DNA of 64,000 nucleotides from Bacteroidota bacterium. Lineage in GTDB: Bacteria > Bacteroidota > Bacteroidia > 2-12-FULL-35-15. The DNA is taken from contig JBAXQU010000001.1 of the NCBI GenBank assembly GCA_037131555.1, positions 1,490 to 65,489 on the forward strand, written 5' to 3'. A program made the translations under genes and the position numbers. Position 1 is the first letter of the stretch. Every line of letters starts with the position of its first letter. This document shows positions 1-64,000 of the stretch, one piece after another. Below the pieces are notes generated by a model. The model had not been told where the DNA came from, searched no databases, and was given only the letters and a program-made list of their open reading frames with translations.

Positions 1-389
1 TGAACGGTTAGTTGTAAAGCCGAAATAAGCGTTTGGCGCTGTTGCATCATCGCAATTTCTTCTGGCGAGGGCGGTGCTACTTTTAAAATAATATCAGCCT
101 TATACACCTCTTCAGCACTATACGCTATATGCGCTCCGGCTTCACTATAGTCGTTGTCTTGAAAATTTGCCATTTGCCCAGCATTAGTTTCAACCACAAC
201 TCGATGGCCATTGTTAACAAGAAGTGCCACAGCATCCGGCACTAGTGAAACTCTATTTTCTTGAAACGAAAGCTCTCTTGGAATACCAATATATAACTTC
301 CCCTTCTTTCTACCGACCTCCAACATCTCCTCCTGAGGCATCAGTGCAGTTTGGGTAAGTTCGGCCATTATTTGTTTCGAAGTTTTCAT
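1..389 (-). CDS. Alanine dehydrogenase/PNT family protein, N-terminal fragment (gene runs off the left edge)
   Basis: Hand translation of the minus strand from the ATG at 387-389 gives MKTSKQIMAELTQTALMPQEEMLEVGRKKGKLYIGIPRELSFQENRVSLVPDAVALLVNNGHRVVVETNAGQMANFQDNDYSEAGA..., which is typical of the AlaDH/PNT N-terminal domain. It is absent from the ORF track because no stop lies inside the window. Confidence 0.6.
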   Translation of the reverse strand, partial: MKTSKQIMAELTQTALMPQEEMLEVGRKKGKLYIGIPRELSFQENRVSLVPDAVALLVNNGHRVVVETNAGQMANFQDNDYSEAGAHIAYSAEEVYKADIILKVAPPSPEEIAMMQQRQTLISALQLTV

Positions 390-580
390 CAAGGAGAATG
401 TCTAAAATAATTAAACAAATTTAATGAAAATTATGGTCTCCTAATCAAAATATATAAGTTAGTTATCAAAGGGGGTATGTTAGTATTAGAAAAAACACTG
501 ATTTTTGTTCTAACAAATCTGTAACAAAAGTACTTTATCAGATAATGTTACTCTACTAGTTTAAGGGAATTTCGAGCGTA

Positions 581-1579
581 TTAACTTTCTACTACTTCGT
601 TTTCCGTATACTTCTTAACCACCTCATCCAGTAAATTGAGAATTTCAGCATGGTCGTATGTAGTGACTAACTTTAGACGCAATTCCTTAAAGTGTGGAAG
701 TCCTTTAAAATAGTTGGTATAATGTCTTCGCATTTCCACAATACCTGCATGATTAGATTTCCAACGCATTGAAAAATCGAGATGTTGTTTACAAACATTT
801 ACTCGTTCGATTATGCTAGGAGCCGACAAATGGTGACCCGTTTTTAAGAAATGTTTTATTTCGTTGAATATCCAAGGATAGCCTATACTTGCTCTGCCAA
901 TCATTATCCCATCCACACCAAATCGATCTTGCATAAGTTTAGCCTTTTCTGGAGAATCTACATCGCCATTTCCAAAAATTGGAATGGTAATTCGTGGATT
1001 ATTTTTGATTTCTCCAATCAAGGTCCAATCAGCCTCTCCTTTGTACATTTGAGACCGAGTACGACCGTGCACAGTGAGTGCTTGTATCCCAATATCCTGA
1101 AGTCTTTCGGCAACTTCATTGACATTCTTTGTAGAATCGTCCCAACCTAAGCGCGTCTTTACCGTTACTGGGCGATGTGCAATTTTTACAATCTCAGAAG
1201 TCATCTTCACCATTTTAGGAATATCCTGCAATAGCGCTGCTCCTGCTCCCCTGCAAGCAACTTGCTTTACAGGGCAACCATAATTGATGTCGATCAAATC
1301 AGGGTTCGCTTGGTCAGCAATTACTCCAGCCTCTCGCATCGAATCGATTTCGGACCCAAACAACTGTATTCCTATTGGTTTTTCGTATTCGAAGATATCT
1401 AGTTTCTGAAGACTTTTTTTCGCATCACGAATTAACCCTTCGGAAGAAATAAACTCTGTGTACATTAGGTCAGCGCCATTCTGTTTACAAACCGCCCTAA
1501 AAGGAGGATCGCTAACATCTTCCATTGGTGCTAATAACAAGGGGAAATCCCCTAACTCAATATTTCCTATTTTTACCAT
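581..1579 (-). CDS. dusB: tRNA-dihydrouridine synthase
   Basis: 332 aa with Dus family signatures (LAPMEDVSDPPFR, INYGCP, VKTRLGWD, HGRTR). Confidence 0.9.
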   Translation of the reverse strand: MVKIGNIELGDFPLLLAPMEDVSDPPFRAVCKQNGADLMYTEFISSEGLIRDAKKSLQKLDIFEYEKPIGIQLFGSEIDSMREAGVIADQANPDLIDINYGCPVKQVACRGAGAALLQDIPKMVKMTSEIVKIAHRPVTVKTRLGWDDSTKNVNEVAERLQDIGIQALTVHGRTRSQMYKGEADWTLIGEIKNNPRITIPIFGNGDVDSPEKAKLMQDRFGVDGIMIGRASIGYPWIFNEIKHFLKTGHHLSAPSIIERVNVCKQHLDFSMRWKSNHAGIVEMRRHYTNYFKGLPHFKELRLKLVTTYDHAEILNLLDEVVKKYTENEVVES

Positions 1580-1739
1580 TTAAATTCTAAGGTGATTTTA
1601 TCAAGTGACTCAAATAATAATGAAATAAGTGAGAATGATGAATTCTGATAGTTGTAATTATTCTGCACTCGAGAAATAAAAAATGGAATCCCAAAGTAAA
1701 TTAAGATTTGGATGATTCGCAAAGATTCGTAATTCGTAG

Positions 1740-1747
1740 TACATTTG
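1740..1747 (+). promoter_or_regulatory. Bacteroidota -7 promoter box TACATTTG
   Basis: Matches TAnnTTTG and lies 29 nt upstream of the ATG at 1777. This supports the internal start of the CPBP protease gene. Confidence 0.45.
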
Positions 1748-1776
1748 TGCAAAATTATCAAAAAATAACAAAAGCA

Positions 1777-2682
1777 ATGCAAAACTTAGACGAAGAACGT
1801 CATTCGTGGTTAAAACTATCCATTATTCTATTTGTATTAGTCTCTCTTGGGCTGCTTACCTACCTAGCGTCTCTATTGAATGTAAAAATCAACTATGATG
1901 ATGCTGACGAGATTTTTAAGATGAAGTTGGAACAATTAATAAGCGTTGTGATAATATTTATACTTCCTCCAATTCTATTCGCTATTTTTTGGACAAAAAA
2001 AGGAATACACTACCTTGGAATAACTCGTACACCAATCTTATCGACAGCATTATTGGCGGGATTGGGAATGCTTTTGGCAATGCCATTAATCAATTGGTTA
2101 GCAGAAATGAATCAAGGGATGCACTTGCCAGAAGCATTTAGAGGAATGGAAACTTGGATGAAAAGTAGTGAGGTACAAGCAGGAGAAATAACTGATGCTT
2201 TTACAAAAGGTACTTCAGTTGGCGTGTTAATACTAAATTTATTTGTCATTGCTTTTATGGCAGCTGTTAGCGAGGAATTGTTCTTTCGGGGGATGCTGCA
2301 AAAAGTGTTAATTGAATGTACAAGGAACAAACATATTGGTGTCTGGATAGGAGCAGCGCTCTTTAGTGCATTTCATATGCAGTTTTATGGCTTTGTTCCT
2401 CGTATGTTGATGGGGGCATATCTTGGATATTTATTTGTTTGGAGTGGGTCGCTATGGCCAGGTATGATTGCACATTTCATTAATAATGGGGTTGCTGTAT
2501 TCGCAGTTTGGTTGTCAAATAGAGGAGCAATAGGAGTTGATGCTGACAAAATTGGAAGTAATGATAATGAATGGGTCTTTGTTTTAACTAGCGCTTTATT
2601 AGTTGCCTTAAGTTTGGTATTAATTTACCGAAAAGAAAAGAAGAAGACTCAAGAAACACAATTATTGAATTCTAATGAGTAA
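1777..2682 (+). CDS. CPBP family intramembrane metalloprotease (CAAX protease-like)
   Basis: Multi-pass membrane protein with the motifs EELFFRG, FSAFH and HFINN. The start is moved to MQNLDEERH because a -7 box lies inside the longer ORF 1708..2682. Confidence 0.75.
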   Translation: MQNLDEERHSWLKLSIILFVLVSLGLLTYLASLLNVKINYDDADEIFKMKLEQLISVVIIFILPPILFAIFWTKKGIHYLGITRTPILSTALLAGLGMLLAMPLINWLAEMNQGMHLPEAFRGMETWMKSSEVQAGEITDAFTKGTSVGVLILNLFVIAFMAAVSEELFFRGMLQKVLIECTRNKHIGVWIGAALFSAFHMQFYGFVPRMLMGAYLGYLFVWSGSLWPGMIAHFINNGVAVFAVWLSNRGAIGVDADKIGSNDNEWVFVLTSALLVALSLVLIYRKEKKKTQETQLLNSNE

Positions 2683-4700
2683 TGATAATACCCAAGCAAG
2701 ATATAGATAAAATCTTTGAAGCCGCTCGTGTGGAGGAAGTGGTTGCCGATTACGTTACTTTAAAAAAAAGAGGTGTTAACCTAATTGGACTTTGTCCTTT
2801 TCATGATGAAAAAACTCCTTCTTTTTATGTTTCTCCTGCGAAAGGAATTTACAAGTGTTTTGGCTGTGGAAAGGGTGGGCACTCTGTCAATTTTCTGATG
2901 GAAAAAGAGCAAATGACCTATCCTGAGGCATTACGTCATCTTGCGAAAAAATACAATATTGAAATTTCTGAAGAAGTTCAAACTCCCGAACAGATTCAAA
3001 CAAATAATGATAGGGAGAGTTTGTTTGTTGTTTCCACCTACGCTCAAAAGAACTTTACTGAAAATTTATTTTCAACTGATGAAGGGAAATCTATAGGACT
3101 AGGTTATTTCAAAGAAAGAGGTTTTAGAGAAGACATCATTAATAAATTCCAACTTGGTTATAGTCTTAATACTCGCACAAGTTTTACTGACACCGCTTTA
3201 GCAAACGCTTATAAGTTCGAATATCTTGTTAAATCAGGACTCACCATAGAATATAAAAATGAAGAAGGAAATAATTCCGAAGTGTTGGAAGTCGAAAACC
3301 AAACTACCTCTCGGAAATATCTAGATCGCTTTTGGGGCAGAGTCATGTTTCCGATTCATAATATAAGTGGTCGTGTAATCGCGTTTGGTGGGAGAACATT
3401 GCGAACGGATAAAAAGACCGCTAAATACATCAACTCTCCTGAGACGGAAATTTATCACAAAAGTGATGTCCTGTACGGTATCTTTTTCGCGAAGAAGGAA
3501 ATAATTCATCAGGATAATTGTTTCCTTGTAGAGGGTTACACGGATGTAATCTCGATGCATCAAGCGGGAATTGAAAATGTGGTGGCTAGCAGTGGTACCT
3601 CATTAACGGTAGGGCAGATAAAACTTATTAGGAGATTTTCTAATAATATCACCATATTATATGATGGAGATAGTGCAGGAATAAAAGCAAGTTTTAGAGG
3701 GATTGATTTAATTCTTGAAGAAGGAATGAATGTAAAGGTCCTGTTATTTCCTGATGGAGATGATCCTGATTCATTTTCAAAACGAGTTACTACGGATGAA
3801 TTGAAAAAATTCATCAAGGACAATTCGCGAGATTTTATCTCATTTAAGACAAACCTTTTAATGATTGAGGTTAAAGACGACCCAATAAAAAAAGCTGAAT
3901 TGATAAAAGAGATAGTTGAAAGTATAGCTTTGATTCCAGAGGCAATCTACCGTTCCGTTTATATAAAAGAATGTTCTAGAATCATGGAATTGGAGGAGAC
4001 TATTCTATTGAATGAATTAAACAAAATTCGGAGCAAAAAATTCAATGAAAGAAAAATTCAATCTGCAGTACAGGAAAAAATTCCAGAATTCGTTCCTAAT
4101 GAAGGGCTACTTGAAACTGATAAAAGAGCTATTTCCTATCTCGATTCAGAACATCAAGAACGAGACATTATACGAATTCTAATAAATTATGGTCATAAAA
4201 TAGTACAAATAGACAGCGAGGATGTTGACGAATCCGAGCGACCTCTTCAACTTGACATTAGTATCGCTGAATTAATAAGGCATGAACTGGAGAAAGATGA
4301 TATTATACTAGAAAATAAGTTGTACAAAAGTATATTTGACGAATTTGTTCATCAGATTGATCAAAGTAATATTCCGGAATCTAATTTTTTCACCAATCAC
4401 CCGAATCAGGAAATTAGTACTTTAGCAATAGACTTGATTTCAAATCCTTATTTTCTATCGGACTGGGAAAAACACAGTATATTTATTACAAAAGAGGAAG
4501 AAATTTTAAAGCATTCATTGAACAATGCAATATATTCATTAAAAAGCAGAAGGCTAGAGATGATGATCGGAGATATTCAAAAAAAGTTGAAAGAAAATCT
4601 TCCTGAAGATGAAGTTACAAAATTAATGCAGACACAATTTTATTTACTTCAAGCAAAAAAGGAGTTTAATAAATTGTTAGGAAGAATAGTAGTGAAATAA
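2682..4700 (+). CDS. dnaG: DNA primase
   Basis: 672 aa with an N-terminal zinc ribbon (CPFHDEKTPSFYVSPAKGIYKCFGCGKGG) and a TOPRIM region (EGYTDV, YDGDSAG). Confidence 0.92.
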   Translation: MIIPKQDIDKIFEAARVEEVVADYVTLKKRGVNLIGLCPFHDEKTPSFYVSPAKGIYKCFGCGKGGHSVNFLMEKEQMTYPEALRHLAKKYNIEISEEVQTPEQIQTNNDRESLFVVSTYAQKNFTENLFSTDEGKSIGLGYFKERGFREDIINKFQLGYSLNTRTSFTDTALANAYKFEYLVKSGLTIEYKNEEGNNSEVLEVENQTTSRKYLDRFWGRVMFPIHNISGRVIAFGGRTLRTDKKTAKYINSPETEIYHKSDVLYGIFFAKKEIIHQDNCFLVEGYTDVISMHQAGIENVVASSGTSLTVGQIKLIRRFSNNITILYDGDSAGIKASFRGIDLILEEGMNVKVLLFPDGDDPDSFSKRVTTDELKKFIKDNSRDFISFKTNLLMIEVKDDPIKKAELIKEIVESIALIPEAIYRSVYIKECSRIMELEETILLNELNKIRSKKFNERKIQSAVQEKIPEFVPNEGLLETDKRAISYLDSEHQERDIIRILINYGHKIVQIDSEDVDESERPLQLDISIAELIRHELEKDDIILENKLYKSIFDEFVHQIDQSNIPESNFFTNHPNQEISTLAIDLISNPYFLSDWEKHSIFITKEEEILKHSLNNAIYSLKSRRLEMMIGDIQKKLKENLPEDEVTKLMQTQFYLLQAKKEFNKLLGRIVVK

Positions 4701-4738
4701 TTTTTCCTTTTTTTTTACTAAAAATGCAATTCATTTCC

Positions 4739-4746
4739 TACTTTTG
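4739..4746 (+). promoter_or_regulatory. -7 promoter box TACTTTTG
   Basis: TAnnTTTG match 28 nt upstream of the ssb ATG. Confidence 0.45.
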
Positions 4747-4774
4747 CTAAAGTATTCATTAAAACAAAATCAAA

Positions 4775-5185
4775 ATGGCAGGAATTAACAAAGTAATTTT
4801 GGTGGGTAATTTAGGAAAGGACCCCGAAGTACGTCACCTAGAAGGAGGTGCAAGTGTAGCAAGTTTTTCATTAGCTACATCTGAGGTTTTCAAAGACAAA
4901 AGTGGTAATCGAAAAGAACAGACCGAATGGCATAATATTGTTGTTTGGAGAGGACTAGCCGATATCGCTGAAAAGTATTTGAGAAAAGGTATGACAATTT
5001 ACTTGGAAGGAAAAATACGATCGCGTTCGTATGATAAAGATGGTGCGAAGCATTACATCACTGAGATTGTCGCAGATTCATTCACCATGCTTGGCAAAAA
5101 AGAAAACAATCAATCTAATCCAATTGATGATATTGGAGATGCTTCAGATAGTAACATTAATGGCTCTGATGGTCTTCCTTTTTAG
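4775..5185 (+). CDS. ssb: Single-stranded DNA-binding protein
   Basis: 136 aa with an OB fold (NKVILVGNLGKDPE, TEWHNIVVW) and an acidic C-terminal tip ending DGLPF. Confidence 0.92.
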   Translation: MAGINKVILVGNLGKDPEVRHLEGGASVASFSLATSEVFKDKSGNRKEQTEWHNIVVWRGLADIAEKYLRKGMTIYLEGKIRSRSYDKDGAKHYITEIVADSFTMLGKKENNQSNPIDDIGDASDSNINGSDGLPF

Positions 5186-5196
5186 TAATTAAATAA

Positions 5197-5246
5197 AAAT
5201 GTTTGATGATTAGTCTGCAAGATTAATTATCAAACATTTTATTTTA
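5197..5246 (+). terminator. Putative intrinsic terminator after ssb
   Basis: 11-bp inverted arms (aaatgtttgat / atcaaacattt) followed by a T-rich run. Confidence 0.45.
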
Positions 5247-5260
5247 AAAATCTATCCACA

Positions 5261-6610
5261 TTGCCTACACTTCTTATTCACATTTTATACTATCAGACTT
5301 CCCTTCTTGCTATTTTCGTGAAACCTTTTTCGGTAGGCATAGTGATTTCATTGATATCAATGTTCGCTCTGCTTTTAATAGTTTCAATAGTGTCTGCTGC
5401 GGAGTCTGCCTTCTTTTCACTTACTCCATCTGATATGGAAGATCTAAAAATTTCAGGAAATGAGATAGATGAAAGCATTTTGAAGCTTGTAGGTGCTCCC
5501 AAAAGATTATTAGCCACTCTACTAATAAGTATCAATTTTATTAATATCGCAATTGTGGTGCTTTCAACTTTGGTGATGGAAGAGATATTTGAATTCACCC
5601 CAGAAAGCCATTTATTAGGTTTTGTCATTCAAGTTGTAGTAGTAACATTTCTAATTTTATTAATTGGAGAAGTAATACCAAAAATATATGCCACACAGAA
5701 TCCTTTGAGCTCAGCGCGTTTTCTATTTTTATTGGTTCAATTTCTTCAAAAAATATTTTATCCTATTAGTTCTTTTTTAATCTTTTCAACTTCATTGCTA
5801 GACAAGTTGATCATTCCAAAATCTCATAATATTTCCGTAGATGAATTATCACAAGCATTGGATCTCACCTCAGACAATGAAATACCTGTAGAAGATCATA
5901 AGATACTAAAAGGGATTGTAAAATTTGGCAGCACTGATGTGAAACAAATTATGAAATCAAGGATGGATGTTGTTGCCTTTGATTCAATCCATGAGTTTGA
6001 AAAACTTCTCACAGACATTACGAATAGTGGGTTTTCACGTGTGCCGATTTACAAGGAAAAACTTGATAATATTGTAGGAGTTTTGTACGCAAAAGATTTA
6101 CTTCAGTATAAGAACGAAAAAAAAGGTTTTAATTGGCAGTCAATAATAAGGCCGCCATTTTTTGTTCCTGAGAATAAAAAAATTGATGATTTACTCCGTG
6201 AATTTCAATCGAAGAAAATTCATCTAGCTGTTGTAGTTGATGAATATGGTGGCACATCAGGCATAGTAACTTTAGAGGATGTCATTGAAGAAATTGTAGG
6301 TGAAATAAATGATGAATTTGACGATGATGATTTGGTTTATTCTAAACTTGATGAAAATAACTTTGTTTTTGAAGGGAAAGCGCATTTGAATGATGTATAT
6401 CGAATTTTGGAAATTGATGGGGAGGCATTTGAAGAAGTAAAAGGCGAAGCTGATACCTTAGCGGGTTTAATCATTGAAATAGAAGGAAGGATACCTACAA
6501 GGAACGAAACAATTCAATTCAACAATTTATTATTTACCATAGAATCTGCAGATAATAGAAAGTTAAAAAGAGTAAAAATATCAATTCAAAAAGACAATGA
6601 AAAATTTTAA
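5261..6610 (+). CDS. gldE: Gliding motility-associated protein GldE (DUF21-CBS-CorC/HlyC family)
   Basis: N-terminal multi-TM DUF21 region, CBS pair and CorC_HlyC C-terminal domain. The ssb-gldE-gldD gene order matches that described for Flavobacterium johnsoniae. The track start is a TTG, so the true start is uncertain. Confidence 0.75.
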   Translation: MPTLLIHILYYQTSLLAIFVKPFSVGIVISLISMFALLLIVSIVSAAESAFFSLTPSDMEDLKISGNEIDESILKLVGAPKRLLATLLISINFINIAIVVLSTLVMEEIFEFTPESHLLGFVIQVVVVTFLILLIGEVIPKIYATQNPLSSARFLFLLVQFLQKIFYPISSFLIFSTSLLDKLIIPKSHNISVDELSQALDLTSDNEIPVEDHKILKGIVKFGSTDVKQIMKSRMDVVAFDSIHEFEKLLTDITNSGFSRVPIYKEKLDNIVGVLYAKDLLQYKNEKKGFNWQSIIRPPFFVPENKKIDDLLREFQSKKIHLAVVVDEYGGTSGIVTLEDVIEEIVGEINDEFDDDDLVYSKLDENNFVFEGKAHLNDVYRILEIDGEAFEEVKGEADTLAGLIIEIEGRIPTRNETIQFNNLLFTIESADNRKLKRVKISIQKDNEKF

Positions 6611-7241
6611 CATTCCTTTTTTTCTAGTGATTTTTTCTTTCTTTCAATTTACGTCTTGCTCTGATGACGATGTTACAGTTCCAAAACCAAAAGCTTATTT
6701 CCGATTATCCCTTCCTGAAAAAAAATATGAAAAATATGATGCTAGTTGTCCATTTACATTTGAAATCCCTTCTTATTCAAAGATGGAAAATGATAAAAAT
6801 GCGAACGCAGAACCGTGTTGGTTAAATTTGAATTTCCAAATGTTCAATGGGACATTACACCTTAGTTATAAATCGGTCAGTAATAACATTTCTGGGTACT
6901 TACAAGACACGTATACCTTAGCTGCAAAACACCAAATCAAGGCATCTGGTATTGAAGAACAACAAATTTCAAAACCTAAAAGTAATGTGTACGGTTTGGT
7001 GTATGAGATTGAAGGCAATGCAGCCTCATCAATTCAATTTTTTCTGACTGACAGTACAAAACATTTTATCCGAGGGGCTTTGTATTTTAACGCAGTACCA
7101 AACACTGATTCAATTAAACCTGTCCTAACGTTCATTAGAAAAGATATTTACCGACTTATCGAAACATTTGAATGGAAGGAAGACGATACCTCAAACTTCT
7201 TTGCGAAGAGTATGAATAAAAAACAAACAAGAAGCAAATAA
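6597..7241 (+). CDS. gldD: Gliding motility lipoprotein GldD
   Basis: About 214-aa lipoprotein (signal peptide ending FTSC). It overlaps the gldE stop by 14 nt, and PKPKAYFRLSLPEKKYEKY resembles the GldD N-terminus. Confidence 0.65.
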   Translation: MKNFNIPFFLVIFSFFQFTSCSDDDVTVPKPKAYFRLSLPEKKYEKYDASCPFTFEIPSYSKMENDKNANAEPCWLNLNFQMFNGTLHLSYKSVSNNISGYLQDTYTLAAKHQIKASGIEEQQISKPKSNVYGLVYEIEGNAASSIQFFLTDSTKHFIRGALYFNAVPNTDSIKPVLTFIRKDIYRLIETFEWKEDDTSNFFAKSMNKKQTRSK

Positions 7242-8213
7242 AAAGAAGGCCCCTGTTTGGTGCAGAACTCCTAAAACTACAGGAACCGCATAAAGAATTG
7301 TTAGTACACCTAAAAGAAATTGAACTGTTACAACACCTAAAATAAAATTAGATGCTTTTCTTTGAAGTTGTGAAGTTTCAGAACATCTAACACTCTCCCA
7401 AACATACAAAACGATGGCGAGAACCAAAAAAGCAAGAACTCGATGTATGAATTGTACTCCAGATGGATTCGCGACAAAGTTCTTATAAAATGGTTCAAAA
7501 GAAACAATGGTGTCTGGAAACAATTTATTTCCCATTTTTGGAAAGCTATTATAAAACAAACCAGCTTTTAATCCTGCTACAAAAGCCCCATAAATTATCT
7601 GAAAAATAATTAATGAAAGCATAATTATAGACAACCGATTAAGTTGTCTGTTCATTTTATTTATTCCTACAGCCTTAGGATAAAGCAAATCTAAAGCATA
7701 CCAAAAGGTAAAGCCAAATACTGTGAATGCTGAAATTAGATGTGCGGCTAACCGATAATGACTGACATGAGGTTCCTTTTGTAAACCACTATATACCATG
7801 TACCATCCCAAAACACCTTGTAAACCACCTAACAATAATAGAGTCAACATTTTTTTAAGTAAGTCTTTTGAGAAACGCTTTTGAATCCAGAAATATAAAA
7901 AAGGAATAACAAACACCAATCCAATGGTTCGTCCTAAAAATCGGTGAATATACTCCCACCAATATATGGACTTGAATTCATCTAGTGAAAATTGATTGTT
8001 TATTATCTTGTATTCAGGAGTTTGTTTATACTTCTCAAAGGGTATTTGCCAATCAGTATCTGAGAGTGGAGGAATGGAACCAATAATTGGATTCCATTCA
8101 ACCATTGATAACCCAGAATGAGTAAGTCGAGTTATGCCTCCAATGACAACCATTAAATAAATAAGAACACAGCCAAGAAGAAGCCAAATGATTATTGGTT
8201 TATTATTTTTCAT
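7191..8213 (-). CDS. ctaA: Haem A synthase (COX15/CtaA family)
   Basis: Eight-TM protein with conserved His pairs (YIHRFLG, HRLAAHL, FIHRVLA, LHQTGA) and GGITRLTHSGLSMVEW. The ATG at 8213 is preferred over the TTG at 8249. It overlaps the gldD 3' end convergently by 51 nt. Confidence 0.75.
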   Translation of the reverse strand: MKNNKPIIIWLLLGCVLIYLMVVIGGITRLTHSGLSMVEWNPIIGSIPPLSDTDWQIPFEKYKQTPEYKIINNQFSLDEFKSIYWWEYIHRFLGRTIGLVFVIPFLYFWIQKRFSKDLLKKMLTLLLLGGLQGVLGWYMVYSGLQKEPHVSHYRLAAHLISAFTVFGFTFWYALDLLYPKAVGINKMNRQLNRLSIIMLSLIIFQIIYGAFVAGLKAGLFYNSFPKMGNKLFPDTIVSFEPFYKNFVANPSGVQFIHRVLAFLVLAIVLYVWESVRCSETSQLQRKASNFILGVVTVQFLLGVLTILYAVPVVLGVLHQTGAFFLFASCLFFIHTLRKEV

Positions 8214-8251
8214 CCAGTTAAAGTAAAAAAAGTTTGAATACCTATACAATT

Positions 8252-8782
8252 CTAAGGATTTGTGACTTCATCTGAATAAACCCAATCGCTATAATGATTG
8301 GCTCTATCACGCATTATTATTGCAAGTCTAAATGCTGCATTTTGCAAAGGGACTAAAGGATAAAATGGAAATAATGGCTCGCCTCTCAATTGGATTTTTA
8401 TCTCCCCTTCAAGAGCTTTGAATTGTCCTTGCGGAGTGATATCTGGTATCCTGTATGGAAAATTAAGAGTATCAAAACCACTTGTGGTGGAATTATCATA
8501 TGGATGAAATTTACCATCAATGCCTTTGAATTGATACACTACCTTTAAATCTGGTATTGGATCAGTTGAAGAAACTCCTATATCACCATCACCATCAGTG
8601 AATTTGATCGTGCAGTCTATTCCAGAAAGGGTAGTAAGACCATCAGATGTAGAAACCATTTTGTTTGTAATCTCTTTAAAAGTAATCACAGGAGCCAAAG
8701 GGAAGTTTTTCTCTTTAACACAAGATGAAATAAAAGCAATCAAAATGAAAAGAATAAATAATATAGAAAATTGATTTTTCAT
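8252..8782 (-). CDS. Hypothetical lipoprotein
   Basis: Signal peptide with lipobox-like FISSC. No recognisable domain. Confidence 0.45.
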   Translation of the reverse strand: MKNQFSILFILFILIAFISSCVKEKNFPLAPVITFKEITNKMVSTSDGLTTLSGIDCTIKFTDGDGDIGVSSTDPIPDLKVVYQFKGIDGKFHPYDNSTTSGFDTLNFPYRIPDITPQGQFKALEGEIKIQLRGEPLFPFYPLVPLQNAAFRLAIIMRDRANHYSDWVYSDEVTNP

Positions 8783-8873
8783 TGCTCGAATTAGGACCAT
8801 AAAGGTAGTTATTTTTTTATTTCAAAAATAGAGTTTATTTCTCTATCTTTTTAGTAAGTTTGTAAAATTAACC

Positions 8874-9887
8874 ATGAAACCTGCAACAGAAAATATATTT
8901 TCTATCTCGAATGATTCTCAATTCAAACATAAAACTCTTGAAATTTTCCATTATCAAGCAAAGGATTGTGAAGTTTACAATAGATATATTAATACCCTCA
9001 AAATTGATATAGATAAAGTTTCGGAAATAGACCAAATACCCTTCTTACCGATTGAATTTTTCAAAACACATACCATACTTAGTTCAACAAAAAATTCAAA
9101 TTCAGAATTAGTTACGTTTACAAGTAGTGGCACCACTCATGATAACCCAAGCTGTCACTATGTTAAGGAAGTTTCTATTTATGAAAAGAGCTATCTTAAA
9201 TGTTTTGAGTTGTTCTATGGTAACATTAAAGAGTACACAATATTTGCTTTACTTCCATCGTATCTAGAACGAAATGGCTCCTCATTAATTCATATGGTGA
9301 ATGATTTAATCGATAAATCAGAAAGTGAATTAAGTAAATTTTATTTGAACGATACAGAGGAGTTGATTAAGTCACTAATGACAACAGAAGAAGTTCACGG
9401 CCAATTTAAAAACGAGAACAAAAAAAACATCTTGATTGGTGTCACTTATGCACTCTTAGATTTAGTTGAAAAATATGAATTTTCCTTAAAAAACACTATC
9501 ATAATGGAAACAGGAGGAATGAAAGGCAAACGCAAAGAACTAGTAAAACAGGAATTGCACTTTATTCTTAAAAGCAGATTTGGTGTATCAGAGATTCATA
9601 GTGAATACGGGATGACTGAGCTTCTTTCGCAAGCTTATTCCAAGGGGAACGGCTTATTTGTTTGTCCTCCGTGGATGAAGGTTTTGATTAGGGATATTAA
9701 TGACCCTCTTAGTATTTTACCTTGTCTTAAAACAGGAGGAATAAATGTGATTGATTTGGCTAATATCCATTCTTGCTCATTTATTGCAACTCAAGACTTG
9801 GGGATAATATATGAAGATGGAAGTTTCGAAGTGATTGGGCGCTTTGACAATAGTGACATCAGAGGTTGCAATTTATTAGTTAGTTAG
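8874..9887 (+). CDS. LuxE/PaaK-like acyl-protein synthetase family protein
   Basis: 337 aa with adenylate-forming-like motifs (TSSGTT, ETGGMKGKRKE). Resembles the LuxE-type acyltransferases common in Bacteroidota. Confidence 0.5.
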   Translation: MKPATENIFSISNDSQFKHKTLEIFHYQAKDCEVYNRYINTLKIDIDKVSEIDQIPFLPIEFFKTHTILSSTKNSNSELVTFTSSGTTHDNPSCHYVKEVSIYEKSYLKCFELFYGNIKEYTIFALLPSYLERNGSSLIHMVNDLIDKSESELSKFYLNDTEELIKSLMTTEEVHGQFKNENKKNILIGVTYALLDLVEKYEFSLKNTIIMETGGMKGKRKELVKQELHFILKSRFGVSEIHSEYGMTELLSQAYSKGNGLFVCPPWMKVLIRDINDPLSILPCLKTGGINVIDLANIHSCSFIATQDLGIIYEDGSFEVIGRFDNSDIRGCNLLVS

Positions 9888-9933
9888 AAATACCAAAACA
9901 AAAATCAAAGCATCAATAGGGAATTGTGTTTAA

Positions 9934-11229
9934 TCAGGAAATGATCCTAACTAAATAATAATTTTTCTTACCTTTCTGAATTAGGATATATTTATTGCTA
10001 ATCAAATTTCGTGAATTTATTACTGTCTCCAAACCCTCCACTTTAGCTTTGTTTACAAAGACACCTCCTCCTTGTATCATTTTTTTTGCTTCGCTTTTGG
10101 ACTGAAAAATTTGAGTCTTCTCTGTCAAAAAATCAACAATAGAAATGTCTGAATCGAGATCTGTTTTATTTATTTGTTCTTGCTCTACTCCTTCAAAAAT
10201 CGACAGGAAATCATCCTCCGATAAATTTTGCAATGTATCTTCAGTTCCTTTCCCAAAAAGTATTTCAGATGCTTCAACTGCTGCGCTAAAATCTTCTTCT
10301 GAGTGAACTCGGATTGTTATATCCTTAGCTAGCGCCTTTTGCAATATTCTAGAATGAGGTGCGAGCGAATGTTCTTTCTCTAGTGTTTCTATTTCTTCTT
10401 TTGTGAATAAGGTGAAAATACGGATGTATGTTTTGACATCTTCATCACCTGCATTCAGCCAAAATTGATAGAATTTGTAAGGTGAGGTTCTTGACTTATC
10501 TAACCAAATATTCCCACTTTCCGTTTTACCAAATTTGGTACCATCTGCTTTTTTTATTAATGGAGTAGTTAACGCGAATGCCTCACCTCCAGATTTTCTT
10601 CGAATTAGTTCAGTCCCTGTAACTATATTTCCCCACTGATCGGAGCCTCCCATCTGAAGTTGAATATTCTTATTTTTCCAAAGATAATAGAAATCGTATC
10701 CTTGTACTAATTGGTAGCTGAATTCCGTAAAACTCATTCCATTTTCTAATCTATTTTTTACTGAGTCTTTTGACATCATGTAATTTACCGTCAGATGTTT
10801 CCCAACTTCTCGAATAAATTCAAGAAACGAAAATTCTTTAAACCAATCATAATTATTGACAATTTCTGCTGAGTTGGGTCCACAATCGAAATCAAGAAAT
10901 TTCTCAAGTTGCTTTTTTTGACATGCTACATTATGATTGAGTGTAGATTCATCCAACAAGTTTCTTTCGGCTGACTTCCCTGATGGATCGCCAACCATGC
11001 CAGTAGCCCCCCCCACTAAAGCAATTGGTTTGTGCCCTGCTTTTTGAAAATGAAGCAACATCATTACAGGCACCATATTTCCAATTCCAAGTGAATCAGC
11101 AGTGGGATCGAAGCCAATATACCCGCTAACCATTTGTTTGTTCAATAACTCCTCTGTCCCAGGCATGATATCTTGAATCATTCCTCTCCACTTCAATTCC
11201 TCAACAAAATTTTTTCTCATGTTCATCAT
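9934..11229 (-). CDS. tyrS: Tyrosine--tRNA ligase
   Basis: 431 aa with [23 protein letters not shown], the KFGKT (KMSKS equivalent) motif and a C-terminal S4 domain. The HIGH position reads GIGN (see findings). Confidence 0.9.
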
Positions 11230-11392
11230 TTTCGAGGTGCAAATGTAGTGAAATGTGTGCTATGGCAGAAATCTAATTCTGATTATAAAACGAAATCAGA
11301 CATGTATCAAAGGATAATGCAGCATTATCTGTAAATTTCCCCAATCCATAAATTTATTTTCAAATGAACAAGAAATCAAATAACAATAAGAT

Positions 11393-11400
11393 TACTTTTG
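11393..11400 (+). promoter_or_regulatory. -7 promoter box TACTTTTG
   Basis: TAnnTTTG match 25 nt upstream of the glyQS ATG. Confidence 0.45.
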
Positions 11401-11425
11401 CATCCTAAATAATTAATCTTAAAAG

Positions 11426-12976
11426 ATGAATCAGGAGGATATTTTTAAAAACATTATTTCACATTCAAAAGAATACGGGTTTATTTTTCAAAGTAGCGAG
11501 ATTTATGATGGATTGAGTGCCGTGTATGATTATGGCCAAATGGGGGTAGAATTAAAAAAAAACCTTCGTGAATATTGGTGGAAAGCTATGGTTCAGATGC
11601 ATGAAAACATTGTTGGTATAGATGCTGCAATTTTTATGCACCCTACAACTTGGAAGGCTTCTGGTCATATTGATGCGTTCAATGATCCATTGATAGACAA
11701 CAAAGATAGCAAAAAAAGATATCGTGCTGATGTGTTAATCGAGGAGCATTTGGTTAAGATTGAGGCCAAGATAACCAAAGAAATCGAGAAAGCAAAGGAG
11801 CGTTTTGGAGAGAGTTTCAATGAAGAAACGTTTAGAAACACCAATGTTAGAGTGCTAGAAAATCAGGCTAAGGCTGACTCGATACTCGATAGATTTAAGG
11901 GTGCTCTTGAAGCAAATAACCTTGAAGAAGTGCGTCAAATAATAATTGATGCCGAAATTGTGTGTCCAATTTCTGGATCTAAAAACTGGACAGAGGTACG
12001 CCAGTTTAATTTGATGTTCAGTACTGCGATGGGTTCTGTTAGTGAAGACGCTAATTTGATATACCTTCGCCCTGAAACAGCTCAAGGAATATTCGTGAAC
12101 TTCCTTAATGTGCAAAAATCGGGACGAATGAAAATTCCTTTTGGAATTGCTCAAACTGGTAAAGCATTCCGAAACGAAATTGTTGCAAGACAATTTATCT
12201 TCCGAATGCGCGAATTTGAACAGATGGAAATGCAATATTTTGTTCGACCGGGAACTGAGATAGAATGGTATAATCACTGGAAATTAGCTCGTATGAAATG
12301 GCACCAATCATTGGGATTTGGCAATCAGAATTACCGTTTTCACGACCATTTAAAACTTGCCCATTACGCCAATGCTGCATGTGACATTGAGTTTAATTTT
12401 CCTTTTGGTTTCAAAGAACTTGAAGGGATTCATAGCCGTACAGATTTTGACTTAAAAGCTCATGAATTACATTCCGGAAAAAAACTACAGTATTTCGATC
12501 CAGAAATTAATCAGAATTACGTTCCCTACGTTGTGGAAACATCTGTAGGGTTGGATCGTTTATTCCTTGCAGTGATGTCAAAATCGTATGTAGAAGAAAA
12601 ACTTGAAGATGGAACCACACGAGTGGCCTTAAATCTTCCAGCATTTTTAGCTCCAATTAAAGTTGCGGTACTACCGCTTCTGAAAAAGGACGGACTACCC
12701 GAAAAAGCTCGCGAAATTTTGGAATTATTGAAATATGACCACGCTTGCACCTTTGATGAAAAGGATACAATTGGTAAACGTTACAGAAGGCAAGATGCCA
12801 TAGGGACTCCTTTTTGTATTACAGTTGATCATCAAACAATAGAAGATAGTACAGTTACAATTCGTCATCGAGACACTATGACACAAGAAAGAGTGAGTAT
12901 TGACCAACTAGCTACCATTATTGAAGAAAAAGTTAGTTTTAAAATAGCTTTACAAAGTTTGAAGCAAGTTCCATAA
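11426..12976 (+). CDS. glyQS: Glycine--tRNA ligase (homodimeric class II type)
   Basis: 516 aa with class II motifs (FRNEI, RMREFEQME, GLDR) and a C-terminal anticodon-binding domain. Confidence 0.9.
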   Translation: MNQEDIFKNIISHSKEYGFIFQSSEIYDGLSAVYDYGQMGVELKKNLREYWWKAMVQMHENIVGIDAAIFMHPTTWKASGHIDAFNDPLIDNKDSKKRYRADVLIEEHLVKIEAKITKEIEKAKERFGESFNEETFRNTNVRVLENQAKADSILDRFKGALEANNLEEVRQIIIDAEIVCPISGSKNWTEVRQFNLMFSTAMGSVSEDANLIYLRPETAQGIFVNFLNVQKSGRMKIPFGIAQTGKAFRNEIVARQFIFRMREFEQMEMQYFVRPGTEIEWYNHWKLARMKWHQSLGFGNQNYRFHDHLKLAHYANAACDIEFNFPFGFKELEGIHSRTDFDLKAHELHSGKKLQYFDPEINQNYVPYVVETSVGLDRLFLAVMSKSYVEEKLEDGTTRVALNLPAFLAPIKVAVLPLLKKDGLPEKAREILELLKYDHACTFDEKDTIGKRYRRQDAIGTPFCITVDHQTIEDSTVTIRHRDTMTQERVSIDQLATIIEEKVSFKIALQSLKQVP

Positions 12977-13033
12977 AACAGAAAACCCTACATAAAGTAG
13001 GGTCGTCTGCTCTCTAACTAAACACAAAACAAT

Positions 13034-13981
13034 CTAAAAAACGGGACAAATTCCCGGGCGGTATTTAGGTTTTGGTTTAATACATCTAAACATGAAGCCT
13101 AATGATAACTCATGGGCGCCTGCTGTTGCGTTTGTAAGTTTTGAAATGGTGATGTCATAGGTATATCCTATTTTTATCTTTTGTCTTTGAAAGCCAACTA
13201 GGAAAATAAATGCATCATTATTACGATACCAAATCCCCCCAACTATTGCTCCTTTTGTAAAATACAGCCCAAAGTTCAATTGACTAAAATCCTTCTGATG
13301 TTGATACAAAACATTAGGTGAAATGGTCACATCACTTTTTTCTCCATTCAAATGAAATATCCCACCTGCATGAAAAGTATACTTCATTGGTAGGCGACTA
13401 ACATATATTAATCCTTCGTCTGGTTGAGTAAGATGATTAACCGCAATACCCGCAAATAAACGTTTTGTAAAAGCAATCATTCCTGCCGAGAAATCAGTAT
13501 AGGACTTTTGGCTTCGAATCTGATTTTCACCTGTAATATTAACAAATCCGTACTTTTCATCAATCATGTCTCCAAAATTGAGTTTGTTCAAATTCAAACT
13601 TTTTTGACCATATGAACCTTGTAAACCAAAATTGATAGCGAAATTTCGTTTGATTCTAAGTTGATATGAATACATAGCACTTATTGATGCTGTATTTAAT
13701 GTCCCCTGCCCTGCCATATCGTATGATGCAAGAAGACCTAACCCTCCTTTTATTTTGTAAATATATTTGTCAATAGATGCGGTTGTGGTAACATAGGTGC
13801 CAGATATCCCTGGCCATTGATTACGATAATTAATATTAATTCTCGGACAAATTTCGGATCCTGCTAAAGCTGGATTAAGGTATAATGGATTTGCATAAAA
13901 TTGAGTGAACTGAGGATCTTGAGCAAATCCTCGTACAACAAAAACAATGAGAACAATAAAGGTTAAGCAACCCTTTTTCAT
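13034..13981 (-). CDS. PorP/SprF family type IX secretion system membrane protein
   Basis: 315 aa. Signal peptide followed by QDPQFTQFYANPLYLNPALAG, the hallmark N-terminus of PorP/SprF. Beta-barrel-like with a C-terminal F. Confidence 0.8.
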   Translation of the reverse strand: MKKGCLTFIVLIVFVVRGFAQDPQFTQFYANPLYLNPALAGSEICPRININYRNQWPGISGTYVTTTASIDKYIYKIKGGLGLLASYDMAGQGTLNTASISAMYSYQLRIKRNFAINFGLQGSYGQKSLNLNKLNFGDMIDEKYGFVNITGENQIRSQKSYTDFSAGMIAFTKRLFAGIAVNHLTQPDEGLIYVSRLPMKYTFHAGGIFHLNGEKSDVTISPNVLYQHQKDFSQLNFGLYFTKGAIVGGIWYRNNDAFIFLVGFQRQKIKIGYTYDITISKLTNATAGAHELSLGFMFRCIKPKPKYRPGICPVF

Positions 13982-14044
13982 ACCAAATTAAAGATTCTAT
14001 ACACCTATAAGACGTAAATTTCATAAATGGTTGCCCGTTTTATT

Positions 14045-14076
14045 AAAAAAACCTCTGAAATTCAGAGGTTTTTTTA
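14045..14076. terminator. Bidirectional hairpin terminator
   Basis: aaaaaaacctctgaa-at-ttcagaggttttttt, with an A-run and a T-run on either side. Confidence 0.6.
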
Positions 14077-14092
14077 CGAAAGAAAGAATAAA

Positions 14093-14770
14093 TTATTGGT
14101 TCGGAGTCAACTTTAACGAGTCACTTTGCGACTTATTGTTGAGTCTTAAACTGTCCTGATTGATAAACTTATTCCACCCAATATGGCTCTCTGAGTGAAT
14201 CACAGCAGATTTTTTAGTTGATTCCTTTTCCTTTGTAGCTCCTATTATCCCTTTTGCAGAATCGAGCATATCGCCGAAAACCGGTTCATTTCCCATTATT
14301 AAAATTTGAGTAGGCTTTTTAATGTTGACATTTACATCTTTCTGTATATTATCTTTTTTCAGAGTAGCAGGAGGGAAAAACTTTGTTGCCTTCGATTTGT
14401 TTTCTACAGAGGCGGCATTTGTCACTTTTGGCATTTCATTAGGAGAAGAAGTCTCGCTTGAGGTTCCCTCAACTTTCGGAATCATTAAAGTTGAATTTTT
14501 TTCCAATAATTTTGTTGGCTCAATAACATCCTTCTTTTCATTCAATTTGGAATAAGAAAGGGAATCGTACATAAAATAAGCACCGCCAAATATAATAATA
14601 CCGAGCAAAGCGCTGAAAAGATAATTCCATTTAAAGGTGTTCGCTCTTGGAGTTGAATCTAGAATTTCTTCCATGCGTGACCAATCCACAACACTATTTG
14701 TTGCTTTATAATTACTCAACGATTGTTTGATTTTTTCGTCAAGTTTATTGTTGTTAGAAGTGTTAGCCAT
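14093..14770 (-). CDS. Putative anti-sigma factor-like single-pass membrane protein
   Basis: Overlaps the stop of the upstream ECF sigma gene by 8 nt. One central TM segment (LFSALLGIIIFGGAYFMY) and a low-complexity C-terminal half. Confidence 0.4.
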   Translation of the reverse strand: MANTSNNNKLDEKIKQSLSNYKATNSVVDWSRMEEILDSTPRANTFKWNYLFSALLGIIIFGGAYFMYDSLSYSKLNEKKDVIEPTKLLEKNSTLMIPKVEGTSSETSSPNEMPKVTNAASVENKSKATKFFPPATLKKDNIQKDVNVNIKKPTQILIMGNEPVFGDMLDSAKGIIGATKEKESTKKSAVIHSESHIGWNKFINQDSLRLNNKSQSDSLKLTPNQ

Positions 14771-15323
14771 TGTCAGTTTTGATTAAATGGATTAAATTTT
14801 TTCTTAAATTATATTTCGCTTTCGAGAGATTTGACTTAGATGTTCCTTCACTAATATCAAGCATTTCTGCAATTTCCTTATGTGTATATTCTTCTAGAAC
14901 ATATAAGTTAAACACCGTTCGATAAGCAGGCGTTAATTGTTGAACTGCTTTTAATATCTCTTCTTTATCAATTTGTAATACTAGTTCTTCATCAGTTATT
15001 TCATCTGCTATCTCTAAAACCGTATCATCAGCATAAACAGTACTTACTATTAAATAATTGTGCTTATTCTTTCGCACTTTATCTAATGCCGAGTTGACCA
15101 TTATTCTTTTTATCCAAGCTTCTAAAGTTCCAGTTTGATTGAACCTATTAAGATTAACAAAAACCTTTAAAAACCCTTCAAGCACAATGTCTTTAGCTTC
15201 TGTTTCCGAATTTGCATATCTTAAACAAACACCAAACATCTGATCGTAATAGAACTCATAGAGAACTTTTTGGCTCGCTCTGTCGTTTCTTAAACAGCCT
15301 TTTATTATTTCACTTTCATTCAT
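14763..15323 (-). CDS. RNA polymerase ECF-type sigma-70 factor
   Basis: Sigma-70 regions 2 and 4 (PAYRTVFNLYVLEEYTHKEIAEMLDISEGTSKSNLSKAK). The ATG at 15323 is preferred over the GTG at 15350. Confidence 0.85.
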   Translation of the reverse strand: MNESEIIKGCLRNDRASQKVLYEFYYDQMFGVCLRYANSETEAKDIVLEGFLKVFVNLNRFNQTGTLEAWIKRIMVNSALDKVRKNKHNYLIVSTVYADDTVLEIADEITDEELVLQIDKEEILKAVQQLTPAYRTVFNLYVLEEYTHKEIAEMLDISEGTSKSNLSKAKYNLRKNLIHLIKTDNG

Positions 15324-15508
15324 GGTGTAGCATAGACCTTTCGCAAACACCTCCGTTTTACACCTTAAAGACGTAAAATTTCCAGAAGGTTGCCTCTAAC
15401 TTGAAAATATTTAGTGCTAAATTAACATAAACTATGGAATCTTATACAAATTTTATAAGAAAAGCCGACTTTTTAGAAGAACGGCCTTGAAGGAATGTTG
15501 ACTTTATT

Positions 15509-15781
15509 TTAAATGAAGTACTTTTGGTTCAAGAACTCCTCGTATTTGCCCAGGTTAGCCATTATTTGAAGCTCTCGGTAGCGTTGATGAAATGATGCAT
15601 CGTCTTTTTGAGCATTCAATTCATTAATTCTATACCTATCAAAGTTCACTAAAGATTGTTTTTCGCGAATGGTGAGTTTTTCGCTGTTGAATTCTTTTTC
15701 ACGCAAATCGTTGATGCTAAGCGAACCTTCGATTTCTTCTATAGAAGAGTACTTTTTTAATAAGTTGGTCTGTCTTTTCAT
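15509..15781 (-). CDS. Hypothetical protein
   Basis: ORF only. The start at MKRQTNLL is chosen arbitrarily among in-frame Met codons. Confidence 0.3.
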   Translation of the reverse strand: MKRQTNLLKKYSSIEEIEGSLSINDLREKEFNSEKLTIREKQSLVNFDRYRINELNAQKDDASFHQRYRELQIMANLGKYEEFLNQKYFI

Positions 15782-15895
15782 AATGCTATTTACTTGGTAC
15801 AAAACTAGGTTTTTGCAATTAGAAAAATGGGAGTTAAAGAAAATATTATGAACAAAAACTTGTTCAAATACCACCTCCTAAACAACCGAACCTAA

Positions 15896-16918
15896 TTAAA
15901 CCGATATTTCACCTCGCAGATTGGCAAGCAGAAGCTTTTTCATTATCCCTTTATTATTCTTCATGCCTAGTAGATACATCAATTTGGCTACGGCAGCTTC
16001 AGTCGTGATGTCATTTCCACTAATCACACCTGCGGTGATTAGTTTGGCACTAGTGGCGTATTTACCTTGTTCTACATCTCCTGCATTACATTGTGTGACG
16101 TTAAGAATGATGATTCCCCGACTTATTGCATCTTTTAAAGCGTTAATAAACCAAGGCTCAGTAGTACAATTGCCAGAACCAAATGTTTCGAGAATAACAG
16201 CCCTAATGTTATTAATTTGAAGAATTGCATTGACAACATTAGAGTTGATACCAGGAAACAATTTCAAAATAACTATATCAGCGTTCAAATTAGTATGTAC
16301 TTTTAGCTTTTTCCTACTCGGTTTTTGAAGTGCATTTGAATTGTACTTGATATGTACTCCAGCTTCGGCAAGTATAGGATAATTGGCAGATTGAAAGGCC
16401 TGAAACTGTTCAGAGTTGAACTTGTGTGTTCGGTTACCTCTATACAATTGAGATTCGAAATAGATGCATACCTCAGAAATTATTGGTCTTCCCTTTGTTT
16501 TTGCCGCTGCTATTTCGATGGCTGTAATTAAGTTTTCTTTTCCATCAGTGCGTATTGTTCCAATAGGTAATTGGGAGCCTGTTAGAATCACAGGTTTATT
16601 CAAGTTCTCAAGCATAAAACTTAATGCTGATGCGGTAAACGACATGGTGTCGCTGCCATGAAGAATAACAAAGCCATCAACCTCATTGTAATGACCTTCG
16701 ATCATCTTCGCTAATTCAATCCAAATCTCGGGTTGCATATCGCTTGAATCGATAGGACGCTTGAAGGAAACAGAGGAAAGGTCGATATCGAATTTTTTTA
16801 ACTCAGGAATTTGTTGAGTTAAATGTTTGAAGTCGAACGGAACTAGTTGTCCTGAAGTTGCATCTTGCATCATTCCAATTGTTCCACCTGTATAAATGAT
16901 TAATACTTTTGATCTCAT
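15896..16918 (-). CDS. ansA: L-asparaginase, type I
   Basis: 340 aa with IIYTGGTIGM (catalytic Thr motif) and HGSDTM. Confidence 0.85.
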   Translation of the reverse strand: MRSKVLIIYTGGTIGMMQDATSGQLVPFDFKHLTQQIPELKKFDIDLSSVSFKRPIDSSDMQPEIWIELAKMIEGHYNEVDGFVILHGSDTMSFTASALSFMLENLNKPVILTGSQLPIGTIRTDGKENLITAIEIAAAKTKGRPIISEVCIYFESQLYRGNRTHKFNSEQFQAFQSANYPILAEAGVHIKYNSNALQKPSRKKLKVHTNLNADIVILKLFPGINSNVVNAILQINNIRAVILETFGSGNCTTEPWFINALKDAISRGIIILNVTQCNAGDVEQGKYATSAKLITAGVISGNDITTEAAVAKLMYLLGMKNNKGIMKKLLLANLRGEISV

Positions 16919-16933
16919 AAAACGATTTTAATC

Positions 16934-17704
16934 TTAAATCCCAAACACATCTATTGAATTTTTCGTGGTTACAGCTGCTACTTCTTCAACCGAGATATTT
17001 TTAATTTCTGCTACTTTTTGAGCTATCAACAACAAGTAATTGGGCTCATTACGTTTGCCACGGTGAGGCATTGGTGCTAAATAAGGGGCATCGGTTTCAA
17101 GGACAAGATGTTTCAAGTCGATGGCTTCAACCACTTTATCTAATCCTGAATTTTTAAAGGTTACTACCCCTCCAATTCCAAGTTTAAAATTGCCTGCTTC
17201 AACTACTTCTTGAGCTTGTGCGGGACTTCCACTAAAGCAATGAAAAATAGCACGTGAGCAAATTGTATGATGTTGTCGGACAACTTGCATCACTTCGTCA
17301 AATGCATTACGACAGTGAATAATGTACGGCAAATGATGTTTCTGGGCGAGTTGTATTTGCATCCTAAAAGCATCAAGTTGATGAGTAAAATAAGTCTTGT
17401 CCCAGTATAAATCGATACCAATTTCGCCTATTGCAACAAACGAACGTTTTATCAACCAATAATCCATTACTTGCAATTCTTGCTGATAGTGAGCATTTAC
17501 AGAGCAAGGATGTAACCCAATCATGGGAAAACAATTTTCAGGAAATTGCTTGACAACTTGAAACATCCCAGGTATAGACTCGCTATCGACATTGGGAATG
17601 AACAACCGACTAACACCTGCTTGGATCGCTTTTTCTACCAACATGGTGCGGTCGTCATCAAATTCTTTTGAATAAAGATGAGTATGAGTATCCGTCAAAA
17701 TCAT
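16934..17704 (-). CDS. tatD: TatD family metal-dependent hydrolase
   Basis: 256 aa with the DTHTHL start and IGEIGLD, HCR/HCF and ETDAPYL motifs. Confidence 0.85.
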   Translation of the reverse strand: MILTDTHTHLYSKEFDDDRTMLVEKAIQAGVSRLFIPNVDSESIPGMFQVVKQFPENCFPMIGLHPCSVNAHYQQELQVMDYWLIKRSFVAIGEIGIDLYWDKTYFTHQLDAFRMQIQLAQKHHLPYIIHCRNAFDEVMQVVRQHHTICSRAIFHCFSGSPAQAQEVVEAGNFKLGIGGVVTFKNSGLDKVVEAIDLKHLVLETDAPYLAPMPHRGKRNEPNYLLLIAQKVAEIKNISVEEVAAVTTKNSIDVFGI

Positions 17705-17915
17705 ACTGCAATATTACAACTATTTTGTGAAGTAAATATTGACAACTAGCATCTCATAAATAAGTCTCGCGATATAACAATTTCTAGTTATGAACTATTG
17801 GTATCTAAGTATCATTACTATATTTTAACAGATTTATTTTTATTCTGAGCTCAAAAAGAGATGATAAAATTATTTGTTGTCGAATTGCTTATTTCACAAG
17901 AGTACTTGAATTTGA

Positions 17916-19727
17916 CTAATCATATTGTTTCGATTTGTAAAATTCCACAATTAGTTTTGCTTTTGCTTTTCCTACTTGCTCAGCTAGTTCCATTTCAGAT
18001 GCTCCTTTTACGTTTTTTACTGATTTGAAATGACTCAATAATTTTTGAGCAGAATTGGTACTTATTCCTTTTATTTCGGTAAGCTCGGTTTTCAAAGTTC
18101 CTTTATCACGTTTGCTGCGATGATGCGTTATCCCAAACCGATGCGCTTCGTCACGAATTTGTTGAATTATTTTCAACGACTCACTTCTTTTATCTAGATA
18201 CAACGGAATAGAATCGTCCGGAAAATAAATCTCTTCCAATCTTTTGGCGATACCTATTATTGCCACCTTGCCTCGTAACCCAAGTTTATCAAGACTTTCA
18301 AGTGCAGAACTAAGTTGGCCTTTACCTCCATCAATCACTATAAGTTGAGGCATCGAAAGCTTTTCATCCAGTACTCTTTTATATCTCCGATAAATAACTT
18401 CTTCCATCGAAGCAAAATCATCCGGTCCTTCCACAGTTTTTATATTGAAATGACGATACTCCTTTTTGCATGGCTTAGCATCTTTAAATACTGTCATTGC
18501 TGCGACTGGGTAGGTGCCTTGAAAATTCGAGTTATCGAAACACTCGATGTGACGGGGCTCTTCTGTAAGTCGCAAATCTTTTTTCATTTGCTCTAATATC
18601 CTCTTAGTATGACGTTCGGGCTCAACAAGGCTTTCTTGTTTTATTTTTTCTCTACGGTAATATTCCACATTTCTTTCCGACAGTTGAAGTAAATGCTTTT
18701 TGTCGCCACGTTGTGGAATAACAAAATCAATCCCTGGAAACTCTGTGTCTAAAGCGAATGGTACAATTATTTCTTTCGAATCGCTATTAAATCGTTCGCG
18801 CAATTCAACAATAGCGAGAGTAAGCAATTCCTCATTGCTTTCATCAAGTTTCTTTTTCAGTTCTACCGTATGACCTTGGATAATGGATCCATTCATCACT
18901 TTTAGAAAATTAACGAAGGCATTTCGTTCATCAGATACAATGGAAAACACATCTACATTATTAATGGTAGGGCTCACAACGGTTGATTTGCTTTGAAATT
19001 TATCAAGCAGATCAATTTTTTCTTTTACCAGATGCGCCTTTTCGAATTCCATCCTTTCTACTAATTGTTGAAGCATTTCTTTCAAATGCCTTGACACCGT
19101 GGTTATGTTTCCTTTTACAATTTCTCTCACATTTGCAATTGTGTCATTGTATTCCTCTTCCAATTCGTTGCCCACACACGGAGCTTTACAATTGCCAATA
19201 TGATATTCCAAACAAACTTTAAACTTGGAAGCGGAAATGTTTTCGTGAGTAAGATTGAGATTACAATTACGAAGTTTGAATAATTGCTTAATCAAATCAA
19301 GTACCGTATTCATCAACTTACCCGATGCATAAGGCCCGAAATAACTTGAGCCATCTTTTATTAAATTACGAGTAGTAAACACTCGAGGAAAACGTTCATT
19401 CTTGATACAAATCCAAGGATATGTCTTATCATCTTTCAACAATACATTGTATCTCGGAAGGTACTTCTTAATTAAATTATTTTCGAGCAAAAGCGCATCC
19501 AATTCTGTATCTACAATGATGAACTTAATATCTGCAATCTTTCGCACCAAAATTTCAGTCTTACCATTTTCGTGCTGATCTTTGTTGAAATATGAAGAGA
19601 CCCTTTTCTTTAAGTTCTTTGCTTTGCCTACATATATTATCTTCCCTTCACTATCGAAATATTGATAAACCCCAGGATTATCAGGTAGGCTTTTAACAAT
19701 CGAATTGATGTATTCTGATTTTTCCAT
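17916..19727 (-). CDS. uvrC: Excinuclease ABC subunit C
   Basis: 603 aa with an N-terminal GIY-YIG domain (GVYQYFDSEGKIIYVGKAKNLKKRV), a UVR domain, an endonuclease V-like domain and a C-terminal HhH. Confidence 0.93.
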   Translation of the reverse strand: MEKSEYINSIVKSLPDNPGVYQYFDSEGKIIYVGKAKNLKKRVSSYFNKDQHENGKTEILVRKIADIKFIIVDTELDALLLENNLIKKYLPRYNVLLKDDKTYPWICIKNERFPRVFTTRNLIKDGSSYFGPYASGKLMNTVLDLIKQLFKLRNCNLNLTHENISASKFKVCLEYHIGNCKAPCVGNELEEEYNDTIANVREIVKGNITTVSRHLKEMLQQLVERMEFEKAHLVKEKIDLLDKFQSKSTVVSPTINNVDVFSIVSDERNAFVNFLKVMNGSIIQGHTVELKKKLDESNEELLTLAIVELRERFNSDSKEIIVPFALDTEFPGIDFVIPQRGDKKHLLQLSERNVEYYRREKIKQESLVEPERHTKRILEQMKKDLRLTEEPRHIECFDNSNFQGTYPVAAMTVFKDAKPCKKEYRHFNIKTVEGPDDFASMEEVIYRRYKRVLDEKLSMPQLIVIDGGKGQLSSALESLDKLGLRGKVAIIGIAKRLEEIYFPDDSIPLYLDKRSESLKIIQQIRDEAHRFGITHHRSKRDKGTLKTELTEIKGISTNSAQKLLSHFKSVKNVKGASEMELAEQVGKAKAKLIVEFYKSKQYD

Positions 19728-19753
19728 TCTTACTTACAACAAAGATAAAACAA

Positions 19754-19783
19754 AAACGTCCTGCAAAATTGCAGGACGTTTTT
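19754..19783 (-). terminator. Intrinsic terminator after the T9SS substrate gene
   Basis: aaacgtcctgc-aaaatt-gcaggacgttt hairpin with a flanking T-run on the minus strand. Confidence 0.65.
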
Positions 19784-19805
19784 CAATCATAAGAATTACA
19801 GGAAA

Positions 19806-21500
19806 TTATTTTGCAATTGTTACTTTTTGTGTTGTGTTCGATTTATCATTTTTAATTGAAATAAAATAAGAACCATTGGCCTGAGCACTAAGGTCAATTG
19901 TATGTTTTCCGCCTTTTGCTATTTCTTCGCTCAAAATTGCTTTTCCAACAATATCAAAAACGGTGATTGATGTGGTGCTTGAAGTAGTACCTAAATCAAT
20001 TACCAATAACCCATCTGTAGAAGGATTAGGATAAACAGAAACTAATGAATTCGAAGATGCCTCATTTATTCCAACGTATACAAAATTATAATTTGCAGAA
20101 ACCGCTGTACATCCATAAGAATTAGCAACTGATACGGTGTAGATACCTGATTGAGAAACGGTATCCGATTGGTTTGTTCCTAATGCGGTGGTACCATAAT
20201 ACCATTGATAAGTATCGTAAACATTGGTGCTAAGAATATTTGTAGTTTCGGTAATTAGAGGAACTATTGGTGCTGGATAAACTACCAATGTCAAGGTGTC
20301 ACTGTTAACCGTTTGAACAGTGGTACAACCTTCGCTGCTTGTTAAAGCGCAATAAACTTGATAAGTGCCTTGAGGTATTGTACCTGCTGGCACAAACAAT
20401 GATTGAGTATAACCTACAGGTCCCATATTAATAAGATACCAAGTATATGATGGAGTAGCGCCTTCGTTTATTACAACAGCTGATCCCGCCAAATCTGTAT
20501 TTGCACACATAGTTAATGAACTTGGAATGGTTACATTTGGAGTTACCGGACTAGATTCTGTTAAAGTGGCAGGGTTCGAACTAGTACTTCCAAAACCGTT
20601 TGTAACAACACAGTGATATGAATATCCTGATAAACCTGTTGTGTTTGAAATTACTAGGGTATCATTATCAACACCTGAATATACACCTGTATTAGATAAT
20701 GCAACAAAACCAGTTCCATTATCTTCTTCCCATTGATAAGTTGACGCATTAGTCGCGTTGATAAAGAAAGTAGCACTAGCACCTGTACAAATGGTCAAAC
20801 TTGCTGGATCTGTTATAACGGCAGGAGCCATAGAACTACTTGAACCAACTATTCTTACATTATCAATACTGAATGTTCCTCCCGAAGCTTCTGCATTCCA
20901 AGCATAAAAACGGAAAGTAATAGGAGTAGAAAGATTAGAGAAGTTAGCTCCACCCAACACAATTTGGTTTCTAGGTTGAGCAATATTTGAAATGTCGCTT
21001 CTAAGGTAGAATATATTTCCAGGCATTACCGTGTCGGTAGTATTAGGTTGTCCGTAAATAGCGTTAAGATTGTTGGTAAATCCATCTGCGCTAGAACGAA
21101 CTGTATAGGTTCTTACGCCTGCACCAGAGCGCTGAAACGTAAAAGTTATCGAATCTAAATTAATTGAAAACCCGAAAGCTGGACTAACTGTTACTTCATA
21201 ATACATTGTATCCACCAACGAACCTGTCATTGCAGAGTAAACTGTATCAGAAGGACCACCCGTAGAACCTGTTGACCATCCTGTGAACGAAAAACGTCCG
21301 CCTGCATTAGGATTTGCAGAAACTCCGTGAGATGAAAAACTTCCAAAAGTTACACCAGTAGCTGTAGGCACTGGAGTTGGATCTGTGGTTCCTCCCGACC
21401 CACCTACAATATTAGCAAAAGGGTAAGAAGCGATAAACGATTGTGCGTTTAAGTAAAAAGTTGAAATTGCAAAAGCAACTAATAGAGTAATTTTTTTCAT
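19806..21500 (-). CDS. Secreted protein with T9SS type A C-terminal sorting domain
   Basis: 564 aa with a signal peptide, Ig-like repeats (PAVITDPASLTICTGASATF...) and a C-terminus (VYPNPSTDG...YFISIKNDKSNTTQKVTIAK) typical of the Por secretion CTD. Confidence 0.75.
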   Translation of the reverse strand: MKKITLLVAFAISTFYLNAQSFIASYPFANIVGGSGGTTDPTPVPTATGVTFGSFSSHGVSANPNAGGRFSFTGWSTGSTGGPSDTVYSAMTGSLVDTMYYEVTVSPAFGFSINLDSITFTFQRSGAGVRTYTVRSSADGFTNNLNAIYGQPNTTDTVMPGNIFYLRSDISNIAQPRNQIVLGGANFSNLSTPITFRFYAWNAEASGGTFSIDNVRIVGSSSSMAPAVITDPASLTICTGASATFFINATNASTYQWEEDNGTGFVALSNTGVYSGVDNDTLVISNTTGLSGYSYHCVVTNGFGSTSSNPATLTESSPVTPNVTIPSSLTMCANTDLAGSAVVINEGATPSYTWYLINMGPVGYTQSLFVPAGTIPQGTYQVYCALTSSEGCTTVQTVNSDTLTLVVYPAPIVPLITETTNILSTNVYDTYQWYYGTTALGTNQSDTVSQSGIYTVSVANSYGCTAVSANYNFVYVGINEASSNSLVSVYPNPSTDGLLVIDLGTTSSTTSITVFDIVGKAILSEEIAKGGKHTIDLSAQANGSYFISIKNDKSNTTQKVTIAK

Positions 21501-21558
21501 GATTTTGTTTTTAATTATTATGAATGCAAATGTAAGTATTTTAATGTTATGCGAAAGT

Positions 21559-22125
21559 TTATTTATTATTAAAGTTTGTCATTGTGAGTTGCAAACCAAT
21601 GGTCGCAAAACTAACTATCATTTCGGTTGCCATTTTGATGCGAGGCACTAGGGCTTTATTCTCTTCGTCTGTCCAATTTCCGAGTACATAATCTACTTGT
21701 CGTCCTTTCGAGAATTCGCTGCCTACTCCGAAACGTAAGCGTGCATACTCGGAGGTGTTGAGCACTTCTTGTATATTCTTCAATCCATTGTGTCCGCCAT
21801 CGCTTCCTTTTCCTTTCATCCTCAGGGTGCCGAAAGGCAATGCAATATCGTCAGTTATTACCAACAGATGTTCTTTATCTATCTTTTCCATTTGCATCCA
21901 ATAATTAACGGCCTTGCCACTAAGATTCATAAAAGTGGAAGGTTTAATGAATATTAATGTTCTGCCTTTGGTTCTGAATTCGGCAACGGATGCTAATCGG
22001 TCGACCCGAAATTTTAAATTATGTTCTTTGGCTAAGGCATCGAGAACGGTGAACCCTATGTTATGGCGTGTGTTTTGGTATTCATCACCCATATTTCCTA
22101 AACCTACCACAAGTATTTTACTCAT
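21559..22125 (-). CDS. pth: Peptidyl-tRNA hydrolase
   Basis: 188 aa with VGLGNMGDEYQNTRHNIGF and GHNGLKNI. Confidence 0.92.
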   Translation of the reverse strand: MSKILVVGLGNMGDEYQNTRHNIGFTVLDALAKEHNLKFRVDRLASVAEFRTKGRTLIFIKPSTFMNLSGKAVNYWMQMEKIDKEHLLVITDDIALPFGTLRMKGKGSDGGHNGLKNIQEVLNTSEYARLRFGVGSEFSKGRQVDYVLGNWTDEENKALVPRIKMATEMIVSFATIGLQLTMTNFNNK

Positions 22126-22235
22126 ATTAATCTTAAATTTATGTCAAAAATAATAATTCCTATTGGCTCGAGGGCATAAAAAAAGTTGACAAAACAAAAT
22201 GTTCTGTCAACTTTTTAAAAATGGAAAGATGATTT

Positions 22236-22898
22236 CTATTTTTTAGCTGGAGCTTTTGCTGCTGCGGCAGGTGCTGCTGTTTTAGCTGCGGTTGGCGCTG
22301 CTGTTTTAGCTGCTGCAGGCGCTGCTGCTGCTGTTTTAGCAGGATCTTCAACCACCGCACGTGTTACTTCTACCGAAATAACAGTAACATTTGGTGCGTT
22401 TAAGAAGGTGATACCATCAATATGAATTTCACCTACACGTACTGAGTTCCCAATTTCCAATTTATCAATGGCAATGGTTACTTCATCAGGCATTTTTTCT
22501 ACCAATCCTTTTGCACGAAGTGTTTTTAATTTTTTAGATAATCTTCCACCATTTCTAACTCCTGGTGAAGTACCAGATGTTCTAACGGGTAGGTTCATCA
22601 CCACTGGTTTTCCAGCAACGATTTCTAAAAAATCAACATGCATAAGGTGATCTTTCAATGGATGAAACTGTGCTTCTTGAACGATAGCATGGTACATGTT
22701 ACCTGCAATGTCCAAATCCACAGTATGTACATTTGGTGTATAAATTAAGTTTTTAAAATCGGCCGATAAAACCGAAAAATGGATTTGTTCTTTACCTCCG
22801 TAAAGTACACAAGGTACTAGCTTTGCATTTCTCAATGCTTTTGCATCTGTTTTCCCTACGTTCGCACGTGGCGAACCGCTAATAGATACTGATTTCAT
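22236..22898 (-). CDS. rplY: 50S ribosomal protein L25 / general stress protein Ctc
   Basis: 220 aa with an L25/Ctc fold and an Ala/Lys/Pro-rich C-terminal tail. The prs-ctc-pth order is conserved. Confidence 0.9.
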   Translation of the reverse strand: MKSVSISGSPRANVGKTDAKALRNAKLVPCVLYGGKEQIHFSVLSADFKNLIYTPNVHTVDLDIAGNMYHAIVQEAQFHPLKDHLMHVDFLEIVAGKPVVMNLPVRTSGTSPGVRNGGRLSKKLKTLRAKGLVEKMPDEVTIAIDKLEIGNSVRVGEIHIDGITFLNAPNVTVISVEVTRAVVEDPAKTAAAAPAAAKTAAPTAAKTAAPAAAAKAPAKK

Positions 22899-22985
22899 TT
22901 GTTTTTTATTTTTTTATTTTTTGGTGGTTGACGCGTCCTTCAACCAACCTGTTAATATATGTGGACGCAGTATGATTACTATTTT

Positions 22986-23921
22986 TTATGCAACTATAAA
23001 ATTAGATGCTATCGATTCGTGATTATGTACGCTGTGCAATACCTTGGCAAACAAACTTGCTACCGAAAGCACTTTTATTTTTGGGCTTTCTTGTCGCAAC
23101 GGAATGGTATCGGTAACTACCAGTTCGGTGATTCTCGATTTCTCGATGTTTTCGTAAGCCTTGCCCGACAATACAGCATGTGTACAAACTGCACGCACAC
23201 TTCTAGCTCCTCTATCCAACATCATGTCGGCTGCTTTGGTAAGCGTGCCTCCGGTGTCAATCAAATCGTCCACGAGTACAATGTCTTTTCCTTCTACCTC
23301 GCCTATCACCGTCATGCTATCTACCACATTGGCTTGAGTGCGCTGCTTGTAACAGATAACGATGTCCGATTTAAGGAACTTGGCATACGAATTGGCACGT
23401 TTTGTACCGCCCATATCGGGTGCTGCCATGGTTAAGTAAGGCAGGTTTAAGCTTTGAATGTATGGCAAAAAGATGGACGAAGCATATAAATGGTCGACCG
23501 GGAAATCGAAAAATCCTTGTATTTGGTCGGCATGCAAATCCATGGTGATGATGCGAGTGGCACCCGCTGCCGAAAGTAAATTAGCTACCATCTTGGCCCC
23601 TATTGCCACGCGTGGTTGGTCTTTACGGTCTTGTCGAGCAAATCCGAAATAAGGCAACACCGCAATGATTTGATGAGCCGATGCACGTTTGGCGGCATCA
23701 ATCATCAAAAGCAATTCGAATAAATTATCGGTAGGTGGTACGGTAGATTGGATGATAAACACATCACTACCTCTTACGGTTTCTTCGTAAGATGTCTGAA
23801 ACTCACCGTCACTAAAACGAAGCAACGATACTTTTCCTAAATCTTGCCCATAGTTTTTAGCGATGTTTTCGGCTAAATGACGGGTGATGGAACCTGAAAA
23901 TAATTTTACTTGATAACTCAT
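22986..23921 (-). CDS. prs: Ribose-phosphate pyrophosphokinase
   Basis: Motifs include YFGFARQDRK and VLVDDLIDTGGTL. The start at MSYQVKLFSG is used because a -7 box overlaps the longer ORF start. Confidence 0.9.
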   Translation of the reverse strand: MSYQVKLFSGSITRHLAENIAKNYGQDLGKVSLLRFSDGEFQTSYEETVRGSDVFIIQSTVPPTDNLFELLLMIDAAKRASAHQIIAVLPYFGFARQDRKDQPRVAIGAKMVANLLSAAGATRIITMDLHADQIQGFFDFPVDHLYASSIFLPYIQSLNLPYLTMAAPDMGGTKRANSYAKFLKSDIVICYKQRTQANVVDSMTVIGEVEGKDIVLVDDLIDTGGTLTKAADMMLDRGARSVRAVCTHAVLSGKAYENIEKSRITELVVTDTIPLRQESPKIKVLSVASLFAKVLHSVHNHESIASNFIVA

Positions 23922-23939
23922 TGTTTTTGTAAAGGGATG

Positions 23940-23947
23940 CAAATGTA
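23940..23947 (-). promoter_or_regulatory. -7 promoter box TACATTTG (minus strand)
   Basis: The plus-strand sequence caaatgta is the reverse complement of TACATTTG. It lies 18 nt upstream of the prs ATG at 23921. Confidence 0.45.
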
Positions 23948-24063
23948 ATTAAATTTGCCATACACGAAAAGATTTTTTTGTCAATCCAAGTATTTTAAAT
24001 AGTTTTGCGCCCCGAAACCAATTATCGGATTGCAGATTGACAAGTTGTCAAATTGCAAATTGA

Positions 24064-24145
24064 CGCCCGGATGGCGGAATTGGTAGACGCGCTGGTCTCA
24101 AACACCTGTGGGAAACCGTGCCGGTTCGACTCCGGCTCCGGGTAC
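24064..24145 (+). tRNA. tRNA-Leu (anticodon CAA), type II with long variable arm
   Basis: GCCCGGA acceptor stem pairing with TCCGGGT, D-loop AATTGGTAGA, anticodon loop CTCAAAC, a variable arm and a T-arm GCCGG-TTCGACT-CCGGC. Folded by eye only. Confidence 0.85.
24130..24145 (+). repeat. attL core, 16-bp direct repeat tccggctccgggtaca (tRNA-Leu 3' end)
   Basis: Identical 16-mer at 29403..29418. Confidence 0.75.
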
Positions 24146-24225
24146 AGATGTAAAAGCGGAAGTGTTGTTAATTAATCACTTCCGCTAATTTACAGAAAAT
24201 CTTTTAAAAGGTTTTTAAAAGAAAA

Positions 24226-24555
24226 ATGGCAAAAAAAGAAAAAACAAAAGACGATTCTATTCGAATAAGAAATATTCAGGAGTGGTTACTGCAGGGTCAA
24301 TTAGTAACTGACATTTGCAGAAATATTATAGGATTGTGGAGTATTTCAGAAAAAGAAGCAATTCAAATGATTGCAGATGCCTTCGATGATTTTACTAAAA
24401 GGACGAAAAAAAGTCACAGTACCGCCAGAGCTTACCATGTTCAGTTAAGACTATCATTATATAAGAAGGCTGTTGAGGCAAAGCAGTTTAAAACCGCATT
24501 ACAGATATTACAGGATTTGGCAAAGATTGAATCCGCTTACTATCCAGAGAATTAG
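24226..24555 (+). CDS. Hypothetical small basic protein (island cargo)
   Basis: 109-aa ORF with a Lys-rich N-terminus. No confident family assignment. Confidence 0.4.
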   Translation: MAKKEKTKDDSIRIRNIQEWLLQGQLVTDICRNIIGLWSISEKEAIQMIADAFDDFTKRTKKSHSTARAYHVQLRLSLYKKAVEAKQFKTALQILQDLAKIESAYYPEN

Positions 24556-25113
24556 TTAGTGAGAGCCAAAATGGAAAGTTACACCAATAAATAAAGTAAG
24601 ACCTGCTGCTAAATTACATGCGGAGGATGCTATTCTAAGATTCTTTTGGTTATTATTATAAGTGGTTAATTCTTGACTATATTGAGTACTTGTATAGTTA
24701 GTTGGTGCTTTATTCGTAGCCTCTATTAAACTAATAAAACCGCCTGCAACTAATAAAACACCCGATAAAATAAATGCTGTATTATTTTTTTCTAAACTAA
24801 ACTTCATTTTTGTTATTTCACGTCTTGCTATTGTATCGGTAGCAAATGGAGGGGTATATTTAGTTTTTCCTTTTATCAATAATGCACTTTCATCAACTGA
24901 ACTTATGTTATTTCCATTTTTGACGTAATGATTCACTTTCGAAAGTTCAATACTCTCTATCTCGTTTCCTTTTTCTTTATAAAATACTTGTCGACCATTT
25001 ATAACGGTAATTTCGCAAATAATTACTTTACCATTCTTTGTAAATATAGTATCATTCTGCGCCAATAGACAGAAATTAAAAAGCATAAACAATGATGTAA
25101 CTAATATTTTCAT
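24556..25113 (-). CDS. Hypothetical membrane protein (signal peptide plus two C-terminal TM segments)
   Basis: 185 aa. Its start overlaps the stop of the upstream gene by 4 nt (ATGA). Confidence 0.45.
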   Translation of the reverse strand: MKILVTSLFMLFNFCLLAQNDTIFTKNGKVIICEITVINGRQVFYKEKGNEIESIELSKVNHYVKNGNNISSVDESALLIKGKTKYTPPFATDTIARREITKMKFSLEKNNTAFILSGVLLVAGGFISLIEATNKAPTNYTSTQYSQELTTYNNNQKNLRIASSACNLAAGLTLFIGVTFHFGSH

Positions 25114-25442
25114 ACGATTTTAGTTTTATATTTTTCGTAATTATCTCTTGCCGTTAATCCGTACTCGTCCATATAACAACGAGGACAATAAACTGTATTT
25201 TCTTTTGCCACATACTTACAATGTTTGCAGGTGTATGTAATTTCAGCTTTATTTTTATTTGGTAAAATCAAAAAGATGACTAGCCCCAAAACGGGACTTA
25301 TAATTATGCATATTAAAAAAGATAGCCAATAATCTAAATGCTTTTCCATAACCATTCTCTCTCTTCCTACAATTGCAAAAATAAAAGATAGGCTCACCCA
25401 AAACAATATAGCAAATAAAATATCTGAGTCTACCTCTCTCAT
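25110..25442 (-). CDS. Hypothetical membrane protein with C-terminal zinc ribbon
   Basis: 110 aa with two TM segments followed by CKHC...CPRC. Confidence 0.45.
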   Translation of the reverse strand: MREVDSDILFAILFWVSLSFIFAIVGRERMVMEKHLDYWLSFLICIIISPVLGLVIFLILPNKNKAEITYTCKHCKYVAKENTVYCPRCYMDEYGLTARDNYEKYKTKIV

Positions 25443-25478
25443 TTTTATTTATAATAAAATACAAATGTAAGTATTTTT

Positions 25479-26180
25479 TTACCGCTTATATGTAACTAAA
25501 TCTATATACAGCAACATTTTTATTTTTTTGAGGTGAATTGGCTTTACCGGATACTCGGGATTGTAGGATCGAAGATGACAGTACTCCCCTTCTATTTTCA
25601 CAAACTCTTTTAAAATGATACCTCCAACTGTAATGAATACATAAGGTTTCCCTGCTCGCAGTTCATTAAATCCATTCATAGGTGTTGTCGTTACTTTATC
25701 TCCAGGCACAAAACTATCCCTATCATTTGCACTCTTAAACATTGAAAAGTCTTCCACTTCGAAACGAAAGCATGTGCCCTTTATTTCAGGGCAACTAACA
25801 CGTTCTAAAGAATCTAAATATACTGAATTCTCATACCCTTTAAGAAATCCTCCATACGCCTTTAATGGCACAATTATACAATTTCTTACATCATTATCCG
25901 AATCAATTTGTTTAACATTTGATTTTGTTTTACTTGATATATCTCCTGTGAACATTGGCTCTAAGCCATCAAAAATAAAGTCAGGATTAACATTGAACGC
26001 TTTTATTATTTTATGCTGAAGTGATAAAGGAGCATTTCTATTTTTAGTTCTTATTTGACTAAATGCGGATGCATTGAACTCACATTTACGGCAAAAATCA
26101 TCAACCCCCTCAACTTTTTCTTTTTTTAATAGAAAATTGAAAACTTCTAAAACCCTTACTGTTTGCTTGTTTTGTTCCAT
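25479..26180 (-). CDS. Phage cI/LexA-like repressor (HTH plus S24 peptidase-like domain)
   Basis: N-terminal HTH-like region. The C-terminal part has FSM (Ser) ... GDKV ... ILKEF (Lys), matching the S24 layout. The start is taken at MEQNKQTV. Confidence 0.6.
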   Translation of the reverse strand: MEQNKQTVRVLEVFNFLLKKEKVEGVDDFCRKCEFNASAFSQIRTKNRNAPLSLQHKIIKAFNVNPDFIFDGLEPMFTGDISSKTKSNVKQIDSDNDVRNCIIVPLKAYGGFLKGYENSVYLDSLERVSCPEIKGTCFRFEVEDFSMFKSANDRDSFVPGDKVTTTPMNGFNELRAGKPYVFITVGGIILKEFVKIEGEYCHLRSYNPEYPVKPIHLKKIKMLLYIDLVTYKR

Positions 26181-26240
26181 TGTTAATAACTTTATTGCAG
26201 AATTATACAAAATGACTTGCATTTGTATTTATTTGTATGT

Positions 26241-26248
26241 TATCTTTG
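26241..26248 (+). promoter_or_regulatory. -7 promoter box TATCTTTG
   Basis: Lies in the divergent region between the repressor and the plus-strand cassette, 53 nt upstream of the ATG at 26302. Confidence 0.4.
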
Positions 26249-26270
26249 TGCCATAAAAATAAAGCACAAA
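26245..26270. promoter_or_regulatory. Candidate operator (TTTGTGC-N12-GCACAAA)
   Basis: 7-bp inverted arms that overlap the -7 box. Confidence 0.3.
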
Positions 26271-26301
26271 TATATAACTAATAATTAAATCATACGAAAA
26301 A

Positions 26302-26704
26302 ATGAAAATCGCAGAAAACAGTTGAAAGTATTTTCAGAGTTGAAACGGCACACTTTAAAAGCGAAGAGTTTAACGAGGCATTAAGTCCTGGCATGGAAGC
26401 ATTTTCGGATATCAGTCCTTACGGATGGCATAAATGTGAAAGTTTCTGGACGAATAACCACAATTATCATCCAATAGGAATATTGAAGATGAAAGAAAAC
26501 ACTTCCGCATTAATGGAATCGAGAGGCGAGCGTAGGTTTGTAAAATTCGATACTATAGAAGCTGCAATGATGACGGTAGCTGATGTTATCAATAAAGCAG
26601 ATGGAAATGGTGGCGCATGGAACAGTAACGATGTTACCGTTCAAAAAAAATACTCCGATTATTTGGCAACCGTCTTGCCAAGATACACTAACTCATTAGC
26701 ATAA
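26302..26704 (+). pseudogene. Putative cell-wall hydrolase-like protein with a frameshifted N-terminus
   Basis: ATG at 26302 gives MKIAENS then a stop. The +1 frame stays open from 26306 (..VESIFRVETAHFKSEEF..) into track ORF 26393..26704. Removing one A from the A4 run at 26315-26318 restores a 133-aa ORF. Confidence 0.4.
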
Positions 26705-27081
26705 TGGAAAAATATTTAAAGTACCTTACGCCAGCGTCCGTTACAATGATTTCAATTATCGGAATAGTTGTAATCTTAATTTTAGTATTAGCAATTATAC
26801 TTACTCTCAACCGTGAAAAAGACTGGGCGAAGTTTCTTCTTTGGTTTCCAAAAGAGATTGTGGCCATGTATTCAAATAAAGATAGTTTTTTCAGCAAGAA
26901 GCGATTTGAAAGTAGTATCGGATTTATAGCAGGGGTTGGCATTATTTGCTGTTACGTTTGGATAAACAGGCATACATTAAGCAATTGGGATATGATTATA
27001 GATGCTGGTGTATTATTAGGGATAGCAGGATATACTGTATCGAAAATTCAGGAAGAGAAACAAAATCTACCTCCGCAATAA
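26704..27081 (+). CDS. Holin-like small membrane protein (three TM segments)
   Basis: 125 aa. Its start overlaps the previous stop as TAATG. Confidence 0.4.
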   Translation: MEKYLKYLTPASVTMISIIGIVVILILVLAIILTLNREKDWAKFLLWFPKEIVAMYSNKDSFFSKKRFESSIGFIAGVGIICCYVWINRHTLSNWDMIIDAGVLLGIAGYTVSKIQEEKQNLPPQ

Positions 27082-27785
27082 TGGAAACACCCATTCAAAA
27101 AACAGAAATTGTAATTACCACTAACAAGTGGTTAAAGTGGATAATAATTGCCGTTGTGATTATTGCAGTGCTTTGTATAGGAAGTTATGTAATTTATAAA
27201 CGAGGTCAACAATCGGTAGTTAATTCTCAAATTGAAAAAACTGATAAAAGTCAGGTTGTAAATTGGACAAAAATTGTCCTCAATAAAACAGCAACGAATG
27301 ATTCTTTGTTGAATGAAAATTCTATTTTAAAGGAACACAACAAAACGCTTTTAAAATCATTGTCAGCTTATCAAATGTACCAAAGCATAATTAGAAGTAC
27401 AAACGTTGCCACAATCAAACAAACGAGCGATAGTATTAAGGATAAGAAGATAGATAGTATTCAGGTTGTGGATAAGAATGGGATATTAATTGACTATGCG
27501 AATTATAACAATCTTTCAAATTCATTCGATAGTTGCCAAACCGAAAACAAGATTTTGCAGACTACTATTTATTCAGATTCCTTATTTATTCAATCGTATG
27601 TAAAATTAATTCAGGCAAAAGATTCACTCGAAACTTATACCAATAAACAATGCGCTGATTTGTCAAAAATTGACAAGTCGAAAATTCGCAGGAAGACCTT
27701 TTGGATATTTACAGGATGGGGAGTTGCGATAAGCGAAACTGCTTTGTTTATGTATGAGGCGATTAAGAATGTGGCAGTAAAATAA
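27081..27785 (+). CDS. Membrane-anchored coiled-coil protein (spanin-like topology)
   Basis: Starts at METPIQK, overlapping the previous stop as TAATG. It has an N-terminal TM, a long polar/coiled region and a C-terminal TM. Confidence 0.4.
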   Translation: METPIQKTEIVITTNKWLKWIIIAVVIIAVLCIGSYVIYKRGQQSVVNSQIEKTDKSQVVNWTKIVLNKTATNDSLLNENSILKEHNKTLLKSLSAYQMYQSIIRSTNVATIKQTSDSIKDKKIDSIQVVDKNGILIDYANYNNLSNSFDSCQTENKILQTTIYSDSLFIQSYVKLIQAKDSLETYTNKQCADLSKIDKSKIRRKTFWIFTGWGVAISETALFMYEAIKNVAVK

Positions 27786-27820
27786 ACGCCTTGGTCGGCT
27801 TTGTAAAAACCATATAAAAA

Positions 27821-28051
27821 ATGAAAAACGTAAGAGCAAAATTTGTGGTAAGCCACATTATTAATCATGCTGATGGAAGCATTAATGTTAATGCGCATCC
27901 TGTCCATTCAGGAAGCGAGGAGAATAAATCATTCAATGACTATACTCCATCTGGAAAATTAGAGCTTCATATTTCAAAAGGTAAAGAAGCTCAAAAACTA
28001 TTTGAACCAGGCAAGGAATATTATTTAGATTTCACATTAGTGGAAGCATAA
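27821..28051 (+). CDS. Small conserved phage-type protein of unknown function
   Basis: 76 aa (RAKFVV...ENKSFNDYTPSGKLELHIS...FEPGKEYYLDFT). I recognise this pattern from phage genomes, but it has no named function. Confidence 0.4.
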   Translation: MKNVRAKFVVSHIINHADGSINVNAHPVHSGSEENKSFNDYTPSGKLELHISKGKEAQKLFEPGKEYYLDFTLVEA

Positions 28052-28076
28052 TCAACATCCATAATTTGATAGATTT

Positions 28077-28104
28077 AAAAGTCCTGATTTTATTCAGGAC
28101 TTTT
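28077..28104. terminator. Bidirectional hairpin terminator
   Basis: aaaagtcctga-ttttat-tcaggactttt, located between convergent genes. Confidence 0.65.
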
Positions 28105-29265
28105 TTATTTGGACTTTTTTTGTCCAAAAAGTTTATTCATTGCAATATCCGTTTCCTCTTCGTGAAATGCCTTCATATAAATTTCGGTAGTTGAAATTTT
28201 AGAGTGCCCGAGTAGCTCCTTAATAGAATAAATGTCAATCCCCATTTTGTGAGCATAGTCAGCAAATGAATTCCTTGCCGAATGATAACCAACCTCCGAA
28301 ACCTCCGCACGTTTGCAAGCCCAATGTAAGTTCTTTCTGAAGAATGAATTTCGTACACTAATGCTATAATCTTCCTTTGTCCAGTCCACCTTAGTATCAA
28401 AAAGAAACTCTTTATTTTTCTTCCGGTACCGATCAATAATCTTTAATGCTTGTGGCATCAGCTTAATGTTTCGCTCGTTGTTACTTTTGTGCATTGTATA
28501 TTTCAATCGTCCATCCTGAATCATTGAAAACTTAATCCGACACAAATCTCCAAAGCGAATACCGGCACAGTAAAAGGAAAACAGAAACATATCCACGGCC
28601 ATCTGAGGTGTTGGAAACTTTGAGAAATCGTAAGCCTCCAATTTCTGTATATCTTCAATCGAGTTCCTTTTTTTCTCTGTTCTTTTCGTTGTAAACTTAT
28701 AATTCAGGAACGGATTCTTGTGATGCTCTATCTGGCCAGAATTAATAATAATTTTGAATATGAATTTTATTCTCATCAGGATATCGGTAATGTAATTTAC
28801 ATTCAAACCCTGTTTTGTCAGATGAACTTCGAAGTCCTGAATAAACTTATTATCTATCTTCTTTACAGGAAGGACGGGAGCAAACTCCTTTAGCTTTTTT
28901 TGAACGGAACATAACCGCTTATAATTATATAAAGAATGTTTTTCTTTCGAATAATCAATTCGCTCCTGAAACCACCAATAGAAGTCTTCTTTGCTTCCAA
29001 GCTCTGCAACACCTCCGGTAAGAAAGTTTTTCTCCAATAGGTTACACATATCCATTATCTTAATGTTAACCTCCCGGGCATTCGGAATCTTGCCTAATTT
29101 TACCCTTCGTTCCTTAACGTCCCAATGTTCTTCTTTGACACTTGCACCAACCGAAAAATACTCTACCTTTGTTTTGCCATTCGAAGTGGAAGTAACTCTT
29201 ATTTTAATAGGAAAAGTTTTATCTTTCGTTTTATGATACTTCCAGATAATAGGCTGAATTTTCAT
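28105..29265 (-). CDS. Tyrosine-type site-specific integrase
   Basis: 386 aa with a Bacteroidota-type N-terminal arm-binding domain. The C-terminal catalytic region contains HSARNSFA, LLGHSKISTTEIYMK (H-x-x-R ... H ... Y). Confidence 0.87.
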   Translation of the reverse strand: MKIQPIIWKYHKTKDKTFPIKIRVTSTSNGKTKVEYFSVGASVKEEHWDVKERRVKLGKIPNAREVNIKIMDMCNLLEKNFLTGGVAELGSKEDFYWWFQERIDYSKEKHSLYNYKRLCSVQKKLKEFAPVLPVKKIDNKFIQDFEVHLTKQGLNVNYITDILMRIKFIFKIIINSGQIEHHKNPFLNYKFTTKRTEKKRNSIEDIQKLEAYDFSKFPTPQMAVDMFLFSFYCAGIRFGDLCRIKFSMIQDGRLKYTMHKSNNERNIKLMPQALKIIDRYRKKNKEFLFDTKVDWTKEDYSISVRNSFFRKNLHWACKRAEVSEVGYHSARNSFADYAHKMGIDIYSIKELLGHSKISTTEIYMKAFHEEETDIAMNKLFGQKKSK

Positions 29266-29351
29266 TTAAAAGTTTTTTAAAAGTTTTTGTACAAAAGTGT
29301 ACAAAAGTACAACAATTACTTACATAATGAAATTGAGCTATAAATCAGTAT

Positions 29352-30929
29352 TTACAAGGAAATTATAATAGATATTGATGTTTCAGGAATGTAGCTTTTT
29401 TGTCCGGCTCCGGGTACACTAGCGGAAAAGCTGTCAGAAATGATGGCTTTTCCTTTTTTAATTTCCTCAAAACACTTGTTACTTCTGGTCAATACGTCTA
29501 ACACTTCGTTAACAGATGTGGTTCGACAACCATTATTTCCTAAAAGTACTTTTTCAGTGAATAATGAACCAGCTAATATCCGTTTATCCTCATAACTACC
29601 TTCGTTAAACAAAACATTAAGGTTTGTAAGCATTTCCAGCCCACCGTCAACATATTCCTTTATAGAATCATTCTTATTGTTTAGAATCTCAATATCATTG
29701 CTTACATTCATTAAATCAGAATTAAGTCTTAACGCAATATTATTAAACCTCTCTGGTGCTAATTCTCTTTTTAATAGCATGTTTTCAGCTTCAATAATAC
29801 TACCTTTAATAGATTGTTGCGTTTCTAATTTAATCATAAGTTGCTTTGCCTTATCTCCATTATATTTTACATCTGTATCCTTTAGAACTTCTTTGAATAG
29901 TTCTTTGATGTTGTTATTAATTTGTAAGTTAGTTAATAATCCAGAAATAAAAGCATGTGTCTGGTCAATAGATACCCTTGTTTGACACTTATTGCGACAA
30001 TGGTAGTATCCATATTTTTTACTCCTACCTTTTGACACACTTCCAGTAACTTGTTTTCCACAAATTTCACATGTTAGAAAATCTCGTAGAGGAAAATTTT
30101 CGTTGTCATGGCTTGGTTTTAATCCATACCATCGTTTACCTCTGAAAACATCTTGGACTTTATAAAAGGTTGACAAATCAATTATAGCTTCAAATCTACC
30201 TTCAACAATTGTCATAGGTTCTTTTTCAAACTCTGGTACAATAATTTTACCAGCATAAATAATGTTTTTTAGAATATCACTAAAGGCACTCTTTTGAATG
30301 TTCATTCCCAATTTGTTTAACCTTTTGCGAATTACTTCAACAGGCTCAATCCCTTTAGCCACCTCTTCAAACGAAGTCCTAATGAAATGGGCATATTGAT
30401 TCGGCTTTAATATGGATTTTTTAAACTCGTCTCTACAATTATCATAACCGTATGGAGCTTTCCCACAATAGTAACCGCCTTTTTTTGCTTGGTGAGTTCC
30501 CTTTAACGTTCTATCTGAAATATTATCCCTTTCCATTTCTCCTTGAACAAGATATACAGCAAGCATCATCTTATAATTTGATTGAGTAAAGTCAAGAAGT
30601 TGTTCAACGGCATTCGATTCAATACCCATTTTTCTAAATTCTGACAATACAGGATATGCCTTTTCGGAGCTACGTGAAAACCTGTCCCATTTGGTAAAAA
30701 GCACTTTATTAATTTGATGTTTGTTTGCCTTTACAAATAATTTCAATTGAATCCATTCTGGTCTGTTAAAGTTTTTTGCAGAATGGTCATCTTTATAAAT
30801 TTTAATAATATTATATCCCTCCCGTTTGCAATATGCTTTTAGAGATTCTTCTTGTTGTTGTAAACTATGCCCTTTTTCGGCTTGTTCGTCAGTGCTTACC
30901 CTAAGGTATAAAATTACATTTGATTGCAT
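29352..30929 (-). CDS. Large serine recombinase
   Basis: 525 aa with a resolvase catalytic domain (VILYLRVSTDEQ), a recombinase domain, a zinc ribbon (CEICGK...YYHCRNKC) and a coiled coil. The last 16 codons lie inside element 1. Confidence 0.87.
   Translation of the reverse strand: MQSNVILYLRVSTDEQAEKGHSLQQQEESLKAYCKREGYNIIKIYKDDHSAKNFNRPEWIQLKLFVKANKHQINKVLFTKWDRFSRSSEKAYPVLSEFRKMGIESNAVEQLLDFTQSNYKMMLAVYLVQGEMERDNISDRTLKGTHQAKKGGYYCGKAPYGYDNCRDEFKKSILKPNQYAHFIRTSFEEVAKGIEPVEVIRKRLNKLGMNIQKSAFSDILKNIIYAGKIIVPEFEKEPMTIVEGRFEAIIDLSTFYKVQDVFRGKRWYGLKPSHDNENFPLRDFLTCEICGKQVTGSVSKGRSKKYGYYHCRNKCQTRVSIDQTHAFISGLLTNLQINNNIKELFKEVLKDTDVKYNGDKAKQLMIKLETQQSIKGSIIEAENMLLKRELAPERFNNIALRLNSDLMNVSNDIEILNNKNDSIKEYVDGGLEMLTNLNVLFNEGSYEDKRILAGSLFTEKVLLGNNGCRTTSVNEVLDVLTRSNKCFEEIKKGKAIISDSFSASVPGAGQKSYIPETSISIIISL
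29403..29418 (+). repeat. attR core, 16-bp direct repeat tccggctccgggtaca
   Basis: Identical to 24130..24145. It lies 138 bp beyond the integrase start. Confidence 0.75.
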
Positions 30930-30939
30930 TTTTTTCTTT

Positions 30940-31227
30940 TTAATTAATTCCTATTGTTAACTCATTCAGTAAACTACTGTATCTGTTTCTCCCTTGAAAT
31001 TCTGAGTTAAATTCTTCATAATCTTCAAATGGACAAGAATCATAATGATTCTCAAATACAGAGTATAGAACGAAATATAAATCTTCAAAAAGCATCAATA
31101 CAGGTTCAGAGTATTTGTTATTGGGCAGTTCAATCACGTTGTGTTCAATTAGAGTTCCTTTTAATTTGATAAGCTCTATAAATTCTGGTAGCGATAATGT
31201 CAATCGCATTAATTCTAAATAAGTCAT
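30940..31227 (-). CDS. Hypothetical protein
   Basis: ORF only, with the start taken at MTYLELMRL. Confidence 0.3.
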   Translation of the reverse strand: MTYLELMRLTLSLPEFIELIKLKGTLIEHNVIELPNNKYSEPVLMLFEDLYFVLYSVFENHYDSCPFEDYEEFNSEFQGRNRYSSLLNELTIGIN

Positions 31228-31232
31228 TTTTA

Positions 31233-31451
31233 TTATTTGTTTTTGTTGTTTATTATTTTTTTGTGGCAAATCTCTGCCAATTTGTATAGTACATTTCGGA
31301 TTAACTCTATTTCAGTATCTGTAAATTGTACACCATTTTTGTTTAATTTTTTCTTGCATTCTGTAATTGAAAGCATTGTTATCAATACCCATTTCTCATA
31401 TTTTTTTATTAGGTAGAGAATTATTCTTTTAAGGTCATAGCTAGACCCCAT
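31233..31451 (-). CDS. Hypothetical small protein
   Basis: ORF only. Confidence 0.3.
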   Translation of the reverse strand: MGSSYDLKRIILYLIKKYEKWVLITMLSITECKKKLNKNGVQFTDTEIELIRNVLYKLAEICHKKIINNKNK

Positions 31452-31650
31452 AGTTAATGTATGAACTTTAAAACCAAAAACACACTGATAACCATGACAA
31501 TAGTAGTATAAATTATACTACCAAACTAATATTTTGATTATTTGCTGAACTAATCCTTTAGGTACTCCACAGGATAGAGGTAATAGTCTTACGTAAACTA
31601 TTTTTTGTTATTCAAAGATACGAATTTTTTAAATAGGATGCAAGTATAAT

Positions 31651-31881
31651 TTAACAACCTATTTCTATAAGTAAGTCCGACACTTTAATTTCAAGAGCCT
31701 CACAAATTCTTTTAAGAACTTTCATTGAAATATTTTGCTCTCCACGCAGTATTCTCCTAATAGAACTTTCATTTATGTTGCAAACATTGGCAAACTCAAC
31801 ATTCGATTTGAATTTTACTTTTGCTTTTTTTGCAATCGCATTACCTAATTTAATAAGAAAGTCCTTATCATTTAATAACAT
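31651..31881 (-). CDS. XRE-family helix-turn-helix transcriptional regulator
   Basis: 76 aa with an HTH_3-like region (FANVCNINESSIRRILRGEQNISMKVLKRICEAL). Confidence 0.6.
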   Translation of the reverse strand: MLLNDKDFLIKLGNAIAKKAKVKFKSNVEFANVCNINESSIRRILRGEQNISMKVLKRICEALEIKVSDLLIEIGC

Positions 31882-31882
31882 T

Positions 31883-31894
31883 GGACAAATGTCC
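31883..31894. promoter_or_regulatory. Candidate operator GGACA-AA-TGTCC
   Basis: Palindrome directly upstream of the XRE gene start, in the divergent region shared with the lipoprotein gene. Confidence 0.3.
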
Positions 31895-31937
31895 GCCCAT
31901 ATTAAAAAACAATCTCGTCATATATGGCGAATAATAG

Positions 31938-31945
31938 TACCTTTG
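31938..31945 (+). promoter_or_regulatory. -7 promoter box TACCTTTG
   Basis: Lies 18 nt upstream of the ATG at 31964. Confidence 0.4.
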
Positions 31946-31963
31946 ACCAATAAATAAAAAAAC

Positions 31964-32584
31964 ATGAAAAAAACATATCCATTACTCTACCTTTTTGGGG
32001 CATTATTAGCAAGCATTACATCTTGTAAGAAAGATGATACTGAACCAACTCGTAGTCCTATCGTAGTAACACCGCCTGTAACAAGTACTGGCAGTGATAC
32101 GATGTATTTTAAAGTTACATTACCTGTAATAACCCCATCTAATATTCCATTATACGGTGATTTTAAATATACAATGTCTAATGTTCACGTTTTCATTATC
32201 CGCAAAGATTCGACAATACACGAAGCAATACCAAATCTTAGTATCATTTATGATGCTAACACTAATCTCACATTTATAAGTAATTTTGATAATACCCCCG
32301 TACCTATTTTAATGAAGGTAGGTGATGGATTATACTTAACTGTAGATTCACTGGAAACATCACCAAATTATCCAAATGGTACTAATATTTTCAAGTTCCC
32401 TTGTTTATGTATTAACAAATCAACACATACTGGTTCACTGGCAGGGTTTTTATACCAAATACCAGTGTTTCCTAATGATTTCACTAATCAAATTTACTAT
32501 GGAAATGGTAGTGATTCTTGGGGTATTGCGTATAATATATGTGTTTACCCACATATAAACACAGTTAGCTTTATAAGACCTTAA
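31964..32584 (+). CDS. Hypothetical lipoprotein (island cargo)
   Basis: Signal peptide with lipobox SITSC. No recognisable domain. Confidence 0.5.
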   Translation: MKKTYPLLYLFGALLASITSCKKDDTEPTRSPIVVTPPVTSTGSDTMYFKVTLPVITPSNIPLYGDFKYTMSNVHVFIIRKDSTIHEAIPNLSIIYDANTNLTFISNFDNTPVPILMKVGDGLYLTVDSLETSPNYPNGTNIFKFPCLCINKSTHTGSLAGFLYQIPVFPNDFTNQIYYGNGSDSWGIAYNICVYPHINTVSFIRP

Positions 32585-32743
32585 CGATACAGGATAAAGA
32601 ACCTCGTATTCCTTTAAATCAACAAACTTCGTATTGTACAGTTAAATGTGCCAAGAATAGGGTATGGTAGAAAACATACAAACTTTTTTTGCGTAAATAG
32701 TGATTATTGTGGTGTATAATTTTGCCACCTTAATAATATACAC

Positions 32744-32751
32744 TATCTTTG
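32744..32751 (+). promoter_or_regulatory. -7 promoter box TATCTTTG
   Basis: Lies 25 nt upstream of the resolvase ATG. Confidence 0.45.
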
Positions 32752-32776
32752 TACCATAATTAAAAAAACATAAACA

Positions 32777-33379
32777 ATGTCAAAAGTAAAATACATTCGC
32801 ACCTCAACCATAGAGCAGAATAATGGTCGCCAGCAAACTAATTCAAATGATTTTAAAAAACTTTACATAGATAAATGTAGCGGTTCAATTAAATTAAGTG
32901 AACGCCCACAAGGGAAAAAATTAATTAAAGACATAGAATCTGGTAACATTACTGAGGTGCATATTAATAGTATTGACCGTCTAGGGCGTAATATAATAGA
33001 CATACTAACTCAAATAGAATTTTTCACAGAACGTAAAATTAATTTGTATGTGGAAAATATCGGAATGGTTAGTATGATAGATAACAAACCTAATCCTTCT
33101 TTTAAAATGATAGTGTCCGTATTAGGTAACGTGGCTGAAATGGAGCGTACTAGTATGCTCGAAAGACAAAGACAAGGTATAGAACTAGCTAAAGCAAAAG
33201 GGACTTATACTGGTCGTTTATATGGCACAAAAATGACTGACGAGGAAACGCTACTAAAATATAAGAGAGTAGCAAAGGCATTAAAAAAAGGGGGTTCCTT
33301 GCGCCTTGCATGTGCGATGGGTGAATGTAGTTTAGGCACTGCTCAAAAAGTGCAAAGGTTATTACGTCAAGTGGCATAA
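32777..33379 (+). CDS. Small serine recombinase (resolvase/invertase family)
   Basis: 200 aa with YIRTSTIEQ (catalytic Ser), SIDRLGRN, VAEMER and a C-terminal HTH. Confidence 0.85.
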   Translation: MSKVKYIRTSTIEQNNGRQQTNSNDFKKLYIDKCSGSIKLSERPQGKKLIKDIESGNITEVHINSIDRLGRNIIDILTQIEFFTERKINLYVENIGMVSMIDNKPNPSFKMIVSVLGNVAEMERTSMLERQRQGIELAKAKGTYTGRLYGTKMTDEETLLKYKRVAKALKKGGSLRLACAMGECSLGTAQKVQRLLRQVA

Positions 33380-33418
33380 ATAATTAAAGGTCATGCCTAG
33401 CATGACCTTTAATTATTT
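33378..33418 (+). terminator. Long hairpin after the resolvase gene
   Basis: Perfect 19-bp arms (aaataattaaaggtcatgc / gcatgacctttaattattt) with a 3-nt loop. Confidence 0.55.
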
Positions 33419-33795
33419 CCCAAAAAACAAAACGCTTCTTTTACACAACCATTGTTTTCGAGGTTTTCAATGGCAAAAACACTATTTTTAAATTAAAACC
33501 ACCTCATTTTGTTTGCTAGAGTAGGTACAAATGGGAACGGTATTTTCTCTTAAAAACTCGAAAAAATATTTTTCGAGGCACATCATACCGCCACTAAAAC
33601 AAAAAATAATTTCGGATATGATAAGGTGGGTAACGCATTCCCGACAAGGTCGGGGGGGCTTATCCTAGTTGCTCTATCCGTTTTCTTATTGTTTGTATTT
33701 CCAATTCTAATTGCAGTTTTCTTAACTGCTTTTGCAGTTCTTGTCGATTTAGTGGCTCACGTTCAACATTAATTTCTAACTGCTTTACTCTAACT

Positions 33796-34005
33796 TTATC
33801 CTCTAGTGTTGTCATGGTTCATCCAGTTAATTAAATACTCTTCATCAAATAGGTCATTAAGCCTATTCTCTCTTTTTAGTAATAAGTATTCCATGTATAA
33901 ATGGTCTTCATCTGTTATCGCTTCCTCTTCATACATTCTCAAAATGTAGTTAGTTAATAGACCCTTTAGTATAGGGTTAAATTCAAAATTTGTAATTTCA
34001 ATCAT
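33796..34005 (-). CDS. Hypothetical small protein
   Basis: ORF only. Confidence 0.3.
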   Translation of the reverse strand: MIEITNFEFNPILKGLLTNYILRMYEEEAITDEDHLYMEYLLLKRENRLNDLFDEEYLINWMNHDNTRG

Positions 34006-34011
34006 CTTCTT

Positions 34012-34518
34012 TTAGTTTATAATGTTCTTTATGTTATTGTTTTCTTTCTGCATATAATTTTTCCATCCTTCAAGGTCATATATATCAGTTTCTTTATAGC
34101 TTATTCGAGAGAATCCTAATCTAAGGCTTTCAATAAGTTTTCTCTTTTGGTTGCAGTTAATGTAACAATGTAAATGGTTTTGGTGGTTAGCTTTCTTTTG
34201 TTCCACCACATAATAAATCTCTAAGTCGGTGTCATTCATATTATCATAAACAAATTTCATTACAGCATCAATATCAGCCTCACTATAATAATTACAGGGG
34301 TCTATGCTTAGTGCATAGTACTTGCTTTTTATTTTGTTCTTAGGGGTGAATTTAGGTAGTAAAAGGTGGTGTACCAACCATCTATTCACCTCATCTTTTT
34401 TAAGTAACTCAGCTGAGGTGGTCGGTTGAATGGACTTAATAATTTTCCTAATATTTCTAATACCAGTCTTATGGTACTTACTTAGTTCTTGTACTGTTAA
34501 GTACTCTTTTTCTATCAT
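34012..34518 (-). CDS. Putative HTH plus HUH-type Rep/relaxase-like protein
   Basis: 168 aa with an N-terminal HTH-like segment (LTVQELSKYHKTGIRNIRKII). It has an HLH (His-hydrophobic-His) triplet in NHLHCYINC and a downstream NYMQK (Y-x-x-K). The motif-level match is weak. Confidence 0.3.
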   Translation of the reverse strand: MIEKEYLTVQELSKYHKTGIRNIRKIIKSIQPTTSAELLKKDEVNRWLVHHLLLPKFTPKNKIKSKYYALSIDPCNYYSEADIDAVMKFVYDNMNDTDLEIYYVVEQKKANHQNHLHCYINCNQKRKLIESLRLGFSRISYKETDIYDLEGWKNYMQKENNNIKNIIN

Positions 34519-34777
34519 ATTCTTTTTCTTTTTATGTATAACAAATCTATTAGCAAGGTAAAAAAGTACCTCACTTTAGTTTGCTTATTTATATATAAGT
34601 ATCTGGGATTTTCCGAAAAGTTCCTTCGGCACGAAAATAATCTATGTAATGGCAACCAATAAAACAAGATGCCTAATAACAAGCGGTTTTGCTCTTGGTT
34701 ATCAGTTTATAAGCATTGGAAAGTTTCTTTAGGTCTTCGATAAAATGGTTCGACAACTCGATGTTAAAGGGTACTAA

Positions 34778-34822
34778 GCCGAACTTTTCGAAGAAATTCT
34801 GAGAAGTTCGGCTTTTATTTTT
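34778..34822 (+). terminator. Strong orphan intrinsic terminator
   Basis: 12-bp stem (gccgaacttttc / gagaagttcggc, one G-U pair), an 11-nt loop and then ttttattttt. There is no plus-strand ORF of 60 aa or more upstream. Confidence 0.5.
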
Positions 34823-34840
34823 ACTTCCTATTTGTTATTA

Positions 34841-34930
34841 GGCATTAGCGAATAGCGAAGGGTCGGGACAGGCGAGGCTCGCAAATCCTGAATAACAAAT
34901 CCTAAATCTAAAAATTCTATCCCGAAGTTT
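34841..34930 (+). repeat. Dispersed intergenic repeat family, copy A
   Basis: Shares ggcaTtagcgaa, gaggctcgca, aaatcctaaatc and cgaagttt blocks with 56584..56768. Confidence 0.55.
34856..34889. repeat. Left arm of a 34-bp perfect inverted repeat
   Basis: cgaagggtcgggacaggcgaggctcgcaaatcct. Its exact reverse complement is at 35446..35479. Confidence 0.85.
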
Positions 34931-35014
34931 CAAGGACTTAGTACTAAATCCTAATTACCAAGTTCTAAAAAGAAGATTTGGCGTTTTGTGATGAAGTTCT
35001 TTGTTTTGTTCTAA

Positions 35015-35439
35015 CAAATTGAAATATATGCACTTTCGGAAGCAAAATGTTATTCAAAAAAAGTGACATATACCATTCCGGATTACGAAATGTGCGCGTG
35101 ACTTGTTACCGAAAACATTCCGAAAACAAAACCATATCCGTAACATGTTACCGAACCTATTCTGAAAACAGAACCCTGTGCGTAACATGTTACGCGGCAC
35201 ATTCCGAAAACGAAACCATATCCGTAACTTGTTACCGAACCTATTCTGAAAACAAAACCATGTGCGTAACATGTTACGCGGCACATTCCGAAATCAGAAC
35301 CCTGTGCGTAACATGTTACACGACACATTCTGTTTCTGGAACCCTATCCGTCACTTTTTCACCTAAAAACTCTCTTTTTTCGATTCTCAAACTCATTTTA
35401 GATGAATATTTGAAAGGATATGTAGGATTTAGGATTTGA
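35015..35439 (+). repeat. 425-bp repeat element, copy 1 (conserved flanks plus internal 42-bp array)
   Basis: Colinear without indels with 46385..46809 (offset exactly 11,370 bp). The 5' flank from aaaatgttattcaaaaaaagtgacatataccattccggattacgaaat is near-identical. It also forms track ORF 35047..35439. Confidence 0.85.
35098..35361 (+). repeat. Tandem array of six 42-bp units plus a degenerate seventh, core palindrome GTAAC-(A/T)T-GTTAC
   Basis: Palindromes start at 35098, 35140, 35182, 35224, 35266 and 35308. Two unit subtypes alternate. Some units extend to the 16-bp perfect palindrome GCGTAACATGTTACGC. Confidence 0.9.
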
Positions 35440-35514
35440 AGATTTAGGATTTGCGAGCCTCGCCTGTCCCGACCCTTCGGGAGCGATTTTCAACTCTGCG
35501 TTCTCTGCGATAAA
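35422..35514 (-). repeat. Dispersed intergenic repeat family, inverted partial copy
   Basis: Its reverse complement (tatttatcgcagagaacgcagagttgaaaatcgct...gaggctcgcaaatcct) aligns with tatttatagctgagaacacagagttaaaaaccgctgaggctcgcagag at about 56.65 kb. Confidence 0.55.
35446..35479. repeat. Right arm of the 34-bp perfect inverted repeat
   Basis: aggatttgcgagcctcgcctgtcccgacccttcg, the reverse complement of 34856..34889. Confidence 0.85.
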
Positions 35515-35578
35515 TATGAAACGGAAAATCCTAAATCCCCAATTCCTAAATCCATATTGCCAACCAAGTAAAATGCCC

Positions 35579-35586
35579 TATCTTTG
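35579..35586 (+). promoter_or_regulatory. -7 promoter box TATCTTTG
   Basis: Lies inside track ORF 35516..36715, 16 nt upstream of the ATG at 35603. This supports the shorter gene. Confidence 0.45.
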
Positions 35587-35602
35587 TGCTTTCAATCGCA
35601 TT

Positions 35603-36715
35603 ATGCTTCGACTATACATCACTTTGTTGCTCGCCATGTTGGGTTTTCAAACCTTTGCCCAAGAAGGTTTAGGATATTATTACGACTATTACAATCATTT
35701 TTATGTGTTTGATCATGGTAAAAACATTCAGCTCGAATCGAACCCCGTAGACAGCATACGTGCAGGAAACGATTATTTGGCATACATCAGTCAGGGTGGC
35801 GACCTTAAGGTGTATTACAATGGCGAAGTGATAACCATTGAAGAAAACATACCCAACGAAATGATTGCAAGTGCCAATGCGTTGGTGTACAAAATGCAAA
35901 AACGATTGATGATTTTCGAACGAGGCGAAAAGCAAGAATTGTCGCCTTGGGCGCAAAATTATTCCGTGTCCGACAATATGGTTACTTGGCAAGAAGTAAC
36001 CAATCTCAACATCATGACTTATCAAAATGGCGAAATAAAAACCATTGAATCGGGTTTCTCGGTAAAGGCCATCAACGCCAACAAAACCAGCAAAAACGTA
36101 TTTGCTTATAGCGATATGAACAATGAGTTCAAGGTATTTTTTAATAACGAAATCTTTGATTCGCAACTCAACAACATTCGAAATTTTAAATGCGGATTGA
36201 ACACCGTTGCTTTTCTCGACCGTTTCAACAATGCATTTATTGTGTTTTACGATGGTGCTTATTATACCCTTTCTGATCGCCTTCCAAAATCATATACCGT
36301 AGCCGACAATGCTGTTTTTTATACCGATGCTAACGACAATTTAATGCTGTATTATGCAGGCAAATTAGTTCAACTCGAAACTTTTCTGCCTAGTTTTCAA
36401 CGCACCAAAGACAATATCATCGCCTATTACAACGACCCTGAACTTAAGGTGGTATATGCCGGTCAGAAAATTACATTAGATAAATTCAGCGGACAACCCA
36501 ATCTTATTTTAGGTCCCAATTCGGCATTGTATCTCGATAACAACAACCGACCAAAATATTTTTACAAAGGAAAACTTTATGAAAATTTTTTAACCGAACC
36601 CGTTCGCGAACTTTATCTCTACCGTGATTTGCCTTTTTTCAAATACGGCAACAATACAGTAGGGTTTTATTACGAAGGGAAAATGTACGAGTTTGAAGGC
36701 AGCCGCGATAGGTAG
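35603..36715 (+). CDS. Secreted repeat protein of unknown function
   Basis: Signal peptide MLRLYITLLLAMLGFQTFAQ followed by about eight degenerate 40-50-aa repeats (..VAY.D....LKVYYNGE..), suggesting a beta-propeller-like fold. Confidence 0.5.
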   Translation: MLRLYITLLLAMLGFQTFAQEGLGYYYDYYNHFYVFDHGKNIQLESNPVDSIRAGNDYLAYISQGGDLKVYYNGEVITIEENIPNEMIASANALVYKMQKRLMIFERGEKQELSPWAQNYSVSDNMVTWQEVTNLNIMTYQNGEIKTIESGFSVKAINANKTSKNVFAYSDMNNEFKVFFNNEIFDSQLNNIRNFKCGLNTVAFLDRFNNAFIVFYDGAYYTLSDRLPKSYTVADNAVFYTDANDNLMLYYAGKLVQLETFLPSFQRTKDNIIAYYNDPELKVVYAGQKITLDKFSGQPNLILGPNSALYLDNNNRPKYFYKGKLYENFLTEPVRELYLYRDLPFFKYGNNTVGFYYEGKMYEFEGSRDR

Positions 36716-36723
36716 TTGGATGT

Positions 36724-36999
36724 CTAAAAAGCCATCAAGCCTTCTATTCCTTCCATTTCTTTGTATTTCGCTATTATCGAATCGGCATCAAGCATTACTT
36801 CTTTCACCGTAATGCAAATGTATTTTCCGTTTGACGATTGCTTCTGAGTAATTACCGACTCATCCGAGAATTTAGATTCAACCAAAGCAATCTCTCTATT
36901 CAAGGCAGGTATAATAAACTTGAACATATAGAGTTTTGGCCAGTTGCCTTCTTTCATCAATGTCTCGCGCAATTTCGAATATTTGTCATCTGTATTCAT
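36724..36999 (-). CDS. DUF493 (YbeD-like) family protein
   Basis: 91 aa from MNTDDKY. The size and the pattern YMFKFIIP...ITVKEVM resemble YbeD-like proteins. Confidence 0.5.
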   Translation of the reverse strand: MNTDDKYSKLRETLMKEGNWPKLYMFKFIIPALNREIALVESKFSDESVITQKQSSNGKYICITVKEVMLDADSIIAKYKEMEGIEGLMAF

Positions 37000-37070
37000 T
37001 CCGTCAAAAGTACAATTAATTTTCAAAATCAATCCTCACCGTTTCTTGTTTTGCAATTCGAGACCTTATG

Positions 37071-37104
37071 AAAAAAACACCCCAACTAGTTTTAGTTGGG
37101 GTGA
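37071..37104 (-). terminator. Intrinsic terminator at the end of the cytochrome operon
   Basis: On the minus strand, caccccaacta-aaac-tagttggggtg is followed by ttttttt. Confidence 0.65.
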
Positions 37105-37149
37105 ATCAATAGAATTAAAATAGTTTTTAATGAAAATGTTACCGAATCG

Positions 37150-38076
37150 CTACCTTGTATACTTCCGTTCTTGATGGCAAGCTGGAGCGCATGAACCACC
37201 TGTTTCGGTTTGCTGAAAATTCATTCTGAATTCCCAACTTCCAAATCCTACTTTATCTCTTATCAAAGACGGGTTATTGGTTGCGTGCGGATTGTGACAT
37301 ACCATACAACTTCTGCCTTTCTCACCATGTATATGCACAAAGTGTAAATTCTTATCTCCATTTCTGAAACTAGTAGTAGTAGTTTTTTCCTTTTGAACAA
37401 GGTCCATTTCGTGGCATTCCCAACACAATGCAAACGAATCGACATTTACTGGCAAATAATTATTTACAGGGAATGCAAGGTCTAACAAACGTGGATCTTG
37501 AGATGCATGAGGATTGTGACATGTTTTTGAACAATTCTTAAATGGAGGGTGTATTGTTTTTGCTGTCCTCGCTAGCTTATCCATATCGGGTAAAGTTTTC
37601 TTTGGACTCACCACAATAGCTTTATTATGACAACTCAAACATAGGTCTTTTCTTTTTGCTATCACTAGTCCTTTTTCATCTGTCGAATGTGGCGAATGAC
37701 AATTGGTGCACGATTTTTTATCATTTATTACTTTGTGTACAAAAGGTGCGGTGGCGTATAATTTTTTGCTCGTTTCATGACAAGAAAAACATAGGTCGGG
37801 CATTGCTTGTATTAAGTTTATCGCTGTTTTCGGGTGGTCCTGACTTCCGGGAGCGTGGCAATCGGCACAACCTTTATCAGTTTTAGTAATATGTTTAATT
37901 TGTTTTTCTACCAAAGCACCATGACAATCGGTGCATTTCTTGGTAGAAGTTGAATCTGTTTTATGAGGAATAGAATCGTTCGATATGAATTCAAATCCAT
38001 AAGCGGTGTTAACGTTAACAACCATCATCGCCAACAACAGTGCGACAGAGATGATATAGAAGAGTGAGTGTTTCAT
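37150..38076 (-). CDS. Multihaem c-type cytochrome (7 CXXCH plus 2 CX3CH motifs)
   Basis: 308 aa with an N-terminal signal/anchor. Motifs are CTDCH, CADCH, CFSCH, CTNCH, CLSCH, CSKTCH, CWECH, CMVCH and CAPACH. Its start is 2 nt after the stop of the barrel gene. Confidence 0.8.
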   Translation of the reverse strand: MKHSLFYIISVALLLAMMVVNVNTAYGFEFISNDSIPHKTDSTSTKKCTDCHGALVEKQIKHITKTDKGCADCHAPGSQDHPKTAINLIQAMPDLCFSCHETSKKLYATAPFVHKVINDKKSCTNCHSPHSTDEKGLVIAKRKDLCLSCHNKAIVVSPKKTLPDMDKLARTAKTIHPPFKNCSKTCHNPHASQDPRLLDLAFPVNNYLPVNVDSFALCWECHEMDLVQKEKTTTTSFRNGDKNLHFVHIHGEKGRSCMVCHNPHATNNPSLIRDKVGFGSWEFRMNFQQTETGGSCAPACHQERKYTR

Positions 38077-38078
38077 GT

Positions 38079-40070
38079 TTAAAAGTTTCGTGTTACTTGA
38101 ATATAAATTCCTTTGAAAACTGTTTTCGTATTATTATTTTGATTAAAATAAAAGTTAGTTCCACCCGATATAAATAGTTTGCGGAATGATGTTGTCAATT
38201 CTAATTTTGCTGTATGATAATCAAGACTATTCCCTTTCATATTCATTCTTCTGTACATATAATCCAAATCAACTCTCAGATTACGGAACATTGAATAGGC
38301 TAATTTAGTATTCAAAATATAATCCTGTCTTCTTGCATTTTCATCCGTCATTTGATAGTCTATCAAATCTCCATTTATTGTAAAGGTAATTTTACTTAAC
38401 GATTTCTGGAAAGCCAAATAATATTTCATGCCTTGATAAGGAACTATTGTGCTCTTGTAATATTCATACTCTATTCCTCCTCTCATCAGTTTATATTCCA
38501 CTCTTACACCCAACACATGGCGAGTATAATAGTTAAACACTTTACTTTCGGCCACGCTAAGGTCGTTATAATTCTGACTAATAAATCGGTAATAAAAGTT
38601 TAAGATATTATTAAACAAAGCAACATTTCCTGAAAAAGAATGAACATCCAAATTAAATTTATTCGTTCCGCCTTGTGCGGCAGTATAATCTATGTATACA
38701 CTGGAGTTGTTCGGAATATTGCCACCTGGTATTCTTCTAATTTCTATATACGTTCCTTGTACATACAATTCATAATCACCTGAAGTTCCATTCCAACGTT
38801 GATAAATGAAGTTTCCTGTCACATCTTTTACAACAATAGTGTTAATATTCACGTTTGGTCGTTTCAACAAGATGACTTCATTGTCAACCAAAAAATATTG
38901 TTCTCTTACCACTATTACATCAGGACTTGTGGTTGTTATTTTCTGATACTCTTTTGCATAACTATAATTGATGTTTAATGTTCCTCTATGAATCTTTTTA
39001 GTGTAAACCAAATCAATTCCAAAACGATTTCGATGATCCTTATATGCGTCTTTTTGATTGTTTTCTGTGTAGTCATAAAACAATCTGGTTCTTAAACTCT
39101 CGAACAACTGATGAGTTAATGCTGTTTGCACCCATTGTGTATTTACCTTGTATTGATCACCATCTATTTGAGCCCAATTATAAATTCCTGTGAACACAAA
39201 GCGCCTTGGTAACACTATGTTTAAACGCTCATTATCCTGTAGCCTTTTAAATCGATAGGTACCTCTTTCGTCCGAACTAGTTAAATTAGAAGTAAGCGTA
39301 TATCTTTTTTGCTTGTCAACAGAAATATCATTTGTTAGGTCAAAATTATCAAGCGTTGTCAAATAAGTGAATGGTTGATAACCTCCAGAAGACACGCTAT
39401 CGGTTTGAGAACTCTTATTTTCTGTGTGATAATACAGCAAAGTGGTGTGGTCATGTTCAGTGAATGACCTGTTTGCACTCGCATTAAATATCTGTTGGTT
39501 AAGTCTGAAAATTCTATCCGAACCAATTGTTTGCTGTTCCAATTTATTGTTGTTGTATCCTGCTGACATTGGCAGGATCTTATTATTATAATTAGCGGTT
39601 ACCCCGTAATTCCTTGTTTTCGAACGAATCCGTGTAATATTCTCAATATTCTGCAACGTATTATTTAAATTAACAGTTGTATTAAAGTTAAATGCTTTTT
39701 TCTTTAGAAATTGGGCAGAAAAGTCTAATCCACCGCTATTGGATTTTTCGGTATAATCTGGAATTCCAATATAATTATCTCTTCTCGACTGTGGGTTATA
39801 ATCCGCATTTAACCTTACTTCACAGAAATTAGGATGTAAGAAAAAACTTTTTGTTCTTACTTGAAATAATCCATTGAAAAATGCATCGGTTTGACGAACG
39901 CTGTAATCTCCTATTGAATATTCAGACTCCCTGTAATTTCCCCTAAGTAACACTTTCCCAGAAAGGCTAGTAAGTTGCCAGAATTTAAATGCTGTCGCCT
40001 CATTTTGAGCAACAGCAATCATTCTTAACAGAACAAAACTCAACAATAATATGTATTTTCTAAATTTCAA
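38079..40070 (-). CDS. Predicted outer-membrane beta-barrel protein (porin-like partner of the cytochromes)
   Basis: 663 aa with signal peptide ...MIAVAQNE. Rich in alternating aromatic/polar residues (Y, N, T) and has a C-terminal ...VTRNF. It sits between the two 9-haem genes. Confidence 0.6.
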   Translation of the reverse strand: MKFRKYILLLSFVLLRMIAVAQNEATAFKFWQLTSLSGKVLLRGNYRESEYSIGDYSVRQTDAFFNGLFQVRTKSFFLHPNFCEVRLNADYNPQSRRDNYIGIPDYTEKSNSGGLDFSAQFLKKKAFNFNTTVNLNNTLQNIENITRIRSKTRNYGVTANYNNKILPMSAGYNNNKLEQQTIGSDRIFRLNQQIFNASANRSFTEHDHTTLLYYHTENKSSQTDSVSSGGYQPFTYLTTLDNFDLTNDISVDKQKRYTLTSNLTSSDERGTYRFKRLQDNERLNIVLPRRFVFTGIYNWAQIDGDQYKVNTQWVQTALTHQLFESLRTRLFYDYTENNQKDAYKDHRNRFGIDLVYTKKIHRGTLNINYSYAKEYQKITTTSPDVIVVREQYFLVDNEVILLKRPNVNINTIVVKDVTGNFIYQRWNGTSGDYELYVQGTYIEIRRIPGGNIPNNSSVYIDYTAAQGGTNKFNLDVHSFSGNVALFNNILNFYYRFISQNYNDLSVAESKVFNYYTRHVLGVRVEYKLMRGGIEYEYYKSTIVPYQGMKYYLAFQKSLSKITFTINGDLIDYQMTDENARRQDYILNTKLAYSMFRNLRVDLDYMYRRMNMKGNSLDYHTAKLELTTSFRKLFISGGTNFYFNQNNNTKTVFKGIYIQVTRNF

Positions 40071-40095
40071 TTTTACTTAATAAATAGTTTGAACA

Positions 40096-42216
40096 TTACT
40101 TAGTTTTCGAATTAGTTTTTTGTTTGTCAATAGCATTTGTATTTGACTCCGTTTTGGTAGCATTTAAATCGTCTAACCCCTCCAAAATATTGATTGGCCT
40201 AATGAAAGGAGAAATAAATGGTTTCGCTTTATAAATCTCCTCTTCATATATGCTTCTCGGTGCGTATGCCACTCTACCTCTCAATTCGTCTGGATTATAA
40301 ATATATGGTTTGATAAACTGAACTGAAGAGCCTGAATTTGTGCCATTCGAAATTTTCTTACTTGAGTTTGTTTCCTTGACAGAAATACCATTTGGTGTAT
40401 TGATATTCGAATTAGCCACAACATTACTATTGCTATTTTTACTTGTACTACCAATTTGATTATTATTGGAAGTTTTGTTTTTATCTTTAGCATTGGTTTC
40501 TGAATTTGAGTTCGAACCTTGCTTTGTGTTATTCGTTATAACCTTACCATTCGTGGTGTTTTTGTTGGCAGCACCATCTTGTTTAGTAATCGAGGTTTTG
40601 TTCTTATCCCCTGCACTGGTTCCAGTTGTTGAACTAGTAACTTGTTTGGCGTTGTTCGTTACAACCATTCCACTCGTTGTATTTTTGTTTGTATTACTTC
40701 CTTGATTTCTTGCTGAAGTTTTGTTCTTATCACTAGCATTAGTTTCCGAATTTGAACCTTGTTTTATGTTATTCGTTGCAACATTCCCACTTGGATTGGT
40801 TTTGCCAACTGTTCCTCCTTTGTTACTAACAGCATTCTTATTCTTATCATTTATGTTAACCGAAGTTCCTCCTGTTGTCTGTTTAGGATTTTTAGTTGCC
40901 GAAATATTGCTTGCCGAATTTTTGACACCATTACTTTGAGTTGAACCTGAATTTTTCACTTTGTCTGCATTTCCATTATTCTTGCTTCCATTTTGAAGTA
41001 TCGGATTGCCCCATTTACTATCTTTTGCTGAATTATTCAACGAAGCGATTTTATCCTTTTGTGCAGTTATGAATGCTCCATTACCTTTCTTATTACCAGT
41101 TGTATTGCTAACAGAATTAATTTTATTCACGTTATTCGGATTGGTAACATTTTTAGCAATATTTCCTCCAGCCAATTTTGTAGCATTTGTCAATTTACTA
41201 TCCTTTGAAATATTTTTAGTTGATTTAACATTTCTTAAAGAATCAACTCCTTTTTTAGAATTTACGTTTCCTATGCCATTGCCATCAATTGAACCATTTA
41301 CACCTTTAATCAAGGATAATGAATCAGGCCCAGTCTTAGAAAGTATGTTGAGCAGTGTTTTCGTTTTGTATGGTCGTATCGACTCCACTAAAATATCTTT
41401 ATCTTCACCTCCATGAGGGTTATGACATTCGGTACAATTCTTTGTTTTTGCTTTTTTATGTGTAGGAGTTTTAAATACCTGATCAGGATTATGACAGAAC
41501 AAGCATATCTGTTGTGATTCTCGAAGTAACAGTTTTTTAGATTTAACACTATGTGAAGCATGACAACCTCCACAATTTTCAGATACTACAGGGCCATGAA
41601 CAAAATTATAGCGCGAATTAAAATTCTCATGACAATTATAACATGATCCTTTTCTTAAAATTCCTGAATTATCTCCTCCATGAGGGTTATGGCAATCTGT
41701 ACAATTTCTTGTTCCAATTTTTGCATGAATACTATTTTTCAATACTTGCTTTTCTTCATGGCAATACAAACAAATTTGCTGCCCTTCCCTCATCAGTAAT
41801 TTTTCAAATTTTGCTTCATGCTGATTGTGACAAGCAATACAATTACCAGAAATAACAGGCCCATGCAATACTTGATATTTGTCTCCAAAATCGCCATGAC
41901 AAGAATAGCAGAGCTCTGGCATTGGTTTAATTAAACTGTTAGAAAAATCACCCGCATGACAGCTTTTACATTTTTCTTCCGCGTACGGCTTGTGTAAATA
42001 CGACTCTGGCTTGGTAACCACTTGCGTTAATGAGCCAAGTGTATCTTTCTTTTCAGTTTCATTAACATCTGTGTGTTTGCCTGGGTCAGGAACACCATCG
42101 AAAAAAAATGAAAGTACTCGATATTGTTTTTCTGGAGTGCAGCGTACCATAAACATTGCAAGCACTGCAATGATTAGGTAAAAACTCAGAAGTGTTTTTT
42201 TATTGGCACTCTTCAT
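40096..42216 (-). CDS. Nine-haem c-type cytochrome with a long Asn/Ser/Thr/Lys-rich tail
   Basis: 706 aa with an N-terminal signal and Cys26 (possible lipoprotein). It has nine CXXCH motifs between aa 83 and 265. A low-complexity region of about 340 aa follows, then a distinct C-terminal segment of about 75 aa. Confidence 0.8.
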   Translation of the reverse strand: MKSANKKTLLSFYLIIAVLAMFMVRCTPEKQYRVLSFFFDGVPDPGKHTDVNETEKKDTLGSLTQVVTKPESYLHKPYAEEKCKSCHAGDFSNSLIKPMPELCYSCHGDFGDKYQVLHGPVISGNCIACHNQHEAKFEKLLMREGQQICLYCHEEKQVLKNSIHAKIGTRNCTDCHNPHGGDNSGILRKGSCYNCHENFNSRYNFVHGPVVSENCGGCHASHSVKSKKLLLRESQQICLFCHNPDQVFKTPTHKKAKTKNCTECHNPHGGEDKDILVESIRPYKTKTLLNILSKTGPDSLSLIKGVNGSIDGNGIGNVNSKKGVDSLRNVKSTKNISKDSKLTNATKLAGGNIAKNVTNPNNVNKINSVSNTTGNKKGNGAFITAQKDKIASLNNSAKDSKWGNPILQNGSKNNGNADKVKNSGSTQSNGVKNSASNISATKNPKQTTGGTSVNINDKNKNAVSNKGGTVGKTNPSGNVATNNIKQGSNSETNASDKNKTSARNQGSNTNKNTTSGMVVTNNAKQVTSSTTGTSAGDKNKTSITKQDGAANKNTTNGKVITNNTKQGSNSNSETNAKDKNKTSNNNQIGSTSKNSNSNVVANSNINTPNGISVKETNSSKKISNGTNSGSSVQFIKPYIYNPDELRGRVAYAPRSIYEEEIYKAKPFISPFIRPINILEGLDDLNATKTESNTNAIDKQKTNSKTK
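40405..40878 (-). repeat. Four tandem repeats of about 120 bp (about 40 aa) within the cytochrome tail
   Basis: Peptide units ...DKNKTS...NKNTT.G.V.TNN.KQ recur four times (aa about 447-604). Confidence 0.7.
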
Positions 42217-42271
42217 ATAAAAGGTTAGCTGACAATTATAATTGAAATCATACTTTAGCTATTTGTTTGGA

Positions 42272-42279
42272 CAAAATTA
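42272..42279 (-). promoter_or_regulatory. Possible internal -7 box TAATTTTG (minus strand)
   Basis: Plus-strand caaaatta, 55 nt upstream of the ATG at 42216, within the 294-bp gap after the NHL gene. Confidence 0.3.
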
Positions 42280-42510
42280 GACGTATGGATTCAAAAAAAA
42301 TATGATTTACAGCACGTTTTTTAAATAAATTTTTCTTGCTTAATTAATTGTTAAAAATTAAAATAACTTAATGTGGTAAATTTCAAGACCGCTTATACTT
42401 TTAAAATGTGATTTGAAAAAGCGGTGCAATTCCAAACTATTCTTGAGGGATTTTGAAAAACAAATCCTATTCTCTTGAATTAAAATATAACTATTAGACC
42501 TAAGAAGATA

Positions 42511-43665
42511 CTATTTACTTGGAGAAACACCTTTTGGGTCGACTCTACCATAAACATTGATTAAGTCAGGTCCATACTGACTGGTGACAAATATTAGATA
42601 TTTCAAGTCATACGATGGGTCAACATATTTTTCGAAATACTTTTTATTATCGTAATCAATCATCACTTTCGCAGGAATAATCAAATCTCCTGGTCCTTGA
42701 TAATGACCTCCAATAACCAATAGCAACTTACCGTCTTTATTAAATATTTGAACGTGGTCGAAACCAGCATCTACTGCGTAAATATTTGATTCATGATCGA
42801 CCGCAATTCCTTTTAATTTAGAAAATTGCCCTGGACGATCACCGCGAGAACCAATGGTGTCGATAAATTTTCCATCAATCGTATATCGTTTAATCATCGA
42901 ATAACCGAAATCGGCAGCGTAAACTCTATCTCCCTCTACAGCAATATTTGCTGGGATTCCAAGAAAGGCCTTATCCGTTGGTTCAACATCTGGAAAAGAA
43001 TACAACAATTTGTTGGTTGAATCTGCACTATATACATTGATTTTACTAATAGCAGTATTCGCAACAAAAATCTTATCTTGATAGGTCACTACATCCGTTG
43101 GCTTGAACTTTTCTTTTTCCCCAAAACATTTTACATAATTTCCGTTATCATCAAACACCACTATTTCTTGACGGCCAACATCAGCCACGTATAAATACCC
43201 TTTGTCATCTACTGAACAATTTATAGGGGCTCTCAACATTCCTTTTCCTCCGGGACGAAAAAAATGAAAATCTCGAGTTTCTAAATCAATTATTTCCATT
43301 CCTCCACCATATTGGTCGCAAACATAAAGTTTACCTTTGTGAATTGAAATTCCATAAGGCTTCACCATGGCTTTTGCTTTTTCTTGTCCAAGAATTAATT
43401 TGGATAAAAAAGATTGTTTCTTTCCAAGGTCGGCAGAACTAGTAATTTTGGTTAAAAATTGTATTCGAGCTTGCTCTGGAGGAGTAGGATAAATTACAAG
43501 AGGCTTAGTATTGTCTTTTGTGTTAGCCACCTTGTTGGCATTGCACCCTGCAAAAACAAACATTGTAATAAAAGCGAAAATCCAAAAACTGTAATTAACG
43601 GAGTTTGTTGCACGAAAAAGAATTAAATTGTTTTTCATATTTTTCGAGAACAGATGATTATTCAT
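42511..43665 (-). CDS. NHL-repeat / six-bladed beta-propeller lipoprotein
   Basis: 384 aa with lipobox VFAGC. Repeated blades follow the pattern ...P.GIA.D..G.IYVAD.....I..F. An alternative start is at 43638. Confidence 0.65.
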   Translation of the reverse strand: MNNHLFSKNMKNNLILFRATNSVNYSFWIFAFITMFVFAGCNANKVANTKDNTKPLVIYPTPPEQARIQFLTKITSSADLGKKQSFLSKLILGQEKAKAMVKPYGISIHKGKLYVCDQYGGGMEIIDLETRDFHFFRPGGKGMLRAPINCSVDDKGYLYVADVGRQEIVVFDDNGNYVKCFGEKEKFKPTDVVTYQDKIFVANTAISKINVYSADSTNKLLYSFPDVEPTDKAFLGIPANIAVEGDRVYAADFGYSMIKRYTIDGKFIDTIGSRGDRPGQFSKLKGIAVDHESNIYAVDAGFDHVQIFNKDGKLLLVIGGHYQGPGDLIIPAKVMIDYDNKKYFEKYVDPSYDLKYLIFVTSQYGPDLINVYGRVDPKGVSPSK

Positions 43666-43683
43666 AATAGATTTTTTAGAGTT

Positions 43684-43715
43684 AAAAAAAAGGGCGAAAA
43701 TTTTATATTTCGCCC
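43684..43715 (-). terminator. Hairpin with T-run after the tetrahaem gene (terminator or attenuator)
   Basis: On the minus strand, gggcgaaa-tataaaat-tttcgccc is followed by tttttttt. Confidence 0.5.
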
Positions 43716-43746
43716 TCCAAAAGTATCAAATTTTTGTTGTTCTGTA

Positions 43747-44463
43747 TTATTTTTTGTGGCAAGCCAAGCAAAGTGCAGAACCTCTGTTATCCATACTTAA
43801 TTGATAACCTCTGCTATTGCTGTGTGCACCATGGCAAGAAGTACATTGTACTTTTCCTGCACCATCCAATTTTGTTGAAACCGCTCTTCCTGAAGTAATG
43901 TAACCTGATCCTGCTGCAGAGTTGAAGTTGTTGTAGATATAAGTAGGTGTATGAAGACCTCCTCCAACTGCTGAGTCATAAGGAATAGAAATTGGGTGGT
44001 CGTTACGTAAATCTGTTGACAACAAAGCTCCACCTGTTAATGGTGTACCTAAGTTTTGTCCACCGTAAGCTCCTAAAGCAATAGAACCATCATGGCAAGA
44101 TAAACATAATTTAGAAGTTCCATCCGGTGCAGTTACGCCATAACCAGTGTAAACTCCTGAAACTAAAGTACCAAAATCAAAACCAGTGTACATTTGATAT
44201 GCAGCAGTAGTAAATTGGTGATTCCACAATGGAGCGTCTGTTACAGTCAAATCTGCATTGTGTGGTGTGTGACAAGGTTGGCAAATTTGACCTCCTTGCA
44301 TTGTGGTAGCATTGTATGTGTTCCATACTTGTGTTGAAAAGTTGTGAGGTAAACCCGCAACAGTTAAAGATGATCCAGTTACCCCAGGACCAAGGGTACT
44401 TTGTGCGATGCTCATTAAAGGTATCATTAACCCTAATGCAGCTGAAATGATTAATTTTTTCAT
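43747..44463 (-). CDS. Tetrahaem c-type cytochrome, secreted
   Basis: Starts at MKKLIISAALGLMIPLMSIAQ (signal peptide). It has four CXXCH motifs (CQPCH, CLSCH, CTSCH, CLACH) and a PLWNH motif after the first haem site. Confidence 0.75.
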   Translation of the reverse strand: MKKLIISAALGLMIPLMSIAQSTLGPGVTGSSLTVAGLPHNFSTQVWNTYNATTMQGGQICQPCHTPHNADLTVTDAPLWNHQFTTAAYQMYTGFDFGTLVSGVYTGYGVTAPDGTSKLCLSCHDGSIALGAYGGQNLGTPLTGGALLSTDLRNDHPISIPYDSAVGGGLHTPTYIYNNFNSAAGSGYITSGRAVSTKLDGAGKVQCTSCHGAHSNSRGYQLSMDNRGSALCLACHKK

Positions 44464-44804
44464 GACTTTTTTGTTTTTATTTGTTATTATTTTTTTGTTT
44501 TTTGAATCGCCACCATGACAATTCCATGACACAAAGGTCTGCACATTTTTTGAACGAAATACTGACCTTTGTCAGTTGAAATCGTGTTTTTTCGCAGGTT
44601 TTTTCATGCGAAATCGCAGGTTTTGAAAATAAATTGGTGGCTAGAACATCTATAATGCTTTGGTAGCAAGGCATTGGGAAAATAGTAGTAAATATTCCTA
44701 ATTTGTTAAAATCGCCATTTTGATTTAAAAAAAAGTGTAATCTTGCACCAATATTTTTTATATTTTTCATAAAATTTATTCTAAATATAAGTTTTGAAAG
44801 CCTT

Positions 44805-46415
44805 ATGATTAAACGTTTCAGCAAAGATATAGATATTTTTTTCAATTCTTCAAAAGAAAATAAAAATATTTTTTTTAATCTATTACAACCTTTTTTATTG
44901 GTTTTCGTGTTCGTATTAACCTATATCTATATATATGACTCGAAACTGGACTTAAACGGTGACAATTTTGAGTATATCAATCTTGCTAAGTCGATGGTAC
45001 AAGGGAAAGGATATGCCTTGCCATATACTAACGATTTCCCTCCTTCCAATTGGTTTCCGCCTGGCTATTCGAGTTTACTTGCCGGCATCATGCTGATAAT
45101 GGGCACAAGCATAAGTACATTAAAAATAATGAATGGACTCTTGTTCTTGGCTGTTATACTCATTATGTATAGACTCATTATTATATTGTATACTAATAAG
45201 GCGCTTGCTTTCACTTTAGCCTTGTTGATTATTCTCAATTGTGGACTATTGAGGTTTTCCACCATCATTATGTCCGAAATTCCTTATCTTTTCTTCACAT
45301 TACTTACCTTTTATTATGTTACAAAAGTGAAAGAAGAGATTCCCTTCTATAAATCGAAGTATTTTTATGGAGTTCTTTTATCCTCGGTAGCTACTTATTA
45401 TCTAAGAAACATTGGCATTGTGCTGGTAGGAGCCATTGCCATGCATTGGTTGCTCGAAAAAAAATGGAAACAAGCGGGGGTATATATTATAGGGTTTGTG
45501 CTTTTATATCTTCCTTGGATAATTCGAAATTCGATGCTTGGGCTCCAAAGCCGTTACGTAAGCACAATGATGGCAGCGAATGCTTGGCGGCCAGAGCAAG
45601 GTGAGCTGAACACAGTTGGTAGTTTTTTAGATAAAATGTTTACCAACTTTGTTGACACCGTGATAAAGGGATTTGCTGAGGTGGTATTCCCATTTATCAA
45701 CCCTAATGAAACTCCTAGCATTTTACTCATTGGCAGTGTGGTGCTTATCCTCACTTTTATTGGTGCATGGAAATTGAATAGATACCGAACTTTGTTTTTG
45801 TTCTATCTACTTGGCAATATTGCTATCTTTCTGGTGTGGCACGAAGGTAATTCTTCGCGATATGTATGGCCACTTGCGCCTTTTCTTACCATTTGTCTTT
45901 TTGGTGGAGTGTATCAAATGATTGTTAATTTGAATGAAAAACAAAAAAAATTGGTGCCTCATTACCTTCCTTACCTATTGCTGCCATTGGCGGTATTAAA
46001 TGCTTTTGGGTTGAAACAAATACATGCCATGGCCATGGAAAAGGATTACGAACCTGCATACAGAAATTACTTTGATATGGCAGATTATGTAAAAAAACTA
46101 AACAATAACCAACTCGTGGTGGCTTGTCGGAAGCCTGGGATGTTTCATTATTTTTCGGATGGATTTGTAACTAATTATAAGGATACCGAAAGCGACCGTG
46201 AACTAATAACTGATCTTATTGACAAAAAAGTGGACTATTTAGTGCTCGAAAAACTGGGGTATAGTTCGGTGTATCGGTATCTGCGACCTGCCGTTGAAAA
46301 GAATCAGGATTTATTTCAAGTTGTGTATTTCAAGGAAAATCCGAATACTTTCCTTTTGAAGTTTGATATTGAAAAAGCAAAAATCAAATTGAAATACATA
46401 CACTTACAGAAATAA
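44805..46415 (+). CDS. GT-C fold membrane glycosyltransferase (ArnT/PMT-like, GT39/GT83-like)
   Basis: 536 aa with about 10-12 TM segments and an early periplasmic-loop acidic motif (LDLNGDNFEY). Its last codons run into the 5' flank of repeat copy 2. Confidence 0.55.
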   Translation: MIKRFSKDIDIFFNSSKENKNIFFNLLQPFLLVFVFVLTYIYIYDSKLDLNGDNFEYINLAKSMVQGKGYALPYTNDFPPSNWFPPGYSSLLAGIMLIMGTSISTLKIMNGLLFLAVILIMYRLIIILYTNKALAFTLALLIILNCGLLRFSTIIMSEIPYLFFTLLTFYYVTKVKEEIPFYKSKYFYGVLLSSVATYYLRNIGIVLVGAIAMHWLLEKKWKQAGVYIIGFVLLYLPWIIRNSMLGLQSRYVSTMMAANAWRPEQGELNTVGSFLDKMFTNFVDTVIKGFAEVVFPFINPNETPSILLIGSVVLILTFIGAWKLNRYRTLFLFYLLGNIAIFLVWHEGNSSRYVWPLAPFLTICLFGGVYQMIVNLNEKQKKLVPHYLPYLLLPLAVLNAFGLKQIHAMAMEKDYEPAYRNYFDMADYVKKLNNNQLVVACRKPGMFHYFSDGFVTNYKDTESDRELITDLIDKKVDYLVLEKLGYSSVYRYLRPAVEKNQDLFQVVYFKENPNTFLLKFDIEKAKIKLKYIHLQK

Positions 46416-46809
46416 AATGTTATTCAAAAAAAGTGACATATACCATTCCGGATTACGAAATATGCGCGTCACTTGTGACGGAGGACATTACGAAAACAAA
46501 ACCCTATCCGTCTCTTGTGACATGACACATTACGAAAACAAAACCCTATCCGTCACTTGTGACATGACACATTACGAAAACAAAACCATGTCCGTCACTT
46601 GTGACACGACACATTACGAAAACAAAACCATGTCCGTCACTTGTGACACGACACATTACGAAAACAAAACCCTATCCGTCACTTGTGACCCGACACATTC
46701 TGTTTCTGGAACCCTATCCGTCACTTTTTTACCTAAAAACGCTCATTTTTAGATTATCAAAGTCGTTTTAGAGGTATATTTTAAAGGAGAAGTAAGCTAT
46801 TAGATTTGA
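46385..46809 (+). repeat. 425-bp repeat element, copy 2
   Basis: Colinear with 35015..35439. Also forms track ORF 46417..46752. Confidence 0.85.
46468..46731 (+). repeat. Tandem array of six 42-bp units plus a degenerate seventh, core palindrome GTCAC-TT-GTGAC
   Basis: Palindromes start at 46468, 46510 (one mismatch), 46552, 46594, 46636 and 46678. Confidence 0.9.
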
Positions 46810-46854
46810 GAAGCTAGGACACAAAACAAGTTTGATGGATGAGTTCAGCCTATT

Positions 46855-47154
46855 TTATTTAATACCTGACTTTTTACCGCGTTTCTTGTTTCCATTCGAT
46901 GGCATCGAAAATCCATCGCCATCCACTTTATATTCTCTTCTTCTACTTCTCCAAAACGAGGTACCATTGTGATCTTGATTCGGGTCTCTTTTACGAGCAT
47001 CGAAATGGTGCATTTGAGCCCTAGGTTTATCGGCACGATGAAACAAACGAGAGAAAAAACCACCTGACTTAGCACTGCTTTCCTTGCCTGCTTGCGAAAA
47101 GGAAGCAGTTGAAAATCCAACAATAAATATTACAAACAAAAACACTTTTTTCAT
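46855..47154 (-). CDS. Small basic secreted protein, hypothetical
   Basis: Starts at MKKVFLFVIFIVGFSTASFSQ (signal peptide). The mature part is rich in Arg, Lys and His. Confidence 0.4.
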   Translation of the reverse strand: MKKVFLFVIFIVGFSTASFSQAGKESSAKSGGFFSRLFHRADKPRAQMHHFDARKRDPNQDHNGTSFWRSRRREYKVDGDGFSMPSNGNKKRGKKSGIK

Positions 47155-47253
47155 AGCATACAAACCTAACTATTTCTTGATAATTATCAAGCGATTCCTT
47201 TTACGAGTTTTCAAAAATTTCTAACAATTAAGATTAAAGACTCATTTCCTTAA

Positions 47254-50200
47254 CTAAAAATAGGCTCTTATTTGCGCACCACCAGTATGTATCGCATTGG
47301 TTCCTGCCGATTTTCGACCATCATACGTAATGCTTATTTGCATATTGTTAGATAAATTTCGTTGATAAGCCATTCCCCAAGTGATGTTCTGCCCAGGTTT
47401 CAAGGCATCTAACATTTCGAAGGCCAAAGCAGAATTCGATTGTTTTGCATTATAACTTATTTGAATGTAATTAGCCTTCATATTAAAACTGCCTTTATTC
47501 AATACATTCCATTTCAATTCTGCTCCATAATCTTGTAGTTGAGCCTTTACCTGAAGCGAATCGGTTTCGGTACGGTTTTCCTTATTACTATATTTAAAGG
47601 AAACCGAAACTCTAAATGCTGTAGTGGGCTGGTAGTTGAGTTTTGGTTCCATTGAATAATAATCGATTTTGTAATTTCGCGCACTAAAATACTGTGACGA
47701 ATTTGACTTTGTTCCATAAATTCCATCAAAATTACAACTCATTTGTTGAATAAAATTCCATCTCACTCGAGCCTCTTCATAAGCATTCATTCGTTCTTCG
47801 TATCCATTCGTTAATAACGATTTGTTCTTTACCTCCTGATACGAAAGATCGATACCAAACAAAGGACTCAATTGGTTTATGAACAAGGTATTTCTAAACG
47901 AAGAATTGAGTGTTACCAATGTTTTAAAAGCGGTTGTAGCTGTGTCATTCTTGATAACTAAAAAAGGATTGTAAGCTCGTTCAAGAATATTATCGAACGA
48001 TTTTCTATCCACTCTATATGAAGTTTGGTTATTAAATCTTGCCACAAATTTTTTCCAACCTGTTTTGGTTGCCCATATTACCGATGGTTTCAGGTTGAGC
48101 ACTTCGCTAAATTGATTGTTATACGTTTTTATATAACTATTAGTTGGCGTAAAAACTTTGATATACGTTGCAAGACCTGGTATAGGTGCAATTTCGAATT
48201 CTCCTAATTGTTTTATTCCATCGCCATTATAGTCAATCCACTGATAAATGCCAAGTCCTGCTGTTACCTGCACATACGAATATTCTTTCTTTGCTTCTAG
48301 TCCAGAACCTATCTCATAAAACGAACTTGAGCTTATTACACCTTTTAACAATTTGAAACTATACTCCAGCCTTGCAACCAAGGAATTATCGGGCAACTGA
48401 TTGGTGAGTTTTAAATCTAAGATTTCTAATTTTCTATACGAAGCATTAATCTTTAACTGGCTATTCACATTCTTTCCAAGTTCTAAAAAAGCTCCATAAT
48501 TTCTTGCAAGTGTAGCTTGGTTAAAAGATGCATTGCCTAGTGTATCTTTTACAGCATAGTCAATTCGTTGTTTGTAATTTATTCCATATCTATTTTTGGT
48601 GGTATCTGCATTTTGGGCAAAAGCCTGCCATTCCCAGAACTTATAACTGTTCGAGAGTAAGGAATCTTTTTTACCTTTTAGCGAAAACTGATTTTGTTCG
48701 AATTCATCCTTCAAGCCAATACTCAACCATTTTATTTTCTGAGCAACACTAGACTTGTGCCTATAAAAGTTGGTATTGGTTGCGCTTGATGAAGTAAGAA
48801 AACTTCCATCGTACATCAAACTTAATCCCTTTTTCGAAACCGAAAACATCGCATTGTGTTTATTAGCGCTGTAATACATTCCTTCTTGAAAAGTATTGAA
48901 TTTGTATCCAACACTTCCAAGTCCTCGTTTTACTAACGCAACCGATGCACCAATAATATGTTGGTCGGCAAGTGTAGCAGTTGTTCCTCTATTCCAGTCG
49001 CGTTCGAACTCAATACTTCTATATCTTTCAATTGGTGAAAAATATTTTTGAACATATTCATAGTTTATGTTGCTAAGTAATTTCATTCCATGCTTCGTAC
49101 TATCTGTACTTGCTGCTTTTGATATGGACGAAACATTATCATAATTCAATTTGAGTGCATAACCTACATCATCATAACTATCGACAGTTGAGAAGGTATT
49201 TAGCACATTATTGCTCACACCAGCTTCCATTGTGAGTTTGTTGTTTTTATCAAAAACATATTCGAATCCGGCTGTAACCATTTGTTTTTTCTTTGGTGTT
49301 ATCAATTGAATCACGGGTTCATAACTTCCGTGCAATGTATCGCCATTCACACTAGGTGCAACCCATTGAAACACTTTTCCATTTGCATCAGATATTATTT
49401 GATTATAATTCCCTTTCCCGGCACCCACATTACTAAAGGTCACCCTAAAATGGGTGCTATCGACCAAACCGTTTCTTACATATACTTTTGTTGGACTGTA
49501 CACAAATACTTTTTTGTATAGATGAGTTCCAATAGTCGTATCGGTTTTGTAATACAATATTTCATTCGCATTCCAAGCTATGCTGTCAACGCTTGGTGTA
49601 ACCGCTCGCGATAAGGTATCTCCTATTTTTGAAAGCAATCGTTTGTCATCATCCGACAAAGTTTGTTGCAATGGCTGATTCTTACTGTCTTGTTCCGAAT
49701 AAATATGAAGATGAACTTTTAATTTATTTTGTTCGTAATCGTTTCCAAAATGAAGCAAAGACCGAGCATAATTTTTATCAGAATATTGAAACTCCACCAC
49801 AATGCGCTTATCCTTTGTGATGAGTTGCTTTGCAGTAAAAATAATTTCACCGGTGTTGTAATTGATGGTGTAGTCGTTTTCTTGTCCACGTTCTACCACT
49901 TTCCCATCCACATAAATTTTCTCCGAGCCTGATAGTATAATAATGTAAGGTTCGTTTTCATTTCCTTTCAAACGGTAAGGACCTTGATTTCCTTCAATGC
50001 CTTGAATCTGATTGCGACCAAATTTTCCGCGCGAAACAGCTGCACTCAATGATGTTTTATAAATACCTTGTTTACTTTTTATTTTCGAATCGGGATTGGT
50101 TTTAACTGCGGTTGAAAAACTAACACCCTGCGCCTTTTTGTTGAAATTCATAAAATATCCTGTGGGTCGTACAAGTTGAAAATCGCCAGCAATTAATTTC

Positions 50201-50841
50201 GAATTAGCATTCGATAATTGAATAAATACCTTATCAAATTCTTGTAATTTTTGGGTATTACCTTCGGCTTGAATAGGGATATTATTGTCGGTGGCAGCCA
50301 AAACTAAATCAATATTATTACTTAAATGTCCTGATAATTGAAGATTAAGATTGGAGTTGACAATCATATCTTGATTGTTCCCAACAGTAAAACCTCTGGA
50401 AATACTTCCTGATTTATTCAGTCCTTCCATCTTAAAAATATCATCATTATCAGACTTTATGTCATAGCTGAATGGATTTGCATTGCCAAACAAATCGGGT
50501 CTAATTCGATTGATATCTTTGTGTCGCACCGTTTCTGAAAACAAATAGGGAAAAGTCTTATACGACAAAATCAAACTTGGAGCGTTGGTGTTTTCCTTTA
50601 TCTTTGTCTTGTTGATGAATAACTTCCCCTCTGCATAAATTATTTTGTAACATGAACTATCAACTTGTTTTCCATCAGGTGTAGCAATGGCAAAACTCCC
50701 GGGAACAATACTTAGTGAATCGAGTTGGATAGTATCTTTACTGAGGTCAATAGTTTTTATACGCGAAGTGTTAGTGACTTGAGCCAAACAACTCACAGCT
50801 ATAAAAAACAATATAAAAACAATGCCCTTTTTAATTATCAC
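47254..50841 (-). CDS. Very large predicted outer-membrane beta-barrel protein, function unknown
   Basis: 1195 aa with a signal peptide ending CLAQ and a beta-strand-rich composition. The C-terminal ...GGAQIRAYF is an OMP signature. Confidence 0.55.
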   Translation of the reverse strand: MIIKKGIVFILFFIAVSCLAQVTNTSRIKTIDLSKDTIQLDSLSIVPGSFAIATPDGKQVDSSCYKIIYAEGKLFINKTKIKENTNAPSLILSYKTFPYLFSETVRHKDINRIRPDLFGNANPFSYDIKSDNDDIFKMEGLNKSGSISRGFTVGNNQDMIVNSNLNLQLSGHLSNNIDLVLAATDNNIPIQAEGNTQKLQEFDKVFIQLSNANSKLIAGDFQLVRPTGYFMNFNKKAQGVSFSTAVKTNPDSKIKSKQGIYKTSLSAAVSRGKFGRNQIQGIEGNQGPYRLKGNENEPYIIILSGSEKIYVDGKVVERGQENDYTINYNTGEIIFTAKQLITKDKRIVVEFQYSDKNYARSLLHFGNDYEQNKLKVHLHIYSEQDSKNQPLQQTLSDDDKRLLSKIGDTLSRAVTPSVDSIAWNANEILYYKTDTTIGTHLYKKVFVYSPTKVYVRNGLVDSTHFRVTFSNVGAGKGNYNQIISDANGKVFQWVAPSVNGDTLHGSYEPVIQLITPKKKQMVTAGFEYVFDKNNKLTMEAGVSNNVLNTFSTVDSYDDVGYALKLNYDNVSSISKAASTDSTKHGMKLLSNINYEYVQKYFSPIERYRSIEFERDWNRGTTATLADQHIIGASVALVKRGLGSVGYKFNTFQEGMYYSANKHNAMFSVSKKGLSLMYDGSFLTSSSATNTNFYRHKSSVAQKIKWLSIGLKDEFEQNQFSLKGKKDSLLSNSYKFWEWQAFAQNADTTKNRYGINYKQRIDYAVKDTLGNASFNQATLARNYGAFLELGKNVNSQLKINASYRKLEILDLKLTNQLPDNSLVARLEYSFKLLKGVISSSSFYEIGSGLEAKKEYSYVQVTAGLGIYQWIDYNGDGIKQLGEFEIAPIPGLATYIKVFTPTNSYIKTYNNQFSEVLNLKPSVIWATKTGWKKFVARFNNQTSYRVDRKSFDNILERAYNPFLVIKNDTATTAFKTLVTLNSSFRNTLFINQLSPLFGIDLSYQEVKNKSLLTNGYEERMNAYEEARVRWNFIQQMSCNFDGIYGTKSNSSQYFSARNYKIDYYSMEPKLNYQPTTAFRVSVSFKYSNKENRTETDSLQVKAQLQDYGAELKWNVLNKGSFNMKANYIQISYNAKQSNSALAFEMLDALKPGQNITWGMAYQRNLSNNMQISITYDGRKSAGTNAIHTGGAQIRAYF

Positions 50842-50881
50842 AGAATAAAATTACTAATTATGTGCAAACAAAAGCATTTTA

Positions 50882-50889
50882 TACATTTG
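50882..50889 (+). promoter_or_regulatory. -7 promoter box TACATTTG
   Basis: Lies 26 nt upstream of the ATG at 50916, inside the longer GTG-initiated track ORF. Confidence 0.45.
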
Positions 50890-50915
50890 TAGCGTTAAAA
50901 TATAAACGCAAAGAG

Positions 50916-51683
50916 ATGAAAAAAATTGTCACCTACAACTTAAATGGTATTCGTTCAGCAATGAGCAAGGGATTAATCGATTGGCTCAAAGCCACTAATC
51001 CCGATATATTGTGTTTACAAGAGTTAAAAGCCGAGCCATCTCAATTAGACTTGAATGTATTTGAAGAGGCAGGATATCATCACTTCTGGTATCCAGCCCA
51101 AAAAAAAGGATATAGTGGTGTAGCTATTTTTTCTAAAACAAAACCCGATTATGTTGAATACGGATGCGGAATAGCAGAATATGATTTTGAAGGAAGAGTG
51201 ATTCGTGCCGACTACGGTGATGTTTCGGTAATGAGTGTTTATCACCCAAGTGGAAGCAGTGGGGAAGAAAGACAAGCTTTTAAAATGAAATGGCTGGCTG
51301 ACTTTCAACAATACATCAATAAATTAAAGAAGGAACGACCGAAACTGATTATCTGTGGCGATTACAATATTTGCCACCAACCCATCGACATTCATAATCC
51401 TAAGAGCAATGCAAAAAGCAGCGGCTTTCTTCCTGAAGAACGCGAATGGATTGATTCGTTTATGAAAACAGGCTTCATCGATAGCTTCCGACATTTCAAT
51501 GCAGAACCACACCACTATACTTGGTGGAGTTTCCGATTTAATTCGCGGGCAAAGAATCTTGGGTGGAGAATTGATTATAATTTAGTGAGCCAGAACTTAG
51601 AATCGAAAATGAAACGTGTGGCCATATTGCCTGAAGCAAAGCATTCCGACCATTGTCCTGTAGTATTGGAAATTGATTTTTAA
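50916..51683 (+). CDS. xth: Exodeoxyribonuclease III
   Basis: Starts MKKIVTYNLNGIRSA. Motifs are LQELK, GDYNICH and SDHCPV. Confidence 0.9.
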   Translation: MKKIVTYNLNGIRSAMSKGLIDWLKATNPDILCLQELKAEPSQLDLNVFEEAGYHHFWYPAQKKGYSGVAIFSKTKPDYVEYGCGIAEYDFEGRVIRADYGDVSVMSVYHPSGSSGEERQAFKMKWLADFQQYINKLKKERPKLIICGDYNICHQPIDIHNPKSNAKSSGFLPEEREWIDSFMKTGFIDSFRHFNAEPHHYTWWSFRFNSRAKNLGWRIDYNLVSQNLESKMKRVAILPEAKHSDHCPVVLEIDF

Positions 51684-52678
51684 AAAATAGATTTTAAATC
51701 TTGGTAAGCAGTTTGAGTTTGTTGCTTTATATGCTCAATAACCTCCTGTACTGAGGAAATCTCATGTATCAATTCTACACTTTGTCCAGCACACCAAAGA
51801 GTTTGATAGTTGCCTGGATGAATAGAAGCCTCTAACTTTTTCATTCCACTCAATTGAACCCACATCTTAAAATACTTTTTAGTTCTAGAGTTAGTCGACA
51901 ATTGTTTCTCAAGCCAATTTTGTTTGTAACCTATCTTCTTTGCAAAAGGTGTATCGATGATTGTGCAGGGTGTTCCTGATATTTTTTCGGTGAGAACAAT
52001 ATCTTGCATTTCAGAATTGACAATTGCATTCTTATATTCAATACTTACGCCTGCTTCTAGAGTTGCAATAAAACGTGTCCCTACAGATACTCCAGCTGCT
52101 CCCATCGATAGCATCGACAATACTCCTGCACCTGTTGCTATTCCCCCTGCCGCAATAACAATGCTTGTTGGGAAATGTTGATGCAATGACGGAATTAATA
52201 CTTGCAAGGGGTTTGGCCCTGCATGCCCTCCTGCGCCCTGACCCACGGCTATAAAACCATCGCATCCTAATTCGAAACATTTTTGTGCGTGAGCTATATT
52301 GGTAACATCACAAAACACCTTTGCGCCATAGCCGTGTGCTTCTTCTATTACTTGCTTTGGGTTACCTAATGAAGTAATGTAAAAGGGAACTTTCTTTTCA
52401 ATACAAATCTTCAGATGCTTTTCATATAAAGGGTTTGTTTTTTGAACAATTAGATTTATACCGTAGGTTCCATTTACACTGAGTTTTTCTTTTTCATTGT
52501 TTAGATGGTCCAAAACCTTTTCCAATTCACCATCTTTGCGGTAGTTTAAACTCGGAAACGAACCTGCAATACCGTTGTTCATAGCGGCTATTATCATGGC
52601 CTCGTTGCTTACCAAAAACATTGGAGCCATTATCATTGGGAAATCTATTTGTAAGCTATCGGTAAGTTGAGTTCTCAT
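51680..52678 (-). CDS. Nitronate monooxygenase family flavin oxidoreductase (FabK-like)
   Basis: 332 aa, an NMO TIM barrel with GQGAGGHAG and AAGGIATG. Confidence 0.75.
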   Translation of the reverse strand: MRTQLTDSLQIDFPMIMAPMFLVSNEAMIIAAMNNGIAGSFPSLNYRKDGELEKVLDHLNNEKEKLSVNGTYGINLIVQKTNPLYEKHLKICIEKKVPFYITSLGNPKQVIEEAHGYGAKVFCDVTNIAHAQKCFELGCDGFIAVGQGAGGHAGPNPLQVLIPSLHQHFPTSIVIAAGGIATGAGVLSMLSMGAAGVSVGTRFIATLEAGVSIEYKNAIVNSEMQDIVLTEKISGTPCTIIDTPFAKKIGYKQNWLEKQLSTNSRTKKYFKMWVQLSGMKKLEASIHPGNYQTLWCAGQSVELIHEISSVQEVIEHIKQQTQTAYQDLKSIF

Positions 52679-52743
52679 TTGGTGAAAAGATTAAAGTAAA
52701 TTAATCAAAAAAATAATTTATTTTTGAAAGCGTAAAGATAAGA

Positions 52744-52757
52744 CGTTACTAGTAACG
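52744..52757. promoter_or_regulatory. Perfect 14-bp palindrome CGTTAC-TA-GTAACG (operator candidate)
   Basis: Lies between a TATTTTTG box (52719..52726) and the ATG at 52781. Confidence 0.3.
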
Positions 52758-52780
52758 ATTCAAAACTAATTATTCAAACA

Positions 52781-54556
52781 ATGGCGGTAACAAGAATTTT
52801 TGATATCATTCCACAGTTGTTGGAAAAGTACAACAAACCTAATGCTTTGGCAGCTAAGGTAAATGGCAAATGGGTAGAATATTCTACTCAAGAATTTGCC
52901 GACACGGTCAATTATTTAAGTTATGGTCTTCTTCAACTAGGGATTGAGAGAGAAGAAAAAATTGGAATCATATCGAACAACAGACCGGAATGGATATTTG
53001 CTGACTATGCCATACAACAAAGCGGTGCAGTTAGTGTCCCTATCTATCCAACCATCAGCGAAACCGATTTGAACTTTATCTTTAGTGATGCCAAAATAAA
53101 ATACGTTTTTGTTTCGTCAATTGATTTGTACAATAAAGTAAAAGCTGTTGCTGCAACACTTCCTTCGGTGAAAGGGATTTATACATTCAACAATATTGAA
53201 GGGGCCAATCATTGGACTGAATTGGTGAATATTGGCAAGCAAAATAATAAATCGAAGGAGATTGATGTGATTAAAAATTCAATCAAGCCCAATGATTTGT
53301 TTTCTATCCTTTACACTTCGGGCACAACTGGAAATCCAAAGGGAGTGATGCTTTCGCACGATAATTTAATTAGCAATTCAATTGCTTGTCAGGTGTTAGC
53401 TCCTTTTCATTCGTCATGGAAAGCGCTAAGCTTTTTGCCATTGAACCATGTTTACGAACGCATGTTGAATACCTTGTATTTATATTTAGGTGTTTCTATC
53501 TATTATGCCGAAAGCTTTGATACAGTTGGAGAAAACCTTAAAGAAGTGAAGCCTCAAATATTTGTTACTGTCCCTCGATTGCTCGAGAAGGTGTACGATA
53601 AAATTATTGCAAAAGGTTCGGAACAAAAGGGAATTAAGAAAGCCATTTTTTTCTGGGCAGTTAATCTAGGTTTGCGTTTCGAATTACATGGAGCCAATGG
53701 ATGGTGGTACGAACTTCAATTAAAAATAGCCAATAAACTAGTGTTCACTAAATGGCGTGAGGCCTTAGGCGGAAACGTTGTGGCCGTTGCATCGGGAGGT
53801 GCGGCCTTGCAACCTCGACTTGCTCGAGTGTTCAATGCTGCTGGAATTGTTTGTCTCGAAGGATATGGATTGACTGAAACATCACCCGTGATTGCGGTAA
53901 ATAATTTTACTCCTAATGGGATATGTTTTGGAACGGTAGGTCCGGTGATAGAACGTGTAAAGGTGTCGTTTGCCGAAGATGGTGAGATACTTGTGAAAGG
54001 TCCTAATGTTATGCTGGGTTATTTCAATCGTCCAGATGCTACTGAAGAAGCTATTGACAAAGAGGGTTGGTTTCATACTGGCGACATTGGAGAATTTCTT
54101 GACAATCGATTTCTTAAAATTACTGATCGTAAGAAAGAGATATTCAAAACTTCGGGAGGCAAATACATTGCCCCTGTGATGATTGAAAATAAAATTAAAG
54201 AATCACCCTTTATTGAACAAGTGATGGTGATAGGAGAGAATGAAAAATATGCATCGGCACTTATTGTTCCTTCCTTTGCTTATCTAAAAGAATATTGCAA
54301 GCTCCATAAAATTGAATTTACCAGCAACGAAGAACTTATTAAAAATGCGGAAATAAAATCGAGAATAGTGGAGGAGATAGAAAAGGTGAATAAGAAACTT
54401 GCTCATTACGAAACGATAAAACGCCCTGAATTACTGGCTCGCGAATGGACCATCGATAAGAATGAAATGACTCCGAAACTTTCGTTGAAACGAAAAGTCA
54501 TCATGGCGGCTAATAAGGATTTGATTGCAAAAATTTACAGAACAACTGAACAATAA
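52781..54556 (+). CDS. Long-chain fatty acid--CoA ligase (AMP-binding family)
   Basis: 591 aa with ILYTSGTTGNPKGVMLSH, EGYGLTETSP, HTGDIG and TPKLSLKRK. Confidence 0.85.
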   Translation: MAVTRIFDIIPQLLEKYNKPNALAAKVNGKWVEYSTQEFADTVNYLSYGLLQLGIEREEKIGIISNNRPEWIFADYAIQQSGAVSVPIYPTISETDLNFIFSDAKIKYVFVSSIDLYNKVKAVAATLPSVKGIYTFNNIEGANHWTELVNIGKQNNKSKEIDVIKNSIKPNDLFSILYTSGTTGNPKGVMLSHDNLISNSIACQVLAPFHSSWKALSFLPLNHVYERMLNTLYLYLGVSIYYAESFDTVGENLKEVKPQIFVTVPRLLEKVYDKIIAKGSEQKGIKKAIFFWAVNLGLRFELHGANGWWYELQLKIANKLVFTKWREALGGNVVAVASGGAALQPRLARVFNAAGIVCLEGYGLTETSPVIAVNNFTPNGICFGTVGPVIERVKVSFAEDGEILVKGPNVMLGYFNRPDATEEAIDKEGWFHTGDIGEFLDNRFLKITDRKKEIFKTSGGKYIAPVMIENKIKESPFIEQVMVIGENEKYASALIVPSFAYLKEYCKLHKIEFTSNEELIKNAEIKSRIVEEIEKVNKKLAHYETIKRPELLAREWTIDKNEMTPKLSLKRKVIMAANKDLIAKIYRTTEQ

Positions 54557-54574
54557 ACTACTTTTTAGTTAGGT

Positions 54575-56521
54575 ATGACATCTACAAAAAACAATAAAAA
54601 GCAAAAGCACCAAAAACCAAATAACGCGAGTACCAACACCAATAAGCTCAACCGAAAAACTGTTATTCAACTTTGCGTTGTGCTCTTCATCGCCTCATTT
54701 TTGCTGTATGCAAATACCCTACATCACCGCTATGTATTGGATGATGCGGCTGTGATTAAAGAGAATGTGTTAACCAAAGGTGGAGTGCATTCTATCAAAC
54801 AAATACTGTCATCGAGTTATAGAGAAGGTTATGTGAACAACGACCATGGTATTTACCGTCCGCTGACCAAAGTAATGTTTGCTATCGAGTGGCAGTTGGC
54901 TCCCGACAAGCCTTTCCTTGGGCATTTGATGAATCTTATTTTTTATTCCATCACTTGCGTTTTGCTTTTCCTGTTGTTTCTGCGATACATCAAAATGAAT
55001 CCTTATGTTTTATTCTTTGCGAGTTTAATTTTTGCACTACACCCCATCCATACCGAAGTGGTGGCAAACATTAAGAGTAGAGATGAAATAATGGCGGCCT
55101 TTTTCTTAATCCTCTCGTTGCTTTCTATTTCGAATTACCTTAATTCGAAAAAAATTATTGCCCTCATTGCTTCTATCGTCTGCTTTTTTCTTGGCTTGTT
55201 GTCGAAAGAATCGGCTATTATTTTTGTTGGCATTGTTCCTCTTGTGATTTATTTCTTTACAAGTACTAGTTCTAAAGAAACGATTAAAATAACTGCCGTT
55301 ACTGCCGTTACGGCCATTGCTTATCTTTTGCTTCATTTAAAAGTAATGGGAACTATTGGGGTTCCTAATATTCATCCTACCGACAATTCGATATTGATGG
55401 CAACTAATTATTTTCAACAAAAAGCTACTGCCATTTTTATTTTAGGAAAATATTTATTGCTGCTTTTGTTTCCTCATCCGCTGTCGAGCGACTATTCGTT
55501 CAATACCATTCCCATTGTTACTACTGCTGCCAACCTTGGTTTCTTGTTGGCTTTTCTGGTTCATGTGGCTTTGTTGGGTTATGCCTTGGTTCGCCTTAAA
55601 TCAAAACACTTTCTTTCGTTCTGCATTTTGTTTTACCTCATCAGCATGTCCATTGCTTCCAATCTATTTATGGTGATAGGTACCAACCTTGCTGAGCGAC
55701 TTTTGTTCTTTCCTTCCATTGCTTTCTCCTTGGCCTTGGCATGGACCATTGCTACCTTGGCTAAGATGGATTTGAAGAACCTCAATCAAAAACTATCAGC
55801 GGTGCTGAGCACTAATAAGGCCATCGTTGGTGGGTTTGCGTTGATATTGGTTTTGTATTCGTACAAAACAATTGCGCGCAACAAAGCTTGGAACAATGGT
55901 GTGACGCTTTACGAAACCGATTTGAAAACCGTGCCCAATAGTTCGCACCTTTTGCTTTTCCATGCCGACAACCTTACGCTTAAAGACTCTTTAGTTGGTT
56001 TGTCGGATGATGTGAGGAAGCAACGATTTGCTCTTGCTCAAAAAGAAATTGATAAAGCGCTGAGTATATATGAGGAGATGCCCGATGCACATAATGTGGC
56101 TGGAAGGATTTGGTACGAGTATAAAAATTATGATTTGGCTTTAAAAGAATATAGTAGGGCCATGTACCTCAATTCGGGCACTGCTTCGTATCATAACAAT
56201 GTGGCTACCTGTTATTTTTCTACTGCAAAATATCCTGAGGCGGCTGCAGAATTTAAGAAATCGACCGAACTAAATCCGTTGGATGCCGACTCGTTTTGCA
56301 ATTTGGGTAGTGCGTATGGCGAGATAGGACAAGCTGCTGTGCGAAGCAAGAACAAAGATACTGCCGACAAATACCTGCATCTTGCTATCGACAATTTCTA
56401 CCGTGCCACTGAACTCAATCCTAAATATAAAGGTGCTTTCCAGTTTTTGGGGCTTACATATAATACCATTGGCGATACCATCAATGGGAAAAAGTATTTG
56501 GATATTGCCCGTGGCTTGTAA
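54575..56521 (+). CDS. TMTC/DUF1736-like polytopic membrane protein with C-terminal TPR repeats
   Basis: 648 aa with about 10 TM segments, the motif HPIHTEVVANIKSRDE and C-terminal TPR units. It starts 18 nt after the ligase stop. Confidence 0.6.
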   Translation: MTSTKNNKKQKHQKPNNASTNTNKLNRKTVIQLCVVLFIASFLLYANTLHHRYVLDDAAVIKENVLTKGGVHSIKQILSSSYREGYVNNDHGIYRPLTKVMFAIEWQLAPDKPFLGHLMNLIFYSITCVLLFLLFLRYIKMNPYVLFFASLIFALHPIHTEVVANIKSRDEIMAAFFLILSLLSISNYLNSKKIIALIASIVCFFLGLLSKESAIIFVGIVPLVIYFFTSTSSKETIKITAVTAVTAIAYLLLHLKVMGTIGVPNIHPTDNSILMATNYFQQKATAIFILGKYLLLLLFPHPLSSDYSFNTIPIVTTAANLGFLLAFLVHVALLGYALVRLKSKHFLSFCILFYLISMSIASNLFMVIGTNLAERLLFFPSIAFSLALAWTIATLAKMDLKNLNQKLSAVLSTNKAIVGGFALILVLYSYKTIARNKAWNNGVTLYETDLKTVPNSSHLLLFHADNLTLKDSLVGLSDDVRKQRFALAQKEIDKALSIYEEMPDAHNVAGRIWYEYKNYDLALKEYSRAMYLNSGTASYHNNVATCYFSTAKYPEAAAEFKKSTELNPLDADSFCNLGSAYGEIGQAAVRSKNKDTADKYLHLAIDNFYRATELNPKYKGAFQFLGLTYNTIGDTINGKKYLDIARGL

Positions 56522-56583
56522 ATGCAGGTGGTGATTTAGGGGCATGGTTGTTCTTTACCGCAAAGACACTATGGCGCAAAGAA

Positions 56584-56768
56584 GGCAATAGCGAAAAGCC
56601 AATAGCGAATAGTTATTCGTAACTGATTTTTTGTTGCTTATTTATAGCTGAGAACACAGAGTTAAAAACCGCTGAGGCTCGCAGAGTTTTGCTCTCATGT
56701 CTCAAATCCTAAATCCTAAATTATAATTCCTAAATTTTAATTCGTAGATTCGTATTTCGGAAGTTTAT
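56584..56768 (+). repeat. Dispersed intergenic repeat family, copy B (longest)
   Basis: Contains ggcaatagcgaa, gctgagaacacagagttaaaa, gaggctcgcagag and aaatcctaaatcctaaat. Related to copies at 34841 and 35422 (inverted). Confidence 0.55.
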
Positions 56769-57066
56769 TCATCAGATTACAAATTACCTATTTTTTTCGT
56801 GCCTCAACTATACAATATATATGTATCCCTTTTCGGTCAATTTTTAACATTTCCCGCATCATGTTTTCTGCTTTTTTCATTTTTCGGACAGTTGTTTTTC
56901 CGAAAAAAGGGAGTTCGTTTTTCAAAATGAAGGTAGAAGAAGGCAAAATTTCGAGTTTTTGGGAAAACAACTTCCACTCCTCTCCAAAATAAGTGACCAA
57001 CCCTCTCTCTTTTCTCTATAAAAATCTCATATATTACTGTTTTTTAATGCCATAAAAGGCGATAGT

Positions 57067-57290
57067 TCGCAAGTCTACTGGTTAAAAACTGGCAAAAACA
57101 CCCCCCTTTTGTCAACATGCGAGGGGCAGCCTTGCGCGCAAGGCTATGCCTCGCATGTTTGCGAACGATAGAATTGCAACCAATCCGACCCCTCGCATGT
57201 TTGCGGAAGGGTAAATTTTGACCAAGGATGAGGTTCGCATTATTGCGACCCTTAGTTTTTGTTCTTAGAACATCAATCGCAAGTTTGCGA
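57067..57290. repeat. Phased array of 14-bp palindromes TCGCA-N4-TGCGA at exact 42-bp spacing
   Basis: Full sites are at 57151, 57193 (one mismatch), 57235 and 57277. Half-sites at 57067 and 57109 are in phase. The 28-bp spacers are unrelated to one another. Confidence 0.75.
57114..57159. repeat. Nested hairpin-forming inverted repeat
   Basis: 11-bp arms (aacatgcgagg / cctcgcatgtt) enclose the 16-bp perfect palindrome gccttgcgcgcaaggc. Confidence 0.7.
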
Positions 57291-57528
57291 GGGGTGGTTT
57301 TTTATCCATTTTTTGGTTTCGCCAACATGATTTCTTCAAAATTTTTGGCCGAAATGGGGTTTGGAATTATTTCTGCGGAGCAATTCTTCACCAAAAAAAA
57401 GTTTGAAATGATGAAGGATGATTTCGTTCTCGCTTCCTTAGCTTTTAGCTATTCGTCAACGCAAGTTTACCAATAACTAACATTCATCATGTTTCGCATT
57501 TTCATGAAAATCGCCCATCTATTTTTGA

Positions 57529-57536
57529 TAATTTTG
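57529..57536 (+). promoter_or_regulatory. -7 promoter box TAATTTTG
   Basis: Lies 47 nt upstream of the ATG at 57584. A second match, TATTTTTG, is at 57520..57527. Confidence 0.35.
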
Positions 57537-57583
57537 TTGCGTTAATCAATCATCGTTATTCAATCGTCATCCGATTATCAATT

Positions 57584-59365
57584 ATGTCAATTAAGAATTT
57601 CAAATTCACTCCTACACTGCAAGTCATCAGCTTGCTAGTTTTGGCAATAGGCCTTAATTTCAATACGCTTTTTGGTATATACACCTTAGACGATGCTGTG
57701 GTGATGAGCTCCAACACCATGGTAGAAAAAGGCATTAGCGGAATACCCGAGATATTCACAAGCAATTTGCTAGATGGTTCCAAAGGTTCGCATGCCAACC
57801 TCACGCAGGCTCGTTATCGTCCTTTCTCTACGGCTACCTTTGCGGTGGAGTATCAGTTTTTCGGTCGCAACCCTATGGTGAGTCACCTCATCAATCTAAG
57901 TATATTTCTATTGCTGGTGCTGGTTTTGTTTCGTTTGCTGCGCACTTCCATCTTTCAGCATCAGCACGAGTATTTGGCTTTTGTCACCTGTTTGATTTAT
58001 GTAGCTCACCCCATCCACACCGAAGTGATAGCCAACGTAAAAAGTCGCGATGAGTTAATTACTTTTCTATTTGTGGTGCTTTCGCTCAAGTTTTTTATTC
58101 AATATAGTTTGAAGCAAAGCTATGTGCAGCTTTCGCTCGCCTTGCTTTGTTTTTTCGTTGCCTTGCTTACGCGCGAAAGCGCCATCACTTTTGTAGCGGT
58201 GGTGCCGCTGGTGATGTATTATTTTTACAACCGAACCATTAAACAATCGTTGCTTTATGCCCTTCCATTGGTGTTGGTATCGGTTTTGTTTCTTGCCATT
58301 CGTTATTTTGCAACGCGCAATGCTCACGACACCACACCGCTCATAGTGCTCAATTCGCCATTCATGTGGGCAACAGCCTCTCAGGCCTTTGCCACCAAAA
58401 CGTTTATTCTGTTGAAGTACATCGGCTTGTTGTTTTTCCCACATCCACTCTCGTGGGATTATGGCTTTAATCAAATACCGTATATCTCCTTGGCCTCAGT
58501 CGAATTCGTGGTATCGTTGGTTGTCATCGTGGCCTTGTTGGTTTATGGTTTGATGAAATTCAAATCGAAATCCATCTACTCGTTCAGTATCCTTTATTAT
58601 TTTGTTACCATTTCTTTGTTCAGCAATTTTCTTGTTGATGTGGGCACACCGCTATCCGAGCGGTTTCTGTTTCAGCCCTCGCTTGCTTTTTGCATCATCA
58701 TCGCTTCGCTTTATTTGCACTTCGAACAAAAATCGCAGGTGCTTTCCACTGCTTTACTTGCCGTGGTGGTTGTTTTGTTTTCTATAAAAACAGTAGTACG
58801 CAACCGAGTGTGGGAAAACAACGAAACCCTCAACCTTACTGATGTGTCCACTTCACCCAATAGCGAACGCACCAATCAATATGCAACAGAACTGTATATT
58901 TTAAAAGCAAACAAAGAAACTAATATCGACCTGAAAAGAGAGTACTTCAGAAAAGCAGCTTACTATGGCGAGCGCTGTATTCAAATCTATCCCGACAACC
59001 CCATTGCTACCATGGAGCTAGGTTCGGCTTATTTCGGATTGCAAGATTATTACAAAACAGCAGAGTACTGGACCAAAACCTATCGCCTCATCCCCAACGA
59101 CCCACAAGCTAAGTATTGGGTTGAGTATCTGAGTAACGTGTTCAACAAACAGGGCAATGGGTTTAGCGAACATGGCGACCGAGGTGAAGCCATCAATTGT
59201 TTTAAGAAAGCAACACAACTTAATTACGACAATGTGGAAGCGTGGTACAACTTAGGAGGTCATTATTATTTGAACAAAGACAGTGTGAATGGTTCATTAG
59301 CTTGGGAAACCGTGAAACGCCTCAGCCCGAATCATCCGCTCGATATGAAAGATTTCGAAAATTAA
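57584..59365 (+). CDS. TMTC/DUF1736-like polytopic membrane protein with C-terminal TPR repeats (paralogue)
   Basis: 593 aa with the same architecture and motif (HPIHTEVIANVKSRDE) as 54575..56521. Confidence 0.6.
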   Translation: MSIKNFKFTPTLQVISLLVLAIGLNFNTLFGIYTLDDAVVMSSNTMVEKGISGIPEIFTSNLLDGSKGSHANLTQARYRPFSTATFAVEYQFFGRNPMVSHLINLSIFLLLVLVLFRLLRTSIFQHQHEYLAFVTCLIYVAHPIHTEVIANVKSRDELITFLFVVLSLKFFIQYSLKQSYVQLSLALLCFFVALLTRESAITFVAVVPLVMYYFYNRTIKQSLLYALPLVLVSVLFLAIRYFATRNAHDTTPLIVLNSPFMWATASQAFATKTFILLKYIGLLFFPHPLSWDYGFNQIPYISLASVEFVVSLVVIVALLVYGLMKFKSKSIYSFSILYYFVTISLFSNFLVDVGTPLSERFLFQPSLAFCIIIASLYLHFEQKSQVLSTALLAVVVVLFSIKTVVRNRVWENNETLNLTDVSTSPNSERTNQYATELYILKANKETNIDLKREYFRKAAYYGERCIQIYPDNPIATMELGSAYFGLQDYYKTAEYWTKTYRLIPNDPQAKYWVEYLSNVFNKQGNGFSEHGDRGEAINCFKKATQLNYDNVEAWYNLGGHYYLNKDSVNGSLAWETVKRLSPNHPLDMKDFEN

Positions 59366-59419
59366 CTACCATTAACTTAGTATTTTTGGGTGAGTTCTCT
59401 TTTCAATTTGGATAATGCT

Positions 59420-59427
59420 TACTTTTG
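59420..59427 (+). promoter_or_regulatory. -7 promoter box TACTTTTG
   Basis: Lies 18 nt upstream of the metF ATG. Confidence 0.45.
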
Positions 59428-59445
59428 CGACCTTAATCCAAACCA

Positions 59446-60399
59446 ATGAAAGTAATCGAACACATCAACCGAGCAAATTCAACCTTATTCTCTATGGAAA
59501 TTCTTCCTCCATTAAAAGGGAAGAGCATACAATCGATATTCGATGGTATCGACCCGTTGATGGAATTCAAACCTTCCTTTGTTGATGTTACTTATCATCG
59601 CGAAGAATACCTTTACAAAAAACGTGAAGGAGGATACTTGGAAAAAGTAAGCATCCGCAAACGACCAGGAACGGTTGGTATTTGCGCAGCCATCATCAAT
59701 AAATATCATATCGACACTGTGCCGCATATCATCTGCGGAGGCTTCACTCGCGAGGAAACCGAGAATGCTCTAATCGATTTGCAATTCCTAGGTATTGATA
59801 ACGTACTTGCTTTGCGTGGCGATTCGATAAAGAGCGAACCCGAATTTGTTCCTGAACCCAACGGACATCATTATGCCATCGACCTTGTGAAACAGATAAA
59901 ACAAATGAACAATGGACGATACATGGAAAACGATTTGGCCGATGTAGCTCCTACCAATTTCTGCATTGGTGTGGCTGGTTATCCCGAAAAACATTTCGAA
60001 GCTCCTAATATGATTTCGGATATGAAACACCTGAAAGCTAAAATAGCCGCTGGTGCTGAATACATCGTCACTCAAATGTTTTTTGATAATCAACAATATT
60101 TTTCGTTTGTAAACAAATGCCGCGAGATGGACATCAACGTTCCTATTCTCCCCGGTTTGAAAATAATGACCTCCAAAAAACAAGCTACTACATTATCTAA
60201 AATATTTAAGATTGACATTCCACAACCTTTGTTGGAACAAATTGAAAAATGTAAAACAGATGAACAAGCAAAAGAAGTAGGTATTGAATGGTGCATTCAG
60301 CAATCGAAAGAATTGATACAAGCCAAGGTCCCTTGTCTTCACTTTTACACCATGGGCACTTCCGAAGTTACTCGCAGAGTAGCGAGTAAGGTGTTTTAA
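59446..60399 (+). CDS. metF: 5,10-methylenetetrahydrofolate reductase
   Basis: 317 aa with MEILPPLKG, VDVTYH, LALRGD and YIVTQMFFD. Confidence 0.87.
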   Translation: MKVIEHINRANSTLFSMEILPPLKGKSIQSIFDGIDPLMEFKPSFVDVTYHREEYLYKKREGGYLEKVSIRKRPGTVGICAAIINKYHIDTVPHIICGGFTREETENALIDLQFLGIDNVLALRGDSIKSEPEFVPEPNGHHYAIDLVKQIKQMNNGRYMENDLADVAPTNFCIGVAGYPEKHFEAPNMISDMKHLKAKIAAGAEYIVTQMFFDNQQYFSFVNKCREMDINVPILPGLKIMTSKKQATTLSKIFKIDIPQPLLEQIEKCKTDEQAKEVGIEWCIQQSKELIQAKVPCLHFYTMGTSEVTRRVASKVF

Positions 60400-60422
60400 A
60401 TAAACGAAACTTTTTTCGAAGG

Positions 60423-61007
60423 TTATCTGTTCATCAGTTTGCTGATGTACTTGCCAAGTATATCAAACTCCAAATTCACTTTGGTTCCTACTTTAAAAGT
60501 ATGGAAATTGGTATGATGATAGGTATAAGGAATAATGCATACCGAGAACGAATGTTGCAAAGAATTGACCACTGTTAAACTTACACCATTCACCGTTACG
60601 CTACCTTTCTCCACCGTAATGTTTCCGTTTGATGCATCATAATCGAAAGTAAACATCCAGCTTCCATTCGTTTCCGAAACATGGGAACAAGTTGCGGTTT
60701 GGTCTACATGGCCTTGCACAATGTGGCCATCTAGGCGGTCGCCAAGTTTCATGCAACGCTCCAAGTTCACCTTACTGCCAAGTTCCAACCCTCCAAGGTT
60801 TGATTTCTGTAACGTCTCGTTAATGGCTGTAACGGTGTAACTATTATCGCTGATGGATATCACGGTAAGGCAAACTCCATTATGGGCAATGCTTTGATCA
60901 ACTTTCAACTCGTGAATAAAATCACATTTCACTGATAGGTGAAGATTGCTTTGTTCCTTTTGCAAGGCTACTACTTCGCCCACTCCTTCAATTATTCCTG
61001 AAAACAT
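60423..61007 (-). CDS. ribE: Riboflavin synthase
   Basis: 194 aa with the MFSGIIEGVG start and a duplicated lumazine-binding repeat (GVCLTV / GVSLTV). Confidence 0.9.
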   Translation of the reverse strand: MFSGIIEGVGEVVALQKEQSNLHLSVKCDFIHELKVDQSIAHNGVCLTVISISDNSYTVTAINETLQKSNLGGLELGSKVNLERCMKLGDRLDGHIVQGHVDQTATCSHVSETNGSWMFTFDYDASNGNITVEKGSVTVNGVSLTVVNSLQHSFSVCIIPYTYHHTNFHTFKVGTKVNLEFDILGKYISKLMNR

Positions 61008-61014
61008 ACGCTTA

Positions 61015-63756
61015 TTATCTTGCAGCTCCCGATGGTTCTTTAAGTAGCTGTATAAATCCTTTTAACTCTCGTGGAATAATTCCATCCACATGTATTTCGT
61101 TCACGGTACATACGTAGAAATAAACCCCATCAGGGCACATCATCTTAGTACTTGAGTTTTTCCCATCCCATAAAATATCTTTGTCGTTCGTTTCGAACAT
61201 GAGTAATCCCCAGCGGTCGTATATTCTTATTTCAATATCTTTTACGTAACGATAGCCTGGCAATGGAGTCACCATATCGTTTATGTTGTCGCCATTAGGA
61301 GTAAACACATTTGGCAATTCGTATTCAGGACAATTGTCTACACAGGTTTTAGTAACAATCACACTTTCGTTACCTACTGAATCGAATGCGGTTACAGCAT
61401 AACAACCTGCTGTTGATTGCACCCCTTCGAATAAATACTGATGCGTGAAACTGGTTACACTCACATCATTTGTAGTGTAAATCAAGACCAAGGCTTCGTC
61501 TGTGGTTGGCGCAAAATATACATTATAGCCCACTGCATCATGACAACAATACGTGTTTGGATTGGTCCACGATATTACATTCTGAAAAATACCACAATCG
61601 TTCTCCACCATAAAGTTTGGCTGACAAGGTGGCACAATGTCAATAGGGGTTTCGCACCTTATTTGCGACATATTATATAATGGTCGAGGAATAAGTGGGT
61701 CGTTGAATTGCCCAACTGTTCTAACTTTATAACAGAACACTTGACCATTCACCACATTCGTATCAACGTAGGTAGTCGTGTTTGTGCTATCATACAGTAC
61801 AAAGTTCTGCGAACCATGTGGATTTGGTTTATAGATATAATATTTATAATTGACCCAAGGAACAATAGCTTGCCATGATAAAGTGATTTGATTACCCGCA
61901 GGTGTTGAACTAAGAAATACAGAAGATGCTGAATTGGTAGAACCTACCAATGTAGCGTTGGAATAAAAATCGATTCGATAGGTATATCCCGAGTCAAGCG
62001 TATTTATTCCCGAGTCAACAAATCCTGTATCGGTGATTTGAGAAAATTGCAAAGGATAAATATAACTTGCAACCTGCGAAAAACTAAGACTGCCTGTGAT
62101 TCCTGGTGAACGCATCAATCTATATTCGTAAGGAGGAGGATATACTATGGTATCTAAATTAGGTGCGCCTGCCAATGGTTTTATCCAATGAACCCAAATC
62201 GAATCGTTGGTACCCGTGCTCAGCACACTTACATTGGTGATGATTGGAACATCGCGTACGAGTGATACACAAGCATTGTCGGAGGCATAGCTTTGTGAAC
62301 CATCGGAATAATAGGCTACTATAATATAGGAATAACTAATACCACTTATCAATCCTTGACCATTGTTATTATCTGTGAAGATGGTAGTATTCGGCCCTGT
62401 GTTGGCAATCAATGTATATCCTGCCGAAGCTGGCAAGCCTGTCTCGCAAACACTGTGAAAGAAAGGAATACAATTGTTGCTTCGGTAAATATGATAACCT
62501 ACTAAAGGGTTCACCCCAACGCTATCGTGACAAGCTGCATCATTCCAATCAACAATAATACTTGAGCCATTTGGTGTAGCAGTAACTCCTGTTGGCGCTG
62601 GTGCTATCACCCTAATGAATACTGATTTGTAATCCACAAGTGGTGTATTCGGATTGCTATCCGTTGCTTTAAAGGTTACTAGATAAGGTAAATATTGCAC
62701 TTCAGCACAATTCGGAGTCCAATTAAATGCCCCTGAAACAGGCGAGAACGTTGGCGAAGAACTAAAAGTAGCGGTAGGTGTAACGTGAAATGGTCCGCCA
62801 TTTCCTTCCAACGTGACGACATTAAACTCAACATCTGTGGCATTGACTAAAAATTGGAGATGAGTATTGGCCACAATACAAGTATCGTCCACATGTTCTA
62901 TCACTGGAGGATTATTAGCACAGCTTTGCACCTCAATCTGCATATCTCTAATGACGTATCCCATGTAAAATCGATGTGTGGAACCCGAAAGCCTTCTATA
63001 CTCTTTTATTTTGATGGCAATGTTATAATTGCATACCTGATTAGGAGAGCACCATACCAAATCACCTCTGCGCACATCCATATCATTAGCCGACATATTA
63101 GGTGGATAAACCCAAGTGGAAATGGGTGTACCACGTGTATCAGCGCAAGGTACTAAGCTATATGACAAGCTATCTCCATTCGCATCATAAGCTCCTGGAT
63201 TATGAGTAAAACAAACACCAACACAAGCCTGATCTAGGGGCAAGTTAAGCAGAATAGGAGAATCATTATCACCAAGAAATGGATTGAGAACGACCTCTGT
63301 AATCAACGAAAAAGCAATTTGGTCGGAACTGCTCCCACCATTAATATTACAAGTACCCGCATTTCTATTAGGGTCGTCCATGGTCATTTGAAATGTACCT
63401 GCACCAGGAAAAGTGAATTCACCATAGTAATGATTGTACTTGGTATTCGGGTATTGATTTGTACCTAAAATCGAATTCACTTGCTGCCCATCAGCGGTAG
63501 AAGGGCAATCGAAATGATTACCATTTGTACGTGGACAAACAATACTATCGATGTACTGAGTACCATGCCAAAATAATACGGAAACTTCGCAACGGTCGGC
63601 ACTAGTATTGTAAGTATTGGTATACGTGGTTACTGTAATGCCATATAAAAAACCAGAGATGTGCTTATAAGTGATTTCCCCTGCACGATTGTGAGTAGCG
63701 TAAACATTGGTAAAACCAATGATAAGGATACCTAATAACAGAAGAATTTTTTTCAT
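61015..63756 (-). CDS. Large surface protein with T9SS type B (gliding motility-associated) C-terminal sorting domain
   Basis: 913 aa with a signal peptide. The C-terminus (NVFTPNGDNINDMV...IYDRWGLLMFE...WDGK...GVYFYV) is typical of the type B CTD. Confidence 0.75.
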   Translation of the reverse strand: MKKILLLLGILIIGFTNVYATHNRAGEITYKHISGFLYGITVTTYTNTYNTSADRCEVSVLFWHGTQYIDSIVCPRTNGNHFDCPSTADGQQVNSILGTNQYPNTKYNHYYGEFTFPGAGTFQMTMDDPNRNAGTCNINGGSSSDQIAFSLITEVVLNPFLGDNDSPILLNLPLDQACVGVCFTHNPGAYDANGDSLSYSLVPCADTRGTPISTWVYPPNMSANDMDVRRGDLVWCSPNQVCNYNIAIKIKEYRRLSGSTHRFYMGYVIRDMQIEVQSCANNPPVIEHVDDTCIVANTHLQFLVNATDVEFNVVTLEGNGGPFHVTPTATFSSSPTFSPVSGAFNWTPNCAEVQYLPYLVTFKATDSNPNTPLVDYKSVFIRVIAPAPTGVTATPNGSSIIVDWNDAACHDSVGVNPLVGYHIYRSNNCIPFFHSVCETGLPASAGYTLIANTGPNTTIFTDNNNGQGLISGISYSYIIVAYYSDGSQSYASDNACVSLVRDVPIITNVSVLSTGTNDSIWVHWIKPLAGAPNLDTIVYPPPYEYRLMRSPGITGSLSFSQVASYIYPLQFSQITDTGFVDSGINTLDSGYTYRIDFYSNATLVGSTNSASSVFLSSTPAGNQITLSWQAIVPWVNYKYYIYKPNPHGSQNFVLYDSTNTTTYVDTNVVNGQVFCYKVRTVGQFNDPLIPRPLYNMSQIRCETPIDIVPPCQPNFMVENDCGIFQNVISWTNPNTYCCHDAVGYNVYFAPTTDEALVLIYTTNDVSVTSFTHQYLFEGVQSTAGCYAVTAFDSVGNESVIVTKTCVDNCPEYELPNVFTPNGDNINDMVTPLPGYRYVKDIEIRIYDRWGLLMFETNDKDILWDGKNSSTKMMCPDGVYFYVCTVNEIHVDGIIPRELKGFIQLLKEPSGAAR

Positions 63757-63853
63757 CTATAACAATGTTGTAGAAAAGGAATGCTAAATTACTTATTATT
63801 ATTGAATACCAAACAAGTTTTTAGTTCGAAAACTTTCACTTTTAAATTTATCC

Positions 63854-63861
63854 TATCTTTG
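63854..63861 (+). promoter_or_regulatory. -7 promoter box TATCTTTG
   Basis: Lies 31 nt upstream of the ATG at 63893. Confidence 0.4.
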
Positions 63862-63892
63862 ATTCGAAAAACAATTAAAGGTTTAGTCAACT

Positions 63893-64000
63893 ATGTCGCG
63901 AATATTAACAGGAGTTCAGAGCACAAATATTCCTCATTTGGGAAATATTTTGGGAGCCATTCTTCCTGCCATTGAACTATCAAAAGAAAAAGGAAACGAT
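63893..64000 (+). CDS. trpS: Tryptophan--tRNA ligase, N-terminal fragment (runs off the right edge)
   Basis: Hand translation gives MSRILTGVQSTNIPHLGNILGAILPAIELSKEKGND, the TrpRS N-terminus with the HLGN (HIGH) motif. Confidence 0.75.
   Translation, partial: MSRILTGVQSTNIPHLGNILGAILPAIELSKEKGND

Follow-up and report, generated by a model that had tools for sequence, protein, structure and literature searches.

Genomic setting of the arrays

We identified two copies of a tandem-repeat element in the window, by which we mean the whole stretch of 64,000 nucleotides that was analysed. Copy 1 lies at the right edge of a mobile-looking block (29352-34800), the second of two in this region. Among its genes are those for a large serine recombinase (29352-30929) and a small resolvase (32777-33379), besides several small ORFs that match no family, and its GC content is 32% versus 36% for the window. 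The other candidate begins at a tRNA-Leu(CAA) gene (24065-24145), of which the last 16 nt of the 3′ end (TCCGGCTCCGGGTACA) recur at 29403-29418, adjoining a tyrosine integrase gene (28105-29265). The interval 24065-29418, which also contains an S24-peptidase repressor-like gene, looks like an integrated island of ~5.3 kb.

Copy 1 is flanked by a 38-nt inverted repeat (34856-34893 and 35442-35479), which belongs to a different, high-copy REP-like repeat and not to the array. This repeat has the core GGGACAGGCGAGGCTCGC with runs of AAATCCT/TAGGATT heptamers. The heptamers are found at 35423-35452, 35526-35553 and 56704-56743, and related motifs occur at 56560-56700 (another intergenic region). 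The right arm of the 38-nt repeat, together with the sequence just past it (35424-35511), reaches ~10x the flank depth in X1, a lake-water metagenome that resembles the source. What looked like an inversion joint joining the two arms of the 38-nt repeat was an artefact and vanished when a wider reference was used.

Multihaem c-type cytochromes with paired CXXCH motifs and MtrC/MtrF-like domains are encoded at 37150-44544, along with NHL/beta-propeller proteins. Relatives at 59% identity (L006-L009) have kept the cluster, and the genome also encodes components of the T9SS; the gene content suggests a capacity for extracellular electron transfer. The T9SS genes, together with Gld genes, assign the organism to Bacteroidota. 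Within one of the multihaem cytochrome genes (ORF 40096-42216) there is a 123-bp tandem repeat (40469-40757), with a repeat number of 2.3 in the window and of 4.2 in a 91-96%-identical strain (L004 1056-1566), so the length of this cytochrome varies between strains. Copy 2 of the element abuts the stop codon of a GT39-like gene (44805-46415) and sits between convergent genes.

Structure of the two copies

Tandem Repeats Finder called the array of copy 1 at 35096-35330 with a 42-bp period, 5.6 copies and a score of 268, and also called periods of 84 and 126 bp. Matches to GTNACNNGTNAC begin at 35098, 35140, 35182, 35224, 35266 and 35308. This confirms the 425-bp element with six palindromes at exact 42-bp spacing (35098-35319) that a preliminary description of this DNA had reported. 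In the first unit the dyad is imperfect (GTGAC-TT-GTTAC). The perfect 16-bp palindrome GCGTAACATGTTACGC is present at 35180-35195 and 35264-35279, and the degenerate seventh unit was seen as GTCACTTTTTCACC at 35350. Each of the six 42-nt units (35098-35349, + strand) consists of a stem-loop followed by the conserved linker CATTCYGAAAACARAACC. The dyad pattern GTNAC-N2-GTNAC occurs 12 times in the window, compared with 0.43 expected from shuffles.

The preliminary description overlooked a paralogue, copy 2 (46385-46810, + strand), which has the same leader and trailer and aligns to copy 1 without gaps. The conserved leader that had been proposed is borne out by this second copy, as 35035-35091 is 100% identical to 46405-46461. 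In addition to this 57-nt stretch, ~36 nt of the trailer are identical. Copy 2 also has six units (46468-46719, + strand), with five matches to GTNACNNGTNAC spanning 46468-46689. Its dyads are all GTCAC-TT-GTGAC, and those of the copy 1 type are GTAAC-WT-GTTAC.

Occurrence and variation among strains

A metagenome scan returned three loci. One of these, L001, is a 95%-identical orthologue of the copy-2 locus, and the arrays of the other two (L002 and L003) lie on unrelated contigs in other contexts. Further alleles of the copy-2 locus (L013, L014 and L016, each from a different assembly) were obtained by looking up a small neighbouring protein. We found more copies with different flanks on Logan contigs from the lake-water metagenomes X1 and X3-X5. 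These contigs match copy 1 from 34912 or 34970 onward, with differing outer flanks, and an upstream part of the element (34912-35018, + strand) is common to other lake-metagenome copies and absent from copy 2. Copies occur in at least five genomic contexts, with no neighbouring gene in common. In lake metagenomes the unit k-mers reach 20-40x the flank depth and are not assignable to one genome.

Neither a leader 20-mer nor a degenerate unit pattern had any match (0 each) in 185,579 reference genomes, and the element had 0 matches in a viral contig collection. Searches of Rfam 15 gave nothing at the gathering score, with only chance-level matches at E<=10. The source contig, a 132-kb ENA contig from a lake metagenome, contains the two copies in the 64 kb of the window and none in a further 11.6 kb, and a covariance model of the unit detected no solitary units in 149 kb. 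In relatives at 59% protein identity there is no array at the copy-2 site.

The number of units is six in copy 1, copy 2, L001, L002 and L003, and five in L013 and L014, which represent the same locus. The internal module is thus tandem and strain-variable in number (6 versus 5), as in BOX-like repeats and MITEs. Besides having one unit fewer, L013 has ~10 differing sites. The 42-bp phase is exact, without a single indel in the 29 units of five arrays. L001 hardly departs from copy 2 in the array and leader core, even though identity over the surrounding 2.5 kb is only 95.2%.

Coding potential

As previously noted, the array is open in three frames, with a plus-strand ORF at 35047-35439 (130 aa) and two minus-strand ORFs (81 and 76 aa). 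The plus-strand ORF, which was annotated by the gene caller in the source contig, had been proposed as a possible gene for a peptide of six 14-aa repeats, in the manner of a RiPP-like multi-core precursor. Its VTCY frame is uninterrupted in copy 1, copy 2, L001, L002 and L003. However, in L013, L014 and L016 the same frame contains two TAA stops within units (CATTCGTAAAAC), the leader, which is present in the L013 and L014 alleles, adds an in-frame TGA, and none of the six frames stays open across the array in the full-length alleles, L013 and L014. In L001 the ATG is replaced by ATA, and in L003 the leader is 1 nt shorter, which shifts the proposed N-terminus into another frame. An open reading frame is not conserved across homologous copies.

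The supposedly synonymous variation of Val and Thr codons, which had been taken as a sign of coding, actually falls on position 3 of the stem and on the loop. Stem position 3 coincides with the variable Val codon position and its partner is the first base of a Tyr/Asp codon, and the Tyr-to-Asp change is the exact stem partner of the "synonymous" Val change. No protein homologues of the plus-frame or minus-frame ORFs were found among 5.8 billion predicted proteins, Pfam gave no match for the array ORF, and no maturation genes for a RiPP-like peptide were found. The in-frame stops, the loss of the ATG and the lack of homologues refute the multi-core peptide, to which we attach next to no probability, and the comparison shows that the hypothetical-protein annotation of the 130-aa ORF is wrong. 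We conclude that the element is a non-coding, multi-copy intergenic repeat, so far known solely from uncultured lake Bacteroidota.

Covariation of the stems

We distinguish four stem types, (GC)GTAAC/GTTAC(GC), GTCAC/GTGAC, (C)AAACCAC/GTGGTTT(G) and (T)AAAACAC/GTGTTTT(G), the last two from the ends of metagenome contigs with the same leader and trailer. Across these types the two arms vary jointly, and the apex AC-WT-GT and the A/C-rich linker CATT(C/A)CGAAAACAAAACC are constant. Among 22 distinct units, 83.5% of the cells of the 8-bp stem are paired, compared with 70% in column shuffles (0 of 500 reached the observed value), and two-sided changes are found in five of the eight stem pairs. Sliding the 3′ arm as a control gave 14-47% pairing. 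The sequences on either side of the dyad match each other (TAT with ATG, TGT with ACG) in eight of nine internal units of copy 2 and L013. Across the linker the match fails, as all four combinations are present in copy 2. The module is a short stem-loop of 5-8 bp, followed by the conserved A/C-rich linker. Conservation is higher in the linker than in the stems, and this suggests that the function is sequence-specific.

Pairing outside the repeat units also varies in a coordinated manner. The leader hairpin CATTCCG-GATTA-CGAAATG (35074-35092, + strand) shows a compensatory change, in which the partners G at 35080 and C at 35086 are replaced by T and A (G-C to U-A) in the L013/L014 allele and in the X4 contigs. 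The L013 hairpin is CAUUCCU-GAUUA-AGAAAUG, as compared with CAUUCCG-GAUUA-CGAAAUG. The trailer hairpin TTCTG-TTTC-TGGAA (35328-35341, + strand), which takes the place of the last unit's A-rich linker, reads TTCTG-TTTC-CAGAA in these positions in L002 and L003, which on the + strand converts two wobble pairs into Watson-Crick pairs. Compared with shuffled sequences, the predicted folds are much more stable on either strand (copy 1, z-scores of -7.6/-7.4; copy 2, -7.2/-4.9).

The paired changes in the arms, together with the compensatory change in the leader hairpin, point to selection for base-pairing and not to an operator that binds a dimer. Of the functions offered in the preliminary description, a structured nucleic acid is thus supported by the stem covariation among the 22 distinct units, and that it acts as RNA is only probable. 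Compensatory changes in quasi-palindromes can also come from template switching, without selection. The strand on which the structure forms is signalled inconsistently. Among G.U-type pairs, 15 stem cells favour the + strand and 8 favour the - strand. The leader hairpin favours the - strand, where a C.A mismatch of the + strand becomes U.G, and the trailer hairpin favours the + strand. Unit by unit, the minus strand folds more stably, but is GU-rich. Such mixed signals, in the 15 versus 8 cells and in the disagreement of the two hairpins, are what is expected from a palindrome at the DNA level. An outer stem of G.U pairs on the minus strand was considered and dropped, as it is broken in units of the copy-2 type.

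These data also bear on the suggestion that the palindromes form an array on double-stranded DNA for the cooperative binding of a dimeric protein, like the repeats of sopC centromeres or iterons. The 42-bp spacing corresponds to four helical turns, at which every dyad would point to the same side of the DNA. The exact 42-bp phase of 29 units in five arrays without an indel, the invariant AC-WT-GT centre and the almost constant number of units would suit such an array. Its half-sites, however, change jointly into four sequences, and a dimer that binds DNA would have to acquire another specificity with every stem type. The leader and trailer hairpins covary too and are not repeat dyads. Several arrays are present per chromosome, one of which abuts a stop codon between convergent genes, and no DNA-binding, partition or replication gene is linked to the arrays in four contexts. 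Centromeres of the sopC type and iterons consist of ~43-bp tandem direct repeats with an inverted repeat, are located beside parAB or rep, and have one fixed half-site. The element shares with them the tandem direct repeats of similar length with an inverted repeat in each, but its half-sites covary between arrays and no adjacent parAB or rep gene was found in the four contexts. The four covarying stems, the lack of a linked DNA-binding gene and the covariation of hairpins outside the repeats disfavour a binding array for a dimeric protein, which we consider unlikely.

Termini and putative signals

The ends of the element are predicted to pair. The 5′ arm of this closing helix (AAAAAAAGTGAC, 35056-35067, + strand) pairs with 35350-35359 in the minimum free energy folds of both strands, and the 3′ arm (GTCACTTTTT, 35350-35359, + strand) is the sequence that had been read as a degenerate seventh unit. 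Matching sequences are found in copy 2 at 46426-46437 and 46720-46729 (+ strand). The helix AAAAAGTGAC/GTCACTTTTT is 10 bp long, invariant, and intact in five of five aligned arrays. As RNA it is AAAAAGUGAC/GUCACUUUUU, with an A-run on the 5′ side and a U-run on the 3′ side, and, because an A-run precedes and a T-run follows the helix, it reads alike on both strands. The five arrays therefore have terminal modules with complementary pairing ends, in the manner of BOX elements and MITEs. Pairing beyond the terminal 10 bp extends further in copies 1 and 2. A long leader-trailer helix predicted for these two copies is not kept in L002 and L003, so we limit the closing helix to the terminal 10 bp.

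A promoter-like pair, TTGAAA-N18-CAAAAT (35019-35048, + strand), which is a consensus match only, ends 7 nt before the A-run at the start of the closing helix. The layout is the same in copy 2. By eye, the hexamers can also be recognized in L001, L013 and L003 (TTGATA-N18-CAAAAT), and they are weak in L002. Bacteroidota normally use -33/-7 promoters and not -35/-10 promoters; a Bacteroidetes -33/-7 promoter was not found by eye upstream of the leader. The conserved trailer (35360-35440, + strand), which is kept in copy 2 and L003, contains AATATTTG at 35405-35412. This outward-facing sequence is similar to TAnnTTTG, the -7 box of Bacteroidetes, and the trailer of L003 has a perfect TATATTTG. 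From this motif we infer that the trailer may serve as an outward promoter.

The layout of the element is reminiscent of type III antitoxin (ToxI) loci, which comprise a promoter, 2-5.5 tandem repeats of 34-45 nt and a terminator-like helix, and act as RNA (PMC3401426). In ToxI itself there are 5.5 repeats of 36 nt, and the units are described as pseudoknots (PMC3401426). By analogy, the arrays could specify a precursor transcript, from which a dedicated endoribonuclease would release the 42-nt units; the array would then be an orphan or a decoy. In having 5-6 tandem units of 42 nt that are preceded by promoter-like hexamers and followed by a helix and U-run, the element fits the description of these loci (PMC3401426), although the hexamers and the helix with its U-run are consensus matches only. 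The units here differ in being simple hairpins with a linker, and in none of the contexts is there a toxin gene downstream. Specifically, we identified no ToxN, CptN or TenpN-like gene after any array. The genes downstream encode a 10-bladed beta-propeller or T9SS cargo proteins, or are convergent. PADLOC and Pfam gave no endoribonuclease toxin gene directly downstream, where toxIN, cptIN or tenpIN loci would have one, and PADLOC returned nothing else of relevance. We regard a ToxI-like precursor as very unlikely. The arrays are also distinct from CRISPR, as the whole 42-nt unit is repeated and there are no spacers, and no cas domains were found.

An unrelated array at the copy-2 site

In three strains that are 94% identical (L004, L005 and L015), an unrelated tandem array occupies the exact site of copy 2 (L004 7227-7650; L005 4695-5120; partial in L015). 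It consists of 5.8 copies of a 42-nt unit, ACGATTTAAGTACTAAATGGAACGAATTAAGACATGACACGA, with a 21-nt sub-period. The array is bounded by the same ...AAATCAAATT before and the same ATTAG... after, and the immediate flanks are essentially identical. It is closed by a 12-bp inverted repeat, AGACGATTTATG/CATAAATCGTCT, followed by a T-run, and has little predicted structure besides this helix. The covariance model of the unit of the copy 1 and copy 2 family does not detect it. The array is annotated as a 145-aa ORF (DLSTKWNELRHDTN x 6), which was covered by Pfam and PADLOC. A swap of arrays with the same period and copy number at one site is not explained by any known repeat family.

Relationship to interspersed repeats

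Given the number of copies and their distribution, the element could be selfish DNA, with palindromes that act as single-stranded DNA hairpins or cruciforms and an RNA structure that is merely a by-product. A transposase or HUH enzyme supplied in trans might mobilize it, in a REP/RAYT-like or MITE-like manner, or its palindromes might simply be maintained by quasi-palindrome correction. The family is multi-copy and interspersed with variable flanks, the number of units varies, and a different cassette can occupy the same site, all of which speaks for selfish DNA. The ends are similar to terminal inverted repeats, with 10 of 10 positions matching and ~24 of 35 when extended in copies 1 and 2. 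Non-Watson-Crick pairs are of the G.T type on both strands (15 versus 8), and copy 1 is at the edge of mobile elements. An IS110-family transposase gene (L002 13550-14503) lies 1.3 kb from the L002 array. A 31-bp tandem repeat of 2.9 copies (L002 13407-13497) is located beside this IS110 gene.

Against selfish DNA, no RAYT or IS200-like transposase, and no transposase near either copy, was identified among the window ORFs scanned. We found no empty site, and the junctions have just a trivial ATT in common, with no clear target-site duplication. Solitary units are lacking in the 149 kb searched. The linker is conserved above the stems, and the array and leader core are nearly fixed between strains that differ by 4.8% over the surrounding 2.5 kb. 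We consider selfish DNA a plausible but lesser possibility.

The REP sequences of proteobacteria, and the BIMEs that they form, are arranged in alternating orientation, with a GTAG or CGTC tag recognized by the RAYT transposase (PMC2817692, PMC3733652). The element resembles them in its short, imperfect palindromes, which form intergenic arrays with regular spacing, in many cases at 3′ ends where genes converge. In both, the stems evolve through paired changes, and the roles proposed include termination, mRNA stability and protein binding. The units described here, however, are direct repeats with symmetric dyads and do not alternate in orientation. CGTC occurs only in stems of the copy-2 type, and no Y1/RAYT domain was found in the ORFs scanned, so the combination of tag and RAYT is not seen. 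A further difference is the terminal helix, which closes the whole array, with a dedicated leader and trailer.

The closest analogue appears to be the pneumococcal BOX element (boxA-(boxB)n-boxC), in which pairing terminal modules enclose a variable number (0-8) of 45-nt boxB modules (PMC3049150). The boxB modules fold on their own, and BOX elements are presumed to act through RNA structure on co-transcribed genes (PMC3049150). Both have pairing terminal modules around variable tandem modules of ~45 nt that fold by themselves, and both are intergenic and multi-copy with a strain-variable number of modules. The likeness described here is one of layout, between members of different phyla. The element described here differs in its nearly fixed number of units (5-6, not 0-8), in its perfect phasing and in the near-perfect dyad of each unit, whose sequence differs between arrays. 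Few copies have been found so far, and no candidate mobilizing IS element. We propose that the element is a new family of the modular interspersed-repeat kind and is probably a structured RNA.

Proposed function and significance

The explanation that we favour, with modest confidence, is a modular interspersed repeat of the BOX/REP kind that acts as a nucleic-acid structure, most likely as RNA. The leader, the 5-6 tandem 42-nt modules and the trailer together form an interspersed non-coding element, in which the sequence of the stems is free to drift provided that both arms change jointly. The RNA may be transcribed on its own from the conserved TTGAxA-N18-xAAAAT (+ strand) or within the UTR of a neighbouring gene. 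It would be ~300 nt long with paired ends, and would resemble beads on a string, with 5-6 identical hairpins and as many identical, single-stranded, A-rich linkers. By analogy with BOX and REP/BIME elements, such an RNA may function as a multivalent binding platform or sponge, as a stabilizer of transcript ends, or as a bidirectional terminator module. The family may spread, or be swapped, as a cassette.

It is also conceivable, though we think it improbable, that the arrays are genes for a new class of bacterial non-coding RNA, in which the geometry (42 nt x ~6, with paired ends) and not the sequence is selected. Selection on geometry would explain why an unrelated array of 42 nt x 5.8, also closed by a helix, is found at the identical site. 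If true, this would imply a partner that measures the array, for example a hexameric RNA-binding assembly or a processing enzyme, and cassettes of differing specificity that are exchanged among strains.

Small interspersed repeats of the BOX, REP/BIME and Correia kinds are known to alter transcription and the stability of mRNA, and most descriptions come from a handful of pathogens and model proteobacteria. The arrays studied here are labelled by gene callers as hypothetical proteins (130 aa, and 145 aa on L004 and L005), an error that is shown for the 130-aa ORF. They represent a cleanly defined family of small repeats from uncultured freshwater Bacteroidota, without a match in Rfam or in the 185,579 genomes. 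The architecture of the family is unusually regular, and its natural variation supplies internal evidence for base-pairing.

Follow-up and report, generated by a model that had tools for sequence, protein, structure and literature searches.

The locus described here has a gene for a large predicted outer-membrane barrel lying between two multihaem cytochrome genes, with genes for a tetrahaem cytochrome and an NHL propeller beside them. It raises the question of whether its products form a conduit of the MtrCAB, PioAB or Geobacter Pcc kind, as a sequence-only reading of this DNA had proposed, or belong to another system of extracellular electron transfer. The window (the whole 64-kb stretch of DNA that was analysed) contains three cytochrome genes only; no inner-membrane quinol dehydrogenase and no cytochrome-maturation genes are found in it.

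Organisation of the locus

The features of the locus are as follows:

43747..44463, minus strand: gene A, secreted tetrahaem cytochrome, OmcE homologue by alignment and candidate filament subunit
43689..43718, minus strand: hairpin and T-run directly 3' of gene A (11-bp stem with 5 GC pairs, then TTTTTAAC)
42511..43665, minus strand: gene B, NHL six-bladed beta-propeller lipoprotein
40096..42216, minus strand: gene C, 9-haem MtrA-type lipoprotein cytochrome with a long low-complexity tail
40469..40757, minus strand: 123-bp tandem repeat, 2.3 copies, within the tail of gene C
38079..40070, minus strand: gene D, predicted 663-aa outer-membrane beta-barrel with a C-terminal Phe
37150..38076, minus strand: gene E, soluble periplasmic multihaem cytochrome with 7 CXXCH and 2 CX3CH
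37078..37103, minus strand: terminator-like hairpin and T7 closing the operon 3' of gene E (11-bp stem, 6 GC pairs)
44805..46415, plus strand: PMT (GT39-type) polytopic membrane glycosyltransferase-like gene, divergent from A (Pfam PMT)

The layout given by the sequence-only reading was reproduced throughout. The five co-oriented minus-strand open reading frames are all present where it had placed them, and the intergenic gaps are 81 (A–B), 294 (B–C), 25 (C–D) and 2 nt (D–E), the last two being the short gaps it had reported around the barrel gene. A motif scan returned the same haem-site counts (4 in A, 9 in C, 7+2 in E; 22 CXXCH/CX3CH sites in total) and no CXXCK in A, C or E, and no catalytic signature was found, as had been noted. 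The hairpin with T-run after A and the terminator after E are both there, each with an 11-bp stem. The lipobox FAGC of B and Cys26 of C are also real: each aligns with a conserved lipobox Cys in ~35 orthologues. All five products carry signal peptides; that of A is type I and ends in SIAQ, that of D is type I, with the barrel beginning at residue 29, and that of E is type I with no lipobox.

Relationship of the products to known systems

Gene A matches the G. sulfurreducens OmcE filament structure 7tfs_A over its full length (phmmer against the PDB, E=2.4e-21; residues 31-238 against 22-232) and 9yuq_N (1e-15 in the same search); the latter, 9YUQ, is probably the D. soudanensis OmcE bundle structure. 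When A is aligned with G. sulfurreducens OmcE by BLASTP, the value is 2e-25. The histidines H40, H68, H156 and H214 and the four CXXCH of A are kept in 100% of 39 OmcE homologues and are invariant in 36 cassette members, and the C-terminal CxxCHKK is common to A and OmcE. On these alignments A is homologous to OmcE and retains all eight histidines that ligate haem, so that the omcE nanowire cluster, rather than MtrCAB, PioAB or Pcc, is the closest known system.

The protein of 7tfs_A maps to a G. sulfurreducens locus of the arrangement pur/resB/ccsB - MHC - MHC - NHL - OmcE - barrel - glycosyltransferase, which is that of the described omcE locus (10.1101/2025.10.22.684050). Two further products find counterparts in it. 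B has Pfam DUF5128 and NHL matches, finds NHL domains from TRIM proteins as its PDB matches, and aligns by BLASTP with the NHL gene adjoining Geobacter omcE (3e-28 to 4e-29 over 294 aa), the alignment taking in the N-terminal YPxPPExxRIxxL motif. E aligns over its full length with the 370-aa protein that comes first among the multihaem cytochromes of the Geobacter cluster (BLASTP 1e-47 to 2e-48, 32% identity), including the C-terminal CX3CH. We believe that the G. sulfurreducens cluster corresponds to GSU0615-0619 and the 370-aa cytochrome to GSU0615.

The two larger cytochromes resemble MtrA. The N-terminal 300 aa of C match MtrA (6r2q_A) with E=5e-20 and E matches it with 2e-5; against TIGR03508, the NCBIfam DmsE family, C scores 82 and E 68 bits (cut-off 192). 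Both thus look like MtrA/DmsE-type relatives below the curated family threshold. A partial match of E is the only Pfam MtrC/MtrF-domain match above cut-off at the locus. The nine CXXCH of C all lie at residues 83-265 and are followed by a disordered tail of ~365 aa, rich in N, S, K, T and G; the LSFFFDGVPDP motif after its lipid Cys is conserved. Its orthologues usually have 5 haems and ~190 aa, and tail length varies among close relatives (787-788 aa in one, no tail in L005). In most relatives the lipoprotein cytochromes with 5 haems are similar in size to ExtC, ExtD and ExtF. A clear orthology of C to the 330-aa cytochrome of the Geobacter omcE cluster was not found.

D was read earlier as a beta-barrel with a signal peptide and C-terminal Phe, and the AF2 model bears this out with confidence (pLDDT 88.1), predicting a plug-less barrel of ~28-30 strands with a strongly conserved insert of ~70 aa (residues ~395-465). 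No Pfam, NCBIfam or PDB sequence match was found for D, and a profile search of the PDB did not recover MtrB. Its fold matches are generic barrels only: the best TM-score is that of MtrB (0.39), and TonB-dependent receptors are among the top matches. A nutrient-uptake family, which the earlier reading had allowed for, was looked for among Pfam and NCBIfam families and none was found. The assignment as a TonB-dependent receptor, which would have a 22-strand barrel behind an N-terminal plug, was rejected, as there is no plug, no Pfam match, and the TM-scores are ~0.3. Against the Geobacter omcE-cluster barrel, hhalign gives probabilities of 0.1% and 4.7% and hmmsearch in both directions gives nothing; the secretion/anchor component is therefore only analogous between the two clusters. 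D is a candidate conduit sheath and/or a candidate pore for export and anchoring of the subunit.

The omcE nanowire clusters of Geobacter and Desulfuromonas contain OmcE, a beta-propeller lipoprotein, a large barrel and multihaem cytochromes, and Petersen et al. recognise a nanowire-forming OmcE by a signature of three genes, an OmcE homologue with a beta-propeller lipoprotein and a large barrel beside it (10.1101/2025.10.22.684050). Judged from its sequence, our locus carries this signature. Both clusters contain a homologous tetrahaem cytochrome with the same 8 His ligands, the same length (~210-240 aa) and the same C-terminus, a homologous beta-propeller lipoprotein (adjoining omcE in Geobacter), two multihaem cytochromes, of which E is homologous throughout, an adjacent, very large and family-less outer-membrane barrel, and a subunit gene that is transcriptionally set apart. 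They differ in gene order and in the barrel, which has 663 aa here and 752 aa in Geobacter with no detectable sequence homology; in addition, C is an extra MtrA-like lipoprotein cytochrome, with its FFFDGVP motif and disordered tail. Whereas the published minimal omcE clusters have two beta-propeller lipoproteins (10.1101/2025.10.22.684050), no second NHL gene is found in the 64-kb window, nor is the 12-haem OmcE-fusion protein that, like an extra propeller, is present in most relatives. The host is a member of the Bacteroidota, and any filament formed by its cassette is putative.

The likeness to other systems is more limited. In the Geobacter Pcc (OmaB-OmbB-OmcB) and Ext, too, a large barrel is encoded side by side with two kinds of multihaem cytochrome, one soluble and periplasmic, the other a lipoprotein, a likeness of architecture only; the barrel here is larger (~28-30 strands), and the OmcE-like and NHL partners conserved here are absent from Pcc and Ext. 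With MtrCAB, MtoAB and PioAB the locus shares cytochromes of the broad decahaem MtrA/DmsE superfamily (C and E) and the top TM-score among solved barrels (MtrB); however, D has no MtrB-family sequence signal, the MtrB family being a 26-strand porin, no MtrC/OmcA-type outer decahaem lipoprotein is found at the locus, and C, unlike the DmsE/MtrA family, is a lipoprotein. The conduit proposal of the sequence-only reading thus stands in part: this is an outer-membrane multihaem–barrel locus of the extracellular-electron-transfer type, with MtrA-type C and E and a lipoprotein/soluble split, but a sequence relationship of D to MtrB is not detectable and the closest system is the omcE cluster. Compared by description, the Uet cluster of 'Ca. 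Tenderia electrophaga' (10.1101/2022.05.06.490989) has a tetrahaem cytochrome, an NHL protein, larger multihaem cytochromes and a predicted 28-strand barrel, but it adds to these a prolyl isomerase, a cupredoxin, an undecahaem cytochrome and three trihaem c7 cytochromes, all absent here (genes for a PPIase, a cupredoxin or c7 were not found near the locus). DFE_0448-0451 and DFE_0461-0465 of Desulfovibrio ferrophilus, also compared by description, likewise combine tetrahaem, NHL and larger multihaem cytochrome genes, but porin–cytochrome conduit genes are not apparent in that genome.

Distribution of the cassette

A-like, B-like and D-like genes are found together in 30/30 related loci, counting only those with enough upstream sequence. 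A counterpart of C is present in 27 of these loci (missing in 3/30) and a counterpart of E in 24 (missing in 6/30). The wide co-occurrence of the five genes that the earlier reading had looked to is therefore found. The tetrahaem cytochrome and the propeller, which it had regarded as extras to the classical modules, are instead part of the invariant core with the barrel. The loci come from genomes of Bacteroidota, Calditrichaceae, Planctomycetota, Verrucomicrobiota and Lentisphaerae. The barrel adjoins the OmcE-like and NHL genes in every locus examined, down to 24% identity, and at E<=1e-3 its family comprises 2356 representatives. The arrangement is not due to chance: dozens of unrelated contigs show this gene order too, their proteins being 27-45% identical. 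Related loci adjoin ResB/CcsA or haem-biosynthesis genes, and in L002 the E counterpart is fused to a peptidoglycan-binding OmpA domain. All matches within the family are hypothetical proteins and all genome matches are metagenome-assembled; the cassette variant is common in uncultured Bacteroidota.

Concerning the taxon, the earlier reading had taken such conduits not to be an established feature of gliding, T9SS-bearing Flavobacteriia-like bacteria. OmcE clusters have been listed for five phyla, Bacteroidota not among them (10.1101/2025.10.22.684050), and the omcE-type cluster is unreported in the phylum. However, NHL and cytochrome modules and 'novel PCCs' in Bacteroidetes/Verrucomicrobia have already been published (PMC6344600, PMC5615132, 10.1101/2022.05.06.490989, PMC13013709), and the taxonomic surprise is therefore smaller.

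Proposed function and its alternatives

The five genes most likely serve to pass respiratory electrons across the outer membrane, and possibly into a protein "nanowire". We consider it fairly probable that this locus represents the omcE-type extracellular-electron-transfer/cytochrome-nanowire cluster in a Bacteroidota version.

A plain porin–cytochrome conduit without a filament seems rather unlikely to us. Here E, D and C would carry the electrons, A would be a monomeric shuttle (secreted or periplasmic) or a terminal reductase at the surface, and B would be a structural stabiliser, as NHL proteins have been proposed to be in Desulfovibrio ferrophilus and Tenderia. The cytochrome–barrel–cytochrome sandwich with its tight 25-nt and 2-nt gaps, the MtrA-like character of C and E, and the split into lipoprotein and soluble cytochrome, which matches the Geobacter Pcc, all point this way. 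NHL and cytochrome modules without demonstrated filaments are common, and the AF2 monomer model of A, unusable at pLDDT 39, lends no support to a filament. On the other hand, the sandwich cytochromes C and E are the dispensable parts of the cassette, whereas the invariant triad of OmcE-like protein, propeller and barrel is the published nanowire-cluster signature, and A keeps every haem ligand of OmcE, the N-terminal His included.

A redox enzyme complex in the periplasm or outer membrane is highly improbable. In such a complex the multihaem cytochromes would feed an NHL propeller that is catalytic or binds the substrate, much as happens in anammox or scytonemin-type systems with propellers, and the barrel would import or export the substrate. 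Beta-propellers can be catalytic, and the conserved 70-aa insert of D has no assigned function; the 115 bits that B scores against the ScyF NHL model are, however, far under the cut-off of 350, B has its match in the propeller of the Geobacter omcE cluster, neither CXXCK nor any other catalytic haem motif is found, and the haem sites all look like the bis-His electron-transfer type. The chance presence of a nutrient-uptake or general porin gene among cytochrome genes is effectively refuted by synteny: D has no family match, and TonB-dependent receptors make up its top fold matches, but a plug domain and a TonB box are both lacking, those TM-scores are only ~0.3, and the gene adjoins OmcE-like and NHL genes at every locus examined, in several phyla.

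Under the omcE-type reading, the five products would be exported by Sec and the cytochromes would receive haem in the periplasm. E would be a soluble 9-haem MtrA-like rod and C a lipoprotein MtrA-like cytochrome, and their association with barrel D would give a haem path over the outer membrane, as in porin–cytochrome conduits. The topology signals (C a lipoprotein, E soluble and joined to an OmpA domain in one relative, D with a type-I signal peptide) fit such a path. A would pass or dock at barrel D and polymerise, giving a tetrahaem filament on the surface of the cell, or would at minimum be the extracellular terminus; the filament would deliver electrons to acceptors that are insoluble or of high molecular weight, for example Fe(III), humic substances or partner cells. 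B would be a scaffold for assembly or anchoring, placed on the inner face of the outer membrane. The flow of electrons is assumed to be outward, either direction being possible. Against this reading stand the wide spread of OmcE-like tetrahaem cytochromes, whose polymerisation sequence alone cannot reveal, the lack of detectable homology between the two barrels, and the absence from the window of a second propeller, a 12-haem OmcE-fusion protein, an inner-membrane quinol dehydrogenase and cytochrome-maturation genes. Even for Geobacter, what OmcE filaments do physiologically is a matter of dispute (PMC13194489).

A wider proposal, which we put forward tentatively and with some doubt, is that Bacteroidota (fermentative, anaerobic) and members of Calditrichaceae, Planctomycetota, Verrucomicrobiota and Lentisphaerae build OmcE-type nanowires by means of a previously unrecognised family of 28-30-strand barrels, marked by the conserved 70-aa insert and unrelated in sequence to the Geobacter barrel, which would be both the sheath of an MtrA-like conduit and the pore for export and anchoring of the filament. 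If true, cytochrome nanowires would occur in the FCB and PVC superphyla, in abundant anaerobes of lakes, groundwater and wastewater.

Two elements flanking gene A may also bear on its function. The hairpin after it may be an attenuating terminator, through which the subunit gene would be expressed well above the accessory genes. The PMT-like gene divergent from it (Pfam PMT 1.9e-4, under the family cut-off) is a possible accessory gene, weakly associated with the cassette; GT-C/TPR glycosylation-type genes nearby are a further likeness to the Geobacter omcE clusters, which have GT2, GT4, GT39 and TPR genes downstream (10.1101/2025.10.22.684050).

Gene layout and export signals of the cassette

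The cassette consists of five minus-strand genes, referred to as A to E, which the sequence-only reading had likened to a porin-cytochrome conduit of the MtrCAB, PioAB or Pcc type. ORF calls and motif counts bore out the five ORFs, their haem motifs and the hairpins of that reading, which are located in the window as follows.

Genes of the cassette and associated hairpins (window coordinates)
43747-44463, minus strand: gene A, tetrahaem cytochrome, 238 aa, 4 haem motifs
43689-43718: hairpin and T-run after A
42511-43665, minus strand: gene B, NHL propeller lipoprotein, 384 aa
40096-42216, minus strand: gene C, lipoprotein cytochrome, 706 aa, 9 haem motifs
38079-40070, minus strand: gene D, barrel, 663 aa
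37150-38076, minus strand: gene E, cytochrome, 308 aa, 7+2 haem motifs
37078-37103: hairpin and T-run after E

The intergenic gaps from A to E are 81, 294, 25 and 2 nt, and by motif count the haem sites of A, C and E sum to 22, with no CXXCK motif in any cassette protein. No further cytochrome c gene is found elsewhere in the 64-kb window, and an Rfam search of 34-47.5 kb of the window gave no match. The cassette is a real, non-random feature. Chance clustering of the genes was ruled out on synteny and motif grounds, as was an enzyme of the NrfA or HAO type. The HMM searches proposed for the five proteins (Pfam and NCBIfam) identified nothing beyond generic multihaem domains for A, C and E, recognised NHL/DUF5128 in B, and left D with no match in either database.

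Based on the N-termini of about 35 orthologues, A, D and E carry type-I signal peptides, which in the orthologues are often cut before Gln, and B keeps the lipobox L-x-S-C. In C, a conserved lipobox precedes the motif LSFFFDGVPDP, which looks invariant; since this lipobox is kept across the orthologues, Cys26, already pointed out in the sequence-only reading, is a true lipidation site. E is assigned to the periplasm because its orthologue in the related locus L002 is fused to an OmpA peptidoglycan-binding domain. The cytochrome domain of C matches MtrA (PDB 6r2q chain A) at 5e-20, and the protein of gene E does so at 2e-5. The tail of C (window 40096-41300) is disordered, consists of 20% N, 14% S, 13% K, 11% T and 10% G, and contains a 123-bp tandem repeat. 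Its length changes fast among close relatives: the protein has 706 aa in the window and 787-788 aa in a relative with 87% barrel identity (locus L040, 223-2586), and the C orthologue of locus L005 has no tail.

Comparison with the Geobacter omcE cluster

Concerning gene A, a phmmer search of all PDB sequences retrieved 7tfs_A, the OmcE nanowire subunit of G. sulfurreducens (E=2.4e-21, A residues 31-238 against 22-232 of the 232-aa chain), and, as the only other match, 9yuq_N (E=1e-15), from an entry with 16 chains. When A and 38 OmcE homologues are aligned, the four CXXCH motifs and H40, H68, H156 and H214 are invariant, and A ends in the same CxxCHxK as the homologues. The same 20 positions are 100% conserved in 36 cassette members and OmcE. 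An AlphaFold2 model of A with the 38 OmcE homologues as input reached a pLDDT of only 39.

The 7tfs sequence is 98% identical to one G. sulfurreducens protein, encoded in the gene order purHDE - ppcA-like - resB - ccsB - multihaem cytochrome (370 aa) - multihaem cytochrome (330 aa) - NHL lipoprotein - the 7tfs protein - 752-aa family-less protein - glycosyltransferases. This locus is the omcE region as Petersen et al. describe it; GSU0618 is omcE, and gsu0615-0617 form one operon (PMC13194489, PMC1829397). In its minimal form the omcE cluster codes for OmcE, a pair of multihaem cytochromes, a pair of beta-propeller lipoproteins and a large beta-barrel, the barrel being described as 'putatively functioning as a secretion or anchor'; GT2, GT4, GT39 and TPR genes frequently come after the cluster (10.1101/2025.10.22.684050). 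It has been reported in Thermodesulfobacteriota, Pseudomonadota, Aquificota, Campylobacterota and Nitrospirota, with Bacteroidota and the PVC phyla not listed (10.1101/2025.10.22.684050).

Looking at each gene separately, A matches Geobacter OmcE at 2e-25, and B matches the Geobacter NHL lipoprotein at 3e-28 in an alignment of 294 aa that takes in the pre-propeller motif YPxPPExxRIxxL. E aligns end to end with the 370-aa Geobacter cytochrome (1e-47 to 2e-48, 32% identity), including the C-terminal GGxCxxxCH, and C gives only generic matches to either Geobacter cytochrome (1e-16 to 1e-22). D has no BLAST match to the 752-aa Geobacter barrel. Against a Geobacter-type barrel profile of 37 sequences, hhalign gave a probability of 0.1% (profile against single sequence) or 4.7% (profile against profile), and hmmsearch in both directions found nothing. 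By sequence comparison, three of the five window genes (A, B and E) are homologous to omcE-cluster genes, and D is at best analogous to the barrel of that cluster. The window cassette shares with the omcE cluster the subunit, the propeller and one cytochrome, whereas it differs in its barrel family, in the extra lipoprotein cytochrome and in the phyla, which are new. The functional class given by the sequence-only reading, outer-membrane electron transfer, was right; its specific analogy to Mtr and Pcc gives way to the omcE nanowire cluster as the closest system, with A, B and E homologous.

The barrel and the distribution of the cassette

That D is a beta-barrel, at first proposed from composition, is supported by an AlphaFold2 model built on an alignment of 58 homologues (pLDDT 88.1, about 30 long strands). 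In this model the barrel begins at residue 29, and there is therefore no plug. MtrB has 26 strands; since D is modelled with 28-30, we infer that it would have room for a cytochrome rod. Conservation in the family peaks not in the barrel wall but in an insert of about 70 aa (residues ~395-465, between strands ~18 and ~19; VVKDxTG...YIEIxRIPGG...IDYTA). No Pfam model matches this insert even at E<=10, and it may be where a cytochrome or the propeller docks. Foldseek against the PDB gave only generic TonB-receptor/MtrB big-barrel matches with TM-scores of 0.2-0.39, MtrB being the highest, which are uninformative on family, and the alignment profile against PDB sequences gave only noise. The D family is large and unnamed: an exhaustive HMM search found 2356 representatives (clustered at 50% identity) with E<=1e-3, 928 of them with E<=1e-30.

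Related loci were collected from context look-ups and from a scan of species-representative genomes with a narrowed barrel alignment, which yielded 33 loci, all metagenome-assembled. Most loci belong to Bacteroidales, Lentimicrobiaceae and other Bacteroidota; the remainder are found in Calditrichaceae, Planctomycetota, Verrucomicrobiota and Lentisphaerae. For co-occurrence we used barrels preceded by 3.5 kb of sequence or more (n=30 including the window) and scored their ORFs against the window proteins. A-like and B-like genes are each present in 30/30 loci, C-like genes in 27/30 and E-like genes in 24/30. Because of this difference, the invariant core is the tetrahaem protein, the propeller and the barrel, and not the cytochrome-barrel-cytochrome sandwich that had been taken as the defining logic; co-occurrence of A, B and D is obligate.

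Most relatives also contain a second module, in which an additional NHL propeller is paired with a 12-haem protein of about 560 aa (e.g. L001 1360-4118, L037 11046-13858), and this pair is absent from the 64-kb window. The N-terminal ~205 aa of the 12-haem protein are OmcE-like and match Geobacter OmcE (2e-39) more closely than A does; the additional propeller likewise resembles the Geobacter propeller (1e-39 to 4e-47) more than B does. Among the genes that neighbour the cassette in relatives are ResB/CcsA, those of a haem-biosynthesis operon, and a sigma-54 regulator together with a histidine kinase. OmcE-like paralogues of about 220 aa with five CXXCH motifs are found in three loci (L022 14241-14900, L025 13646-14314, L032 3984-4652) and correspond to the '5-heme OmcE-like' proteins, put forward by Petersen et al. 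as a potential new nanowire family (10.1101/2025.10.22.684050). The most divergent Bacteroidota locus (L004 1-7610) has the OmcE-like, NHL and barrel triad with no cytochromes flanking the barrel. Next to this triad lie a complete haem-biosynthesis operon, a giant cytochrome of >2000 aa and a 1337-aa NHL/PKD protein that carries a T9SS sorting domain.

Proposed function and genomic surroundings

The cassette is probably a Bacteroidota version of the omcE-type electron-transfer and nanowire cluster, based on the observed export signals, lipoboxes and haem-ligand complement, the giant plug-less barrel of the model, and the homology of A, B and E to the omcE cluster. E (soluble, MtrA-like) and C (lipoprotein, MtrA-like) would make up a haem relay that passes through barrel D or lies at it. 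A would be exported and then polymerise, or at least dock at the surface as distal electron carrier, with B as assembly scaffold; the hairpin after A may raise the ratio of subunit to accessory transcript. Filament formation in particular is a more tentative proposal, and how much OmcE filaments matter physiologically is disputed even for Geobacter (PMC13194489). A plain porin-cytochrome conduit in which the tetrahaem protein stays monomeric fits the tight sandwich but leaves the dispensability of the sandwich cytochromes unexplained, and we regard it as rather unlikely. A propeller-based redox enzyme, with no catalytic motif in its favour, is improbable, and a nutrient-uptake barrel, contradicted by synteny, can be dismissed.

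Modules of NHL and multihaem proteins are described in Tenderia (Uet cluster, predicted 28-strand barrel; 10.1101/2022.05.06.490989), Gallionella (PMC9900912), D. ferrophilus (PMC9769857) and, as cited in the Tenderia paper, G. metallireducens (Gmet_0556). 'Novel PCCs' are reported in Bacteroidetes and Verrucomicrobia of Trout Bog (PMC6344600, PMC5615132), a giant porin-cytochrome cluster in a Lentimicrobium genome in 2026 (PMC13013709), and OmcE-like cytochromes in Verrucomicrobiota and Acidobacteriota clusters (10.64898/2026.05.27.727921). Our literature search found no paper tying an OmcE, propeller and barrel cassette to Bacteroidota. To our knowledge, solved cytochrome nanowires come only from a few Desulfuromonadia and two archaea. 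By isolate names, carriers of the D family are mostly anaerobes that have not been cultured, from lakes, groundwater and wastewater plants. Should the cassette prove functional, electron transfer over long distances or across the outer membrane would be common in Bacteroidota usually deemed fermenters, which would matter for the cycling of iron, humic substances and methane. A second barrel, unrelated in sequence but paired with the same subunit and propeller, also offers a comparative handle on filament export and anchoring.

Other genes around the cassette (window coordinates)
44805-46415, plus strand: PMT/GT39-like membrane protein, divergent from A
47254-50841, minus strand: 1195-aa protein with signal peptide, C-terminal Phe and no significant family match
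54575-56521, plus strand: TMTC_DUF1736+TPR protein, 10 kb away
57584-59365, plus strand: TMTC_DUF1736+TPR protein, 10 kb away

The PMT, TMTC and TPR neighbours hint, by analogy, at cytochrome glycosylation; glycosylation of Geobacter OmcE has been reported. Two TPR/TMTC proteins lie directly upstream of the cassette in L005, and the Geobacter omcE locus has a TMTC-like 500-aa protein among its GT2 and GT4 genes. The 1195-aa protein could be a further outer-membrane barrel of very large size.

Two direct copies, 85% identical, of a ~400-bp element are present (window 35015-35400 and 46385-46770). Within each, a 42-bp unit with a palindromic core (GTAACATGTTAC in one copy, GTCACTTGTGAC in the second) is repeated in tandem about 5.5 times. 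The copies bracket exactly an 11-kb segment with the cytochrome cluster, DUF493, a 10-blade propeller gene and the PMT-like gene. The element has no Rfam match, and is absent from 40 fetched loci; its copies could be arrays that bind proteins, or could mark where a mobile or recombining segment ends. The region at window ~25000-34600 contains a tyrosine integrase, two serine recombinase/resolvase genes and an S24 peptidase-like repressor, which suggests that an integrated mobile element adjoins the cassette locus. In the relative with 87% barrel identity, a valyl-tRNA synthetase follows the 10-blade gene instead.

Follow-up and report, generated by a model that had tools for sequence, protein, structure and literature searches.

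In the sopC centromere of plasmid F a unit of 43 bp is repeated 12 times in tandem, and SopB binds the short inverted repeat that each unit contains. The antitoxin arrays of type III toxin-antitoxin systems include ToxI, with 5.5 repeats of 36 nt. CsrB and RsmZ are multi-hairpin decoy RNAs with a GGA loop motif. The REP elements of enterobacteria, which are associated with RAYT transposases, are imperfect palindromes that alternate in orientation and have GTAG as a conserved end. In the Bacteroidota we know of few characterised non-coding RNAs and of no described BOX-like repeats. The BOX elements of Streptococcus pneumoniae and S. suis are composed of boxA, tandem boxB modules and boxC (PMC3049150).

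Here we describe a 425-bp element, present in two copies in a 64,000-nt stretch of DNA (the window) from an uncultured freshwater Bacteroidota bacterium. It is a new non-coding repeat and not a peptide gene, and in architecture it appears closest to the BOX elements of streptococci. The two copies are colinear without a single indel, as the first-pass annotation had stated (copy 1, 35015-35439; copy 2, 46385-46809; pairwise alignment). The element opens at its 5' end with a short leader and a conserved head, continues with five or six 42-nt modules in tandem, and closes with a conserved tail and a 3' region; the order of head, tandem internal modules and tail was confirmed by alignment of seven elements and by TRF. 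Its main parts in the window are:

35013-35447, + strand: copy 1 (alignment, nhmmer), upstream of and co-oriented with a 10-bladed beta-propeller gene
35096-35330, + strand: copy-1 array of six 42-nt modules (TRF periods 42, 84 and 126; unit table; pattern count)
44805-46415, + strand: gene for a GT-C (PMT/ArnT-like) glycosyltransferase of 536 aa (weak Pfam PMT match; source names of homologues), its 3' end entering copy 2
46383-46817, + strand: copy 2, whole extent of similarity to copy 1 (alignment; nhmmer match 46383-46781; comparison with related locus L047 and with C-termini of GT-C homologues)
46467-46699, + strand: copy-2 array of six 42-nt modules (TRF period 42, 5.5 copies, 93% matches; unit table; pattern count)
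46696-46730, + strand: copy-2 tail CATTCTGTTTCTGGAACCCTATCCGTCACTTTTTT, identical in all relatives and pairing with the head
46731-46817, + strand: copy-2 3' region, about 85% conserved (alignment)

Copy 2 has no promoter of its own, and the GT-C gene takes its last 10 codons and its stop from the first approximately 30 nt of this copy. The modules of copy 2 consist of the palindrome GTCAC-TT-GTGAC (46468-46479, 46510-46521, 46552-46563, 46594-46605, 46636-46647 and 46678-46689) followed by the linker ACATTACGAAAACAAAACC, and in the tail the linker of the last module is replaced by head-complementary sequence, which terminates in a left half-site and a T-run. The 3' region may hold a -7-like box, read by eye as TATATTTT in copy 2 and as TATATTTG in the related loci L028 and L039. 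In copy 1 the palindromes are of the form GTAAC-WT-GTTAC (starting at 35098, 35140, 35182, 35224, 35266 and 35308), and TRF detects an 84-nt higher-order repeat within the array. The sequence GTMACWTGTKAC occurs 14 times in the window (10 sites) against an expectation of 0.06. Whole 42-nt units repeat, each with one dyad-symmetric site (TRF, unit table), and the 42-bp spacing, equal to four helical turns, is constant in all alleles. A CRISPR array was rejected because entire units repeat and unique spacers are absent. Phased A-tract curvature was dropped on reasoning alone, without calculation: the two A4 tracts of each unit are separated by 5 bp, or roughly half a turn of the helix, and their bends should therefore largely cancel.

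A reading frame is open through the array in both copies, and a secreted glycopeptide had been considered, and doubted, in the first-pass annotation. The ATG at 46417 does sit 1 nt past the stop of the GT-C ORF, D-T-T is present in two units, and copy 2 has TAG at the position of TCG in copy 1, with similarity extending past that stop; N-K-T, claimed for every unit, was found in five of the six. The doubt proved right, since the relatives carry stops, a lost start and a frameshift: the L028 type is interrupted by TAA at codon 17 and again in each module, and has 1 nt inserted; L038 reads ATA where the ATG should stand; and L063/L064 have TGA at codon 12. Neither start, stop nor reading frame was found conserved among relatives, and third-position substitution bias is absent, the substitutions between copies 1 and 2 being distributed 21/16/19 over the codon positions (p = 0.71). 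A search of 5.8 billion proteins with the 111-aa ORF returned no homologue, the window's own ORF not even being a called gene there, and a scan of 185,579 genomes with the back-translated peptide gave 37 pattern matches and no relatives. Pfam had no match for copy 1 and for copy 2 only marginal, repeat-driven matches, none of them convincing; no record identical to the window's GT-C product or its 102-aa product was found.

The element is known from at least three loci, at unrelated intergenic sites, where the downstream gene encodes a secreted beta-propeller (Pfam PF21734, 10-bladed, in the ORF downstream of copy 1) or an unrelated secreted protein, or is a convergent gene. Six elements have six modules, and one allele has five. 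Modules inside one element are 77-93% identical, and positional orthology of linkers between elements was not found; homogenisation of the palindromes only was rejected on this ground, such orthology between copies being its expected sign. The leader and 3' parts differ by about 15% between copies, compared with a nearly invariant head, tail and linkers. In sister strains the array has been swapped within flanks that are 96-100% identical. At the copy-2 site these strains have an unrelated cassette instead; it too is a 42-nt array, equal in period and copy number, and it has a 21-bp direct sub-repeat (GAACGAWTTAAG) and no significant RNA fold. The element is missing from orthologous loci of 72% and 59% identity, its distribution is narrow, and elements are located at rearrangement or replacement breakpoints. 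When genomes were scanned for the periodic linker pattern, 35 loci were obtained, and of five inspected or scored one, L028, is a true relative. No match was returned by blastn against plasmids and phages, and four viral-contig scans (head, tail, periodic linker pattern and L047-type unit) detected no relative. With Rfam 15, only a tRNA reached the gathering score in the window, and nothing over the elements was found at E <= 1.

The first-pass annotation had described a symmetric switch from copy 1 to copy 2, A to C at position 3 and T to G at position 10 of the palindrome, in all units. The switch holds for nearly all of them, the two exceptions being copy-1 unit 1 (35098), where GTGAC..GTTAC gives a G.T, and copy-2 unit 2 (46510-46521), where GTCTC..GTGAC leaves one mismatch. 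Related metagenome/MAG contigs supply both the five-module allele and a third arm type, AAACCAC-TT-GTGGTTT, which is symmetric too, so that every one of the three arm types is symmetric. The first-pass annotation had named asymmetric half-site combinations in further copies as the refuting outcome, and only rare asymmetric units were found, one of them a hybrid, GTCAC..GTTAC, in the degenerate-looking five-module allele. Across 23 distinct modules, which represent just three independent arm types, 87.5% of cells are paired vs. 29-47% in slid controls, and 5 of 8 pairs of outer arm positions have changed on both sides, none of 500 shuffles doing as well. The arms vary, in contrast to the fixed CWTG centre, A-rich linkers, head and tail. 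The outermost arm pair alternates C-G with U.G, which pairs on the + strand only. To account for the symmetric change, the first-pass annotation had proposed either paralogous dimeric DNA-binding proteins or conservation of a stem. Of these the stem is the better supported, on the strength of the arm co-variation, the invariant centre, the wobble pairs confined to the + strand, the head-tail helix described below and the finding, by Pfam on flanking ORFs, of no candidate regulator gene adjoining either copy; the protein reading is kept as a rival.

Head and tail contain the complementary stretches A7GUGAC / GUCACU5-6, AUA/UAU and UUCCGGA/UCUGGAA. The helix that they form, enclosing the modules, was recovered by MFE folds of both copies and by the RNAalifold consensus. 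Its strands are:

35056-35067, + strand: copy-1 head strand of the closing helix, pairing with 35350-35359 (fold)
35350-35359, + strand: copy-1 tail strand of the closing helix, GTCACTTTTT (fold, RNAalifold)
46426-46437, + strand: copy-2 head strand of the closing helix, AAAAAAAGTGAC, pairing with tail positions 46720-46730 (MFE folds; RNAalifold columns 46-55 with 339-348)
46446-46452, + strand: copy-2 head TTCCGGA, pairing with tail TCTGGAA at 46705-46711 (RNAalifold columns 64-70 with 324-330)

The head is invariant in all relatives, and the TTCCGGA/TCTGGAA pairing includes a G.U, possible on the + strand only, which is GU in six of six. Whole-element folds of the + strand have z-scores of -5.8 and -4.8. 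Against an RNA stand the minus strand, whose folding is no worse (z -4.7 and -7.3), the weakness of single module hairpins (-1.1 to -7.3 kcal/mol, z-scores not significant), a mismatch in the stem of some modules and two uncompensated changes in the head-tail helix of the five-module allele. A basal helix AUGU/ACAU beneath each hairpin is kept in most units, with two compensated cells, but it is broken in CCCUAUCC units and is therefore not claimed.

A promoter-like site precedes the element at three of the four loci (copy 1, L028/L041 and L039), with the motif TTTG-N19/20-T[A/T]nnTTTG at the same offset. In the window it is:

34977-35008, + strand: Bacteroidota-type promoter-like site, TTTG-N20-TTGTTTTG, ending 5 nt before the copy-1 core (regex scan; alignment)

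The site in L039 is perfect (TTTG-N19-TAAATTTG). In promoterless copy 2, similarity to the other copies appears to begin just where a transcript start would be expected. Counting against an RNA, the terminator scan found no canonical intrinsic terminator. Scans for sigma-70 promoters and terminators gave nothing over shuffled expectation except a conserved TTGAAA-N18-TAAAAT, the relevance of which in Bacteroidota is doubtful.

On balance, we consider it probable, by a modest measure, that the element is a BOX-like composite repeat which is transcribed into a multi-hairpin RNA and the arms of which are homogenised by concerted evolution of the array. Each module would form a short hairpin, with the palindrome arms as stem and the invariant C-W-U-G as a loop of the CUUG tetraloop type, followed by the conserved A-rich linker ACAUUMCGAAAACRAAACC, and the complementary head and tail would close the hairpin domain. 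The difference between copies 1 and 2 would then be a compensatory double substitution in the stem, present in all modules because a tandem array evolves in concert, by unequal exchange or conversion, and not by six independent changes. Judging from the sequence features, the + strand would be the one transcribed: copy 1 and two other loci would use a sigma-A type promoter of Bacteroidota whose end lies 5 nt ahead of the core, and copy 2 would be part of the 3' UTR of the GT-C gene. The RNA may act as a multivalent scaffold or decoy, which is the least certain step; the repeated loops and the sequence-conserved linkers could be reiterated sites for one RNA-binding factor, and the stems would need only to pair.

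Rather unlikely, in our estimate, is that the array acts as double-stranded DNA, the palindromes being operators for a dimeric DNA-binding protein that places six dimers on one face, in the manner of sopC or of an iteron or silencer array, with a cognate protein for each arm type. Perfect dyad symmetry retained through two-sided changes, a period of exactly 42 bp in all alleles and one sequence common to all sites of an element would suit such an array, as would module hairpins too weak to convince as RNA and the island with three recombinases that abuts copy 1. The replacement cassette at the copy-2 site, with its 42-bp period and 21-bp direct sub-repeat, would suit it too; the identical period and copy number of a cassette with no significant RNA fold suggest a constraint on the period at the level of DNA, or of 14 codons, and speak against an RNA. 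Operators of dimers, however, usually have fixed outer arms and a variable centre, the reverse of what the element has. Three arm types would also need three cognate proteins, and no regulator adjoins any copy, nor were genes for ParB, SopB, Rep or a partner ATPase found by Pfam in the ORFs flanking both copies or in the gene tables of related loci. In duplex DNA neither one-sided variation from C-G to T.G nor the G.U within the helix of head and tail would make sense, and the head-tail complementarity and the upstream promoter are left unexplained. That the element is instead a selfish or neutral interspersed repeat, MITE-like or BOX-like and without function for the cell, also seems unlikely to us, slightly more so. 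Its hairpins would be kept for copying or moving, e.g. as single-stranded DNA hairpins recognised by a transposase in trans, or the palindromes would persist only through duplication along with the module. The scattering over at least three unrelated intergenic sites, the position at breakpoints, the variation between five and six modules, the narrow distribution and the REP-like hairpins nearby all agree with this, and such is the general behaviour of BOX, REP and ERIC elements (PMC3049150). Against it, the outer ends have no target-site duplication or terminal inverted repeat, few copies are known compared to about 100 BOX copies per genome, and a promoter is conserved at the 5' boundary; moreover, a head, tail and linkers that are nearly invariant beside leader and 3' parts differing by about 15% suggest purifying selection on parts of the element.

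The swaps between sister strains allow a further reading, which we regard as improbable, namely that the 42-nt arrays are exchangeable specificity cassettes, modules of about 430 bp swapped between strains within identical flanks at a polymorphic recognition locus. Period and copy number would be fixed and the repeated recognition sequence would be under diversifying selection. The palindromes would let each type recognise itself, through the pairing of RNA with RNA (from module to module or from molecule to molecule) or by way of a binding protein that co-evolves with them. If true, this would be a previously undescribed kind of polymorphic recognition locus and not a passive repeat. Translation of the open frame into a repetitive peptide of 14-aa repeats, possibly glycosylated by the adjacent GT-C enzyme, is largely refuted, and we find it hardly credible. 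The open frames, the ATG next to the GT-C stop, the N-K-T and D-T-T motifs and a 145-aa ORF that gene callers place on the unrelated cassette in L047 would fit it. Opposed to these are the disrupted frames of the relatives and the absence of homologues, signal peptide and codon-position bias. Similarity also runs on past both ORF ends, chance alone often keeps a frame open when the period is divisible by three, and several further frames are open on both strands.

The favoured BOX-like RNA shares with BOX elements the nature of a composite, interspersed non-coding repeat, the mutual pairing of a conserved head and a conserved tail, tandem modules (about 45 nt in BOX, 42 nt here) in an array that folds largely on its own, an intergenic position, co-transcription with neighbouring genes (predicted here) and a module number varying between strains (PMC3049150). 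The likeness is drawn from the architecture, and it spans different phyla. Unlike BOX, with about 100 copies, the element is known from at least three loci, its module number is nearly fixed at six, its modules are palindromic, with compensated changes distinguishing the arms of one copy from those of another, and its own promoter is conserved at the 5' boundary. REP elements and BIMEs of enterobacteria likewise form intergenic clusters of short palindromes with conserved linkers between them, and they too can lie between convergent genes and at gene 3' ends; here, in contrast, the palindromes are perfect, in direct tandem with a fixed 42-nt period, and set inside a head-tail frame, and no RAYT was identified. 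As in sopC, the units are in tandem, span about four helical turns and contain one short palindrome each, all palindromes of an array being alike. The element, however, is chromosomal, intergenic and present at several loci with no partition genes nearby, and nothing in sopC corresponds to its head-tail complementarity, its promoter or its strand-specific wobble pairs. Type III antitoxins also have non-coding repeats, of 34-48 nt, that follow a promoter in a short tandem array, but after the array described here neither a ToxN/AbiQ-like gene nor a terminator was found. CsrB and RsmZ resemble it in their many reiterated short hairpins with a conserved loop motif, single-stranded linkers, a length of a few hundred nt and a promoter of their own. 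They differ in that the loop here is CWUG and not GGA and that the element is an exact tandem array with identical stems, matched by no Rfam family. The element would be a compact and clearly delimited example from the Bacteroidota, with co-variation evidence built in. Through concerted evolution in a tandem array, a compensatory change in a stem can mimic a coordinated switch of six binding sites, which calls for caution when operator arrays are read from the sequence only. Arrays are replaced while their flanks stay nearly identical, also by an unrelated array of equal period, and this suggests that turnover is rapid.

Copy 1 is bracketed by an inverted repeat of which just two copies exist in the window:

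34856-34893, no strand assigned: left arm of a 38-nt inverted repeat, a REP-like GC-rich hairpin element (repeat search, 97% complementary)
35442-35479, no strand assigned: right arm of the same repeat (repeat search)

Among the related loci, L037 has the right arm and L028, L036 and L040 lack it. A 168-aa ORF beside copy 1 (34012-34518), with an H-L-H motif, was tried as a candidate Rep or RAYT and rejected, having no match in Pfam, NCBIfam or PDB. The two copies, 11.4 kb apart and in direct orientation, bracket a large multihaem cytochrome cluster, and they could mediate its deletion or duplication.

The two window copies of the approximately 425-bp element, w1 (35015-35439) and w2 (46385-46809), align without a single indel, and each carries a 42-nt tandem array:

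35096-35330, array of w1, with six 12-nt palindromes
46467-46699, array of w2, with six 12-nt palindromes

The palindromes of w1 read GTAAC-(A/T)T-GTTAC, with a deviating first module (u1, GTGAC..GTTAC), and those of w2 read GTCAC-TT-GTGAC, with a deviating second module (u2, GTCTC..GTGAC). The sequence GTMACWTGTKAC occurs 14 times (10 sites) against 0.06 expected in the window, and is confined to the two arrays. On the evidence of the alignment and the unit sequences, the symmetric, compensated palindrome switch described in the first-pass annotation is real, with small corrections. Equally borne out were the position of the ATG (46417), 1 nt past the stop of the 536-aa ORF for a GT-C (PMT/ArnT-like) glycosyltransferase, and the TAG of w2 where w1 has TCG, with similarity extending past that stop; the N-K-T sequon ascribed to every unit is present in five of the six.

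Scanning DNA for patterns and looking up proteins encoded nearby yielded relatives solely from uncultured freshwater Bacteroidota. They occupy three loci:

Locus orthologous to w1, between valS and the 10-bladed beta-propeller gene: L028, L036, L037, L040-L044
Locus orthologous to w2: L038, L063, L064, L066, L067
Third locus, between a TonB-dependent receptor gene and a secreted-protein gene: L039

Orthologous loci whose propeller is 72% identical, or whose GT-C is 59% identical, lack the element, so the family is young or narrowly distributed. Downstream of a 59%-identical GT-C orthologue (L050:4570-4660) there are two GC-rich hairpins (CCGAGGCAGAGCCTCGGGG) and no 42-nt array; this hairpin is another small REP-like family, of a related lineage. 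In the alignment all elements have one plan in common:

Leader, about 40 nt
Head, TTCAAAAAAAGTGACAYATACCATTCCGGATTACGAAAT, ending in a right half-site
Modules, six (five in L063)
Tail, CATTCTGTTTCTGGAACCCTATCCGTCACTTTTT, starting with a left half-site
3' region, about 85 nt

A third arm type, AAACCAC-TT-GTGGTTT, is found at the w1 locus of other strains and in L039; relative to w2 it has gained two pairs and carries two more compensated exchanges, T-A to C-G and G-C to A-T. Across 23 distinct modules, standard pairs fill 87.5% of cells and five of the eight pairs have changed on both sides (e.g. AU 12, GC 11, zero unpaired), the outermost alternating between C-G and U.G. None of 500 shuffles matched the observed pairing or co-variation, and sliding the partner by 1-3 columns lowers pairing to 29-47%; the signal rests on three independent arm types. 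The centre C-W-T-G, the linker, the head and the tail are near-invariant. CUUG is a classical stable tetraloop. A typical dimer operator conserves its half-sites and leaves the centre free; here the arms vary and the centre does not, which is the pattern of a stem-loop and the opposite of such an operator. Of the two readings first offered, dimeric DNA-binding proteins or a conserved stem, it is the stem that best explains the data. Asymmetric half-site combinations do exist, in the window copies and in relatives, but they are rare, being mostly single mismatches (w2 u2, L028 u3 and u5, L039 u6), besides the G.T of w1 u1 and one hybrid, GTCAC..GTTAC, in a five-module allele.

Head and tail are complementary in three segments, A7GUGAC with GUCACU5-6, AUA with UAU, and UUCCGGA with UCUGGAA, the last of which holds a G.U that pairs on the plus strand only. 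The tail owes its complementarity to the last module, where CTGTTTCTGGAAC takes the place of the usual linker CCGAAAACAAAAC. A closing head-tail helix is predicted by MFE folds of w1 and w2 and by RNAalifold, and the sole head variation among six-module types (T/C after GTGAC) lies within a predicted internal loop.

Loci that are otherwise unrelated (w1, L028/L041 and L039) share a predicted promoter of the Bacteroidota type, TTTG-N19/20-TAnnTTTG, placed at one common offset so that it ends 5 nt ahead of the core; L039 matches perfectly (TAAATTTG), the others with a single mismatch (TTGTTTTG). The promoter is lacking in w2, whose similarity to other copies begins approximately at the start expected for a transcript from it, and whose first 30 nt supplant the native C-terminus of the GT-C (KIKLKYIHLQK here vs. 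KIKFNYG... in homologues). Being promoterless and set between convergent genes, w2 would be transcribed as a 3' UTR. In the five-module allele of this locus (L063:2874-3230, L064, L066) the otherwise invariant head carries two uncompensated substitutions and the last palindrome is the hybrid of both window types, which fits relaxed constraint at a promoterless site. At the other end, the conserved 3' region closes with a -7-like box oriented towards the gene that follows:

35395-35403, w1, AATATTTG
46773-46780, w2, TATATTTT
L028:~1305-1312, TATATTTG
L039 ~727-734 (minus strand), TATATTTG

In L039 the ATG of the next gene follows 4 nt past the box, and because of this arrangement the element may donate a promoter to its downstream gene.

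Modules inside one element are 77-93% identical, and linkers of different elements are as similar at different positions as at the same position, i.e. positional orthology is absent. As w1 also carries an 84-nt higher-order repeat and L028 u3 and u5 have an identical mismatch, the arrays evolve in concert. Once one module has acquired a compensated variant of the stem, the variant spreads across the array, so that six independent switches need not be invoked. A comparison of the window with L040 gives ~96% DNA identity for the propeller gene and ~90% for head and tail, but only 55-65% for the array, and the arm types differ. In strains with a 94%-identical GT-C, the w2 site holds a wholly different cassette of ~430 bp (L047:6588-7020, also in L048 and L065, corresponding to window 46392-46812), with flanks that stay 100% identical over >100 nt to either side. 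This cassette has its own 42-nt array (5.8 units of ACGATTTAAGTACTAAATGGAACGAATTAAGACATGACACGA, 21-nt sub-period GAACGAWTTAAG), its own head-tail inverted repeat (GACGATTTATG / CATAAATCGTC) and an open 145-aa frame, called as an ORF, with KWNELRHDTNDLST repeats; its RNA fold is not significant. Since arrays and cassettes differ within near-identical flanks, they are exchanged or replaced by recombination, and the replacement polymorphism is intriguing.

We consider stem co-variation the best explanation of the symmetric change, with concerted evolution having carried it into every module. The element itself is taken to be a new BOX-like composite that does not code for protein and is probably a structured RNA. 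Confidence in the RNA itself is only slightly better than even: taken singly, the module hairpins have little stability (-1.1 to -7.3 kcal/mol, no better than shuffles), inter-module duplexes compete with local hairpins in the folds because all arms are identical, the minus strand folds equally well or better, and no canonical terminator was seen. A phased protein-binding DNA array is rather unlikely given the arm pattern, and is kept in consideration mainly because unrelated cassettes have the same period and copy number. That these are functionless mobile or recombining repeats we regard as unlikely.

Very improbable is that the frame encodes a peptide, and a peptide-coding gene was rejected. 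The commonest allele at the w1 locus has a TAA at codon 17, repeated in every module, and a frame-shifting 1-nt insertion in module 1; ATA replaces ATG in L038, and the five-module allele has a TGA at codon 12 (L063, L064 and L066). The 56 differences between w1 and w2 are spread 21/16/19 over codon positions (p = 0.71). With a 42-nt period chance often keeps a frame open, and further frames are open on both strands. Among 5.8 billion predicted proteins there is no homologue of the ORF, and the window's own ORF is not called as a gene in that set.

The closest known architecture is that of the streptococcal BOX elements, composed of boxA, tandem boxB modules and boxC, in which A pairs with C and B folds alone (PMC3049150). 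The present element differs in coming from another phylum, in the few copies known, in a nearly fixed module number, in palindromic modules with type-specific compensated stems, and in its own predicted promoter. A sopC-like centromere, a type III toxin-antitoxin array and CRISPR were considered and rejected for want of partition genes, a toxin gene and spacers, respectively, and no Rfam family fits; plasmids, phages and viral contigs likewise gave no match.

In the window, w1 adjoins a ~10.7-kb genomic island (24.2-34.9 kb) beside tRNA-Leu(CAA), where other strains have valS upstream of the element:

24065-34900, genomic island, ending at the left inverted-repeat arm next to w1
25479-26222, S24-peptidase-like repressor
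28105-29265, tyrosine integrase
29352-30929, large serine recombinase
32777-33379, small resolvase (second serine recombinase)
34856-34893 and 35442-35479, 38-nt GC-rich REP-like inverted repeat on both sides of w1, with no further copy in the window

The inverted repeat could make a 548-bp segment invertible; it is polymorphic between strains, the right arm being present in L037 and absent from L028, L036 and L040. Divergent from w1 is a 168-aa ORF (34012-34518, minus strand) whose H-L-H-C-Y motif recalls HUH enzymes; it has no Pfam, NCBIfam or PDB sequence match.

The two copies flank, in direct orientation, an 11.4-kb multihaem cytochrome cluster. A metagenome contig of ENA sample ERZ1426699 has the gene order 536-aa gene, 583-nt gap, 10-bladed propeller, DUF493 and cytochrome gene, a junction expected either from w2-w1 recombination, which would yield a circle or duplicate the 11.4-kb segment in tandem, or from an assembly mis-join at the repeat. 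A second rearrangement breakpoint at an element boundary is found in L037, a 59-kb contig, because downstream of the element (L037:100-240, minus strand) it departs from the propeller context of L036 and L040. Within the cluster, 37150-44544 encodes multihaem (CXXCH-rich) cytochromes, an NHL/beta-propeller protein, a 663-aa putative outer-membrane protein and a 706-aa cytochrome, the last with a long N/S/T/K-rich low-complexity region containing a 123-nt tandem repeat (40469-40757).
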